Assembly (NCBI GenBank): GCA_046563655.1
Contig: CM102290.1
Coordinates: 9,052,001 to 9,116,000, forward strand
Direction of reading: 5' to 3'
DNA length: 64,000 nucleotides
DNA from: Yuukianura sp. NJ FZ-2021
Lineage: Eukaryota
Part shown: piece by piece, positions 1 through 64,000 of the stretch
How positions within the stretch are numbered: the first letter of the stretch is position 1
Layout: each line of letters opens with the position of its first letter
The notes under the pieces: model-generated
Seen by the model: only the letters and a program-made list of their open reading frames with translations
The model's database searches: none
What the model was told of the DNA's origin: nothing
Program-made: the position numbers and the translations under genes

Positions 1-102
1 TGACACGCAGGAAATGGAACAAAAGTGAGATTGAATGCGAGTTAATGCTAAGGAAAAAATGGTGAGAGAAAGTGTAATTCAATATCGTTTCTCTTTTTAC
101 AG

Positions 103-3100
103 CTTGGGATTCAGCCTGTTGTTGGGTGTTGGAGCTGGTAGACTCTTGTCTAATCAAAAGTCAGGAACGAGGGTTAACTTGGTCAAAGGTTTCCTGGTCC
201 TTGGCCTCTGTGCCTTTGCTTCCAAAACTTGGCTACGAAATGAAGACTGGCGAAGTCGAGAATCACTTTTCACGTAAAAACGTTTCAACAATCAATATCC
301 ACAGAGACTATAAGTTCATATTTAGTCGTCAGACAAAAAGACTATAGCCTAACTTAATTTTTGAGACACTTTGGACCACTTTCTGCTCCCTCTGAACCCA
401 TTAGTCAAATTCTCACTTTTCAAGAACACAAAACAGAGGGGAAAGGGCAGCCTCAACGCCTTTTCTCCGTTTTTAACGAAGAGAAAGCGGAAAAGCCTTC
501 CTATAATGATCCTCTGTCTTAATTTGATTTTAAGTCCTTGTGGTTTAAACGTGTCAAAATCTTTTCCCATTTATCATTCCCATTTTTCCCTTCCGAACGT
601 CGGTGCGAACAAGGCATAAACCATAAAAATACCTTCACTCCTCTGGAAAAAAATAAATAAAGTAGCTTTGATTTCAGGTCTGGCTTAAATCTTCTACCCC
701 AAAATGCAAAGATGCATTATAACTACGCTAATCTTCAGAAGGATTTAGGGAATACAGTCAAAGCCATCCATCACTACAAGGAAGCTCTGCGGTAAGTTTT
801 TACCAACTTCTTCAAAACTTACGAACGTTATTAATTTCTCAACCACCAACTTAAAATTATGATGCACAAAACAAAAAGCTTCCCAAGCCTAGAACGTCTT
901 TCAGCCGCCATAATTTAAAATTCCCCAAGTATCGATTTCCCCGCACTCACTACTGTACACAAGAAGGAAGTTGATGGCCCTAAGTCTTGGCTTGTTGCTC
1001 CATTGCTCGTCGTCCTCTTTAGAAGTTCCTAAGGCCCTTGCTGTACTTGACACGGCTCTCGTCGTCTACCACGAATTCTTAACTCCGCATATAGCCAGGA
1101 GGAACAAAGTTTCTTTCACTTTTTAGTAAATTAGAAAAGATGAGAGGGAAGAAAGCGGGAGGAGGAGGAGGAAAAATTGGCAAAAGTTCTGACAAGGTAG
1201 TTAGAACAGAGCACACAGTTCCTGTTCCAGTATGTGGCCATATGTGTGGCCACGGAGAAAAGAGAAAGCAGAGGAACCAAAGTGTCAGTTGACTCTGGGA
1301 AGATGATGGAGAAAAAGGCTACCTCACTCCATTGTGAATCACTGCACGCAGAGGTTTTGGATTCCATGGATTCTTAGCACACCTCTTCTCCGTCCTTAGC
1401 CAACTCCACTGTCATTTGTATTCCATAAATGTACTTTTTGCATTTGCACACCTCCACCGTCTGCCAACGGAAGCAGATCCGTATCATCCTTCCTCACATC
1501 TTTCTCCGCAAAATCATCTTCATAAATAGAACACAGGGAACAGGACCCATAGCATCTCTAGCTAAAGTGGAGTTGCAGTGACGATTCAGAACAAGTCGCC
1601 AACTCAAACCAAACACACAAATATAAATTGCTTTCTCCACACTTTTTTCCAAAACCAAACAAAAGCCGGTTCATTTTGTAAATAAATTTACGGTTATCGC
1701 TAAACTAAACTTGCCAGGACTTGCCCAAATTTTGCAGAATTTGGAAAAATTTGGCACAATTTGGGTTGGGTTCACGGCGCCGGTATAGCTTCAAAAATTT
1801 GCCAACAAAAAATCGCAAGCTTCGCAAAACAATTATATTTTTCCATAACACATATAATTTCCATTTTAGAAAAAAAAATCAACACAGAGCAACTAACTTC
1901 TCTCCAACCTTTATACACAAAAGTTGCTAAAAACCGAAAACTAATACAAAAAAATTGAGTACTTTTGATGTTACCGAAATGATACACAGAAAACGAACTT
2001 TGTCCAACCCTAAGTCCGCTCGATTTGTAGAAACCGTCGTGCAAAGGCCAGCAATTTGTTAGAACATCGCAGTATATTTATTCCTACAAATGTAAAACAA
2101 GATCAACTATTCCGGAGAATCTTGTCGTCCGCTCCACCCGAGCGGGGAGTCTGGACTGGCTGAGAAGTTGGAGCGAGCAGTTATTCAAAAAAGAAAAATT
2201 ATGAGGATGGCAAGAGGCCTTCTGAGGGACCTTAACTTTGTCCCATTATTCTAAAACGAAGAGACTGGAGCTGAACTTCCTCTGCTTTCTCCCATTTGCC
2301 ATCCAGAACAGCCCCATCACCCTAATCCTTACATTGTAACAACCTTACATGCTTAACAGGGGAAATGCATGGGCATTGAAATTTGGAACGACCTAAACTC
2401 AGAATTCTGAGTTTGAGAGACGGAGCTGTCACGAGGAGTCGGAGAGCAGTGAAAGCCTCCAACATAAAAAGCCCAAGTAGTCCCTAGCTCTGCCAGAATA
2501 AGGAAAAGTGTCTTCCTTTCAAAAAAAAAAAATAAAAAATAAGACTTCAGGCCTTGGAACTCAAAATAGTAAAAATAGACATCAACCTCTCCCAAATGAA
2601 TAGAAAAATAGAAACAGGAGAAAAATGGGGCTTTATAATCTCTAGAGAACTTTCTCTTCTTTCACTCCCTTATAAACCCCGTTTCTCCGCATACGAACTG
2701 CCAGACGTAGCACGCCGCCAAAATTCAAAAGCTGAAAGTCGGATAGTCGGAATAGGAAAAATAAATGCTCGGCACTTACTCACTTTCAATAGCTCAAGGT
2801 AAACAGTAAAGTGAAATGAAGGAAGAGCTCCTCCAAGAGCACAACAAAAAAGACAAATAATGGAGCAATATAAGTTGCCGAAATCTCTCACGGGAAGCAT
2901 CAAAAGCTACATGGAACCTATTATCTCCGAATCTCTCCGCCTCCTACTACTCTCCCACCATCCTAGATCCTCTTCACAATAAGTTCAAAGTGTCAACTGA
3001 ACCAACACCAAACTCCTTCAGTAGGTGACATGAAGGAAGTGGACATTTACTGATCCGCCATTTACAACTTAATGACTTCATGTCCCCACCACAAGACGTG

Positions 3101-6100
3101 CCTTTTTTCTTAAACTGGACGCTTCTTCAGTCCAAGATTCACTTGGGATTTAGAAGCCATTGCAGACGTATTGACTTGTTTCCTTTCGTCCAGGAAAACA
3201 GGAAATTAAAATTCTGTGCTCCCCAGAGAAACTCCTAATGTCACACCTCTGTCTCTCAGGAATCAAATAATGGTGGGGAGAAAAAAATCAAATTAGAGGA
3301 CAAGAGCCTGTGAGTGATTTCAAGTCGTCAGTTCAATGCTGTGTTCCAGTAAAGAACAATTTCTTCTCCAAGAAATAACTTTTGTTCTCTTACTCTTACA
3401 TATACAGTAAAAATTCTCAAATTGCAACTCACTGTGATTGGTTGGTTTGATCGGCGCCTACCGTAAACATTCTGATTACATTACAGCAATGGTACTGGAC
3501 GGACCACCGAAAGCGTTAACCAAAACCGTTGATATCTTTAAGGTTTAGCTACCTCCAAAAACTCAACATTTAACCATGTCAAGAAAAGAAAGAGTTGCAA
3601 TTTGAGAGAGTGTACTGTACGTTTACTGAACCGGAATGTCCAGTTGGACCAGTTAAGATTTCGGACCCCATTCCGGCTGAACGGAAAGTGTCCAAGGAAG
3701 GAGAAAAAACCCGGGAAGTTTCCAATTCGGAACACCTTAGGTCTAGAAGAATCCTGACTCTTCGGCATACTCGCACGAAGTACAAGAGTTTCTGGAAGGT
3801 GGAAAAGGAAAAGTTAGGTGGACCAGTCGATTGGAAGGATGTTGGAATTAAATTAGTTTTGGGGGTTCCAGCAGGACTTCTTGAGGACGCGACAGGGAGA
3901 AAAGCCACGAAGAAGAAAGTAAGGACGAAAGTTTAGGACGGAAACTGGAGACGTTCCGTGCGTATTTGCAGACTTTTAGTCGGACGGAAAAGGAGAGAGA
4001 GAGAGAGAAAGTCCTCGAGCAGAAGTCGATCCTGTCAATTTCGTTTGTTGCTTATCACAGCTCCCCTTTTGCCCTACCTCCGTTACCACAAGCCTCTAAA
4101 AGTAAAAAAGATAGAATAATATGGAGTGGCACTGGGAATGCCAACTCCTCGTCCCTGTCACTTTCCCTGTCCATTTGCAAGATTCCCTTGACTCCTTCAA
4201 TTCCTACAACTCAACACTCCATTGTCTCCCGGACATGTCAACTTCCTCGGAGCACAATAGGTCTTAGACTAGCAGAGAGGAGGCCCAATTTTCCAAGGGC
4301 GCTTCAACCATTTACAGTTATATCAACAAAATCACAAAGAACTTTCCACCTTTTCCAAAACCGATAGCCCAATGGGAAACAAAAGTTTACTTTCACTCCC
4401 TCATCGCAGGACAAAACCTGGTTTTAGAACAAGAAGAAAAGAGAGAGACCTCTACAACTCCCATTTCCTTTTCTATAGCTTCCACTTTCTTTGTTTGAGC
4501 TCAGAATTCTAAATTCCATGCTCATGAATTCCAAAAATATAGGACTGAAAAAGAAAGAAAGTGAGGAGGTAATGTAACTTCTCCTGCATAAGTATACATT
4601 CCACGAGATCTTCAACAAGGAGACGAAGAACGAGAGGAATAAATTTAGAGAATCGGAAATCATAAGAATGAAAAAAAAGAAAAGTAAGGAAGATGACGGT
4701 GGTGGAATCGATGAGAAAGTTGGAACATTAGAATACTTTCTTTACTTTCCCACTCTTTCTCCGAGCCTGATTGAATTTATTATACAAATTTGAATTGCAA
4801 TTCCCGCTTCTTCTTCCTCTTTCTTGTGACAAAGGACGAAAAGACGAGGAGGAGGGGTTCATTACAGGCAATCTATCGTTTTACATGGTTCAATGCCTTC
4901 TTTCTTTTGCTTACGGAAAAGGAAAGAGAAAGAGAAGATGTAGAGAGAGACGTTACAGAGGAGTAGTAGCTCCAGGGATTTCTTTCCTGAATGAAGATTA
5001 TGTAGGACTCTGTACATTAGTTACACTCAAAACCCCCACGACTACTTTACAATACATTTTCCCCGCTAAAGATCCCGCATCTCATCTCCCCCTCTTCACT
5101 TTCACTCAGACGTTTTCTCTTTTACCAAAGAAGAAACACCCACCCCCGCCCTCCCCCTGCCTACAAATTCCTCTTTGAGAGGAGAAAGCATGCTTTCTCT
5201 CAACGCTCTCTACTCAAAGGAGTAGCCGTAATTATTTTCACTCCATACGCCCAAATACCATCAGGATCATCATCACAACAACCCAAAAATGAGTCACTTT
5301 CTCTTGCTATGATCCTCCTTGAGGAGGGGAAACTCCAGAAACAACTTCCTATTCCATCTCCCTTCCCCATAGGTTACAGGAAACGCACGCTTCCTCAGCA
5401 CAAGAAAAATCTGAGCACATTATTTATGCATAAGGGAGACTCATATTTCTCTCTTAAGAGGCTGAATAGAAGTAGTTAGTATGACATCTTAATCAACGCT
5501 CTTCCCCTCACTACCATCGAATAGAGAAACATGAAACGTACGGAATCACAAAGAACTTGTTAAAACATGATCTGATTCCTCAAAACATGATAGTACCTAG
5601 GCATATGGCAAAAAAACAGCAGAGAAAGCTTAGTATGTAGCAGAACACGCTCCAGCGCTTCCTCTTTTCCATTGTTCTATTGTTTTTGACAATCATCATG
5701 TTGGTTTCTATGGACTGCGCGTCCATTGGACTAATTTATCCCATCACAAAGGAAAGTGAAACTTACATCCGCTGTTCCATTAAGTGCATAGGAAATCACT
5801 TCCATGTGAAAAGAAAAGAAAGTCGCCTGTTGATTGTATAGTTTGATACTTTCACAAATCCCATATAACACTTCTGTTCTGCTCAAAAGGCATGAGATTC
5901 TGACTCTCATAATAAACCGGTCGTAAACCGGAGTTAGAAAAGTAGCGACAGATACAAAGAAAGAGAAGCGAGACATACAACGATAGTTGACCTTTGACCT
6001 GGAAGGAGTTGACCCATCGGAATGATATTTCCGGGGTTACTGAGGTTTAACGATGCAAATATATTCCGCTTTCAGGAATAATTGGTGCCGACAGACAGAC

Positions 6101-9100
6101 AAGATCAAACCATAAAGAGGCTGTCGCTACTTAAATAATTTATAGGACTGAAAAGAGTTGTTTCTGACTTTGTGTTTATACTTTCTCTCAGGTTGTGGCC
6201 ACATCATGCCAGTGCAAACAACAATCTGGGAACACTCCTTAACGACTCGGAAGCCGAAGCTCATTTCCAGGAAGCACTCCGAATCAACCCAATCCATGCT
6301 CATGCGTTCTTCAATTTGGCCAACCTCAAACAGTAAGTCTCTCTTTTGTTCTCAAGCCTTAGATGGGGGGACACAATATTCAATTCCTTTCAAATTAGCG
6401 TAGAACAAGGACCTTACGTCTCCATCACCCGCAGCCACTTTCTCATCTTACCTATTTAAAAATGGTAATTGGGAAAGTGAGCTTTGTGTTCCCTGCCTAC
6501 AAGAACGCCTGTCTAGTTACTTCCCTCGGAAGCCTTCCACAAAGCCTTGTATGAGTCGTGTTCCGTATGCAAAAGAGAAGTAGAGAGCCTAATTCGAGCT
6601 AATAATTCCCCCGTGTGGACTCAATTTCCAGGAAGCTGCTAGCGTCAGTTTCCATTGCCGCCTTAAACAAGCGCCTAGTAGTAGGAATATGAGATGTTGG
6701 GTTTGTGTAGCCCAAGACTGCAGAGCGACAAATGAAGATGGACGTGGGGAGGCGGGTTCTTCTTCTGATTCCGAGGACTCAATCATAAATTATTCCGTCT
6801 GCTCTTCGTCTTTTCTCCTTCGCTCTCTTCCGAAGGTCGAATCTCCTCCAGGTTTATACTGTGTATACTACAACATGAGGAATGGAAGCGTCTGGACCTT
6901 CTACCGAATTCACTTGAGACAATTGATGCAGACGTTTGAGAGGAAGAGTGGCAGGCGGAGTCGTTCCGCAGTTGCCCATGCTTTCTCTTACTTTCATTTT
7001 GGCGGAGGAAGTGTCGCTCCATTACGGCCGGTCAGGGAAGGAGGGAGGAGATAATGGCTGGATCCAAGAAAACTCCTGGAACAGAAACCGTCTAAATAAG
7101 TTATTATAATGATGGCTTTGCTCTCGAAATTTCTGAATGTTACCTGGAACACTTCCAAATCAAAGGAGAGAGAAAGTCACTCCCACCCTCCTTCCCACTA
7201 ACCATCTTCTCTCTCTAGAGTCTTTAGGTTTAGAGAAAGATTCCATTTTCTGGCCGTATGCTGGAGGATACTAGTTACTACTAGGAAAATGCTGGGAATA
7301 CAGATTTCCTACTCCACTAGTACCACTACTTTACTACACTTTCTCTCTATTGAGAAAACCTTTTGTAAAGACCAAGGGAGAAAAAAAGACAACGGAGGCA
7401 GAGGAGAGTACTGGATTGTGGACCGTTTCCGTAAAAGAATTATAGCTCATCAGTGAAAAGAAAAAACAGAGATGTAATCATCGGAACTTCCATGCTGAGG
7501 CTGCTGGCAAGGCGGGAAGCTTTCGTCCTATCCCACTATATACTAAACTTTTTATACGTTTTTAGGATCTTATAGAACTGAAACTGAAGAAAATCCTTAC
7601 TCTACGCCGTACTATCTCACTTCATCATGACTCCTTTCTCTTTTCTCCTCTGATTTCTCAATGGCCTCCAAACACGATTTCTGCCAAACTTGCACTTTTC
7701 CTCCTCTCAAATAATTCATTTTAAGCTTTTCCTCCCCTGTTACTGTTCGAGATTAGTTTCATCATCAGTTTCACTATAGTCGTACAGGACTCAAACGCCG
7801 TTCAAAAGGAACAGAACGAATCTATAGAAAGAACAGAGGAATCTTCATCAGATATCTCTTCAGATTGGATAGTTAGTATGCAACTTTAAGACATTCCAGA
7901 ACCTTTTTTGAGTTTAACTATTCTCTCTCAGAGAAAGGAGAAAGTAATATCCCATATTCAGCACAACCTCGTCTTCTCTTTTCTAATCCAAAATTAGATT
8001 CCTATTCAACTTTTGCTTTCTCCTCTTATTTCAAATATAAAAAGGAAAGGAAGAATTTTAAATTCAATTGAAACCTCCTCTCCCACATCCTCATTCTCAT
8101 ATGTATCAGCAGTGACTTGAAAATAAATTAAGAACGGGGTTTAGCAGAAGTAGTTTTCCAACTTTGGAAGAAACAACTGTGCTGGGAAGCATCTCATCAT
8201 TCTCTCTTTGTACTTTTTTGCCAATGAAAAGTTTGTGGAAGAAGGAAAATGATGATGGCGGAGTCTGTTTCACTTCCAGTGGCACGAGTCTGCTCAAATT
8301 TCAATGGAACTGATGATTGTATCCATTTGAGTTTTTTTTCTGTCCGAAAATTGGCTCCACTTTCCTGATCAATTGCTCAATTTCTAAATGTCTAAACGAC
8401 TCCTTGACAATTATGGTGGTTAGAAAGGGGATTTTGATTCTAGGGCTAGAATTCGAATGACTTTCACTTTTTCCTTGGAACAAAGGAAGACAAATTGGGC
8501 AGACGGAGGAGGTCAAAAGATGAAACTGATTCTTGTGGAGCCGTAGAAGTAGTTACATGTAACATCATTACCCTCTTTCCTAACTAGAAGTGCCCCATCA
8601 CTCATATCTCCCCTCACTTTCTCTCTACTGGAACTTGGCTTTATCTCCTCGTCTGGTTAGATCCGCCGAACAGATGAAGAAACCGAAATTACGACCTACT
8701 CGTATCCATCAACCTAAAAAACTCCATTTCTTTTCACTCTCCCACACAATCATCGATTTCTCTCTGCGTCTTTCTCCCGTCTAATCTCCTTTCTTCTAAT
8801 CATTTCCAGTCAACAAGGTCATACCAATTTTGCAATTCGATTAATGGAGAGGTCACTGGAGTTGGAGGCAAACAATCCCGATGCCCTCACTAATCTGGCT
8901 GCCATGTACGCCGACCTTGGTTCCAATTCGAAAGCCAAAGAAATCCATTTGAAAATTTTGAAACTTGAGCCAAACTCGGCAGACCATCTGAACAACTACG
9001 CCGCATTTCTCCAGAAAATCGGTAAGAAAGAATTCTATTCCATTTTTTGGAATTGCGTCAGCACGGGAGCATCATATCCAAAACTGAAACAATTCTTTTG

Positions 9101-11671
9101 AATGACAAAAGCAGACATTTGGTGATGACCTCTCTGTAGGGGTATTGCCTCTAAATGAAAATGATACGATCTCGTCTTAAAAGCATTTGAGCTCTTCCGG
9201 CGCCCCTATAATAATAACACCAACAACATTTCCAAAAAAACGACATTTCTTCTTGCTTCCTTCTATTCCATGCAGGTCGTCTGGAAGAGGCTTTGCATTT
9301 TTATCAGGAAGCACTGCTTAGAGATGCAAATCACACCGTGGCTCTCCTCAACACGGCCAGACTTATAAAGAAGTTTAATCTTCACGACAATGCAGAATCA
9401 CTATATCAAAGGTTAGTCCTTTTTTAGTAAGTGGGGAAAGCGGGAAAAGGAAGGAATATGACTTTCTCTTTAGAGCTGGAAGCTTTCCACGAAATATTTC
9501 ATGTGCCCCTTGCTCTCAACGCTTAGATAAACAAAATTGGCACAGAGTGTGTGGACATGCCAAGACAAAAAAAAATGTATGACCATAAAATAATGGTTCG
9601 TAAATTCTGAAATCGGGCGGAACTATTCAAAGGAGTTGTAGAAGAACTTTGATGAGGACGTAACGATGTAAAGGAGAAAGTTATAGGAAATATGAAACCT
9701 TTTGTCTTCAAATAAACTTCCAGAGCACTGCTTCAGAATGACGATCCACAGACAAAGGATGGACTCGGCGTTCTGTATCTTAGTACAGGCAGAGCAACCA
9801 AGGCGGAAGTACTTTTTACAGAAGCCCTTCGCATTCTTCCAAATGATCCAATAGTCCAAATACATTTGGTAAGTTCAAAAGCATGAGCGGGAAGTGAGGA
9901 CCATTTGTCAGTTACTACTAAAATTCAGCACGACCTCTCTTCCTCATCTCTCCTTCCGCCGACAGAGATCAGAGGAAGATCCTCTGATGTTCTCCTGCTG
10001 CCAAAAAATGAATATTTTCCAGCTGAATAAGATCTTTTAAAAACTTTGGCAGACTCTGCTGCTAAGTAGGCATGAAATTTTACTTTTCTCCATTAAGTCT
10101 CAGCATTTTGAAAGACTGTTGGCAGTGGCACACTAACTTTTAAACCCAGCAGCAGCACAGCTTCCAGCCCATTCTCATCCGGCGGAAGGACTTTCAATTA
10201 TCCTACCGTTAAAAAGTCTCGCCAATTAATCACGCTTTTACTTACAACAAAGGAGCAAGGTCGTGGTGATGTTAGTAGAATCAGTAGAATGTGAATAACC
10301 TTTGGTTGTCATGAAATGGCGAGGAGAAAGTGATTTCACTTTATGTTTCCGTTTTGTGACTGAATTTCTTTTCCTCTTTCCAATTCCTAGGCCCAAGCTC
10401 GTCTGCACTTACGGAAGTATGACGAGGCAGAGAGTCTTCTACTCTCCGTTATGGAACAGACAAACTCCAGTCAACGGGAAGCTCTCCATCAACTTTCCAT
10501 TCTTTACAGTCATTTGAACCGAACGTCAGACGCCGTCAAATATATTAAACTAGCGATCCGTACCTGCAGTGAGACAGAAATAAGCTGTGTCCCAATTCAC
10601 GCCTTTCATGGAGATCTTTCCAAGGACTTGGAAGATTTAGACTCCGCAATTCTGGTGAGTTCTTCTCGTCTATCCTACCAAAAAAAAACTTTCCCGGGTG
10701 GAGAAAGTAAGACTCTTTTTGAAACGAAAAAGCGAGACGATGTTGTCAAAAGAAGTAGTTATAAACGGAGATTCCCTTTGCCATGTCCAAAGGTTTTACC
10801 TATCACTCAAATCCCCTGTCTTCTAATGAAAGCCCAAAACAAATGGTTCACATAAGGTCGGAAGTTCCCACTTAATTTCAGTTTTCGTAGTTTGTAGTCA
10901 TTTACAACATTCAAGAGACGCTTACGTTTTTATGAGAGACACTCAAATTAAAATCTGATGAGTTTTGTCATCTTACAATACACGTGCCTCGAATTCAAAA
11001 TGTAGAAATTGGCAATGAATTAATTTTAATCAGCAATAAAAACCTTCTTTGAAGTAGCTTCACTCAATTTGTCCCCCAATGAGACCTAGAACTTCTAAGA
11101 ACCTAACCAAATCAATGTTCCGATCCGACCAAGTCAAAGGTCAAAAGCTAAAGCTACGGTTGGTTAAGACGTTTCATCGTCTTATCGTTATCGTTATCGT
11201 GAAACGTTATCGTAACGTTTCACATAAAACTCATTCTAAACTTTTAAATTTTTCAAAATACAGAGCTATAAACGAGCAGTGGAGATGCTGATCGAATCGA
11301 AGAGGTGCTGTATTAATCAAAAGTACATGATCCCGTCATCCATTGTTACTCATGTACATCTTAACCTGGGAGCAATTTACCATGGACAGGTAACACACCG
11401 ATTTTTACCTCGTTATCACTATGACATACTACTACAAGCAATAAAAAGTGAAACGGAGTAACTTACCTTCTAACAGGGAAAGTTCAAGGAAGCCTGGACC
11501 CACTACAACGAAGCTTTAGCTCAAGACTCCAGTAACGTCGTTCTTCTCCAAAATATCGAGAAATTAAAACGAGCCGAGATGCAGCATAAGAACAATTCGT
11601 CGTGTGACGGCAAGAAGGGAACCAATTTCCTCTCCAGGCACCAAAGTCTCCCAAGCCCAACAACCAGATAG
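103..11671 (+). CDS. TMTC1: TMTC1-like protein O-mannosyltransferase (transmembrane + TPR repeats), 3' part; 5' exons lie upstream of the window
   Basis: Phase-consistent GT-AG exons 103-273, 678-791, 6192-6332, 8810-9021, 9276-9411, 9724-9868, 10391-10654, 11264-11389, 11477-11671 (TAG). The translation contains KTWLRNEDWRSRESLFTSGLNLLPQNAKMHYNYANLQKDLG...LWPHHASANNNLGTLL...HAHAFFNLANL, the TMTC post-TM motif followed by TPR repeats, closest to the TMTC1 pattern (NAKxHYNYAN, HASAxNNLGTL). Confidence 0.9.
11199..11223. repeat. Perfect 11-bp inverted repeat adjoining a short (TTATCG)n tandem array in a TMTC1 intron
   Basis: GTGAAACGTTA-tcg-TAACGTTTCAC, preceded by TTATCG x3 (11182-11199). Confidence 0.8.
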
Positions 11672-12664
11672 TTTCCTGTGGACTAGTTTTACAAACAAAA
11701 CAAAACATATGCATATTAATCATAAATTGTCTAACAAATGAAATGGTCGTCATATTCTTGTCATCTTAACTTTAGTTTGTTCGGCATAAACAAAAGGCGA
11801 TATTTATCAGACAGTAAAGATCAGTAAAGCGCTTACGAATTCCGTTGTCGGCTATTTGGGTCGTCTTGTGTCTCGGATGTGTCGTTTCTTATGTTCTGAG
11901 GTAGCGGTCAAGAGGTCACAAGCAATTCTAACGACGAAACCACCGGTAGCTCCTGTAACGTTGTTGATGTCGTCTTTAGAAGGGAGGACTGTCACGGGTT
12001 AAAAAAAAAGTAAACAAACTGGTTGCACAAACAGCCACTCACAGCTCCGGCGGCACCACAGCAACAGAGTTGGGCAGAATTTAAATAACTCAAAATTGAA
12101 ACAAAAACCATAATTTCACTAAAGGAATCAAAATCAGTGCAACTAATTAACAAATCAATTGGTGCTCAGTGTAACGTCTTCGCTGTAACGAATACTAATG
12201 ATGTTAAATCTTCTTGCCAGAAAACGTCAGAGGATCCTCAACCTCATCACTTTTGAAATGCTGTTTTGTCGGAACACATTGCAATTTTTATTTAAAAAAG
12301 GACGTACGAATTAAGAACTAATAATAGTTGTGATTAAATTCATAAATGTAGGTCAATATTTACTGCAGACTTCAATTTTCATCAATTTATCTCCATCAGT
12401 CACTTCGGTGGATTTTTCCGTAATAAGAACATTACAAATGATAACTAAGTCGGTAATCTACTATGAAGAATTTTGAACAAAGTGAGATGCCAAAGTTGAC
12501 CTCAGTATAGCTGCGAAAGAGAGCTCGGAATGCCTTTTGAAAAATGTAAACTACGTAGTGAATTAATCCGTCGTCTGTCGACATTACTCGTCAAGTTTAT
12601 AAAAGGAATGCAGTTGAACGATCATCAAGCATTGTTTCATTGTAGAATAGGTTCTTCGTGGGAT

Positions 12665-15600
12665 TTAGACGAGCCAATGCATTGGCCCTGTGCCTCCGTC
12701 GTAATCCACCCTCTTCAAAAGTGACTGCTCGTAGGCCTCTGTACCAGCCAGCACTGATGCTCCAATGAACGAAGAATGGTAACGATACGGTGAAACTTGA
12801 ATCTAGAATAGAGAATTAACACATTAATATTACTGTCCCATGGCAGCTTCCATAAATTACAAGAGAACAAAAGGGAATAAAATTGGGCCAACTCTTACGC
12901 TTGGTTTTAAGTGCTGAGGTAAAAGTTTTGTCAGTTCCAATTCTAAACGTTCTGGAAACCCTGGAATTTGTGTGCACCCGCCAACTAAAAATATATTTTT
13001 CGACATTTCCTTCCGAATGTCAATTCCGCAATCCTGTATTTAAAAAAAACGGCAATTATGTCATGAACGGGTAATGTGGATTATCGCATATGAATTCCCT
13101 TACAATAAGAGTTTTGCTTAAAATCTTCTGCAAACTCTCGCAGTCGAGGCCGTACATCCCAGGATCAAAAAATCCTTCTGCTACACCTCGAAGTACCTCT
13201 TGATTGACACCAATTAAGTTGGAAAAAGGCAGAATGTCTCTCAGGTCCATTTCAATCACAATTTCTTGAGAGTCTTGTGACAACCTCCGAATCCCTGAAG
13301 CATGTCCGCTTTGAACACTCACAAAAGTTTCGGAAATGTAGCGTAGAACGAGGTTCTCCACAGGAGTAGAAAGGTAAAGGCCATTCTCCTGAAATCAACG
13401 AAATAGCCAAATTAATTATTAAATCAATTACTCAACAAGCAATTCTAAAACCACTCTTTCGAATGGAAAAACATAGATGTGAAATGGTTAATTATTAACC
13501 TGTGGTCCCAGCCCTTGGCGAAGAGCATGTTTTAGCACATGACCTCCAAAAGGCGCCCGTCCCCATGCCTGACTCAATACAAATCCTTGACTAACAGGAA
13601 CTACGTCACACCTTTCACCAATGTCCACTATAATCCCGTTGTCAGCGGAATGTGCCCAGAATGAAATGACGCTCTGATGACACATCAGAACGCTTCGGAC
13701 CTAAAGAAATAGTAAATTATGTTTTGGGTTTCATCAAGCATTTTTTATATTTACCTCAAACTCGTTAAATAGAAGCTGTAGAATGCTTTGACGACATTTC
13801 TTGTCAATCATTCGAGGAAGTGTGAGGATAAGTCGATAGTTGTTGGGTGAGATGTTTAGATCCGAATAAATTTTGCGCAAGAAACCTTTCAGGGCGGCCA
13901 AATCCACATTGTTCTGAAAACAAAGTTTTGGTTTCATGGAATTATTGAATTGAGAATAACATCAATACACTAGTCCTTAAATGATAAACATTGCGTAGCT
14001 CACTTGACACATCTTTGAGCTGCATTCAAATGGAAACTTAATCTTTGCCTTTTTTCGATTCGGTGTCAAGTAAACATCATTGCCGTAAATGATACGCCCA
14101 GTCTCCTCATTCTCTGACATTACTGAATTGAAAAACAATGCGGGGAGCGTAGCTGAAAGTCCAAAACAAAATAACTGTTAGGATAACTGAAAGTGGCTTG
14201 TTGTAATTAATCTTACGCTGGTGAGATAGAATTCCTGCCCTTGTATTAGTTGCACCAAAATCAACTACTAGAATGTCGCGAAAAATTGAAATATTTTTGG
14301 GTAAAGATGGAACAGCAAAGGCCTTTGGAACAACACTTTGTTGCTGTAGCGTTTCAATCCAACGGTTCGCTTCACCCGCAGATCCGCATTGAAAGACATA
14401 ATAGTGTCCTTTCTAAAATATACATGTATATATAATTTTTATACAAAACACGGAAAGTATTATCCTGATTTTTGTAGAAAAGAAAGCCAAATTGTTCCTA
14501 CTTTTGTTTAAATTTTCACTTACACCGTCGTCCACACCCAGGATCCTGTTCATCAGCGTTTTTCCTTTCTCAGGACCAACAAATTCTACTGGATCTAAGA
14601 AGTCTACTTTTCCGCCTATAAGATTGATACTCTGGAATTCGTTTTGGCAGTCATCTTTCTGGAAACACAGGTCAAGTGGAATTAAAAATCGATATTCAAC
14701 AAGAATAAAGACATTGAAATAGTTTGAAATGAGTTTTCTTTTAGAAATTAAAATACCTCGTAGCACAGAAGCTTCCCACTACTAGAAACGCAAAACTTTC
14801 TCTTCCACGCGTTCCAAAATGTTCCTTTCCTTCTATGTCCACTCAAAATCAACATGTGCCCCTCCATACCCTGAGTACTAGGTGTACTTGGCAATCCGCT
14901 TTTGGAACTATTCGTAGTCGGTTCATGAATAGTATAGATTCTTTTGAGCAGTATTTCCTGTCATAAAAAACAAATTCCAATGAGATTAATAAACAATATG
15001 CTATTACGTCAAAAGAGATTGTAGAACCGTTAAGCGTGTCTTACCGGATCCCACTCCGACGGGACACGAATGTGCTTGACAATTATTTCATCGGGCAGAG
15101 AGTTGTGATCACTTTGTTCTTGGTTGTCATCTGGACATGTAGCAGTGACAGTTTGGAGCCAAGACGACGTGTATCCCGGGAGCAAATCCAACTTGGACAA
15201 AGAGTCCGTATTGTTCTTGGATTTCCTCCCTCTGACGACGGTGTCTTCTGAGGAACCGTCAGTCGGTCTATTCAGTTCCTGGTCACTGTCTGACTCCATT
15301 TGACTTGCTGTTTCCTCCAGTATGACTTGTAACCCTGCAACAACGAAACAGTAACAACGTTTTTCATGGAAACTTAACTTCAATAAAAGAGTTTAGTTGG
15401 AAATTACCGTAGTCAACTTCGTCCACGTAGGGAGCGTCTTCTATAAAATCATGGCCGCTGTGTGTCTCTTCATTTTCAAAAGACGGGGAAGAGTTTAGTC
15501 CATTTTCCGCTTCATGGAAAGTGCCGTATACGGGTGACTCTGTGTCACTTCTGTCTTGGTCCACTAAATCAATTCGATTTTTAGGACCTTGAGCCAAAAT

Positions 15601-16802
15601 GAGTTTCGCTGCTTCTGGAATTAGGCTGTCTAGAGGACACAAAATAAAAATTATTCACAAAAAAACAATGCAAAACTAGTATAAAGGTTTGCTGTAACAA
15701 GTAAATGTTAACCCCTGCCTACTGGCTACTCTAAAAACTGCTCTGAATAAATTTCACTTGACAAAAGTGTCATGTCCACAAAAACTCACCAATAAATAAG
15801 GAGGCATTTCCCTTTGGTGCAGCATTACAGTCCCTCGACTTCGGTACTTGATAAATTATGTTCTAAAAAAATTAAAACAAAAAAAAACTAACAAAAACTT
15901 ACAAATGCAAAACAAATGAGTGATTTTTTTGCACAGTGTATATTACAACCATGCACAGAAAAATGTAGCCCGCTTTGGCAATGAAAATGATTTCTGTATG
16001 GCCAAAATGTAAACCACTTCCACCTGTTTTGCTGCTCAAACTGGCTTTAGAGAACTACTGAACACGTCATGTGATCCATCCAGGTAATGTTAAACTTCAG
16101 TTAATAAAAAGTTAATAGTCCTGTTAAACCCAATTAACTAGAACAGACTTTTAGCACAATGCAAAAACAAAAAGAGGCATGCAAAGATTTCGAAAAAGTT
16201 TTTCGTGCACTTAAAAACACAAATTTGTAGAAAACTAATTAGAAGCTCCACACTAATCTCGAGTTAAATGGAGTGGAACCTTGCTTATCCACTTATTGAA
16301 GTGTGCTTCTTCGAGGGAAATCATAACCACTTTAACAGTCACAGAAAAACGTGGTGTAAATTCTATGTGCTGTATCTCTTTTAAACTTTACGAGGATTCG
16401 CAGTATATGTTTCCCTGCCTCAATGAAAAACTGAATTGGTTACTATCACTCTGCATGTCACTTTTCGCCCCAATCTAAGTACTTAAGAAAACACAAACTA
16501 CTTATAACCAGAAAGCAGAAAAAGCTAAGAATCCGGTAATGCTCAATTACTTCTGGAGATGAAGATGATGCCGACGACGAGGAAGTTGTTGACTCGCGAC
16601 AAAAGTTGTTCTCAAAATCTTCTGGAAATGATTCAGATTTGATTTTGCCAAGGGCACTGTTTCCGTGAGCAGTTGTGTAGGAATTGGATTCATTAGTGGA
16701 AGATGATTTGAGCAACGGCGGGATATCGTTGGATCCACCACGAAACAGTAGTGTAGCAGTAGAGGTCACGCTCTTTGGCAGCATTTCTGAGCTCATCTTC
16801 AT
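12665..16802 (-). CDS. PH domain + divergent actin-fold (actin-related) fusion protein, ~811 aa, with Ser/acidic low-complexity N-terminus
   Basis: Phase-consistent minus-strand exons 16802-16551, 15862-15790, 15629-15408, 15334-15045, 14957-14757, 14658-14524, 14412-14217, 14152-14004, 13913-13755, 13700-13500, 13388-13104, 13033-12899, 12802-12665 (TAA), 2436 nt total. PH signature: MEGHMLILSGHRRKGTFWNAWKRKFCVSSSGKLLCYE...YYVFQCGSAGEANRWIETLQ. Actin signatures: ILVVDFGATNTRAG, LLFNEFEV, HQSVISFWA, GIIVDIG, DCGIDIRKEMSKNIFLVGGCTQIPGFPERL, RYHSSFIGASVLA. The start codon (ATG 16802, directly after an in-frame TGA) and the N-terminal exons are less certain. Confidence 0.85.
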
Positions 16803-19800
16803 TCACAAAAGATTCATCAAATCCAAAGTCAGAGGAAGAGTGACACGTCAATCTGAAAAAATAATAATGAAACCAGGATGAATTTCCGCTGTCCTTTGGA
16901 TTATAAATCCTACAATATGATATGCACTGTGCTTATTTCCCTAGAGAAAAAAAGGCATTAAAAGTTAGTAAAAGCGAAAAAATATTGTTACGTGTTGACG
17001 TGAAGGTATTAAAAGAGAACAATTGAACGGATAGAGTTACCCCACTTCTGCCAAAGTATAGGTAGAACACTGAACTGTTCCCATAAAATTTCTAACAAGT
17101 GAGTTATGTATTGAATACAAAAAGTCAGTCATTTTAACTTCTAGTTCATCTAATGCCAATCCAATTTGATTGTTCTAGAGTCAAAACAACTATAATATTA
17201 ACTAGAACGCATAAGATATAGGTAAAAACTACAACCCAAAGTTAGTAAGTACCCTGTATGTTTTTTAATAACTACCATTTTGAATGTAAAGAGGCTAACC
17301 TACTACGGATGCTGGTTTCGGAGTTTTTGAACTTCCAATATTCTGAGTGACACAATGTCACTGAACTACCGTTTAACACTCTGTTTTCATTGAACACACT
17401 TTCACTTTAATACACTGTTTTACATTTTACTACTATACAAATATTCAGCGTTTTCAACTTCCAAAGTACCATCAAAACTGTGTGTCTGATCCACATACAG
17501 TTGAATCCAAAAATCAATACGATAGCATAGAGCGCGCTTACCAACTCCAGAACGCAAGAATACGGTAAGCATAAGAGAGAAGACTCAAATCCATTTAGAA
17601 ATGTCTAAAAAAATTGATGTTATACGAGAAAAAATTTTTACAGTTAAGTTATGGAACTAATATTGCAAAATTTGACTAAACGAAAATGGTATTACCATAA
17701 TCACATTAAAATTAAAAAAACGTTCAGAAAAGTGGTCAGGAGTGTTACGGTTTTTTTTATGTCATCATAAAATTAAACAGAAGTCCGAAAACGACGCTAC
17801 AGGCGATAGAGAAGAGCCATCTCGTGGAGATGCTGCTTAAGAATGTTTTCATATTTAAATACGTTAACTAACTTTGCGTTTGGGGCAAAGCTATACATGG
17901 TTTACTCTACTAAAGAAAAAATACGAAACGATACGGATTTTCCACTTTTTACTAGTCAATTGTTATTATTCCGTATATAATTTATTCCCAAATCCCAAAA
18001 TAATTCCATAACCCTCATAAATCCACATGTAGCCAATGGATTTAGTACTTACATTCTTAGCATGAAATGCTTTGCCGGAACTCAAGGTTGAAGTGGATGA
18101 TTGAGGATTGAATGACTATAAAAAGCTTTCCGCAATTTGAAATTTATGTTTGTATGATTGATGATATAGAACTGGAACTTCTAAAACTGGTAGTGATTTA
18201 ATGCAAGAATTTTAAATTCATAGGATAACGGAAGTCTCCCAAATGCATTGCAAATCAAAACTCATAAAAGCTTTCCGTCTTGAATGGCGTCTATAATCCT
18301 TAAGTCGGCGGGAGACCACAAAATTATAACAAAAAGTGTTGTAATACAAACCTCAACTGAATCCCACACACCAATAGCGGTAACCACTGATTTCAATTTG
18401 CAATTTGGAAACTTGTCAGAGCGCTCCAATTACATTTCCAAATCGTGCAATTTAGTGAAATACGGGTCTCGTTCCCTCGTTATTTCAGAAAACTGGAATC
18501 CTTGTGCACCTTCATTATTTATTATTTTACTCAAATTGCTAAGGGACCATAGAACACAAGTAATTCAAGTTACTAAAAATGCTAATCCACAACCTTTGAA
18601 ATGAACTACTACGATTAACTGGCGTCGAAATCTAATCCAAAATTACAGTTTCTACCAGATCCCTCGCAGCTCTTTCAAATACTTTCCAACAAAATGGAAT
18701 AGCTTATCTCCCAACTACAATTCGACAGTAAACTGCTTTTTTACATCTAGAAACAATGAAAACGAAGTCTCTTCCTAACTAAACGCAACATATTCAGTGT
18801 TTGCCGGTAATAAATTTCAAGATGTTTGTTTTAAAAACCCAACCCATTCGCCTCCCTCTCGGTTTTTCATCTTGATATCAAAAAGCTACATCATAGCACG
18901 AAAATTTACAAGAAAATCGAATCTACGAAACAAAAAAGAAGCGAAAGACTCGAAATACGAAACTCATTGTTCCAATTCCAATAAACTGGAAATAATAATT
19001 GGAACATCTCAACAAAAACAATTAAGGGATATGCTGACTAAGTGGCCAACATGGACAATCACAGAAACACTTATACCGCTGAAATTAATTGGGCAATAAA
19101 ATGTGCTTGAGTTTTCGAATCTCGTTAAGTCTTAATTATCTGGAACTAGAGAAAGTGGAGTTGAGCCGCGGGTGAAAATAAAGAAAAGTGGATTAACTTA
19201 CGATTCACGACTCTTTTCGAGGTCAACAAGATCGTTTTATATAAGACGTTTCTCTTCCATAAATCAAATAAATTGGAGTTGACCGATTTAGAGCAAGTTT
19301 AAAAGTAGGCACTACTCTCTACAACACGACGGATGGCTGATCCTAATTACTTTGCCTCCTAACCAGTGAACCATTGATTTTACGCATTTTCTCCTACTAC
19401 AACGTCCCTCATCCTATGCAGACAGTAGTACATAGTAATGTACATAGTACAGTTACCGCATGCGATTTAGATGTTCAGCAGTTGGACAGGCGAATCTAAG
19501 TAACCCGGTTTGTCAACATCACATCATCGTCGCGCGCGATAAGATTAATTTAACAGCAGGAAAAGGCGTAATCAAAACTGATCATTGCAACTTTAGCCAA
19601 GGAACAAATTTCATCATAGTAGCAATTAGTCGATGCGTCTCCTATCTCTTTCCATGAACATCCCAATTCCTACCAAAAATACTTTGAAATAGGAGGGGAA
19701 GGGGCTGGCTAAAATAACCCTGAATTTGAAATAAAACAAGAAACAGAACATACATTCGACGATTCTCTTTAAAACTTTTTAACACTGCTCTAAAATTCAA

Positions 19801-21753
19801 TTATAGAACGCAGCGTTTAAGTTGATTTATGCTGTACAGCGTGTGAGATGCACTGATTGTCCTATAAAAGAGCGATGGTGAGGCATTCAATTAGAAAAGC
19901 AACCCCTTACATGTAAAGAGTAAACAAACAACAGAATTTGAACCTGCGGTGGTTTGTTTAGCAGGTTGTATGTAAGTACTTATCGTTAGTGCTACATACG
20001 TTTGTTTACAAATAAATTAAAAAATACTGTTAAACTGACCTGACGGTATCCGAAGACTCCTGCAACGTGGAAGTCACGATGTGACCTTAGCAAGGGAATG
20101 GACGGACAAAGTGAGTCGTGTTGTTTGCGAGAAGAGTGGAGTGGATGAGACTTCTTGCATTCACGATGTAAGTAGTAACTGTACGTAAGAATGGTGACAG
20201 CGGAGCACTACACAATGGATCCCATTGTTGTCAATTGTTGAATGGAACTGTAAAACTCTATATCCATCCACCACTAATAATATTCCTGTAGGGCAAACAT
20301 AACAGTTTGTGTCAACATAGCCAGTAAAAACAAAATGACAGCAAATGAAAAACGAACGGAACTGGAATTGGAGAGCAGGGCGACCAGCGGAGCCGTGGGA
20401 TGACAGATGATACGTGGTGTTTAGTACTAGTGGTAACCTCCTCCTTCCTGTTCAGAGAACAACTGATACTTGAAATCAATTGTTGGACGCACAGGATCTG
20501 ACGATATCCCAGTTCCCTTCCAAGTAGTAGTAGTAAAGTAGCTTGGATCCGAGTACATGATGTTACTTACTTATGTACTGTACATCAGTTTAGGGAGATC
20601 GAGGAAGTGAGGGGGTGCGGGGATGTGAGTTGTTGGTCCATTCCATTGTAATCCACTCACCTTGTTTACACCTGCGGCAATCAATACTAAATAATATAAA
20701 GAATTCCACTTAAGTACTTACATTCAATATTTCTGTCAATGTTTCTATATGTGTCTAACTTGCACCCCTTACTGACTGCTTCAATGCCCGCTCCTGGACC
20801 TGTTCAATGAGCATTGATGAATCCTATTTCCTTTATTCGTTCCTCCTGCCTCCATCGTGGACATGTTCTTGTATCCTGGCGCTTGACCTCCCGGTGCCAT
20901 ACCCCAAGTCAAGTCCCAACGATGAAAAATTCAAGACAACCAGTGTCTAGTATCCAGTTTGTTGGTCAAATACTTTAACCTAAAAAGATTTTAGAAGGCA
21001 ACGATTAATAACTATTAGGTTAGGTTATAACGAATCACGCGCCTAACAAACCCCGCTCGCTCCCATTGTAGCTTACATCGCTGCCATTTTCTAATCTCCG
21101 TCAACAGGACGAGGGAGCTTGACTAGAAAAATTGTCGAATTCAATTTAATTAACCACCGTGCCCTCATGGATGTTTAATCAATCGATGAATTGTCTCCGA
21201 CATGGAAATTGACAAATAACGAATACAGTAGCCGAAAAACGTACAGGTACAGCTAACCGTCGTCGTCTCGTCTCGTCGGTCAGGTTTCAGAGTCAGGGTG
21301 GCCAATACTGGCAGCGGCGCTATTAACAGCTTTTGTTAGAGAAAGAAAACTAAAAAATTGAGAAAGATTTGAGCTTTGAATTAATTATTGTTTCTCCACC
21401 GTCAACCGTTTGTCGTAAATAATGCCACGGTAACTTCAGTTTTGCCTCCCCGCGTTCAGTTTTAACGCGCGCAGGCGCTTCAGAGTCGTTCATCGACTTT
21501 TGTGCTGTGCTGCTGCGTTCCCGAGATTGGCGGGTAAATTCAAATTTTAAAACGTGCTAGAGCAAACTGCTGTGAATTAACACGCTTTTCATTGAAAATC
21601 AACCAGATAATTACGCAAAAGAATGGTCCTTTTCTAACTTAATGTTTAATCGATGATTAATTTCGTTCTTTTTTTAGTTTGTTGGTGTTGATGACGTAAA
21701 TTGCGTGGTAAGGTTTGATATTCGGCGACTCACACGTGGGGGTGGGACTTGGT

Positions 21754-21778
21754 GGAAAGATCTAGACTGTTCTCGACC
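21754..21778 (+). promoter_or_regulatory. Degenerate heat-shock element (alternating nGAAn/nTTCn units) upstream of the Hsp110 gene
   Basis: gGAAagATCtaGACtgTTCtcGACc: five 5-bp-phased units, two perfect and three with one mismatch, ~200 nt upstream of the Hsp110 ATG. A CACGTG E-box lies at 21733-21738 and a TCAGT initiator-like motif at 21888-21892. Confidence 0.6.
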
Positions 21779-21950
21779 AGACTCACTACTCACTCCCCCT
21801 GCACTCTCACTTCGCAATCACTCCTTCCAATTGTACACCTACTAAGCTCACTTCAAGTTTCTCGCTCTTTCTTTAGCCGACTCTTCGTCAGTGAGGACTT
21901 AAAACTCACACTGTTCAATTAACGTCACTTCATCTTTCCAGTTTGTTTAG

Positions 21951-25535
<3,585 letters not shown>

Positions 25536-25805
25536 ACCCGAAATGTCCGCAGCGTCAACGTCAACTCCTAAGTTTGAATGAAAATGTTCGATGAATGTAC
25601 GATGTCCACACTTCTCAATTATCTTCATCACAATTCAGCCGAGTGCAAATTTACCGGTACGACCTTATCTTCACACTAGTATAATATTCTAAATACTTGG
25701 AAATACAATGTTCAATTAATTGGTTTCAACCGTAGCAAGGACTGCTTCACTTTACGCAAGTATTTATTATTTCGTGTAACGTAACTTGTTACTGGTGTCA
25801 AAAAT

Positions 25806-27228
25806 TTAGAGGTTAACGGGGTCTTCGATAAGCCGGCTGTGAACCTCCCACAGATTCTGTAAAACCAAATGGAAATACTGAGTTAAATTGAGTAAATTAA
25901 TCTCTGGAACAAGCCCACTAAATCTCGTAGCTTCGCTTGTGAGGATTGTATTTCCTAGACTTTAGACTTGGTAATACTGGCTAGAATGGACCCGATAGGC
26001 GTGCCGCTCCTAATTCTAATAACAACACAACATATTCTGTCGTATAGTTAATCCGTTATTCAGTAAAAATCCTTTAGTATGTAGAGAATGAATGTTGCTA
26101 ATAATATACTTTGGTGAGAAACTCCTGTGGATCTCAGGCGTGTGTTAAGTAACTTACTTTTTTCAAACTCAAACTAATCAACAATTGAAACTCTGTTTTC
26201 AAGACTAATAAAGAAATAAATTTCCAAAAAAAATGAATCATATGTGATGTAAGGTTTGAAATTTCGCTCCAAAAGTAGTTTGTTACCTTGAAGTATTTGA
26301 CAGTCTTGACCTTGAGCTCGAGCGTAGCATCTTCGTCGCAGAGGATGATGGTGTGAGGATGTTGCTGAAAGGCAGACACCGTCCACATATGACTGATGCC
26401 CTCTTCAATGGCCTTGTACAGTGCCAGTGCTTTCTTAGTCCCAGTAATCAGAATCATCACTTCTCTTGCGTCCATGACAGTTCCAACACCCACTGTCAAA
26501 GCCCTCTTTGGCACCTTGTGAAGATCGTTTTCGAAGAATCTTGAATTGGCAATGATCGTTTCATGAGCGAGAGTCTTGACCCGAGTTCGTGACACCAAGG
26601 ATGACCCAGGTTCATTGAATGCAATGTGTCCATCAGGACCGATTCCGCCCAAGAACAGCTCCACTCCGCCCACTTCTTTGATTTTAGCCTCGTAAGCATC
26701 ACATTCTTGCTGTAAGTCGGCAGCATTTCCGTCCAGAATGTGAACATTTTCTGGAAGGATGTCCACATGCTTAAAGAAGTTGGCCCACATATAGTGATGG
26801 TAGCTTTCGGGATGGTCCTGAGGCAATCCTATAGTAAACGACAATCGCACACAGTTTTAGCGAAGAATTTCGTTTAGCGAATGCTGCAAGTTGTCGCTAA
26901 AAAGTGTTACCTACCGACATACTCGTCCATGTTGAACGTGATGACGTGCTTGAAAGATACTTTTCCCGCCTGGTAAATTTCTATCAGCTTTTTGTACATT
27001 CCCAGAGGGGTTCCGCCTATGAACAAATAAGTTTGAATTTTCATTAATTCATTAATTTATGTTAAGTTTTCACTTGTTAGATGTTTTAAGTTTTGAATAT
27101 TTACCTGTAGGCAGACCGAGTACAAACGGTTTTCCAGGACCAGGCTGGAAATCACGAATTCGCTTGGCGACATACTTGGCAGCCCACTCGGTTACTTTCC
27201 CTTCGTCTTCCAGAATTAAAAGTCTCAT
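25806..27228 (-). CDS. GNPDA: Glucosamine-6-phosphate deaminase/isomerase (Oscillin), 272 aa
   Basis: Exons 27228-27105, 27016-26915, 26828-26287, 25856-25806 (TAA), 819 nt. Motifs [81 protein letters not shown]. Confidence 0.97.
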
Positions 27229-29378
27229 CCTGATGCTAAGCAGAAGTTCAGATCAATAATCCTCCACTTAAAAGATGCCAACCGTCTTGATGCCAAAAAG
27301 TGTCTTAAGCTGATTCTGGACGGTATGAATGAAATAAAGCTGCCTTCTCCGTAGGACTCAAGTTGACGACTGGATTGGCTCGAGGAAACTCACTGAAAAT
27401 ATAACCCCTGCTGTAACCTTGGTGCTAAAACGAAGTTAGTGTCCCAGCCCTTCCTTGGTACACAATAACAAAACGCAGCCTGACTAGGAACAAAATATGC
27501 CATATAGCGTAATGCAATGCAACAGTTGTGTTAACGGGACTGTTCCAGAGATGCTGCTGGACATGGGCTGGAAGCAAATCAATAGTCACTTTGTTTCACC
27601 AGAGTTAAGTTAGAACATACACTCGTGGGGTATGATTTTTCCAACATTAGAACTGCCTTCTGACCCCGATGCCAAGGTCGCTAAATCAACAGAGAAAACA
27701 ACAATAGCATTGTTATTGTTGTCGTATTTTTCACTTTTTTGACAGCAGTACCAAACAGATTCGAACATTGGTCAGATACGGCAAGAGGTCAGGGTTCATG
27801 GCCAAGCAGTTAATTTCTTACAGGCATAGATCATTCCCTTCTGTAATCTGTAGTGAAATAAAACTCAGCGTTGAGGATTTAAGTTAGGTTTAAAAATCCA
27901 GAATCATAGTCAAAAACAATTTAGGCTCCACTTACGTAACCCATAAAAAAAGGTCGTCTAACTCTAACTAAACGACTTGCTCACTGGAATCAGACAAATA
28001 GAAACGTTAAATGCATGTGTAAAACAATTTTTTCGCTTTGTGTGTAAAATCGAAATCATAATTATTATAAGATGCGCATTTCAATAATTACTGCACAATT
28101 ATTGTAGTTTAGTCAACATTTAACCGTCTTTGTGGTTATTATGATAGCGAATTTCGTTCAGGACATTTAAACAATTGCCAGAACAATTAATCACAAATTC
28201 TTATTTATGTATAACGAGGGAGTTCGTTCTTTCTTATTGGAGACTGGAGAGTTTATCAGAAACCGTAGAACGCGCCTCAGTGCCTATGGAATTTAGAATT
28301 TAAAGCGGGACTAATGCGCGAGAAAAATTCGTTTTCCTTTGAATTTCTTGTGAAATACAGAAAATAAGATGAGATTAATTAAAAAGCGTTGATTATTGGC
28401 GGCGTGTTTTGATTTTACATCGGAAAAACAAATTATTTTTCGGATGCGGGCTATTTTGGTCGCGGTAACATATTAGGTAGATTAGCTTAGCTTACTTCTG
28501 AAACCATTAATTACTGATTGCACAACATTTATAATAAACTATTTACTAATTTCTAAATACTTTAGTGTCCAAGTTCACCTTATGGCTGTCTTTCGGGAAT
28601 ATTTTTGTTATGGTGCCCAGCTTCATTTGTCCAAGATGGAGCTCATTAAGTCCTTTTTATGTTTGTGGCATAGCTCGGCACTTTCGCTGCACCTCTCCTG
28701 CTCCTCAACTCTTCTAACAAATCCGTATTGCACGATCTTGGGATGTTTTAAACCTTTTGGAAATAAATGAAACCGTTTCATCAAAAAAAATAAATCTTTT
28801 TTGTTTCAAACCTATGTAAAACCTATTGTTACACTTATTGTCTCGGTGGAATGAGCAACACAAATTTTGTTTGCAAGTTTCAAACTAGTGAGAAAATTCT
28901 TCGTATAAGGACAAAGAATTTTTTGGTAATGTATTTTGAAAAATATATTTTCTTTTTTTAACTTTTATGACGTTTTGAGCAATTTTCAATCGTTAGCTGT
29001 CAAAAAAAAATTTTTCTTTCTGACCCAATACTCCTCATCAGGAGCCTATGCTCAGCTCCCGGTCTTTGGATCTACGAGCACAGATGGGGGATGGCAAAGT
29101 GCCGAGGTTTGGTTGCTAATTAAATCAGACAGCCAGTTCTGTGACTGCTGTTCTGATTTGCGAGGAGGAGGGAACTTATTTTCTAAAAATCACAATTTAA
29201 TTTTGGTATTTTAGATGTTGAGTTCTCGGACTTGGGTCTTCGAATAAACTTGGACATTATATTACTCACAGTTAGTTGTCGTGTCTCATCGAAACGATAA
29301 ACTGTCGACACAGTTTAAGTAGACATACTAATTTAGTTTTCAGGGTCCGTCACTCCATAACTGGCATCGCTATACGCT

Positions 29379-32300
29379 ATGTATAAGGTTAAACAGTTCA
29401 TGAACAAGATCACTGACAAGGTTTGTTTAATCTTTAAGTAATATCCTTTTTGAATTGCCTCTCTTACCTCAAATTATCGTAAGAGTAAAAGCAGACGTTG
29501 GTTGATAATTATGCTGAAATTGGAAATACACTTGAATTTCTAGGGAACTGCTGAACCATCCTCTGGTGTTGTGCAAAACGTAGATGACGATCGGGATGGA
29601 CAAGTATCGGCTGAAGGTTTCCTATGCCCGGACTGCATGACTGCATATGCGTCCCCTGAATTGTTGGCTGAACATTATTCCACGAAGCATTTACCCGTCG
29701 CTGCTAGTGCTAACGAATCATATCCAGACGACGACAAACACGAAAACGATTTGAGCCAAGAACACGAACTGATTGAGTTACGCACTGCTCTGGAGGTAAT
29801 ATTGAAATTCGAAAGCAATTGCCTGAGAAATGATTAACTCAATTCTCATTTTTATAATCCAGAGCGAAAGAAAGCAATTTCGTATGATAGAACGCCGTTT
29901 CGAAGAAGTGTTTGAAGAATTAGAAGAGTACAGAAAGAATGCATACAGAATTGACTGCGAACAGACAAATGGTGAGGGTAACTTGGTTAGTGTTAATCCA
30001 GCATTCTTATGTACCAAAGGTAATTCAACTCTAATTCATTGTGTTGATATTTAGCGGAGGAAGAGAAAGCAAGATGGGAGGACGAATGTTTAGGTCTGAA
30101 AAAGCAGGTTGAAGATTGGTCGCTGAAGTACAACAAGACGAACAGTGATTTGGAGCTCGTTAAGACGTCAGCAGCAGAAGAACAGAAAGTGCTAAGGGAA
30201 TCGCTAGATGTTCTCAGGAAGCAGTTTTTAGAAGTAATGTCCTTTTGTAATATCTGTATAATTTACAAACGTGGAGTGGATTATGGTTTCTCAAACAGCT
30301 TCAAAACAAAGCCGCTATCAGTGAGGCAGAGTGTAAGAACCTAAGAGAAGAAATCCAGCGGCTGCGTGATCGACATGCTGAATTGGTACGTGGCATTGAA
30401 GGAGATGCAGGGATGCAGGCTGCTATTGAGTCATTGACCAAGGAAAGGGACGGACTTCAAGCCACCTTGGACACTGTACAAACACAAAATCGAGAGCTTA
30501 CAAAAAACTTACACAATGCTGGACTCGAGCTTGACAATTTGCGAAAAGACAGTGAAATCATCAGCTCGCAGTTTGATGCTTACAAGCTACAAGTAAACGC
30601 CGAGGCAGAAACTCACCGAAAGGAAGTCGAGGAAAAGGTAAGACACTTTTGTACGTCAGTCAAAAAAGTCGTCATTAAATTAACTCGCGAGTATTAGAAT
30701 TGTTATACTTAACTTAATTCTCGTTGTTTGACCAGGATCGATTGTATACGGAGGAGGTCAAAGAGCATAATCGTTCAAAAAGCAGTTGCGAATTACTACG
30801 TAAGTACACAGAAGTATTGTGTTCCGATTCCATTCCTTGTATTTACTCTTGTTTCTTCAGGAACCCAAGTGCTTTCTCAGACCGATGAGATTAAAAACTT
30901 GAAAAGTGGAATAGAAGAAAAAGTGGCACTGATGAAGGAGTTGGAAAAATCTAATGTAAGCAGTGTTCCCTTTCATTGACTGGAAGTCACGAATTCCCAA
31001 GGATGTATTAATGCTTATTGATTCTCTTTTACAGGCGCATTTTAAGGAGCAAATCACTGTTTTAACTGCTGAGGTGGAAGCTTTAAAGACGGAAGTTAGC
31101 CGTCACAAGGACCAATGTCTGTCGGGGGAAACTAAAATTACGGAGCTGGAGAAATCCCTTGCAAAGAGTGCTGAAAATGTGTACCTACTGGAGGCAGAGA
31201 AGGATAGTTTGCAAATGGCGAATAGAAGCATTCAAAATATTCTGGAAGAGCAAAGCAAAGCTTTTAATCGTTACCTGGCGGATGTGAGCAATGTTCTAGG
31301 CATGAAACATCCAGAGTATCGCAATCATTATGGCAATGGTGAAGGTGACGTGGATGCCAGAGAGTCAAACTACGACGCCTACCAGAAACACAGTAATGCC
31401 ATCGTGAAGGGCATGTCAGAAAAGATTATTTCCATGAAGGAAAGTCAAGAGCTACTTCAAAATGAAATGGAAAAGATGAAGCAAGAACTGATGAATTCTA
31501 AGTCAGAGAACGAGAGTTGCGCCAGTAGAAATACGGAGTTAGCTAAAGATCTAAAGGTTCAAAAAGAAGAACATGCCACTGTATTGGTAAGCAGCTATGC
31601 GTTGTTTTTGTCATAATTTGAATTAGATCGCAGTTTGCAGTAGAATTGGTTTCGAGTTATGTACTCATAAGTTTTTTTTTAAACAGGAACGTTTGCGGAA
31701 AGAGATGGAGGAAGATCGTAAATTTTTTGACGATAAGTTGAAGTCTGCTAAAAAGGTGGAGACTCAAGTGGCACAGCTGACAGAGCAAGTTACAACACTT
31801 CAGAGTGATGCTAAACGGTTTCAAGATGAACGTGATAATCTTCAGGCAGAGAGACTGGGTACAAATCAAAACAGAACTAAAACCAAGTTGGAAAAATCAT
31901 TGCTATATTTTCATGTATAGAATTAGACAAGAAGTACAAATCCAGTGAAGAGGCTCGATCACTGCTAATGGATCGGTGCCTCGCCAGCGAAAGTGAGTCA
32001 GAAACCTACAACGAAACCATTCAAGGTTTGCAGAGGAAACTGGCCGATGCTTTGGCAGCGCTACAGGAGCTTGGCAGAGAGAACCAAAGTTTGCAAGTGG
32101 AGAGCGCTAAACTTCAAGGTCGGAAGTGGACGGATGACTCAAATGTTAGCAACTGTTCAAATTGTTCCAAGGAATTTTCGATTACGATACGCAAGCATCA
32201 CTGTCGTGTTGTAAGTATTCAAAATTAGACTATTTCAAAATCAAACTAAGAAAAACTTTGAGTTTCATTGTATTATTCAACTTTTCGTTATTTTTTTTAT

Positions 32301-32411
32301 CAGTGTGGGAACATTTTCTGTCATGACTGTTCTGCTCGTACTGCTTCCATTCCTAGTTGCAAGAAACCGGTTCGAGTTTGTGACGCTTGTGCAGCTGATC
32401 TGGCGAAATGA
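29379..32411 (+). CDS. EEA1: Early endosome antigen 1-like tether (C2H2 zinc finger - coiled coil - FYVE), ~733 aa
   Basis: Exons 29379-29420, 29544-29795, 29863-29971, 30055-30233, 30299-30637, 30736-30799, 30861-30955, 31035-31586, 31687-31858, 31921-32210, 32304-32411 (TGA), 2202 nt. N-terminal EGFLCPDCMTAYASPELLAEHYSTKH finger; long heptad E/K/Q/L-rich region; C-terminal LQELGRENQSLQV...[40 protein letters not shown]...KKPVRVCDAC FYVE domain. Confidence 0.9.
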
Positions 32412-35400
32412 ATATAGAAGAATACGGAAGGATCTGAACCATATCGGAACAATTAATTAATCGAATTATTGAAAATGCATGACTTTTTTGGCACAAATCA
32501 AATCAAATTCTTAAACGGCCAAACAAGTATTGATGTTACTTTTGCTTTAAATAAATTTTTACGGGTCACTATTTCAAATCAGCGTTTTGTTTTCTGTTGA
32601 ACACTCAAAATTTTTGAAGTCCTGTACTTACCGAATCCGTTTGCATAGGCATTGTCCTATGCCAATAGCAGTAGTAATTTAGGAGAATTTTCAGTTTTCA
32701 GTAATTAATTGTCAAAGTTTTTGGAGATGAGTTTTGACACGGAATAGACTTGAAGTTTATTCTAATTGGGTGTTCCAAACTTTTAATTAATGGAGGTATA
32801 GAAGAATAGCATTTGAGTCATTGAGTAAAGCAAGGTGAAAGTGGGAGTGAAAGCATAGCTTCATCTTCAATTACATTTTCCTCTTCATCTTCTTTCAACA
32901 GCAATGCACACGGGGCTTATGTTTAATTAATTATGTGATTTCTATGTCATTTGAAAATCACTTTATGCCTTTCCCTTGTGCAAACATAGGCCGAAACAAA
33001 CGTCGGTCCCTGACCTGTGACTTGTGCAAGGTCAAGTCGCATTTCCCATCACCTTTTCATGTCAGGCTACACAAAAAGTAGTAAAAGAGATGTGCTATTG
33101 AATAGCATCAGCTTTACGAAAAACTACAGCCAAAGTTAAAAAAAAAGCGTTTTTTTTTGTATAAAGTTAATAATTCAAGGGTCGCAAAGGAAAATGAAAC
33201 TTTGTGAAGATAAGTGTTTTACCCTGTACAGTTTTTGCGGGCAACGACTACTGAAAATGTCGTGGGCATATTTTCTATCTCAATTTACGTCAATTACGGC
33301 CCCCATTCAATTACATTGTCCTGGACACTGTATCCGTTTTTGCAGAAAACTCACACCTATAAACTAAGCTAAAACCATTCGATTGTCCATCGTGCACAAA
33401 ATGCTGTGGGGGATCCAGTTCCAACATAATTTGGAATATCCATTAACAAAAATAGTGCACCCTACTGGACTAGCGGTTGGTAACAAGTTTTAGATTAATC
33501 AGTTCCGTTTACTGCTTTACTTGGTTGATTACTACTGGATTTTAATTTGAAATTTTTCAAGTTGGCTTGAAACTGATATGCCATAGGGATTTTTAATTCC
33601 GTCCTCTGGGTATTTGAATTCTGCACCCAAAACCAAAATGGAAATGAAGAATTCCTGTACGGAATGTCTCAAAAGTCGTAGGAGTCAAGGTTACAAAGGA
33701 GAGACGCTGGTGGGAATCGATGGAGCGCCTACAAGTAGATGGAAGAAAGTTTTGGGAAGTGAAGCTCCGGCTCAGAATGCCAATGAGATTAACATGAGCA
33801 ATTAAATTCCTTGGCTTCTGATTCCCAGAGAAAGTCAGATTAGTTCCCACTTTGGATCCAGCAAGGTTTTCCTATTCTGTCCTCAGACTTTCCCACTTTT
33901 CTGGAAGGAGTTGGTGGGACGAGGGAACTTTCTCCGTGCTTTCTTCCCTCGAAAACGTCGAATCTCGAATGGGAAATGACAGATTCCAGAAAATGGGGAA
34001 AAACGATACTTTCTTGTCTTCTCCTTTGAAGTTGAGCTCTACGACTCCTGCAATCTTTATCCCTCGAGTACTCTACTATTCCTAGCAAAGAACTTACATT
34101 ACTCTCCTTTTAGGTTTCAATTTACCCTTAACTTCCATTCCCCATTACTCTCCCAGCCTCTTCTGAGGAACGAGTCACCATGGTACTGTCTTCATTTTAT
34201 AAAGAACCAAAAGTCTTCTATGACGAACATTACTGTTAACACAGGGTTGCCAAAAGGTAGAACGACGAATCACAGGTTAGGCTGGAAATAATGAACGAAA
34301 TATGAACCATGTCCTGAAGTTTTCAATTTCACGAAATAACTCCCTCGGCTTGATCATGCTTTGCTTTTGCCAAAGTCAAACGAAGTCGTCACCCGAAACC
34401 TTTCAATTAGCGAATGAAAAATGTTTGTTTTTAACTTTTCCATTTTGGTTTTTGTGTTACCGATTTTTTTAGATGTGCGGATTAGGGCTATTTGGACCAT
34501 GCGTCTGAACTGCAAATGTTTTCAAAAACAACAAAGGTAGCTCAAATACATTTTGAAGAGAAAGTTTTATTCGAGCATTTTCAGTGCCGATGGTCCTGAG
34601 GCTACAAGACTGAAAGAGAAGCGTCCCATTTTAGACCTTGTTTTGAAGTACCCGCGTCCTGAGTGGTTTGTCTAAACTGGTGTTGACGTAAGGGGCTCAT
34701 AAATTTTGTCCCATGAAAAATGAGGAACATTGCCGAGATCTGAGGGGAAGTTAGTTACAGCGTCATCCTTGTGCTCTAGGGTTAACTATCTGTTCCTTTC
34801 CTCAGGTCTACGCAAGTTAGACACAAACTAGGGTGATTAAAAGTTCTTTTCATCATTAATTTTGTAAGAGAAAAGATCCAAGCAAACAAAACTTTCTCTT
34901 CTTCTTCCCTTGACTTTGTTCCCTTAATGGATGAGCTGAGGGAATTTAAGGTTCCGTAGTTCACAAACATTCCATCGTCAGTTAGTTACCATCCGGTGTA
35001 CTTTAATTCAAACCAATTGCCCATCTAGCCTTTTAAATTAGCTTTTTTAACGTTAGGTGAGTTGAGGTTAGTTAGGTCAGTTAGGTTCAGCAGAAGCACA
35101 TACTCCGTCGACAATGATTAGCATTCATAACAGGGTAGCTAATTTATTGAAACTTGACTCAGGAGGTTACTGCAAGAAGAAAGTCTTCGTCGCTACCCAC
35201 TCCAACTCTCAGCCCTCAATAATTTACATTCCCTGTTCTCCACAAAAGCGTGCTGAATTTTTTGACAACTTTTTTAATTACTCAAATCTTAATTTGAAAA
35301 AGCGAGAAAAGTGTATTTGCTCTGCCATTTCTTAGAAAACCAAAAATAGCAGCGAGGAGGGAAACTGTTTTTCAAAAAAAAACTTTCTTAAGAGTAAGAT

Positions 35401-38030
35401 TGATTCTGCAGTTGATGAAAAAGCGGAAGGAAAAGTCAAGTAGGGTTTTCGCATGTGTTTACTTTCCATTTTCAATTTAGATGGCATTTCCTTATTAAAC
35501 TCAGAGCTCTTGAGAATGATGGACGAGTACTAACGATAAGTGTATGTATGTGTGTACAAGGGCAAATGGATTCGGCGCATTGCAATTGCATTTATCAAAT
35601 TTCTCAGTTTTAACGAAAAAAAAGATAACGTTAGAAGGAAAGCGTTGGGGGGCGCAACGTGACTGGGGCGTTCTGAGAGTAGTAGTTGGGTAGTGAAAGT
35701 GAAAGTGGAGAAAGCAGAATATGCATGGCAGGTAGGAAGAGGATTGGCCGCAGTCAGACGTTGGGTCTCGGTGGGAACAAAAAGCGTCTAGCAGGAGAAC
35801 TCTTGGACTTGGAATCTTGGAGGCAATAGGAAGGGAAGGTTAACCTTACAGGATTTGCGGTGTTTGAACATTTCAATTTCAGTTTTTTGAGAAAAAAAAT
35901 AAGCCGTGAGCATATCGTAAAAAAGTTCATATCCCATCTTTTACAACGTTTCAGTCAATCATATCAAACATCCAAGTAAATCAGAATTTTTAATCTTGAC
36001 AAATCCATTTCCAACCATCACACATCAAATTTACATTATTCGGGACCACCATTCATCCAATCAAAATAAATCTACTGCTACTACTCTCGCCTAAAGTAAG
36101 TTATTAAACCGTCTAATACTATTTTAACTCTCATGCAGAGACAAATTGCACTTTATTTTAGAATTTATATCATAAATTAAAAAAACTACTCAAAACTTTT
36201 TGTTTCGAATCTCGAAAGTTGGACGACTTTTGGCTAAAGTCAACCAACTTTTTGGTAGGTTTGAATAAGTTACCGTTGGCTAATGGTTTCACTGAGCAAA
36301 TATTGGGTTTCCTTGAAGTATTCAAGCGCCTTTAACTTCTATTTTAAGGAACCTCAGAAACATAGTTGGCAGCTAACAATTTCCAATGAAGAGCACTTTG
36401 TTTAACTAAAAAAGAAGAACAGAGTTTAATTACGTTCCTGTCAGTTTAGAGCTGATGAGAAAAGCTTAGCGGAAGGAAAGCAGCATAACAAAATTTTAAG
36501 CCGTTGCTGACAGGGTAGTACGAAAGCATAAGTGTTCGTTGAAATAGCCCTTCGTCTCCAGAACGTTTTGAGAAGAGCTGGAGGCTTAAGGCTGTGACTT
36601 GTCTTTGTCTTTCAGAAGCAAATGAGTTTCAAAGCCAAAGAAGAATTCTGAGGAGCCATTGCCTGCCTTGGCCCTGTTCCTGGAAGGGGTGAGTCAGAGT
36701 CTGGTGCTGGATTTCCGTTGTCACTTTTTTAGAAAAGTGAAAGCTAAAGGGATGAGTTATCCCGTTGAGCTACGGAAGTGTAGGCAGGAACCTGTTGGAT
36801 CTTTATCCTGTTTCTGCTGGAAATAACAGGACCAACGTGTATAGCATTTAGAGGATCCAGAATGTGCGGGATATGTGCCCAAGAGGTCTTTAGTCCTTTG
36901 GTAAATAATGGTTTAGTGACGGAGAAAGCAACAGAGTAAGTTACAACGGAGACTACTCTCCCCACTTTCACTTCAAGCGAAAGTCCTACCACCACGGACA
37001 TAGCCACAACTCGAATTAATTATCTAGTGGCATGAGTAACGACTTCCTGAAGCAGTATTTAGCGTGAAGTTGTAATTTCAACCATTTATTGAGCTAATGG
37101 AGAGGGACAAGTAGCAAACGACCCGCTGAGGGGGCGTATGGACATGACCCGCCTTCTTTCAAAATTCTAAGTAAATGCAGTTTCCCTCTTGGTGCTTGGT
37201 TGTGTTCTACTTTAGGAGGCGTTATTCTGCTAACCCAAAGCGCCAATTTGTGTTTGTGTTTCATATGGTCCAACTTTTCCAGAAAAACACCCATCATACT
37301 TGTTCCTTTACTTGAAAACGAAAATGATAATTTCTAGATAAAATTTATCGTTAATGCTACTTTCTCCGTGGAGAAAGCGTAGGGGGCGGGTGACGCTGGA
37401 GTTCAATTTAGAATCCTGACGACGCCAGTTACCATTTCCTTGCTCAATAGTTATGCATGTGTATGGTTTTGATAGAAACTTTTTTTATTCTCGTTTATGA
37501 AAGAGAAAACTAGAATATGAAATACTTTATATGCATCCAGATTTGGACTGCGTGAGGAAAGACGAATATAAAAATCTTACGAAAAAAAGTAAACTTCTTT
37601 TCTCAGAAATAGAACTGTTGTAAAGAGTCTCTGCCACCAAGAAGTCGTTCCATTAAAATAAAAACTTTTCTCCGTCCTAATATTTGCGCTCCACGCCTCT
37701 GGAAAATGACTTTCAAATTGAGCATGTCACATAAAATTTTGCCCGCGGAAATATTTTCATTGTTTAACTCTCCTTTCCTTGGTTTTTTCTTCGTTTAGCG
37801 AAGACTACCCAGCTCAGAAGGAAGTGGCGGGTGAACTGTTGGTGACATTGACAGAATCCAGACTGCGGGTACTTTCACCGGTAGGAGACTCTAGCTCTCT
37901 TCAAACCCACTTTCGGTTCCACTTGAGAAACAATTCAGGACTTCGTCTTCATCTGCCTAGCGGCGTTTGTGTCCAAACCCTGAAATACGATATTCATTTG
38001 GTTACTTGACGGAGAAAGCTTTCGAGAGAG

Positions 38031-41000
38031 ATGGGAAGACGTCACTTTATGTCAGATCACCATGTCGTTCCACCGGACTACTCCCTGGATGCAATCATTT
38101 ATGTTGTCGTAAGTTACATGATCCATTCTTATGAGCTATCGTCTCTTTAGACTTTAACCATCAAAACTTTTTCTCCTGCTACGTTCTAAATGCTCAATAT
38201 GCATTGAACACCCGAACCGCGTCCAGATGCTCTCTCTGGAAGACTTTCCCTGATGGATTGGTTTTCAAAATTCGTTTTGATGGTTCAGCGGGGCTGGGAG
38301 GCTGGTGCATATGCGAAGGAAGTATGGGCATGGGCTATGTATCTCATAGAACAGTGTTGTTCTTTTTATACTATAGGAACTACACAGTCCTTTCTAAGAA
38401 AAATGACAAAGGAAAGTAAATATTGCCTCCTGAAACATTGTCGTGTTTGTGCCATTTTCAATTCTAAGTTTGAGCAGGAAAACTCTTAAGGTTGGCGTGT
38501 GCAAGTGTGAAAGTAAGAAGAGAAAGCAATCTTGGGTAAGAAGAGAAACAAATCTTGAATTTCATTCTCTTCCTTTATTCGCAAGGAGCAGGTTTCACAT
38601 ATTTATACAGTATAACAAAAGAAGCAAAAAATTCAAGTTAGGCTTCAATCTCGGTTGAAAAGCATAACCGTGTCTTTTTCACAATGAAAAAGCCTTGTTT
38701 TCTTCCTATTATTTTTTCTCGTCAATTGCTTCTGCAACACATCCAAATCTTCATGCAATGAAACTCTGAATTTAAATTAGGCTGGTGAAAAACTTCACTT
38801 TACCGTTTGTATCTTGGGCTGAAGCCAATTTGATATTCTTACCCTGTGACTCCTGGACGTTAGAATGCCAAAGGCATTTTCAGTTCATTAAGAAGAAATG
38901 GAGTAGTAGGTGGATGTTGATAAAGGAAGTGAAAGTTTGACTAGTTAATCATAATAAAGGTTTCTAATAACAGTCCATTTGGATGGAATCAAAATCAAAT
39001 GGAACTTGGAATTGAGTTTGACTTTTTTTGAATTTCTTGGGACACAATGTGTTCTTTTGAAGTTCGGCGAGATTTTTCTTGGAAAAAGAGAAAAAAATCA
39101 AAGCCGATTTTGAAATGTCACGGAAAAGCTGAATAATAAAAAGAAAGCTGTTTTCTTAGGAGAAAACGGCTGGGACCGTGGAACCGGTTGGTACAAAACC
39201 GTTTCCTTGCATGTGCTACCGTCTCAAATAAGTGTGCTGTAGTAATGCCATGTCCATTGATTCCAGTCCCAACTTGTTAATTTATGATTATTGCTTTCCT
39301 AATTTCAGCTCCAATTCAATTTTACTTTCTTTAAACAAAAATTTCCTTGTTTTTTAACATTAAAAATAGAAGTATGAAGTAAGACTCAATTTAAAAAAAA
39401 ACTCTGTGAAAAAAAATTGCTGGAATTATTGTGCAAAACTCGGGCTAAAAAAATTTTGGTCGTTAAAAGTTGTTAAAACTTTCATTTTTGTTTCTAGAAT
39501 TTTATTTTTGTTGTTCAAACTGATCTGTTTTAAAGGGAGAAACAGAGCTGGTGCAATTTAAAGTTAGAATAGGACTTTCACCTCATTTGTAGAGAACTCC
39601 GTCCATGTTCCATCGTTTATTGTTTACAGTTGAGCTCATCAGATTACACAAATTAGCCAATTTCCGTGTCTATATTCCATTGGAAAGTGCTTTGCCTAAG
39701 AGCCTTGTTAAAATTAATCAGGATGAGAGCTCTTACAATGAAACTCATGCTAGTCATAGGATCCTAGAGAAAGCATTTGAAAATTGGAGCTGTTTTCTCC
39801 ATGAAAATGGATTCAGGAGGTGGAGGCTGGAAGTCATTAAATTCCGCTCGGATCAAAATCCCTTTCTCCTTCACAATGACAGAAATAATTGGACTTTGCG
39901 AGAGTTTGGATTGGAATGGATCTGCGATTGCAACTTAACCTAGCCTTTCCTGGCCTTGTGCTTCCATCTGTGCAAAGGTGTTTTCTTGCACAGGACACGA
40001 GAAAGTGTTCAGGAATAGGCTGGAGCGTGGAGTAATATTAGTTTCAATTCCTTCGAGAATTAGACGGAAAGTTGCAGTAAGAACCAATGATGAAAGTTAG
40101 TAAGACGAAAGCGGGAATGTGGGTTGAAAATGGAAGTGAGAGAAATTACAGACATAAGATTGGATAGTGCTTCTAGAAAGTTGTTGTGGTGCGAAACATT
40201 CCAGCACTTCCGTGGATGTCGTCCATGTAATTGTAGACGTCATGACCCTGATTGGCCCTTGGGACACATCCAACCACTTTCCATCGTCCCTCAATACACT
40301 TTTCTAACTTTCTTCAATAGTAACTTCATATTAATCGAGAATTTTCTTCCATTTCATTCGTCACGGACGCTAGTATTTCCAAGCACCGTCTTTAGTTGTT
40401 TCCCAAGAGTTGGGATGCTTTGGAAAAACTGGTAGATGTAGAAGCATTGTTTTATCGGAACAATGAGCTTGAGCCTGAAGCAAATGAAAAAAAAATCAAA
40501 TTAATTGAATTTTCAAGTTGTTTTTTGTTTAAACAAACAAAAGAAACGGAGTGAATACACAAGTGACTTTTCAATTAAAACGAATACATTAAACAAACAT
40601 TGAAAAAAAATTGAAGAGAAAGCACATCCAGGAATAACTATAACATGCGCATAGTTTTCAGTTTAAAAAACAATTGTGTGAAATAAAGTCAGTAGTAAGT
40701 TGTAACACTTACTTGTTTGACTGTATGTTTGAACTTTTGCAAAGTCTTAAGCACTTTAACACAGTAGAAAGGATTCAGGCTTACGAATTCGAACAAGTTC
40801 ACATTGTTTGTTCCTTTGGCAGAGGCCTAGTACTAAACGTAGAGGTTACTCCAGCTTAATAGACGCCAAGAAAAAATTGTGTGCGAAAAGGGAGAAAGGC
40901 GGTTTTTATAAGGAAGCCCGAAGAAAGTTTCCTTCTTTCTAAATCCACTAATGGTGTAGATGGCTAATGACTTTTGCTTTCTCCTGTTTACTTTCTTAGC

Positions 41001-43871
41001 TACTCTTCCATGTATAAGGGTTTCCCCAGTGCTGGTACGTCTTTCCAATTTAAGTACATGTATCGCCTTCCAGCATCTCTGTAAATGTAGTAGGAAACTG
41101 GGAATTGACCTATATTATAGAGACGTAAGAAGAGATTAACTTTTTACCAAATGCATTTTGGACAAGATGTTCGTAGAACAAAGTCCGCAGGGGACTTTGG
41201 AGTCTTGAAAATAGGGAATGGCTCAGAGACTTTTGAAAATCTTTTGCCGCCAGGAATAGGATTGCTCGTCGACTGGCCTTTGGGTTTGGTAGCGGAAAAA
41301 AAGAGACTTTCTCTCCCTTCGTTTTTCAGTAATTGCAAATCCGTTTTCCTAGTAGAGAAAGCACTTATCTCTGTGTCAAAGTAGCCAGAGATTAGTTGTC
41401 GTGGAACCTCTGCAAAGTTCAAAGGCTACTTGGATCCAATCTCACATTTTAAAACTCGCCCACAAAGAAACTTCCCAGATATGGGTCACTACTCTACAGT
41501 CACATTTTTCAGGGAGCCATACGGCGCAGCCACTGAATCCACTTTCTGGAAGTGATAGTTACACAAAAGTGCATTAGGTGAGCAGCGTCGCTTTTTCTAA
41601 GCGTCTTTTAAAAAATATGGACAAGCACGAGCGACACAGGTGAAGCCAATTTCTGGTGCTGCTTACCCTGGGAACAGAAAATAAAAAGTGAAAGGTCATT
41701 TATCTTTCTGTAATGTAAAAGCAGGGCTACTACTTTTTACCATGCGAATCCAGCACCTCTGACTAATACTCTTAAGTACCTTTCCTAATTCCTTCTGTGC
41801 ATAATTCATACGAGGCAGTTATTTACAATTTAGAGATACAGTAGGACACAGTTGGAGACTTGGGTCCTTAAGTCCCCCCTAGCACAAACCTGTTCTGTCT
41901 AACATCCGTGGGCAGTTGGTTACCAAAGTTTTTTAATCCCGCTCGAGACTTATAAACCGTAGCTCGGTGTGTATTCAAATAGTTCTAGAATTCCGGAGGG
42001 ATAAGCCCAAATCCTTCGTACTCACTTTCACTTTCTCCTTGCGAAAATTGAGAAAGCATAAGAAATAACCTAAGTTTCAACGAATACAGCCTCAGGATTA
42101 TTACCTTTTGGCATTTGTGCTTTCTACTGTACTACTATTGTGCTGTGGATAGTAAGACATAGAACGGCATGGAGTTTATTTGTTTTTTGCATTGGAAACT
42201 AAGGGAACACAGCCTCAAAGACTCTTTAAGTAAACAATTTCCTGGCAAGAAACGCTGAAGAATCTTGAAAGGAAAAGAAAATGCTTGTCTCTCCAAAAAC
42301 TAGCTGCTTCAGCACAATTCTCAGGTATTTCGATTGAACATTTCTGAAGAACTGTTTGTAGCCTGTGTTTCCTCCAATGATTGTCCTCTCACAGAGTGAG
42401 TTTAGTTGAAAGTGGGATGCGTAGGAGAACAAAGTCAACAGTAAACAGAAAATATGCAGAGCGAAGGAGTTCTGTTGGTGGAATCAGGGGAGAAAGTAAC
42501 TAGTGGGCTAATTTGATCAAATTTTGTTCCCGCTTTCTTCTGTACTGAAGAAACCAACGGTATAAGACACGCGAGTGGTAGAGCGGTCTACCCTTAGTTA
42601 TTTTTACGAAGAATACGGGCGGACTGGATGGTAGAAAACAGTGGAGGCCCTATGTCGTTCCCTGTCTCTACTAATTTCCACTAAGCTCCATCTTCGTCTT
42701 CCTCCTTACTATATTTTCTTGTGGTTGTGGGTTCCTCTTTCATCTTCATTTTCCGTTGAGCGGAAGGCACTAAAAATAGAGTTAAATTTCAATTTGATTT
42801 TGAACAAATCAAGGTTTAGGAGAGGAGAGAAGAAATCTCATTCCCGCAGAATGGAAAAGTGGCTTTTCCTTTGGCAAAGCAGCGGAAGACTACTTTGGGA
42901 AGATTTCAAAGTCTTCCTTTCACTTGTGAGACTTTAAGGGGCCAAGGGGATAGGGATGAAACCAAACGCTCAAAGTGAGCTCCTCCGAGAAAAGTACCAA
43001 TAATCTCTTTCCTTGTGCTTTTCACTTCTTTCAAAATTGACGCAAGTGAATTTGCTTAAATCCAATTGACCTTTTGTGATCTTGCTGGTTATGGAGGCCT
43101 GCCTTTTCAAGAAGGGTGAAAGTGAAAATTTCCACTTCCATTCCCATTTCTCTATCCTTGCTGTTCCTTATTTTAACATTTGTTTATCCAATCAATCAAA
43201 AACAATCGCCACATTTTTGCACATTAAAAAACTTTTCCTTGTTTTTCAGTTACAATTTGAATTTGAGTATATCTATCTTTCTATAAGAGAATTTTAAGCG
43301 TCCAAGGTATTTCTGATAATTTTTAGTTAAAAGTTCTGTTTGAATTCTTGCTTTGTGCAGTGCAGACTGATGTTTACGACAATCAAACAAAACATAATTT
43401 ATGATTCTGTATTTAAAGCTGTTTCCTGCTGTTTCTATTCGATTAAAAATTTATTTTGATGCCGCAGCGAAGTAGGAACAAATGTTTGAAATTGAAGGAG
43501 AAAAATCGTCGGAAACGAAGTTATTCCAGTACAATAGGGCTGCCATTAAAGAGTGGGTGGCGGGGAGGAATAACTGTTTATGTTGTGGGTTGAAATTGAG
43601 CGCTGATTGTGTTGGGTAGTGAGCAGTTAATGAGACTTTTGTGTTTATAATACCGTAGGTGGTCGTGGTTTTCTACGCAGCGATCATCATCCTCCTCCTC
43701 ACGACCAACTTCCGGCGACAAAGAAGTCAGAGTTCCCAGCGATGCAGTGGGGATGCTCAGTCGGTGAGAAAGCACTGGTTGTTCTATAATCCCATCAGCG
43801 GAGAGGCACAGCAGGCCACGAAAAAGGAATCACAACATTTCATTCACAGGCAGGACGCTGAAACTGTCTAG
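38031..43871 (+). CDS. Putative single-pass membrane microprotein (96 aa, or 90 aa from ATG 38049), two coding exons, C-terminal PDZ-binding motif
   Basis: Exon 38031-38108 (ATG...GTTGTC|GTAAGT consensus donor, phase 0) joins exon 43659-43871 (cgtag| acceptor, ends TAG). Product: MGRRHFMSDHHVVPPDYSLDAIIYVV-VVVVFYAAIIILLLTTNFRRQRSQSSQRCSGDAQSVRKHWLFYNPISGEAQQATKKESQHFIHRQDAETV. Splicing completes one continuous ~22-residue hydrophobic helix followed by RRQR. Confidence 0.7.
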
Positions 43872-45690
43872 AACCCTGTCACCAAACGACCACTTCCTGC
43901 TGGGACTATGCCTAGCTCCCACGGATTAGTAGAACCGACTTATGGCAAAGAGTAATGTAACAATGTATATTTATTAAACGAAACAAGACAGGGAGGGGAG
44001 ACACTAAAAGATTAAAGTGCACAAGCTGAAAATGAGAAATCGATCAGATTCAAATTAGATATGAGAAAAGGCGTACTGTTTCTTCTTGAACCAAAAAAAA
44101 ATTGTGTAATGATCTTTACACGTTATTAATTTTGTAAAAATGTTTTCTGTCCCTAAACATGTCAGTTTCCAGTTAATGTACTACGACTTAATGATAATCA
44201 TTTGTCTTTTGGACTTAAATGGTAGTGAAATTTCTTTGTGCACAAATTGCACCAAAATTGTTAACACAACAAAAAATGTAGTCAAATACTTTTTTCCAAC
44301 AGAAATCTTGTCGTTCTGTTAAGGTACAAAAAATTACTAAAAGTAATGGTTCTCTTGTCGTCGTAGTTTTGCAAAACGCTGTCATTTTCCTTCGGAAAGT
44401 ATTTTGATTGGACAAAGGTTGAACAAGATGGAGAAAGCCAGCGACTGTAAATACTACTGCGGCGGTTTCGGCAAGTTAACGTCACTTTGGTCAAAAGAAG
44501 CTGAAGTTCTCAATCTACATTTCCTTTGCAGAGTTCAAATTCTTCCTTAACTCACTTCCGTTTGGCCAAATTGGTACTGACCTGAAATAGACGGGAGACT
44601 CAGTGGAGAAAGTAGTTTGGAGAATATTGACGTGAATTGATGATGGTGAGGTGGATAAAAAATGCTGAATGTGATGGACTTTCTCTGCAGTAATGGTGCT
44701 TGGGATTGGGGTAAAGATTCTGGAAAAAAAAATCTTTCATTTGAGCGCACTTTGTGAAGAAAGTTTAACTTGTTACAAAACTGTTAGGAAAAGATCGATC
44801 TTCCTATGATTCCATATTTACTCTATTTTCCTTCTTCCCTCTCCCCTCCATAAGCTATTCTTCTAAAAAAAGAAACCTTTGGACACATCATAATATTATT
44901 CGTTGTTAAGCTAATATTGCCCAGTTCGGATAAATCGATGTTGGATATAATTGGATAATTTTAGGTGGACAAATTGGACAAATGTCACCCAATCCCTATA
45001 TCTTTACATAGGTTATTTAAGCAAGAAAAAACTCACCTTAACTTGTAACCATCATTTACCAAAGTTTAAAAGTTAGATAAGTTTAGCCCTTGTCATTTTG
45101 AAATTAGTAACTGACTGGTTACGTAAGTTTTTAAGGTCAAAGAGAAGACTTAATTTTGTTCCGAACTTGGTAATTACTGGAAAAGCTGCTGGAATGAACA
45201 AGTTTAGAAAGTTGATTACGTGTATTTTTTCCAAGCTTTCACTAATGGTCAAATATCGTTTTCAGTTGCATGTTCTTTAGTTTGTCGGGGGTTTGAGTAT
45301 TATTATACTAAAAGTAGTGTTCGTGGTGCTATTGGTTATTGAGCAAGCCAAATTGTAGATCCTTTTACCCGTCGATTCACTATGGTAGTCATTAGTTTTA
45401 CATTAGAAATGGGTGATTTGATGGAGATTTTGATTGATAGTGTAAAACTAAAAAAATCAAGGGATCAAGGCAAGATTCATCATCAGCCATTTTGCGCTTC
45501 ATCATCTATATCTCCGTTTTCTTTAATATTAGTACGGTAAACTTCTATATATCACAAAAATGGAACCTATTATGAAATAAAACTTAATCATTTCCCGTTG
45601 AATTCCTTAAGTGATTGGTACACATTTTGACTTTGCTTTCGATTTTGGCAGTCACAAATTACGCAAAAAAAAATCTTTTTCCGTAATGGA

Positions 45691-45887
45691 CAGGGCTGCC
45701 AAAAATATTTACTGAAAACTAACGAAATGTTTAAATAAAAACAATATTGACTGGAAAAGGTTTAAATATTTACTAACTTTACATAAAGGGCATGGGAAAA
45801 TAAATAAACATTTAGCAACAAAAAGACCTGAAATATTGATTTTGTTAGCATTATAGGTATGGGAACTAAATATTTTTGGCAGGTCTG
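45691..45887. mobile_element. 197-bp MITE (non-autonomous DNA transposon, hAT-like CAGGG termini)
   Basis: Terminal inverted repeats CAGGGCTGCCAAAAATATTTA (45691-45711) and TAAATATTTTTGGCAGGTCTG (45867-45887), 19/21 complementary. The interior is AT-rich and non-coding. Flanks gtaatgga / gctaatga resemble a decayed 8-bp TSD. Confidence 0.65.
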
Positions 45888-48800
45888 GCTAATGAAATAG
45901 TGACACAATTGCAATATGACGCTGTCGCCCACCATTCCTCTTCAGGGGGTATCCGTCCAGAGCAACAACAGCTTGGAACCGCTTTCTCGTTGTCACCCAT
46001 CACCTCCATAATTGTCATTGACGTTTTCCATAAAAACAAAACAGGGACCACACGCCATTTGTTCGTACGTGGGCATTCTGGAAAAAGTGCAAACCCTACT
46101 CACTTACACCCGAGTAATTGGATTTAGGATTTGACGTTCCCAGCAGTTTCTGTCCATTCTTTCTCAACATCCCCGGAAAACCTGTCTGGGTTGTTTTTCT
46201 TTTCAAACCAAAAGTCACTTACAATTTTCAAAAACAAAACTGGATTTGAAAGGACGCGTTCGTTTTCATGTTTTCCACGAAATCGATCCAGTCAGCAATT
46301 AATCGTCTCTGCGGAACGTCGGAAACTCCATTGTTACAAACTGAATTTGAACAAGCGTAAGCGTGTTTGGACTTCAGAGGAAAGCGTGTCTCACACATAC
46401 AGGTCTGATCAAACAGCCCCCTTGAGGATGACCTTGAGACGAACGTTGGCCAAAGAACCCACGGAAATGAAAATCGTTGAATGACATTCCAGTGTTGGGA
46501 TTCCAGGCACACTGTGCCCGCATCCTTGCTGCGGAGAAACTCATCTCCGAAAGTGAAAGAATTTTGGACAAACTTTTATTCTCATATTCCAAAGTTTACT
46601 TCGTCTGCTGAACTTGGTGAGACTTGGTTCGTAATAAATGCCAAAAGAGACTTCCTAAATGAGTCTTCCAGTCCAAATGAAAGGAATAACACTAGGAGGT
46701 TACTTGGAAGGTTAACCTGCAAAGAGTACTGTTTGAACCTATGAACTCCCAAGGAAGAAGGAGCCTTCACACTTTGTTCAAACGATCAAAGGCTTCCAGC
46801 CACCTTTGGCCTCTCTCTGCGGTAAAGAAGTTGAACCACCCCGCCCTTGTCTTCAGATCAAAGAGATCTCTCTAAATTCCAATTAGTTCCAGTCAACCGC
46901 ACTTCACTTGAATGACAGTTTGGTTTGAGGGTGCAGAGGCTGAATTTCAACTGGAGAAAAGCATTGAGAGTGTTCCATCTGCATCTCCACTTGGTTCAAT
47001 TCAAGAATAAAGGGATTAAAGGTCTCCGTAATCTCTGTCCAAATCTGGCTACAAAGTCTTTACAATTCAAAACAGAGACGCCTTTTTCCTGTTTTCTAAA
47101 CTCAAAAAAGTTTGCTTTCTCTTGCTGCTTCTCTTCTTCAAAATAACATCAATCAAAACCTATTCAACTCTCTATTCTTATTCAGTTCTGATTTGCAATT
47201 CATGAGAGTGTAATTTTCTCATTTTCATACGCGTAATTTTCTCACGTTATGTCAAATCTATGCATCTATTCTGAAAACTTTCTTAAAACGAATTATTTTC
47301 TTTCCCTTTTCTATTTTGGCGCTAAAAAATTTTCTAATTGTTCCAGTTGAAGGCAAGATGGCTCAGAAATTATGGAAATCTTTTGGGTTTGAGAAAATTT
47401 ATTCCTTCAAAAGAGCAAGGGAAATGAGGTTTATAATTGTCTGGTTTAATTTCCTTGTGAAATTCGGATTTAATTTAGTTTAAATGGCCCCACTTTTGTC
47501 CGAAGAGGAACTAAATTCAATTTTGTGGACCGCACTGTGGTATGGTGGATTTCATGCAAATGGGTTCCGATTGTTTTTGTGGAGAGACCCCGCCAGTAAC
47601 TGTCTTCTGAGGATGGTAACGACTCCATTACTCACTGCTTCCTTCTTTGTTCCTGAAATCCTCCCCTGGCTCACAGGGAGTCCAGTCTTACGGAAGATGA
47701 CGACGGTAAACCAGGCTTAGCGAAACTTATTATTATGTTTCACTCTGTGCTAAGCCAAAGGGTCCCGCCGAGCCAAGCTTACCTTGAGCACCAAAAACTT
47801 TGGAAATTATTTTATATGGACACACATTACGAACATACCCTGCTCCTAATCCACCACGGGAACGACGGAACTCAACTTTTCTAGTAAATAATATAATACA
47901 ACATGATATCGTACGTCTTTCATCTTTTAGAATTTCATCGGTCATTTAACTTCAAAGCACAGGTTGCGTTTTTATTATATTTATATTACGTTTCTATAGA
48001 AAATTGTAACCTTACGCTGCTGTTGCGGAAGTTACTACGACGAGCTCAAAAATTTTGGCATAATTTACCGCTGCTTCAAATCGCCGTGTAGGTACGTATT
48101 AATTCGGTGAAAGTGCCGAACATAACCTAACTTGTTCGCGTAAATGTAAATTTAAGCAGTTTGAGGACATATTTTAAATCTGGAAGCTTATTTCGACTAG
48201 GTGCGAGGGTGTTGACAAATGTGGGAAGTTGCGGGAGGGCAATCCGTCTTTTGGTGGGAAGATGTTCTAGAAGATGAAAGTGGTGAGGTGAGTGAGTGGG
48301 TAGTAGGAAAGTATGGTCGAGAAATGCCTAATCTTCCGCCATCCTTTCATTTCCGTATTCACGTGAAGTTCTTAAATCATGGGAAGATGTGTTAGTTGCC
48401 CTGGAAGAACCCTAGCAGAGGCCCGCCATAATTATTTGACCAAGGAACTGGAAACAACGACCTCCCAAGTCCCCTCTTTTCATTAATTTTAAAGAGCTCA
48501 TGACACTTTCACTGCATGGCTTGAGGTTCAAGCTTTCCCTGCTTCCAGCCCAGTTCCTTCCGCCTTTACTTTGTGCATAGCCTTAATGTGACCCAGAAAT
48601 TGGGTGGAAAGCGGGCGCGGGTCCTTCGAACCGGGATAAACCGCCTTGAACAAAATGTAAAACTTGTGGTAAATCTCATTTATTTGGTATTTTCCTAGTT
48701 TCTCATTCTTCTTAAATAGAATCATCCCCTTGAAAGAGCTCGATGAAAGTTCCAGCTCGACTCTTATTCATGTCAGAGTCATGTGGTTCTGCTGGGTTTT

Positions 48801-50880
48801 TGTAGACTCGTTCAGTGAATGGAGGTTCCGAAATTTCTGATCCCGTTAAAATTCCCATTCCAACCAGAAATGTATTCTGCCCTTCCTTCGGTTGGATTCA
48901 ACAGAGCGGCAAAGTTTAATTAAGAAATAAGTGGGATTGTTCTTTCAGTTCCTCCAGTCCCAACAACTTCGACGAAAAGCCTTATTGCTAAATCCCTTCA
49001 TATATGCAGAACAGGCATGAAAATGTTTTTCGGAAGAATGAAAGAAAAGAAAATAGCTTCTATCGGTTAGAATTGTTTTAGTAATAAAATTCCGATACTC
49101 TTTTTTATAGACCTTTGTAATTCAATTGATTCCGTTTTTTTATTCGTTATAAAAAAATTTTATACCACGTTATTATCAGTAGACCTAACCGAACGGTTTT
49201 CAAAATAATAAAACGAGATTACGTTTGTGCTTGGGCGTATTTTTATGCATTGGTGAATTCGTATCATTTTAAATTTGGGCGCCATTTTTGGTTTGGCGGA
49301 AGAGTTTTGACGTTTCGCTGGAAGTGGTTTTTGTATAAAAATTATGAGTTTGGTAAAACGGAGAGAAAGTTTCAACTTTGGGTTGCAGTGAAGTGAAAGT
49401 GAGGAGGGGGAGGCAGTAAAGCATAGGTAATGGTGTTTGAATTGAGACGGGAGCTTAGGCCGAATGAAAGGCAATCATCATACGGAGGAACAACTGAAGA
49501 TATCAAAAAGTTCTGGATGAGTAGACGACTGGTTGGTGGTTGTAGTGTCTGGTCGTTGGGTGTCTAACATGGTGGGAATAAATGGAACTCAAATATCCAC
49601 TTCATCTTTCCAAACTGCTCCAGCAAAAGTCGCTTTCTCTCCAAACATTTTCTCCAGTTGAATTTTCCTGCTTCATTCAAACATAAAAAGTAAAACTCCC
49701 TAGGTTTCAAACGACTCTGGAGAAGATCCCATATCTGTCTCAAAAATTTCTTGGTTTGTGTATTAGGTGTAGATGGAGAGAGGACCTTCGCAGCATTAGC
49801 ACCAAGAACTCCAATGGAACCGGTCCACTGAAATATGAAACGACCTTTGCTCTATAAAAAAATCCAGCTTTGGTCCAGCGCTGTTTTCACCAAGGCAAAA
49901 ACAATTTTGGATACCTTCATAGACGTAGCTAACGACTTTCCCGGACGTAGTAGAAAAGTTTTTTTTCCCAATAATTACGGTTTCAACGTCGTTTTCCGAC
50001 CTGATGGAAATTCTTCAGTCATAATTTTCCTAAATGTTTTAAACTTTTTGAATTTGATAAACCATCGCCAGTTATAAAGTTCACTTCAAATGGGAACTTT
50101 TCGGTCATGAAGGCAAGAATTTTTTGATAAAGTCGTAGGTTTAGGTTTTTAGTGTGTGAGGGTCGTAGAGGAAAGGAAAGCAGCATAAGTGATGTCTAAT
50201 GGACGATGTCTTGAAATGGACTTCCTGGAGCTCGACCTTGAATTGAGTCGAAGCCCATTTCTAAAAATTCCGGAACCGGCAGACACTTTTTGTCGTACAA
50301 GGAGTGTGGAGGACAAATGGAGAAAGTGTGGATTTACTCTCGTGTCACAGTCACTTTCACTCACGCTCCCTTAAGCCTTCACATTAAACTGCCACTCTCC
50401 ATTTCTTTCAATTCAAATAGAATCCGCTCTTCCGCCAAACCCACTTACCTACCCCATTCAAAACATCCATTCAATATCCGCCCTTCCCACTACTTCAAAT
50501 ACGACTTTTAGAAAATGTTTTTCGAAAAAGAAAAGAAAAAAGAAATAATAATGTTATGTGCCAAGCATGCATGTTTTTACTTCATTTGAACGGAGCTTAA
50601 TACAATTCAAAAACGTCGCAAGTTGGAACATATTTTTACGTCAATTCAAAAAGGCCTAAGAATTGTGATTTTTAGAAAGTTGAGACCTTGGAACTTTTAC
50701 AATCGAATTAACCATAGGCGGGATCAGCCAAAATATACGACGGAGGATGGAAGTGACGATAAGAGTATGTTGTCCCAACTTTTGGACGCTTTCTCCCCTG
50801 TGACAGGGATAAGATCCTATTGATTTGAAAATATGGGAGTAGAGGCTCAAGTATTTGGAGAGCCACAATAGTAGGTGATA

Positions 50881-51546
50881 TCACAAACTGATAAACAAAA
50901 GTTGGAATCAAAAAAGTGGGAAAGATTAAAAAACAAGCTTCTCCCTATTCATATAAAGTCCTTAATTTGGAGATTTTGGCATAATGCCATTATTTCGTTT
51001 GATATTGCTAAAAATATGGGCCTAATTTCAGACGGCAGTTGCCCATACTGCCATCAAACAAAGACTTTCTGTTTGCACCTAATTGTGTGCATATCTACGA
51101 AAAAATTGTGGGAATATGTTCATTCACTATTAAAAAAATCAGATTCAAAGAATAAGGTTTATGATAAGACTTTTGGTTGTAATGATGATTTTGCTAACTA
51201 TCTCATTTTTAGTGCAATATATATTATATACAATAGATTTATCTATAATATTAACTCTGGTAAGCTAGATTTCGATATTATAGGTAAATATAAGCAATTT
51301 CTGTTCCAAAATATATTTTTAAGTTTTCATAGTTTTAAAAGTAAAAATGATATTGACCAATTTAGACGTCTTTGGTCAGATGCCAAATTTATTAATATTA
51401 ATCCGAATTCTGTTGAAATTAATTTGTAACTTTAAGATACACTAATTCCTATGTTATGTCATAGTTTAAGTCACATTATGAAATACTGAAATATATTTCA
51501 CGAAAAAAAAAAATAAATATGTAAATTATTTGTAAAAAAAAAAAAA
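50881..51546 (+). mobile_element. 5'-truncated non-LTR retrotransposon (L1/Tx1-like LINE 3' end) with poly(A) tail and target-site duplication
   Basis: Open frame to 51429 encoding LLPIHIKSLIWRFWHNAI...CPYCHQTKTFCLHLIVCISTKKLWEYV, the Cys/His zinc-binding region found after LINE reverse transcriptase. AATAAA near 51512, A13 tail at 51534-51546. Direct repeat GTAGGTGATA at 50871-50880 and 51547-51556. Visibly more AT-rich than its flanks. Confidence 0.88.
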
Positions 51547-54500
51547 GTAGGTGATAAACACTCTGTGGATGCTTCCGGAAGCCTCAAATCGAAGAGGAAA
51601 TTAGGGAGGTGTTGAAATGGTGACATTTAGCCCTGGATAGATCCATTTCCATTTTCCAAATAGACCTGAAATGGATTCTGACGCTGACTGGTTTCATTTC
51701 CGTCGAGAGAGACCTTGTCAGAAAACCAGTTTGAAGTAAAGCCTCGGGATCTGTTTTGGAGAAACAAAAGAGAAAGCCTCCTTGTGACGAATCCCCACTT
51801 CCGCTGTCTGCCGTGAGGCAACAAAGTCAAGAGTATGACAAGCTGACTCAGACAGGAATCCGTGGAGATTGGAAATTTTGAATCCAAAAGTAGCTAAACC
51901 TCTGGCTCTTACTCATGTTTCGGTTTTAGAACCCATAAGGCCAGATTTGTCCAATCACTTACAACTTCCACTGATGGAAGGCGTGGTATGATTTTGCAAA
52001 CTCACCAAGTCCTAGTTTAAAAACTCAATTTATTTTTTTGATTTTTTAGAGAAACTTCCAGGAGGCTGTTCAAAGTCTAGTAAGTTTTGACATTATTCAA
52101 TTTGGGCGAAACGAAGTAATGAAGACTTATTATGGCGTTCTTGCAGGATGGCTAATATTTATGAGGTTTTGGTCAGAATCCCCTGGTAAATTGCGGGACT
52201 CGAACTGTGGCCTCAATGGTAAATTTAGAACCACAATCTCGTGGCGTCGGTACGGAATGAAGTTGTTCCATATGGTTTTAGGATCCTGACATTACATTAC
52301 GAAACCCATACATTATTTAAAGACTCCCAAACCGTTTCACCGTGGAGGAACTACAAAGTTTTTCACTGGAGATAGAGAGGCGGCAGACGCTGGAACAAAA
52401 TTCCAGTTGAATGTAATCTTCTCGTGTCACACTTGCCACTCAAGACTGATCTGGACAGACAGACGGTGGTGGGGCATCCTGGAAACTGTATCCAGGATCT
52501 TGGTCTCTATCCGGATAAGTTTTACTTTACGCGTACCGAAGGAATAAAAAAAACTTGCGAGGACGCTGTCTTTCCGTCATGTCCTAACTTTGACCAAAGG
52601 GCTTTCTCCATCTTCAACTGGTTCAAAATCATTTTAAAGGAATTGAAGTTTGTTCAGTTGGTTCTAGGCAACGGTTCGGTTGCTACTACTCACTGGAATG
52701 GTAGTCTATTCATTTCCAGCGTCCAGCTTTCACCACTGTAGTTATGGAGCGTTAGCTTTCTTCTCTCTCTTTTCAAAAAGTATAAAGTCCGCCAAGAGTT
52801 TCCTTTTCAAGTGGCGCACCTTCTTTTCAAACATTTCGACAGTGTTGAAGACATAGAAGAAACCTTTTCAGGACTCCGCCTTTACATTTCCTATTTCCAT
52901 AGGAAGAAAGCCACGAACCTTATAAATTAAACTGAAAAGTTTCAAAGTCCGTTTTCTTAAGAAGTTGTAGAGGGAAGACGAGTTTACTCGTTTGGCACTG
53001 GGGCTGGCCGCTTATGCTTTATCCTTTCCTTCCTACTGAAAATTAAACAACTTTCGGAGCTTTCCTCCTGCTGCATCTTCTCCACTCTGCTTCCTCCCAA
53101 TTTGGTTTTCTTCATCGTGGAAGTGGGAGACTACAAGCAGAATGTGGGAGCAATTGAGTTATCCCATGAATAAATCCAAGTGATTTGGATCTCATTTGCA
53201 GCAGGAGAAAGTGGTTATACAAAATTTAAAGGGCACTTCTGCATAGGCTGCTCCGCTGTTTGTATTGTCACGAAATTCGATTATATGTAAGAGGCTCTCC
53301 CGTGCCTTAAAATTTCTCCAGTCCAAAGTGCTGTCAATTTTTGAAACGGGTCAAGATCCTGCACACTTTCATTTCATGTGTTTGATTTTTTTTTTAGAAA
53401 AGGCTTTTTGTGCCGTCAGGAAAACGAAAATCCTAGTTTAGAGCTGACAGCTTTATAATGCAAGTTCGGCACAAAGCACTCAGCACGTGTCGGTATGTTA
53501 ATATTAGATGTAATGCTTTAGATTTCAAATAAACGACACGCCTCAGTGTCACACTGAAACATTCAAATCCTCCAGATTTGGAATTTAATTCTGTACACCA
53601 ACACTCCTAAAATCATGGCGTAAATTGCAAGAGGAACGGGTGGTGAAGTTATATGGCAGAAATACTTGCAACGTAGAGCAAAGTGGGCTCAGGATTAAAT
53701 CTCTTTGAATGAAAGTTGTTTAGTCGCTCAAAGCCTTCCATTTAAAACTGTACTAGGGTAGTTGAGGTCAAAGGAAACAAACGGCTCGGTATTCAGAACT
53801 AATTTAAATCTATCCACGGAATCCATCTACTTTAAACCCAGCACCAGAGCTCATGAAATGCTTGAGTGAGGTCCAAACGAAAACTGCGATACTTTGGAAA
53901 TGCAACAACGGCATCGGTAGTCGCTTCTTCCATTAAAAAATGGAAAGTAATGGAATTTTGAAAGTATTTTTAAAAAAAAGTGCAACTTTACAACCCAGGT
54001 ACTAATAAGACACCGTGTCAACATAAAAGCTACTATTTTTTCAGAGTTGTCGCTTTTGTTAATAACAATGACACTTTTTTCGAAACTTGACCTTGAGGTC
54101 ACAGAAAGTCAATCCAATTTTGCCCACGAAACGTGGTTTGACTTTCACTTAGGGAAATTATATCCATGCATCACGTGAAGAGCTAATAAATCCATAAAAA
54201 GTCTTGTCTGATTGATTAGATTGCAAAAACGAAGGAAAAAACGGCCTGAGTGCGACGCTGTCAACCAGGGTGAGAGTCTTTGAAACCAGAGCGAAAATAA
54301 TTTCAGCCTCAAAAAAGGCCTTTGGTTTAGAAACTCCGTCCTAAATTTTCTACGTGGCTCAGACTTCCTTTCCCCCATCAAACTTTCTCTTTTGGATCTA
54401 CTCCTAATGGGTCCTTTGATACTGTGACAAAATTTGGAAAAACTAAATAGCTGAATTTCTCCATGCAGTATAATAAAATGAAAGTTTTTGAAATCCTTGT

Positions 54501-55326
54501 AGGTTGGTTATATACTCAAGGTCCTCATCGTTTTCAAAAAGTTTTACATCATTATAATTCGCTCGTTTCAAACTTATTGCTAGAGTCTAGAATTTAACTT
54601 CCCTCGTTGTTACATGGCATTATAACTTTCACAACTTTGACTCAGCGAGAAAGCTGATCCTACTTTCACTACTTCCACAAACACCGGAAGTAGAAGTAGA
54701 ATGCTGCCGTCTCCAGAAGCAACGACTCTAGCTACCGTGAACCAATCCTCACTTTACAGAAACATTATTACGGGTTAAAAAAATTTTTAAATAGTTTTCC
54801 ATTTAAAAAAACATAGTTGTTAGGCTTCTTTTTCTCACCAAAACTCGTTAAAAGCTATTCAAAAACAACAAGGAATGCTTTCTTCATGTGTTGGAGAATG
54901 TTCAAAAGAAAACAAAATTGTTCAGGGCTGTTTTGAATTTGACATGAATTCCCCCGAGTATTTTTGGTAACACGGAAAATAGATAACATTCGTGCGTTTG
55001 TTAATAAAAAGTGGAGGTTTAAATGTTAGCCCGTTCTCCTAGTGAACTGTTTTTGTAACATACGCCCATTATAGTTTTATTCAATTTCAAAAAAGTAAAA
55101 GTAGTAGTATTATGATTAATTTAGTCCTTATTTGAGCAATGGTCGGAATGGAAGGGAGCGAAACAGTTTACAGTGAACGCTGAAGCGAGCAAATGATGGT
55201 CATTTTGAGTTCCTACTAAATTTTTATATAGTTTCCGGTCCAATGGATCTCAGGAGGATTTAAGTGAGTTATGATGAGGTTACTACTTTGGTACAGCTAG
55301 AGACACCAATGACCCAGACGTGACCT

Positions 55327-57394
55327 TTACGTAATTGTGAGTTGGGCATTTGGGTCATCATATTTGTCTCTGTAAGTATAGAACAGCGTTTTGAGACCTT
55401 CCACGTACTTGGTATGCATGGCATCAATGTCTTCCTGGCTTGGTTCACTAATTTTCGGCACAGGAATGGGTTTTCCAACTAGTAGAAATGGGAATTTGGC
55501 AAATAAAAAATTGGTGAAGGCAAGCCTCGTTTTTTTACAGAGTTTTTAAATCCTAAATTTATAATGGAAGACTTACCGACGGTGTAAATTGGCTTCCGCT
55601 GAGGTAAAAGTCCTAGAAAATGAGCCTTATAAATTTAGTTTGTGAGCCAGCGACGATTCATACACTTTTTAAAGAAGCCGAAATGGGAAATACTTACCAA
55701 AAGAGTACTGAAAAACTCCGCGTCCAAGGAACAGAACGGGCGCCAATCCAGCAATTCTCTGCAGCTTATTTTGAAATTTCCTTAAACGTCCGCCCTGTAA
55801 AAAGATTGAACACGAGAAATTTTCAAACCTGAGCAGAAAGCGTCATGGCTGGTCCTCATGATGAAGCTATATAGAGAGAAGCGTACCTCTGGATTGTTCA
55901 CTTGGTCATAAATATTAGTCTCTCCAAAGGAAAACACCGGAACGAGGGAGGCTCTGGAGCCATTACATTTACATAGACATTAGTCAATGTTGTGAAGAGA
56001 TTTAAAAGAGGCCTTACCCGTTCCGAAGCGCCAGTTTGATAAAACCCTTCCGATTCTTCAGATGGCAAATGTAGGAATCAGGGTGCGAATCTAATTCAAA
56101 GATTACAATTTAGCACGACTAGAATGTAAACAACCTCAGTTCAGCTTTGACTCAATTCAAGTCTTTCTGTTCAACTCTGTTTGTGCTTCAACACACGACC
56201 GTGACCTTTTGAACAATTCAAAAGTCATAATGTACAAAATTGGTTTCGAAAAAAAAGTCTAAAACCTACCCAAGGATTCCGGTGCTCCACCTACAACTAA
56301 AACTGCAGCGTGGCCTCCGTCTGGATGACTCAGGAGGTAGTTCATGCTGGACTTTGACGCAGAGCAACATCCTAGAAAAAGTCATTTCATTGGCATTACT
56401 CTCCCACGTCATGTTTCAGAGATCAACGGTGGGTTTGCGGTCAAAGGCAGAATAAGTTTGAATTGGGAAAAGCTTTTACCAGTGCTCATCAGGAATTCTC
56501 GGTAGAAGGGAAAGGAATAGTGTCCCTCGAGAGTGAGTAAATGTGGTGTAATTCCTGGAAAGACTTTTCCAACGTCTTGACCTTCCGTGGCAAAGCTTCC
56601 AAAGGCTCCACTGCATAGGACACCGTGTGGATGAGATCCAAACAGATAGTTCTTGGACGGATCCAGTTCCGTTGTTTTGACTAGGTGGATCGGATAGTAG
56701 TTGTTGTACCACTTCCAGAGTCTCCAATTTCGCAACCAAGCTGACCTACAAGCCATGCATAAACTTCCCATTTGTAGTCAAAACTATTAAGGCTTTCTGT
56801 GGGACCGTAAAATATTTTTTCGTGGGTTTACCGCCTTCCACCGCGGTTACAAGTCTCCTTGTCGTAGATGAGCCAAGCCAAGTACAGAACTGACACGAAC
56901 CCAAAACGCGTAAAGAGGAACAAATAGGACAAAAAAATAATTCCCATTGGACCCATCACGAAGAAAGTTGAAATCCATATAAATACAGCCAAGGTTTCAC
57001 GGCGCCGTTCCCTATGAACGGCGTAAAAAATAGCTACGTTTCATTTTTGAATCATTCATATCCAGAACATGGTAGTGTAAAACTTTAATTAAGTTTTTTA
57101 ACGTGGTTTCTGGAAATTAACTCACCAGGGAACGTCAAGCGGAGCAAATTCGACTCCGAGGACTTTCTTTGACTTTCTCTTGGGACTTCCTCCTCCGCTG
57201 TTCAAAGGGAAAGAAACATGTTCATTTTGTCAAATAGTTTGTTGTTTTCGTCAAACGACGACGGAAACGTAAACAACTTACTTCGCCAGCTCCCTAACAT
57301 TGGAATTCGCATCTCGACGTACAGAGGTGTTTGGAGTGTTTTGCTCATGCTCAGTGGAGCTACTGTCTGAATCGTTTGCAGAGTCTGACTTCAT
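55327..57394 (-). CDS. Monoacylglycerol/diacylglycerol O-acyltransferase (MOGAT/DGAT2 family), ~385 aa
   Basis: Exons 57394-57282, 57197-57126, 57011-56832, 56745-56480, 56371-56270, 56090-56018, 55953-55887, 55794-55698, 55612-55577, 55478-55327 (TAA), 1158 nt. Motifs VEFAPLDVPWERRRET, YYPIHLVKT, KNYLFGSHPHG, VVGGAPESL, NRKGFIKLAL, LVPVFSFGE, TVVGKPIPV. Confidence 0.93.
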
Positions 57395-60300
57395 TCCAAT
57401 TAGAATCCAGCACTACTGTAGACTGCGTTGTCTCGCGACGTTACGTCGTACCTCCAGGCACCAAACCCTTTTATATCTAAATTCAAATAAGAACTAAATT
57501 CAATTTCCTATTGTTACCAACACCGCATCTCATACCCTACTATTCAGGAAGTTTGTTCTAAGGGCTATGTACAAACAAAGCGGGGACTAACAGATTAGAA
57601 TGTTGGACGGAAATGAAGTGCCAATCTAATTCTAAATTCTAATCTGACATTGCCAGAGAAGCGGGGAGTGACACGTTCCTCGTTGTATCTTGTGTATAAA
57701 ATATTAAAGTAAGACCAAAAGCACTTAAATGTTTTCAACACCAAAACTTCCGTTCAAAACATCACCCAAACTAATCTGACTCACCAGCAACCTTTGAAGC
57801 TTTTGTGCTTTGGAGTTGGAGATCTCCTAAGAAAGCAAAATTCTAGGAATCACTCCTGGTTTCTCGTATGCTTAATATATGGTGCCAAATAACAGAAACT
57901 CTTCATTTATTTATTTCTGACTTCGAGAATGCTATCGAGTCATGTGTGGCAAGAGGCTACTCAAACTAAACGTGGTCGAGATAGACAAGAACCCATGTAG
58001 TACTTGTTTTCTACTGGAGTTCTAAAACAACGGTCAATCAGTGCATGCATCTTCCTTATCATGGACCAAATTCAAGTGCTTGAATAACATAAGCACTATA
58101 ATCCATATGCCACTTATCGTTAGAGATGCTTTTTTCAAATAACTTTCTGTCAAAAAATTACTTGACAAATAATCTCATTGCCGTTGTAGGGAGATTATCA
58201 CCACGGCAGACTAGGAAAACATGATAGACGCTTAGAATCTAAGGGCACACAGACCTTGACCTAAGGACGCTGGAGTGTTGTGAATAAGCCTCATGAATAA
58301 GTTGTCGAATAGACGGAAACCTATGTGCTCTTTGTTATGACTTCCAGGTTTTGGTTGTCTCTGGGGACGTCGTTTGACGTTGATTTTGTTTTGAAGTTAA
58401 GGTGGAACTAGGGAATGAGTTGGAGGGGAAAGTTGAGCTGATTGAATTAAGTGGAAATGATGGACAGGGAAGAAAGTGGGAGACTGGATGTTGGAAGTCT
58501 CATATTTCCCACAGATTTGATTAGGGCCTATGGTTCGACGTAATTTATTGCAGTCTCGATCCAGCCCTATCCATTCAATTTCTGGAAGTGGCCAGAATGG
58601 GCTCCGTGACCACGGTTCTATGGAATCTCAAAATGTACCACATTCTCCCTTCAAATTGAAAACTGAAATTGGAAATGATTAGCTGACTATATACTTGGCT
58701 CTGTATTATACATATGAGAATGCACAAGTCGGCATCTTTTGACGTCTTAAGTCAATTTGGCCTCAATTCTCTTCTGGATTCTGGACATTGTTTCCGTTCC
58801 GAGAGCCATAGATGAAAACGAGTTCCAAGGAGTTGACAATCAAAAGGCAATTTGCGGGTTCCTATTATGTCCCAAGAAATTCAAAATAGAAACTTCTGAA
58901 AATAACCTGAAGAAACTTGAAGATTAATTTCCTTAAATAGTATATGAAGCTTTTAAGAATGACTTGCTAAGCAAAATGCGTCGTCGAGGTGCAATATGAT
59001 CTTGCGGGAGTTGGTGTTGGTGATCAATTTGGGAGGGAAAGTTCGAACAAAAGCAGGTAAGGCTTTCTCTTCTGTCAAGTCCAAATTGGAAGAAATTAAT
59101 TGTTGGGCGCTCTGCCTTTCAATTGATGAAAAAAGTTGGGGCGGAGTTCTCTTGTTACAGGTTGAGCAAGAAATGCGAGACAACAACTAATTCGTTGTCG
59201 TATCTGGAAGACGACGATGTCGACCGAACTCCGTTCTTTGAAAAAACAATGAAATAGAATCTTTTGGCGCCACGGCAGTGAGAGATCTAGAAAGGATTAT
59301 GTGACCACCATTTGTCATTTTGTCCTGTCTTTCTGCAATTTGAGAAAACAGCGGAAGCATCTAATGATTTCATTCATTTGGACGCTCCTTTGTATTGAAC
59401 GCGCAGCTACAATTTTGAGTTCATACCTGTCTTTCTATGGATTTTTCATTTTCAAGTTCCACATTTTTTGAAAACACTGACAACACGGAGTCTAAACAAA
59501 AAGTTATCAATATTAACTAAGAAACACAAAAAACATCGCATCACTCCAGTATTAATAAAAGCATGGATGTCTCTAGAGTCCGGAGGTTATGCAGCTAGTT
59601 TGAGATATAAAGTTTTTACACTATATTTGAAAAATGCAAAAATTATAGCTCGGTAATAGCTTTATAGTATTTTTTTCGTTAATTCACTCTTCAATTCTAG
59701 CATTTTTGTGCGCAATAAAAAAAACGTCCCATTTTTCAAGCGAGAGCGAAGTTGTTACATGAAAAAGGAGTAAAAGTTTGTAATGAAATTGATTAAAAAC
59801 TACGTTTTTGTAATTAAATTTTCAAACTTTACACCAACTGCAACTTCGCCAGTTAATTGAAAGGAGTATGGGAGAAGCATTACTCTATCACAATTCTTCG
59901 TTTCCGGTTCCAGTTTCCATGAAAACAAGAAAGATGACTTTTGTGGCCCTTTTTTGTCCTCTACTTTTGCAGAGCCCTGGCATTCAAAAATTTAGACACA
60001 TACTTTAGCGCGATTAAGATCAAATCGGAAAAGAAGAAAAAAAATTATACCTGAAACTATACGGATGTGTAAAATTTGTTTTTGGTATTATATTGAATTT
60101 GGCTACAAAAAGTTGGATTTGTTCACCCGTGATTGAGTTGTCCCTTTACTTTACATGTATTTAAACTTTCCTGTTTTTTTTATTGGAAACGAAAGTTCGT
60201 CTATTGGAGTCCTATGTAATTGGCTTTTTTCCGGCGTTTGTATTTGATTCTACGTGTATCGCTGAACAAATCTTGTGTGTTTGTACTCCAGTAAAAATAG

Positions 60301-62066
60301 ACCAAAACCGATTTTCCCCACAAAAACACAGAGGGAATTTGTTCTATCTCGCTAGGAAACTTTTTTCCTGCATTTCCCACTTTGTTTCTCAGCAAAAGAT
60401 TGTTGAATTGGAACTGATTTGAGGGTGAACTAGGGGACGAAACTTTAGTTAAATGGGAAATCGATCCATTAACTTTCTATGTCAATTCGACCTTTCTTTT
60501 TAACCAACACCAACATCTCCACAACACAACCAAAACTTTTTCCGTCGTCGTTTACTTACTTTTTAAGTTTAACTATAAAAACCAATTTAATCCATGTGAG
60601 CACGAAGGGGACCAAAGTTTGAGACCTTGGCGTTCGTATGGAAGCACGCCATGGTTGTCCAAAGTACGATTCGCCACCAAATTGTAAGCATGAATCTTAC
60701 ATTGTCTTTCAAGTCCAAAGCTACACAAACTGTTATTGACCTTCCGAATTAAGCACAGCAAAGGACACAAGGGAGACATTTACAAAAATAAAAATAACTC
60801 TGTATAGTGCTTAGAGTCTAAGCTGTAAGTTGGTCGTGGAGGTAACTTGAGCTTTCCCAACGTTTTTTTTTTAATTTAATCTTTGTACATTTTTATTTTA
60901 GGAACTTCAGCTACCACAACATTCCTTTGATAATGTCGTTAGAAACTGGCGACATTGGCCTTACTTTTAATGGTTGCGTTGCAGGAGGAGGAGGAGAATT
61001 TTACATACGAGAAACGACTCAACCTACTGTCCTGCGATGAATCTTCTGGGTCCCTTCAGTTTAATAACCTCATTTTTTAGTTTTGATTAATGAAATGAAG
61101 GATTTCGCTTCCGTTTTTGACTGCATTTGTTTTCAAAAACAAAATCCAATTCCTAGCCTTAAAGGTATTCTTTTAAAAAAATGGACTGGCAAAATTAATC
61201 AATGCTGAATTAAGCAGACACAAAATCTTTTTGTTCCACAATGTTTTAATTGTAGATTTCAAGTATTGTTACATGAAGTTACCTATCTGCTAAATTGACT
61301 TTTGATAAAGATAATACAATACATTACAAGAACGTAATAGCAGGAGACAGATTGTTTTGCGATATTTTTTCACAGAATTGGAAGAATTTGAAGAAAGTTT
61401 GATATTTGAAATATGATTTTGAAACTTAGGATTAATGTCAATGTCTACTCATTGCGTTAACAAGTTAACAATAAAAATTTAAGTCGTTTGTGATCCCGTC
61501 CCTGTAAGGAAGGTTACGTTCTGATAAATTACAAGTACGAAATGGTATTTTTCATTCCTTTAACATACAAAGTGCATCTCCCAAGGTCCATTTTGCTTAG
61601 GAATATTATTTGGATTGGGCTACATGTAAGAGAAGGTTTAACTTTGACTTTAACGACTTAAAATTCTGGGTTTTTTGATTCAGTCTCCGTTTCGCAGTTT
61701 ACTTTCTGTGTCTAAATCTAGCGTTTGTATAGTTTCATAACTTTGGATATGTTGCAATATTAACTTGTGGAATTTTTTGTGACGTTGGGAAATTTAAAAT
61801 AATTAAATAATTTTAGTTAGTTTATGAAATGCGGGAAGGGAAGACGCAGATAATTTTTTTTTTACAGAATTTCGCAAAGACTCCCGCGACAGTCGCTTGG
61901 AATGGATGTTTTGGCAGGAATTCCAGCCGTGGAAAACAACGAGAGTCTTCCCGCCGTACTTCTCCGATGGCATCCTATTTCATCATTTCATATAGAAGAA
62001 TTAGCACCATTTAGAAATCGCTTTACATATAACTCTTCAGTTGGGAAGCGTTGAAATTTTATGCTG

Positions 62067-64000
62067 TTATGAGACTAAACATAGGCTATTACTGCTTAAT
62101 GTACCTCCAACTAGGAAGGATCCTCCGGACGATGACGTTTTGACCAAACTGGATTTGCCAGAGAGATGACCCGAGTCAAACCTTGGACGTCCCTTGCCCT
62201 TACCCAGTCTTCTGTCTTCCATCTGAAGCAGATAGGCATGAGGATGCTCATCTAAGATTCCTTCGGCTATGATAACATAATTTTCAAAAGTAATTGAAAG
62301 CATAATTTAATTAATTAAATACATTCATTAAATATATTTTAATTCCGGTATAGTTAGGTTAGTGCCATTTAAAAACATGTAATTGACTAGACCTGAAAGG
62401 CAAAGCGTAACTTTCCCCAAAACTTCGTCCTCCCCGCCTTCACTGTAGTTCCATACAGTGACATCTAGGACTTTCTCTTTCAAATCACTCCCTGTCACGT
62501 TTGGATACACTGTATAAACAGTGCCAATTTAAAGCATTTTTTGTTTCAAATATTTAAAAAATTGTTGTAAAACGGATTACCCATAGTTTGATTCCACGCA
62601 GGCGTAAACGAGTGCATATGACGTGTTCTTCTCTGATTCTCAACAACTTGTTCAGGCATAATGGAAACGACAACGTAAGGCTCCATTTCCAGGGCAGAAA
62701 TGGCGTCAAGGGCTTGTTGCGGCAACTTGGCTTTGATCACTGTGACGTAGAGGACATTGGCCTTGGGGTCATGACAAATTTGAAGCTTAATTTGACCTTT
62801 GGTAAACTTAGCTCCTTTGCGTCTAGTATTTACTGGTCTACTTCCGGGCATTGAAGTAGATCGAAGTCTTTGTTTCCAGGACAGTCCAGGAGATTGAAAA
62901 ATGTCACTGCTTTGGAAATGGTCAATGGCAGTGACTTCTGGTAAAGATTGTCGATTAATAGAAATTGTTCCAGTAGAAGTATTTGTGGCCTCGGTGGAGG
63001 TGGACGGCGAGTCAGGAGGGTCATAGCCCACTTCACGAAAGTGTTTCCGTTTCAGAGTCTCTAAAACCAAAAGGCTTCACTAATTATTTCGATTTGGATG
63101 ACGAATTCAGACGTTACGTTCATGTTGAAATCTGTTCCAAATAATTTGGTTTAAATAGCGGTGAGCACCTTCACTCCCATCGTCGTGACTTTTTGAAATC
63201 ATGTCAGTTGAGGGTCCAGTGGAGTTTTTCGGACTCATTCGATTTTTAACCGAACCAAGTCGATCTCCTGTTCGAAGTGATTCCGGCCGAATATTAATAT
63301 TCCCATCAGAATCACGAGAACTTTCATACCCAGCGAAGTCTCGACCAGTCACTCGAGCTTTTCCAGTGATGATGTTGTAGTTACTAGAAAATCAAAAAAA
63401 AAATGTGCAAAATCCGATAATTTTATTATTATCACTAATAAGAATAGTAAGGCCTCCCACACAACAAAGCGTGGACATAGGCATTACGGAATTTCAATTT
63501 CCAGTTTCGAAGTTTTTTGGACACGAAAAATGAGAGCGCAGATCACTTCCAGTCATGTTTAAGAAAATGTTTGTGCAATTTCGTACCATCGTAGCACCAA
63601 TTCCACTTCACCCTCTGGATTTCCAATGATCGTTTGTACTTCCTCAAACGTTTTATTGTCTAAAGTAATTCCGTTCCATTCCAGAACTACGTCTCCTACA
63701 AAAATAAAATAACGACTTTGTATTGTATGCAACTAGTAAAACTGCAAAAGTAGTCTGAATAGTTTCAAATAAAAATTGAAATAAAATGGATGGACGCATT
63801 TTTTTTTTTGAATTTTGTACTTTCTTTTTTACTTTGAAGAATTTGACCCTTACTAGGATGTAAGCCTAAGAAACTTTCAAACATGACACACCTTCTTTAA
63901 CATCACCCAAAATTTCCGGGCCTCCGTAAACCTTGGCGACATAGGCAGCAACTCGCCCTCCAGAAAACGGAAGTTCCTTGCCACCAACTATTTTAAGACC
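62067..64000 (-). CDS. Piccolo/Fife/RIM-like active-zone scaffold, PDZ + C2 domain, 3' part (continues beyond window end)
   Basis: Phase-consistent exons >64000-63892, 63695-63587, 63383-63169, 63060-62581, 62509-62393, 62266-62067. The PDZ domain GLKIVGGKELPFSGGRVAAYVAKV...GDVVLEWNGITLDNKTFEEVQTII...EVELVL matches the Piccolo/RIM PDZ pattern. C2 domain: GQIKLQICHD...LYVTVIKAK...PYVVVSIMPE...RRTR...PAWNQTMVYPNV...LDVTVWNY...LGKVTLCL. Confidence 0.85.

What the first reader, a model, noticed from the sequence alone, without database searches (positions are those of the whole stretch)
12665..14957. PH domain fused in frame to a divergent actin fold: a non-canonical actin-related protein architecture
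Seen: three exons (14957-14757, 14658-14524, 14412-14217) encode a PH-like domain with beta1 EGHML, beta2 WKRKFCV, beta3 LLCYE and terminal helix ANRWIETL. Exon 14412-14217 runs directly from the PH helix into the actin phosphate-1 loop (ILVVDFGATNTRAG), so the fusion cannot come from mis-joining two genes. Established: conventional actin and the classical Arp1-Arp10 families do not carry an N-terminal PH domain. Inference: this is a membrane-targeted actin-fold protein; the basic beta1-beta2 loop (GHRRKG..WKRK) suggests phosphoinositide binding. I do not know of a characterised protein with this architecture, though uncharacterised homologues may exist. The ORF track shows only fragments and misses the PH core entirely.
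Basis: partly seen in the sequence, partly recalled or inferred. Interest (0 to 1): 0.85.

Follow-up and report, generated by a model that had tools for sequence, protein, structure and literature searches.

The report
PH-domain-fused actin-like protein gene
This is a real, intact gene, probably from a springtail, that joins a membrane-targeting-type PH domain to a divergent actin-shaped domain, and it belongs to an unstudied protein family found in many arthropods.

Summary
The nine exons from 14957 to 12665 (minus strand) are all flanked by GT-AG and splice in frame. One exon (14412-14217) runs from the PH C-terminal helix into the actin phosphate-1 loop.

The gene is larger than reported. 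Four more upstream exons give a 13-exon, 811-aa model spanning 16802-12665.

The closest relatives are two springtail proteins, from Orchesella (70% identity) and Allacma (57%). The same PH+actin architecture occurs at 30-37% identity in mayflies, Odonata, lobster, barnacle, isopod and sea spider. Pfam finds Actin in 18 of 18 and PH in 16 of 18 family members.

AlphaFold2 models of the orthologues give an actin fold and a PH fold. All 50 listed Foldseek rows are actin complexes for the first and PH domains for the second.

The actin domain is about 25% identical to conventional actin. The best 60 solved-structure matches are all actin rather than any Arp class.

The function is untested. I infer PH-mediated recruitment of a nucleotide-binding actin-like module. 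Five paper searches found no description of the family. I rate it a real, uncharacterised family and a new variant of a known kind.

The parts
16551..16802 (-). Tentative exon 1 (84 codons, starts ATG at 16802; Ser-rich)
   Evidence: It is an open frame with an ATG, has a GTAATT donor, and is phase 0, compatible with exon 2. No significant similarity to the Allacma N-terminus was detected. This is the least certain part of the model.
15790..15862 (-). Exon 2 (73 nt), carries the IIYQVPKS tyrosine motif
   Evidence: tblastn of Allacma P0005 residues 60-84 hits 15862-15791 with 52% identity and E 2e-4 in an 8.4 kb search space. It has an AG acceptor and a GTGAGT donor, and it ends in phase 1, matching exon 3.
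15408..15629 (-). Exon 3 (acidic, probably disordered region; DSLIPEAAKL motif)
   Evidence: tblastn of P0005 residues 84-121 hits 15633-15538. Splice sites are GT-AG, phase 1 in and phase 1 out.
15045..15334 (-). Exon 4 (GLQVILEE motif, ends ...IRVPSEWDP just upstream of the PH domain)
   Evidence: tblastn of P0005 residues 156-322 hits 15335-14709. Fragment P0033 covers the same stretch. Splice sites are GT-AG.
14757..14957 (-).
   Evidence: Pfam PH positions 3-34, E 0.057. Translation. The orthologue model has strands at the equivalent places.
14524..14658 (-). Exon 6: middle strands of the PH domain
   Evidence: In frame with GT-AG sites. It is 78% identical to fragment P0040, which has the same borders. 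Alone it gives no Pfam match.
14217..14412 (-). Exon 7: last PH strands, PH C-terminal helix (ANRWIETL), a linker of about 20 residues, and the actin phosphate-1 loop (VVDFGATNTRAG)
   Evidence: It is a single open exon. Pfam PH positions 83-103, E 0.047. Fragments P0036 and P0027 begin at the same KGHY border, and both leave homology after the same ...THQ border (P0027 resumes in the next exon after an unaligned insert).
14004..14152 (-). Exon 8: actin subdomain 2 region
   Evidence: In frame, phase 1 in. tblastn of P0004 and P0005.
13755..13913 (-). Exon 9: actin subdomain 1 region
   Evidence: Pfam Actin positions 82-122, E 0.039.
13500..13700 (-). Exon 10: Gln137-equivalent (CHQSV) and phosphate-2 loop (VDIGERCDVVP)
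   Evidence: Pfam Actin positions 124-187, E 1.4e-9, 37.5 bits against a cut-off of 27. Motif alignment.
13104..13388 (-). Exon 11: divergent subdomain 4 region
   Evidence: No Pfam match. The orthologue model has low confidence here (pLDDT below 50 at residues 331-392). It is conserved within springtails (P0001, P0002, P0028, P0030 and P0031, 74-86% identity; P0003, 62%).
12899..13033 (-). Exon 12: adenine-pocket loop (LVGGCTQIPGF)
   Evidence: Pfam Actin positions 317-358, E 1.1e-7, 31.3 bits. Motif alignment.
12665..12802 (-). Exon 13: C-terminal actin segment (SPYRYH...) and stop codon at 12667-12665
   Evidence: Pfam Actin positions 369-398, E 0.004. The spliced fragment P0002 joins the equivalents of exons 11-13.

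Best explanation
SHOWN. This is an intact 13-exon gene on the minus strand (16802-12665), probably from a springtail genome. It encodes about 811 residues in four parts:
- A Ser/Asp/Glu-rich N-terminal region of about 300 residues that matches no Pfam domain in the orthologue and is probably disordered. It holds short motifs shared with the family.
- A PH domain.
- A linker of about 20 residues.
- A compact, actin-sized actin-fold domain with about 25% identity to actin and no large insertions.

The protein belongs to an uncharacterised family with the same PH-then-actin layout. The family is inherited in clades that follow taxonomy across arthropods.

INFERRED (about 35-40% likely as worded). 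The PH domain brings the protein to a membrane or cortical site, through acidic phospholipids or a protein partner. There the actin-like domain acts as a nucleotide-bound module that contacts actin filaments or actin-binding proteins, as a cap, seed or anchor. It probably does not form filaments of its own.

Nucleotide binding is probably kept. The phosphate-1 Asp/Gly, the phosphate-2 Asp/Gly, the Gln137 equivalent and the GG adenine loop are all conserved. Catalysis probably differs from actin, because the family's phosphate-2 loop reads D-I-G-E-R-x-D where actin has D-S-G-D-G-V-T-H: Arg replaces Gly158 and there is no His161 equivalent.
For: Gene model:
- All 12 introns are GT-AG and the 811 codons contain no internal stop.
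- The model is 57.5% identical (431 of 749 aligned positions) to Allacma P0005. Its core is 70% identical (347 of 495) to Orchesella P0004.

Fusion:
- A single exon spans the PH helix and the P1 loop.
- The same exon borders are seen in fragments P0036, P0027 and P0040.
- A profile of 14 non-springtail members aligns across PH and actin in one stretch, E 3.7e-157.
- Several relatives are whole ORFs on short contigs, for example 737 aa on a 2564-nt contig. This is what a transcript looks like, although the library type is unknown.

Domains:
- Pfam on P0004 gives Actin 4.5e-42 and PH 7e-6 (26.9 bits against a cut-off of 25.1).
- Actin is found in 18 of 18 and PH in 16 of 18 members, best PH E-value 5e-12.
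- The AF2 model of P0004 (pLDDT 65) gives Foldseek hits whose 50 listed rows are all actin or actin complexes, with TM about 0.70 normalised to the target and 24-26% identity.
- The AF2 model of the Allacma PH segment (pLDDT 74) has seven strands plus a C-terminal helix. All 50 listed Foldseek rows are PH domains, the best being PEPP-3 at 6.9e-8.

Motifs:
- Gln is kept in 18 of 18 rows and GG in 16 of the 16 rows that cover it. The Arg of the phosphate-2 loop is present in all 18 rows; the residue before it is E in 14, D in 3 and S in 1 (P0017).

Family:
- The window groups with the two springtail proteins (SH-aLRT 100). The 17 PH-actin rows separate from two ordinary-length actin-like rows (SH-aLRT 100). 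This is a quick tree only.
Against: - No expression data could be obtained for this gene (see Tried and rejected), so the splice junctions rest on consensus sites and on homologues.
- The window's own spliced protein could not be sent to Pfam or AlphaFold. The domain and fold evidence therefore comes from single exons and from orthologues that are 57-70% identical.
- The window's PH exons alone score only 14.4 and 14.6 bits. Allacma's PH scores 23.0 bits, below Pfam's cut-off of 25.1.
- The canonical phosphoinositide pattern is incomplete in springtails. The beta1 Lys is absent, and the window reads K-R-K where the family mostly has K-R-R. Many PH domains do not bind lipids specifically (general knowledge, not tested here).
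- The full-length model is only moderately confident, and its subdomain 4 is poorly predicted.
- Nothing here tests ATP binding, actin binding or localisation.
- Exon 1 is not supported by homology.
Confidence: 0.6

Rival explanations
1. The architecture is real, but the PH domain is a protein-binding module (for example for a small GTPase, a phosphoprotein or actin itself) rather than a lipid binder. The protein would then work as a soluble or complex-bound scaffold, as the nuclear Arps do in remodelling complexes.
For: The springtail PH domains lack the beta1 Lys of the canonical lipid-binding pattern, and the window has K-R-K. The long N-terminal region matches no Pfam domain and carries conserved short motifs, which fits a scaffold. 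Most PH domains bind phosphoinositides weakly or not at all (general knowledge).
Against: Most family members keep the K...K-R-R pattern and a strongly basic beta1-beta2 loop. The best structural matches are lipid-binding PH domains: PEPP/PLEKHA, Grp1, pleckstrin C-terminal PH and FAPP1. No nuclear localisation evidence was sought or found.
Confidence: 0.3
2. The protein is a member of a classical Arp class (Arp1-Arp11) that acquired a PH domain in arthropods.
For: Its identity to actin (about 25%) is in the range of divergent Arps. No reference Arp sequences could be brought into a tree here, so class membership was tested only indirectly.
Against: phmmer against all solved chains returns conventional actins as the best 60 of 156 matches, at 117-135 bits. 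No chain named as an Arp appears among them. The alignment to actin is nearly gap-free, 364 against 359 residues, so it lacks the large insertions typical of Arp3, Arp5 and Arp8; those insertions are recalled, not tested. The family has its own signature motifs, D-I-G-E-R-x-D and S-P-Y-R-Y-H.
Confidence: 0.06
3. It is an artefact or dead gene: two neighbouring genes read as one, or a decaying actin copy next to a PH exon.
For: No transcript evidence could be obtained for this genome. The PH exons score weakly on their own.
Against: One exon holds both the PH helix and the actin P1 loop. There are 13 exons with no stop or frameshift. The protein is 57-70% identical to two springtail proteins and 30-37% identical to 15 more distant arthropod proteins with the same layout. 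The spliced fragment P0002 joins the last three exons as predicted.
Confidence: 0.03

Closest known systems
Uncharacterised arthropod PH+Actin proteins (Orchesella cincta 'actin' A0A1D2NK87, 495 aa; Allacma fusca 'PH domain-containing protein', 769 aa; Homarus, Pollicipes, Cloeon, Ischnura, Nymphon and others; names as given by the sources)
   Same: They share the domain order (N-terminal region of no known domain, PH, short linker, actin fold) and the signature motifs. Identity is 57-70% within springtails and 30-37% beyond.
   Different: Springtail members sit on a long branch (stem 2.48 changes per column in the quick tree). They have lost the beta1 Lys of the PH domain. N-terminal lengths vary widely between members, which range from 665 to 1262 aa. 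None has a studied function that I could find.
Conventional actin
   Same: The fold and size are the same, with a nearly gap-free alignment. The phosphate-1 Asp/Gly, Gln137, the phosphate-2 Asp/Gly and the GG adenine loop are conserved.
   Different: Identity is only about 25%. The phosphate-2 loop is E-R instead of D-G, and there is no His161 equivalent. The subdomain 4 region is divergent. An N-terminal PH domain and a long N-terminal region are added.
Non-canonical, lineage-restricted Arps such as Drosophila Arp53D (PMC8291977, abstract and section headings seen)
   Same: Both are divergent actin-fold proteins outside the classical classes, with a special N-terminal appendage. In Arp53D the appendage directs localisation.
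   Different: Arp53D has a short unique tail, not a folded PH domain, and it is young and restricted to Drosophila. The family here spans chelicerates, crustaceans and hexapods.
Dictyostelium filactin (PMC2441452, passages seen)
   Same: It is an actin-fold domain at the C-terminus of a long N-terminal extension.
   Different: Filactin's actin domain is described there as highly homologous to conventional actin. No mention of a PH domain was found in that paper (0 occurrences).
PH-domain docking proteins with YxxP motifs, and p130Cas-type substrate domains (PMC12071665, passages seen)
   Same: Several family members carry 3-5 copies of an (I/T)-Y-D-x-P-(K/R) motif upstream of the PH domain, more than shuffling gives. 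YxxP is described there as the Src phosphorylation and Crk SH2 binding consensus.
   Different: The window has a single Y-Q-V-P copy, which is not significant on its own (132 of 2000 shuffles reach it). Four of the 11 N-terminal regions tested have none. No SH3 or PTB domain is present, and phosphorylation is untested.

Membership tests
Actin family (Pfam PF00022) | Profile match above the curated cut-off | tested here: met
   Window exons 13500-13700 (37.5 bits) and 12899-13033 (31.3 bits) exceed the cut-off of 27 on their own. Orthologues score 144.5 and 136.9 bits. 18 of 18 family members match.
Actin family (Pfam PF00022) | Actin/Hsp70-type fold with four subdomains | tested here: met
   The AF2 model of orthologue P0004 gives Foldseek hits whose 50 listed rows are all actin, at E about 1e-23 and TM about 0.70 normalised to the target. 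This was tested on the orthologue, not on the window's own protein, and subdomain 4 has low confidence.
Actin family (Pfam PF00022) | Nucleotide-binding loops (phosphate-1, phosphate-2, adenine) | tested here: inconclusive
   The Asp/Gly of both phosphate loops, the Gln137 equivalent and GG are kept. The phosphate-2 loop has E-R instead of D-G and no His161 equivalent. Binding itself cannot be tested with these tools.
PH domain (Pfam PF00169) | Profile match above the curated cut-off | tested here: inconclusive
   The window's PH is split over three exons, which score only 14.4 and 14.6 bits (E about 0.05). Orchesella scores 26.9 bits against a cut-off of 25.1; Allacma scores 23.0, below it. 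16 of 18 family members match at E<=0.001, best 5e-12.
PH domain (Pfam PF00169) | Seven-stranded beta sandwich capped by a C-terminal helix | tested here: met
   The AF2 model of the Allacma PH segment has seven strands plus helix 120-135 and pLDDT 74. All 50 listed Foldseek rows are PH domains. This segment is 65% identical (79 of 122) to the window's.
Phosphoinositide-binding PH subclass | Basic pattern K-Xn-(K/R)-X-R across beta1-beta2 (pattern recalled from the literature) | tested here: not met
   The window reads LILSGHRRKG...WKRKF, with no Lys at the end of beta1 and Lys instead of the final Arg. 11 of the 15 non-springtail rows read (E/D)K...WKRR; three Odonata rows have W-K-S-R, which still fits (K/R)-X-R, and P0010 has W-K-R-L, which does not. 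The loop is still strongly basic.
Conventional actin | Very high identity to actin isoforms (about 90% among animals; recalled) | tested here: not met
   Identity to actin structures is 24-26%.
Classical Arp classes (Arp1-Arp11) | Orthology to one class (best match within that class) | tested here: not met
   The best 60 of 156 solved-chain matches are all conventional actins. This is an indirect test; no tree with Arp references could be built.
Arthropod PH-actin family (unnamed) | One continuous profile match across PH, linker and actin, plus the signature motifs | tested here: met
   hmmsearch with a profile of 14 non-springtail members covers model residues 262-800, E 3.7e-157. The motifs D-I-G-E-R-x-D, S-P-Y-R-Y-H and T-F-W-N-A-W-K are present. 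The window clusters with the springtail members.

The most novel reading that the evidence does not exclude
The family is a signalling scaffold wired directly to an actin-like effector. Tyrosine motifs of the YDxP type in the N-terminal region would recruit SH2 adaptors such as Crk or Nck after phosphorylation. The PH domain would hold the protein on a phosphoinositide-rich membrane. The actin-fold domain would then seed, cap or anchor filaments there. That would be a membrane-recruited, signal-gated actin organiser that does not depend on the Arp2/3 complex. It may be ancestral to arthropods, and possibly to ecdysozoans if the nematode clusters seen in the ESM Atlas are true relatives, and it may have been lost in the model insects.
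Probability: 0.12. Interest if true: 0.8.

Novelty: new variant of a known kind. Interest (0 to 1): 0.55.

Why it matters
Actin-related proteins are among the best-catalogued eukaryotic families, and the classical classes carry no lipid-binding domain (general knowledge). A conserved arthropod family that fuses a PH domain directly to an actin fold would be a new way of placing an actin-like module at a membrane.

The family has its own invariant change in the ATP-binding phosphate-2 loop. Its N-terminal region shows tyrosine motifs of the kind used by adaptor signalling.

None of the 12 named species found here is a standard laboratory model, which may be why it is unstudied. It is directly testable with lipid binding, nucleotide binding, actin co-sedimentation and localisation assays.

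For annotation, it shows that records named simply 'actin' or 'actin-like' hide a distinct family.

Tried and rejected
- Whole genome: none is held for this window, so paralogues and synteny could not be examined.
- RNA evidence: the look-up of sequencing runs listed no RNA holder for 12400-17000. None was listed, which is not the same as none existing.
- The search for homologous proteins with the junction exon alone and 'longer' lengths: 9 candidates, none significant.
- The search of protein representatives with exon 13104-13388: only 3 fragment hits. One of them, P0002, opened the way to the full-length relatives.
- Earlier findings of the scan: nothing near this place. One unrelated actin-fold fusion turned up in another genome and did not bear on this case.
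- Literature: five searches returned no paper describing a PH-actin fusion protein. Terms included actin-related protein, PH domain, N-terminal PH domain, orphan Arp, pleckstrin homology, PF00022 with PF00169, Collembola, actin superfamily and novel Arp. The Dictyostelium actinome paper and the Drosophila Arp paper hold no mention of a PH domain. Subscription journals and supplements were not searched.
- First attempt to join exon 16802-16551 directly to exon 15629-15408: this failed on phase. It was resolved by finding the 73-nt exon 15862-15790.
- One PubMed Central paper (PMC2192828) listed for 'YDxP' showed no such passage in the held text.
- Careful maximum-likelihood search: it did not finish in the time allowed, so only the quick tree is reported.
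- Rejected readings are listed under the rival explanations: a mis-joined gene pair, a pseudogene, and a classical Arp.
Full report
**1. What is in the sequence**

On the minus strand, the frame 14960-14748 reads ...MEGHMLILSGHRRKGTFWNAWKRKFCVSSSGKLLCYE. The frame 14412-14107 reads KGHYYVFQCGSAGEANRWIETLQQQ...FRDILVVDFGATNTRAGILSHQ (DNA).

One uninterrupted exon runs from a PH-type C-terminal helix into an actin phosphate-1 loop. A script that cut the nine exons from 14957 to 12665 found an AG before and a GT after every one of them. It also found a continuous frame of 532 codons ending in a stop at 12667-12665.

**2. Domain evidence on the window itself**

I did not send the spliced protein to the outside tools, because it is a joined sequence. 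I scanned each exon by reference instead. Six of the nine exons match Pfam, and the matches are collinear:
- PH positions 3-34 (E 0.057) and 83-103 (E 0.047).
- Actin positions 82-122 (E 0.039), 124-187 (E 1.4e-9, 37.5 bits), 317-358 (E 1.1e-7, 31.3 bits) and 369-398 (E 0.004).
- Three exons gave nothing.

The PH signal on the window alone is thus weak. The actin signal passes Pfam's cut-off of 27 bits in two single exons.

**3. Relatives**

A search of representatives with exon 13104-13388 gave three fragments. One of them, P0002 (133 aa), is a spliced C-terminal fragment. It joins the equivalents of the last three exons exactly as predicted.

Searching with P0002 for longer proteins found two springtail proteins:
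- Orchesella cincta 'actin', 495 aa (P0004).
- Allacma fusca 'PH domain-containing protein', 769 aa (P0005).

Pfam gives Actin 4.5e-42 and PH 7e-6 for the first, and Actin 8.9e-40 and PH 1.2e-4 for the second. The second PH score, 23.0 bits, is below the curated cut-off of 25.1.

A profile search with these proteins returned 43 proteins at E<=0.001 among 8000 scored candidates. Fourteen of them carry both PF00022 and PF00169 in the precomputed column. The species named by the sources, with orders assigned from my own knowledge, are:
- Mayflies: Neocloeon triangulifer, Cloeon dipterum, Ephemera danica.
- Odonata: Hetaerina americana, Ladona fulva, Ischnura elegans.
- Crustaceans: Homarus americanus, Pollicipes pollicipes, Armadillidium nasatum.
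- Sea spider: Nymphon striatum.

I took the 18 hits of 426 aa or more into alignment A2. That left out 23 short fragments and two ordinary-length actin-like proteins (P0035 and P0038). Actin matched 18 of 18 and PH matched 16 of 18 at E<=0.001, with a best PH E-value of 5e-12.

The ESM Atlas lists clusters with Actin 100% plus PH 76% (Arthropoda) and with PH 35-38% (Nematoda), at scores of 0.89-0.94. It also lists a 557-aa nematode actin-domain cluster at 0.94-0.96. These are leads only.

No hit came from Holometabola or other Neoptera. The search is limited to shared words and to 8000 candidates, so this only hints at absence.

**4. Full gene model**

tblastn of the Allacma protein against the window showed that the gene continues upstream of 14957. 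Residues 156-322 map to 15335-14709 and residues 84-121 map to 15633-15538.

Joining the ATG-bearing frame 16802-16551 directly to exon 15629-15408 failed on phase. A low-stringency tblastn of the Allacma N-terminus then found a 73-nt exon at 15862-15790, which reads NIIYQVPKSRDC... against SIIYDVPKSNEC... in Allacma (52% identity, E 2e-4 in 8.4 kb). This exon restores the phase.

The resulting 13-exon model has these properties:
- Exons: 16802-16551, 15862-15790, 15629-15408, 15334-15045, and then the nine exons already described.
- Every intron has GT-AG borders.
- It encodes 811 residues with no internal stop.
- It is 57.5% identical (431 of 749 aligned positions) to Allacma.
- By region, identity to Allacma is 88 of 225 in the N-terminal part, 79 of 122 around the PH domain, and 264 of 402 in the actin part.

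The core is 70% identical (347 of 495) to Orchesella. Exon 1 has no detectable similarity to Allacma and remains tentative.

A profile built only from 14 non-springtail members aligns to the spliced model in one stretch across PH, linker and actin (model residues 262-800, E 3.7e-157). blastp identities to those members are 30-36%.

Fragments from other springtail-like sources start and stop at the same exon borders. P0036 and P0027 correspond to the junction exon and P0040 to the middle PH exon. The fusion is therefore not an effect of mis-joining.

**5. Folds**

AlphaFold2 on Orchesella P0004 with alignment A2 gave mean pLDDT 65 and pTM 0.61. Confidence is low at residues 331-392, in the subdomain 4 region. 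All 50 listed Foldseek rows against the PDB were actin or actin complexes, at E about 1e-23, TM about 0.70 normalised to the target, and 24-26% identity.

The model has mean pLDDT 74, an N-terminal helix, seven strands and a C-terminal helix. All 50 listed Foldseek rows were PH domains. The best are PEPP-3 (2d9y, 6.9e-8), SKAP55, PLEKHA7, pleckstrin C-terminal PH and Grp1.

Both folds were tested on orthologues, not on the window's own protein.

**6. Place among actins**

phmmer of P0004 against all solved chains matched 156 distinct sequences. The best 60 are all conventional actins, at 117-135 bits, and no chain named as an Arp is among them. The alignment to actin is almost gap-free, covering 364 residues against 359.

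Across the family:
- The phosphate-1 loop keeps Asp, Gly and the closing R-A-G.
- The Gln137 equivalent is kept in 18 of 18 rows.
- The GG of the adenine loop is kept in the 16 rows that cover it.
- The phosphate-2 loop reads D-I-G-E-R-x-D-(I/V)-(V/I)-P where actin has D-S-G-D-G-V-T-H-V-V-P. The Arg is present in all 18 rows, and there is no His161 equivalent.
- The C-terminal segment reads S-P-Y-R-Y-H.

Actin residue numbers are recalled; the aligned letters are.

I read this as nucleotide binding being likely kept, with a changed catalytic setting. The protein is not a conventional actin, given about 25% identity. By this indirect test it is not a member of a classical Arp class either. I could not bring reference Arp sequences into a tree.

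A quick tree (SH-aLRT only; the careful search did not finish) shows the following:
- The window groups with the two springtail proteins (support 100), on a long stem.
- The 17 PH-actin rows separate from two ordinary-length actin-like rows (support 100).
- Mayflies, Odonata and crustaceans each group together, as expected for vertical descent.

**7. PH details**

Eleven of the 15 non-springtail rows read (E/D)-K-L-P-S/T-G-(R/K)-(K/R)-...-T-F-W-N-A-W-K-R-R. That is a Lys at the end of beta1 and K-R-R at the start of beta2. Three Odonata rows read W-K-S-R, and P0010 reads W-K-R-L. The K-R-R form is the canonical phosphoinositide pattern as I recall it.

The three springtail proteins read L-I-L-S-G-(H/N)-R-(R/K)-K-G with no beta1 Lys. 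The window has W-K-R-K. The loop remains very basic, so lipid binding is plausible but unproven. It is less canonical here than in the rest of the family.

**8. N-terminal region**

This region is rich in Ser, Asp and Glu (44 Ser, 23 Asp and 24 Glu in 279 residues). Pfam finds no domain in it in the Allacma orthologue.

Several long family members carry repeated (I/T)-Y-D-x-P-(K/R) motifs:
- Homarus has 5, P0016 has 5 and P0015 has 4. None of 2000 shuffles reached these counts.
- The two mayfly proteins have 3 each (2 and 4 of 2000 shuffles reached this).
- Allacma has 2 (4 of 2000).
- The window has a single Y-Q-V-P, which 132 of 2000 shuffles reached, so it is not significant alone.
- Four of the 11 regions tested have none: P0009, P0013, P0014 and P0017.

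YxxP, including 'YDxP' motifs, is described as the Src phosphorylation and Crk SH2 binding consensus of the p130Cas substrate domain (PMC12071665, passages seen). This is a lead for a docking function and not a finding.

**9. Mechanism**

The gene, the fused architecture, both folds and the family are shown. The rest is inferred:
- The PH domain places the protein at a membrane or cortical site.
- The actin-like domain, with bound nucleotide, contacts filaments or actin-binding proteins there.

A precedent for an N-terminal appendage that directs a non-canonical Arp to its site is Drosophila Arp53D (PMC8291977, abstract and section headings seen).

The main rival is that the PH domain binds a protein rather than a lipid. 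An artefact, a pseudogene or a classical Arp are all unlikely.

**10. Novelty**

Five full-text searches and two look-ups inside Arp survey papers found no description of a PH-actin fusion family. Subscription journals and supplements were not covered.

Database records exist, but only under generic names such as 'actin', 'actin-like', 'PH domain-containing protein' and 'uncharacterized protein'.

I rate the finding a new variant of a known kind. It is an unclassified actin-related family with a PH domain, and the window's gene is one more member.

**11. Context**

The neighbouring frames show ordinary eukaryotic genes:
- TPR repeats.
- An Hsp70-like gene.
- A 6-phosphogluconolactonase/glucosamine-isomerase-like frame.
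- A coiled-coil gene and a FYVE gene.
- A diacylglycerol acyltransferase.

The window has 39% G+C.

Noticed in passing
window 15790-15862 (-), and N-terminal regions of P0005, P0006, P0008, P0010, P0015, P0016: A tyrosine motif (I/T)-Y-(D/Q)-x-P-(K/R) sits in a small conserved exon of the window gene. It is repeated 3-5 times in several longer family members, far more often than in shuffled sequence. It resembles the YxxP phosphorylation and SH2-docking motifs of p130Cas.
   Followed up: partly
window 8718-9098 (+) and 10391-10852 (+), also 11474-11671 (+): Open frames with tetratricopeptide repeats (TPR_17 4.4e-11) suggest a multi-exon TPR gene on the plus strand. It would end close to the 3' end of the PH-actin gene, in convergent orientation.
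   Followed up: no
window 22198-23283 (+): Three consecutive frames match Hsp70 profile positions 35-297 (E 6.8e-29 to 7.6e-21). The frames overlap or shift, so this Hsp70-family gene has short introns or frame changes.
   Followed up: no
window 26137-26856 (-): A 240-aa frame matches the glucosamine-6-phosphate isomerase / 6-phosphogluconolactonase family (7.8e-16).
   Followed up: no
window 30251-32225 (+): A coiled-coil frame with a weak CENP-K match (1.5e-5, below cut-off) is followed by a frame that starts a FYVE zinc finger (3.5e-9). This may be one gene for a phosphoinositide-binding coiled-coil protein.
   Followed up: no
window 50875-51426 (+) and 56412-56777 (-): One frame has a reverse-transcriptase-associated zinc-binding motif (zf-RVT, 1.7e-5, just below cut-off), which hints at a retroelement remnant. 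Another frame matches diacylglycerol acyltransferase (6.3e-32).
   Followed up: no
family alignment, equivalent to window 13500-13700 (-): An Arg replaces actin's Gly158 in the phosphate-2 loop (D-I-G-E-R-x-D) in all 18 rows of the PH-actin family. It is a family signature whose effect on ATP handling is unknown.
   Followed up: partly

Follow-up and report, generated by a model that had tools for sequence, protein, structure and literature searches.

Two short exons on the forward strand of the window, a stretch of 64,000 nucleotides from Yuukianura sp. NJ FZ-2021 (contig CM102290.1, positions 9,052,001 to 9,116,000), almost certainly form a genuine two-exon gene for a 96-residue single-pass membrane protein, as judged by comparative sequence analysis. 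Homology searches showed the protein to be, by sequence, an orthologue in a family that is unnamed, vertically inherited, and about 100–180 residues long; its closest relatives evidently mark the genome as that of a springtail. The best explanation overall, towards which we lean slightly, combines a genuine gene with a product that acts as an accessory subunit, docking through its helix on another membrane protein. The family faintly resembles the KCNE proteins, which are helper subunits of potassium channels, but a true kinship is doubtful.

Gene structure and conservation in springtails

Coding exon 1 (38031..38108, +) consists of an ATG and 25 further codons and encodes a short N-terminus, predicted to be extracellular, and the first third of a membrane helix. 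Coding exon 2 (43659..43871, +) consists of 70 codons and a TAG; its product comprises the remaining helix, a cluster of basic juxtamembrane residues, a linker that varies, and a tail that is conserved. The two exons are separated by a phase-0 intron of 5550 nt (38109..43658, +) with a GTAAGT donor at 38109–38114 and an AG acceptor at 43657–43658, and splicing in phase yields a joined frame of 96 codons and a stop. An in-frame TGA (38007..38009, +) lies eight codons 5' of the start codon, and no ATG was found in the 95 stop-free codons 5' of this TGA, so exon 1 offers no usable in-frame ATG before the one at 38031. The frame of exon 2 cannot be extended in the 5' direction, because the in-frame TAG directly before 43659 is the acceptor itself. 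A candidate poly(A) signal, ATTAAA (43973..43978, +; pattern match only), is located 102 nt 3' of the stop codon, and the three longest open reading frames within the intron gave no Pfam match.

This spliced model had been put forward in a preliminary description of the locus, and its exons, donor, acceptor, and frame were borne out by the springtail relatives. The proteins of Orchesella dallaii (CAL8082060.1, P0006) and Allacma fusca (CAG7718631.1, P0007) each combine an exon 1-like with an exon 2-like part in one chain, and the exon 1 peptide aligns to the N-termini of both, as well as to positions 5871–5954 of a metagenome springtail locus (L003). In the latter locus both exons recur, on either side of an intron of 4034 nt that has GTAAGTTAC at its donor and CCGTAG at its acceptor; the donor and acceptor words are those of the window. 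Alignment between the window and L003 is restricted to the two exons, and the introns do not align. At two further loci, L001 and L002, an AG acceptor falls at the codon where the window has its own.

The exon 2 peptide matched four proteins (P0005, P0006, P0003, and P0007) with E-values of 4e-26 to 5e-20; phmmer identity over the matched stretches was 79% for P0005 (Folsomia candida OXA44153.1), 73% for P0006, and 61% for P0007. The helix, the tail, and the AETV end of these three orthologues are as in the window, whereas the length of the linker differs, and linker indels among the springtail sequences are always whole codons. The N-terminal segment of P0006 and P0007 is the same as that encoded by exon 1; in Allacma the N-terminal part is longer than in the window and has two Cys residues. 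The N-terminus of the Folsomia model is unrelated to that of the window, and its first exon has probably been mis-modelled. No function is on record for the springtail orthologues P0005, P0006, and P0007.

In exon 1, pS was 0.83 versus a pN of 0.21 over 26 codons, and in exon 2, compared between the window and three springtail loci, pS was 0.78–0.97 versus a pN of 0.15–0.18. Synonymous sites (0.78–0.97) are saturated, and non-synonymous change is 0.15–0.21 across both exons. The conservation of the helix and of the -ETV terminus that the preliminary description expected in relatives was found, together with an excess of synonymous over non-synonymous change. We also considered whether the pair of open frames, each of which is short when taken singly, lies beside splice-like motifs by chance and represents no gene. 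Conservation confined to the exons, the saturated synonymous versus low non-synonymous change, the retention of the splice sites and of the intron position, and the 56 relatives described below all speak against a chance pairing, which retains a negligible probability and which, on sequence grounds, we regard as already refuted by the comparative data.

Membrane helix and predicted topology

The membrane helix is encoded on both sides of the exon junction (38085..38108, +, residues about 19–26 by hydropathy windows; 43659..43706, +, residues 27–42, followed by an Arg-rich cluster). A single hydropathy peak (Kyte-Doolittle 3.31) spans the junction at residues 22–40, in agreement with the proposal of one helix interrupted by the intron. 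Three Arg residues follow the helix within six residues, and a fourth is found six residues further; this distribution of basic residues C-terminal of the helix agrees with the positive-inside argument made earlier and fits an N-out topology. The AlphaFold model of the Orchesella orthologue P0006 contains a helix at residues 18–46, with block-mean pLDDT values of 89–95 over residues 21–40, and its tail is modelled as a beta-hairpin and a short helix with block-mean pLDDT values of 71–82. The corresponding part of the window protein, the putatively cytoplasmic tail (43767..43868, +), comprises the last 34 residues with the AETV end and is nearly invariant among springtails.

An unnamed family across arthropods

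A springtail profile that included exon 2 of the window (A2) gave 27 matches at E ≤ 1 among 3284 candidates and retrieved non-springtail arthropod members with E-values of 5e-8 to 2e-4. A family profile (A3) in turn retrieved the springtail proteins at about 1e-27. Among 8000 scored candidates there were 58 matches at E ≤ 10, and the 56 with E ≤ 4.7e-7 constitute the family. All named members among these 56 proteins are labelled uncharacterised, hypothetical, unnamed, or of unknown function, and a Pfam search at E ≤ 1 to 10 with 41 full-length members and the two exon peptides of the window matched no family. The family ranges over chelicerates, crustaceans, springtails, and some insects; flies, beetles, and bugs were apparently absent among the family matches. 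A quick tree of 40 rows split Pancrustacea from Chelicerata with an SH-aLRT of 98. The intron position of the window recurs in spiders (P0028–P0030 and P0060), and spider gene calls that read through the intron break at the same codon. The gene had been described as hidden. It is easily mis-modelled, as illustrated by the aberrant ends of Folsomia P0005, Trichonephila P0047, and Caerostris P0060, but the family as a whole is generally visible, with 56 relatives on record.

Identity to the consensus of 40 arthropod members was 70% in the helix core, 37% in the N-terminus, and 27% in the tail, and the conservation covers the whole helix rather than one face. Members from Limulus (LOC111089377), Parasteatoda (P0020), Homarus (LOC121866101), and Cloeon (LOC135947208) have the core helix and the basic cluster as in the window; they also have a Gly-Thr-Asn helix end, a hydrophobic strand motif in the tail, and a terminal Val or Leu. 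The helix of the window protein ends in Thr-Thr-Asn where the family has Gly-Thr-Asn. These members differ from the window protein in having an N-terminal ectodomain of 40–60 residues with two Cys residues, and the chelicerate members have an Asn-x-Thr/Ser sequon adjoining the second Cys, which the window protein lacks. Since longer, Cys-containing N-terminal parts occur in chelicerate, insect, and Allacma members and none was found in the window, the window protein may be a shortened form, or an exon further 5' may have been missed.

The C-terminus

The AETV C-terminus is present in 6/6 springtail sequences and also at L003 and L001, and the last residue of the 40 family members is Val in 36 and Leu in 4. 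The preliminary description had noted this conserved end correctly and had interpreted it as a canonical class I PDZ ligand through which a KCNE-like subunit would be tethered to PDZ scaffolds. Class I ligands are defined as X-[S/T]-X-Φ and class III ligands as X-[D/E]-X-Φ; both have a hydrophobic residue at 0, whereas −2 is Ser/Thr in class I and Asp/Glu in class III (PMC7094393). In A-E-T-V the residue at −2 is Glu, that at −1 is Thr, and that at 0 is Val, so the assignment was an error of register, with Thr at −1 and not at −2, and we rejected a class I ligand for AETV. At −2 the 40 family members have A (9), E (8), T (7), L (5), V (4), Q (2), D (2), S (2), and N (1), and Ser/Thr accordingly occurs in only 9/40. 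The class III pattern, which would make the end a predicted ligand of that class, is found in 6/6 springtail sequences but in only 10/40 family members.

Export from the ER can likewise be signalled by a terminal Val, which offers another reading of the same residue. Anchoring through a class I ligand could still draw on the Val or Leu that is last in 40/40 members, on the AETV end fixed in springtails, and on the fact that PDZ binding requires, at the least, a free hydrophobic C-terminus; with Glu at −2, we consider this version improbable.

Proposed role as an accessory subunit

We propose that membrane insertion proceeds without a signal peptide and places the short N-terminus outside and the tail in the cytoplasm, as hydropathy and charge suggest. 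The unusually conserved helix would dock on a multi-pass membrane protein (a channel, transporter, or receptor), and the protein would serve as an accessory, beta-type subunit, by analogy with the way in which KCNE, FXYD, or regulin peptides dock. The Arg-rich juxtamembrane cluster, the tail hairpin, and the terminal Val/Leu might then mediate assembly-dependent trafficking or scaffold binding, either by engaging a PDZ domain whose class is not fixed or by way of a C-terminal-valine export signal. The mechanism, which we judge to be about evenly balanced between right and wrong, is hinted at by the conservation of the helix core (70% vs 27–37% in the flanks), by the Val/Leu end in all members compared, and by an AlphaFold model in which confidence is high for the helix and moderate for the hairpin; moreover, the nearest look-alikes of the family are accessory-subunit families. 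However, single-sequence PDB searches gave no accessory-subunit match (0/4), and a springtail-only profile had no PDB match. Gene neighbourhood is uninformative about partners in a eukaryote.

Helix conservation could equally reflect self-assembly. The protein might form a phospholamban- or viroporin-like oligomer or a small pore, or might act as a stand-alone trafficking or adaptor tag; the conservation of the entire helix is consistent with this, as are the small size and a conserved hairpin and terminus that could recruit cytosolic factors unaided. However, no result here favours oligomers, and a beta-branched helix that has a Gly/Thr/Asn end and Arg-based motifs behind it is more usual in partner-dependent subunits. 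A self-acting protein is unlikely in our assessment, and an accessory subunit remains the preferred reading.

Possible relationship to KCNE and SMIM34

As a special case of the accessory-subunit explanation, the family could be a true but very diverged invertebrate branch of KCNE/SMIM34 that modulates voltage-gated K+ channels (KCNQ or other Kv). The protein has in common with KCNE1–6 (MinK/MiRP; PF02060) its small size, an aromatic residue conserved at the outer helix end, and basic residues clustered behind the helix; like them, it is predicted to have a single helix, to lack a signal peptide, and to be oriented N-out. In an ESM Atlas search with spider P0020, the top three clusters were of the SMIM34A/SMIM34 type (0.94, 0.93, and 0.93, with 203–216 shared features), PF02060 was assigned to 13%, 31%, and 13% of their members, and 14/30 matches fell in that set; exon 2 of the window alone reached an ISK_Channel cluster at only 0.77. 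Vertebrate SMIM34/SMIM34A is nearest to P0020 as gauged by language-model features, and the function of SMIM34 is not treated in the papers that name it, judged by their titles.

Searches against 177,635 PDB sequences pointed in the same direction: KCNE2 (2m0q_A) was the best of two matches for A3 (E 0.48) and the sole match for profile A4 (E 0.40), with alignments extending from the helix into the basic cluster. In a search of 5.8 billion sequences, the first non-family match was P0064, a fish protein resembling KCNE2 (E 0.2); it is itself a genuine KCNE, with matches to PF02060 (3e-12) and to KCNE1–3 chains (1e-7 to 3e-9). Alignment of the family to P0064 by hhalign gave a probability of 94–95%, and the native score of 45.1 compared with 35.5 ± 2.1 when the flanks were shuffled and the shared word was kept; the native score was reached by 0/100 and 1/100 shuffles. 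One spider member matched C. elegans MPS-4 (PF17523) at E 0.17.

However, PF02060 matched 0/38 arthropod members at E ≤ 5, 0/3 springtail proteins at E ≤ 10, and neither exon peptide of the window at E ≤ 1, whereas P0064, the positive control, scored 46.7 bits against a cut-off of 22.1. KCNE1 and KCNE3 chains were never retrieved by A3 or A4 in the PDB search, 0/4 members matched any KCNE in single-sequence PDB searches, and the springtail-only profile, as noted, found nothing there. P0064 was chosen via shared words, and when the shared 9-mer was masked, the hhalign score fell to 15 and the probability to 0.8%. Every E-value linking the family to KCNE is above 0.1, and helix composition by itself can yield such matches.

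The cytoplasmic juxtamembrane Asp-Pro-Tyr motif is a hallmark of the KCNE family; it occurs in P0064 and in the KCNE2 chain 2m0q_A, but not in the A3/A4 consensus or the window tail, and the tails are otherwise unrelated. KCNE proteins carry an N-glycosylation sequon in the extracellular N-terminus, and exon 1 of the window encodes no Asn at all. MPS-1 to MPS-4 of C. elegans (KCNE-like; PF17523 for MPS-4) and FXYD proteins (PF02038) are also single-pass accessory subunits of channels or pumps; the MPS-4 model matched 1/38 members, below its cut-off, and the FXYD model 0/38. The literature places no canonical KCNE in invertebrates (PMC11659587; bioRxiv 10.64898/2026.04.28.721385) and reports KCNE genes only from vertebrates (PMC11659587). 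The KCNE-like topology of the preliminary description stands in part: one helix followed by a basic cluster is accompanied by concordant sub-threshold hints from profiles and language models, but a PF02060 match was absent (0/41 members) and the juxtamembrane motif is missing. A true KCNE/SMIM34 branch is doubtful.

Significance

How channels and pumps behave is set by single-helix accessory subunits, which are easily missed or mis-modelled. The present family has been kept since the arthropod ancestor with the helix as its most conserved part, and it has no name, Pfam model, or described function; gene models in several arthropod genomes are corrected by it. Its weak look-alikes that bear a family name are mostly of the KCNE type. 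If the KCNE link fails, the family would still mark a previously undescribed partner-dependent membrane protein. It is a tentative idea, to which we give slightly less credence than to the diverged branch itself, that the family represents the invertebrate counterpart of KCNE/SMIM34 that has long been missing, a pan-arthropod single-helix beta subunit tuning KCNQ or other Kv channels; if true, the origin of KCNE-type modulation would shift from early vertebrates to at least the protostome-deuterostome ancestor.

Gene model in the window

The preliminary description, made from the sequence alone, had placed a small single-pass membrane protein on two exons, and those exons, their splice sites and the joint frame are present in the window exactly as described. 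Coding exon 1 (38031–38108, forward strand) begins with ATG and has 26 codons, and is followed by a phase-0 intron of 5550 nt (38109–43658, forward strand) with a GTAAGT donor from 38109 and an AG acceptor at 43657–43658. Coding exon 2 (43659–43871, forward strand) supplies 70 codons and then TAG, and the joined exons give 96 codons in one frame. An in-frame TGA (from 38007, forward strand) lies 5' of the ATG at 38031, and there is no ATG in the 95 open codons 5' of this TGA, so 38031 is the exon's first usable in-frame start. The in-frame stop before 43659 is the TAG of the acceptor itself, and the frame of exon 2 therefore cannot begin further 5'. By sequence pattern, an ATTAAA lies 102 nt 3' of the stop (forward strand). 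An Rfam search of the whole 64-kb window returned no matches, and the only tandem repeat in the window was a trivial 23-mer inside the intron.

Comparative evidence for the gene

Homologue searches, of a kind proposed in the preliminary description, retrieved springtail orthologues and an arthropod family. A word-indexed search with exon 2 gave a single candidate and a single protein, P0003, which is a metagenome gene call covering just the terminal exon; it has 59% identity to exon 2 and differs in the linker by a whole-codon indel of 20 residues. Exhaustive phmmer over 1.84 billion representatives found five proteins at E ≤ 0.001, four of which are from springtails (P0005 from Folsomia, P0006 from Orchesella dallaii, P0007 from Allacma fusca, and P0003; E 4e-26 to 5e-20). 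The other protein, P0008 (1122 aa, E 3e-5, 23% identity in four stretches), was discounted because its similarity probably reflects composition. In P0006 and P0007, a segment resembling exon 1 is directly joined to exon 2 sequence in one chain, and tblastn of these proteins hit 38010/38031–38129 and 43659–43868, with no further hit in the window at E < 0.01.

A metagenome scan produced 52 pattern matches, from which three loci (L001, L002 and L003) were confirmed. The L003 exons, at 5871–5954 and 9989–10216 plus stop, are separated by an intron of 4034 nt, and its donor and acceptor words are identical to those of the window. The AG acceptor of the window recurs at the same codon in L001 and L002; exon 1 was not found on their contigs, which carry only 799 nt and ~3.4 kb upstream. 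A comparison of the window with L003, as DNA or in six frames, took in the intron, ~5 kb 5' of the gene and the sequence 3' of it, and only exons 1 and 2 aligned. Synonymous change between the springtail loci and the window exons is saturated and non-synonymous change is low, with pS 0.83 and pN 0.21 for exon 1 against L003, and pS 0.78–0.97 and pN 0.15–0.18 for exon 2 against L003, L001 and L002. This comparison, also suggested in the preliminary description, gave the selection pattern of a coding gene (pS 0.78–0.97, pN 0.15–0.21). A search for sequencing runs carrying 37700–44700 listed none from RNA. On these sequence comparisons, the two exons make up a real and old gene of an unnamed family.

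Extent and history of the family

At E ≤ 1, a profile of springtail sequences retrieved 27 proteins from 3284 candidates. The wider profile, built from 20 sequences, retrieved 58 from 8000 scored candidates at E ≤ 10; 56 of these belong to the family, all at E ≤ 4.7e-7. The hosts are horseshoe crabs, spiders, one scorpion, mites, decapods, an amphipod, a mantis shrimp and springtails, and among insects the four genera Anabrus, Gryllus, Cloeon and Neocloeon (Orthoptera and mayflies). The named members are all labelled uncharacterised, hypothetical, unnamed or of unknown function. Holometabolous and hemipteran insects were absent from the 58 matches, a gap that is a lead and not a finding because only 8000 candidates were scored.

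In a quick tree of 40 rows, Pancrustacea stood apart from Chelicerata (SH-aLRT 98), which agrees with vertical inheritance since the arthropod ancestor. Two distinct paralogue groups were seen in decapods and three or more copies in horseshoe crabs. Read-through gene calls from spiders (P0028–P0030, P0060) break at the codon of the springtail intron, and the phase-0 intron within the helix is therefore ancient. Aberrant N- or C-termini were noted in the deposited models P0005 (Folsomia), P0047 (Trichonephila), P0060 and P0025 (Caerostris), P0048 and P0049, the faults being intron read-through, an incorrect first exon or a tail in a shifted frame. Gene prediction is systematically difficult for this family.

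Protein anatomy and C-terminus

Conservation, measured as mean identity to the consensus over 40 family members, was 70% in the helix core, 37% in the N-terminal part and 27% in the tail. The window protein has one hydropathy peak only (3.31 at residues 22–40), which spans the splice junction. An AlphaFold model of the Orchesella protein P0006, with a 20-sequence alignment as input, has a helix at 18–46 (block-mean pLDDT 89–95 over residues 21–40), followed by a disordered linker and then a hairpin and short helix at 96–117 (block-mean pLDDT 71–82). Foldseek with this model found nothing in the PDB at E ≤ 0.001, and a wide VIA-align search gave generic long-helix matches only (best Z 4.0); both are uninformative for a single helix.

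The AETV end had been described as a class I PDZ ligand. In the standard scheme (PMC7094393), the ligand classes are I (X-[S/T]-X-Phi), II (X-Phi-X-Phi) and III (X-[D/E]-X-Phi). With Glu at −2 and Thr at −1, A-E-T-V is class III by pattern and not class I, and the earlier assignment does not hold. AETV is invariant in 6/6 springtail sequences; across the family (n = 40), the −2 residue is Ala in 9, Glu in 8, Thr in 7, Leu in 5, Val in 4, Gln, Asp and Ser in 2 each, and Asn in 1, and the terminal residue is Val in 36/40 and Leu in 4/40. Judged from this alignment, the conserved feature of the C-terminus is a free hydrophobic end. A C-terminal valine can also serve as an ER-export signal, and the hydrophobic end fits such a signal as well as it fits a PDZ ligand without fixed class.

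Relationship to KCNE

The likeness to KCNE proposed in the preliminary description fails as family membership, yet several sub-threshold hints point towards it. PF02060 (Pfam ISK_Channel) matched 0/38 members at E ≤ 5 and 0/3 springtail proteins at E ≤ 10; the positive control, the KCNE2-like fish protein P0064, scored 46.7 bits. The Asp-Pro-Tyr juxtamembrane motif of P0064 and KCNE2 is absent from the family. FXYD (PF02038) matched 0/38 members, and the MPS-4 model matched one of 38 (E 0.17).

P0064 was nevertheless the first non-family match (E 0.2) among the 8000 scored candidates, and hhalign of the family against it gave a probability of 94–95%. However, one shared 9-residue word gives most of the hhalign score, and masking it left a score of 15.0 and a probability of 0.8%. 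Shuffling the flanks around the retained word gave 35.5 ± 2.1 versus 45.1 for the native sequence, a score that 0/100 and 1/100 shuffles attained, so the ordered flanks contribute a modest signal. Among 177,635 PDB sequences, KCNE2 was the better of two matches for the arthropod profile A3 (E 0.48) and the sole match for A4 (E 0.40), but KCNE1 and KCNE3 chains were never among the PDB matches, single-sequence PDB searches matched a KCNE for 0/4 members, and a springtail-only profile had no PDB matches.

The three nearest language-model clusters of the spider protein P0020 are SMIM34-type (0.93–0.94, 203–216 features in common), and PF02060 is borne by 13–31% of the members of these clusters; window exon 2 alone scored only 0.77–0.82. 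KCNE6 as SMIM34 was ruled out, KCNE6 lying near pax3 according to PMC11659587. Titles in the literature on SMIM34, older names included, indicate no functional study. PMC11659587 and bioRxiv 10.64898/2026.04.28.721385 both report no canonical KCNE in invertebrates, and the latter mentions a KCNE-like character of the mps genes of nematodes. On invertebrate KCNE, bioRxiv 10.1101/2025.09.21.677649 is silent in the text available. Listed publications on KCNE or single-pass auxiliary subunits in Drosophila or arthropods include no arthropod KCNE. On balance, we regard true kinship of the arthropod family with KCNE as doubtful.

Upstream region and neighbouring features

A longer N-terminal ectodomain containing two Cys is present in chelicerate, insect and Allacma members, in chelicerates together with an Asn-x-Thr/Ser sequon; the window protein has only ~18 residues ahead of the helix, with no Asn among them. 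No upstream exon for a Cys-containing ectodomain was found by regular expression or tblastn in 32300–38030, and the sequence 5' of the gene is not conserved in the upstream region of L003. The stretch 37722–38009 (forward strand) holds 95 stop-free codons in the frame of exon 1, with no ATG, and is closed by the TGA that lies seven codons 5' of the ATG. A mayfly homologue's N-terminus aligns weakly across this TGA (E 0.028), and the Allacma alignment starts directly 3' of it. The stretch may be a relic of an ancestral Cys-containing ectodomain lost in this lineage, or else chance.

Several long open frames at ~30048–32228 (forward strand) carry many coiled-coil signals and, at the end, a FYVE zinc-finger match (PF01363, E 3.5e-9). 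They resemble the 3' portion of an endosomal-type coiled-coil/FYVE gene that shares the strand of the microprotein gene and lies ~5.8 kb 5' of it. A 184-codon open frame at 50875–51429 (forward strand), with a sub-threshold match to PF13966, the reverse-transcriptase zinc-binding region (E 1.7e-5, 25.8 versus a 27.5-bit cut-off), is probably a retroelement fragment.

Proposed role

A KCNE-like reading is the boldest that the data permit; that of a class I PDZ ligand is rejected. The best reading is that the protein would be a helix-docking accessory subunit of a putative larger membrane protein. Its membrane helix would dock onto this putative partner, and the Arg cluster, tail hairpin and terminal Val may govern trafficking or scaffolding.
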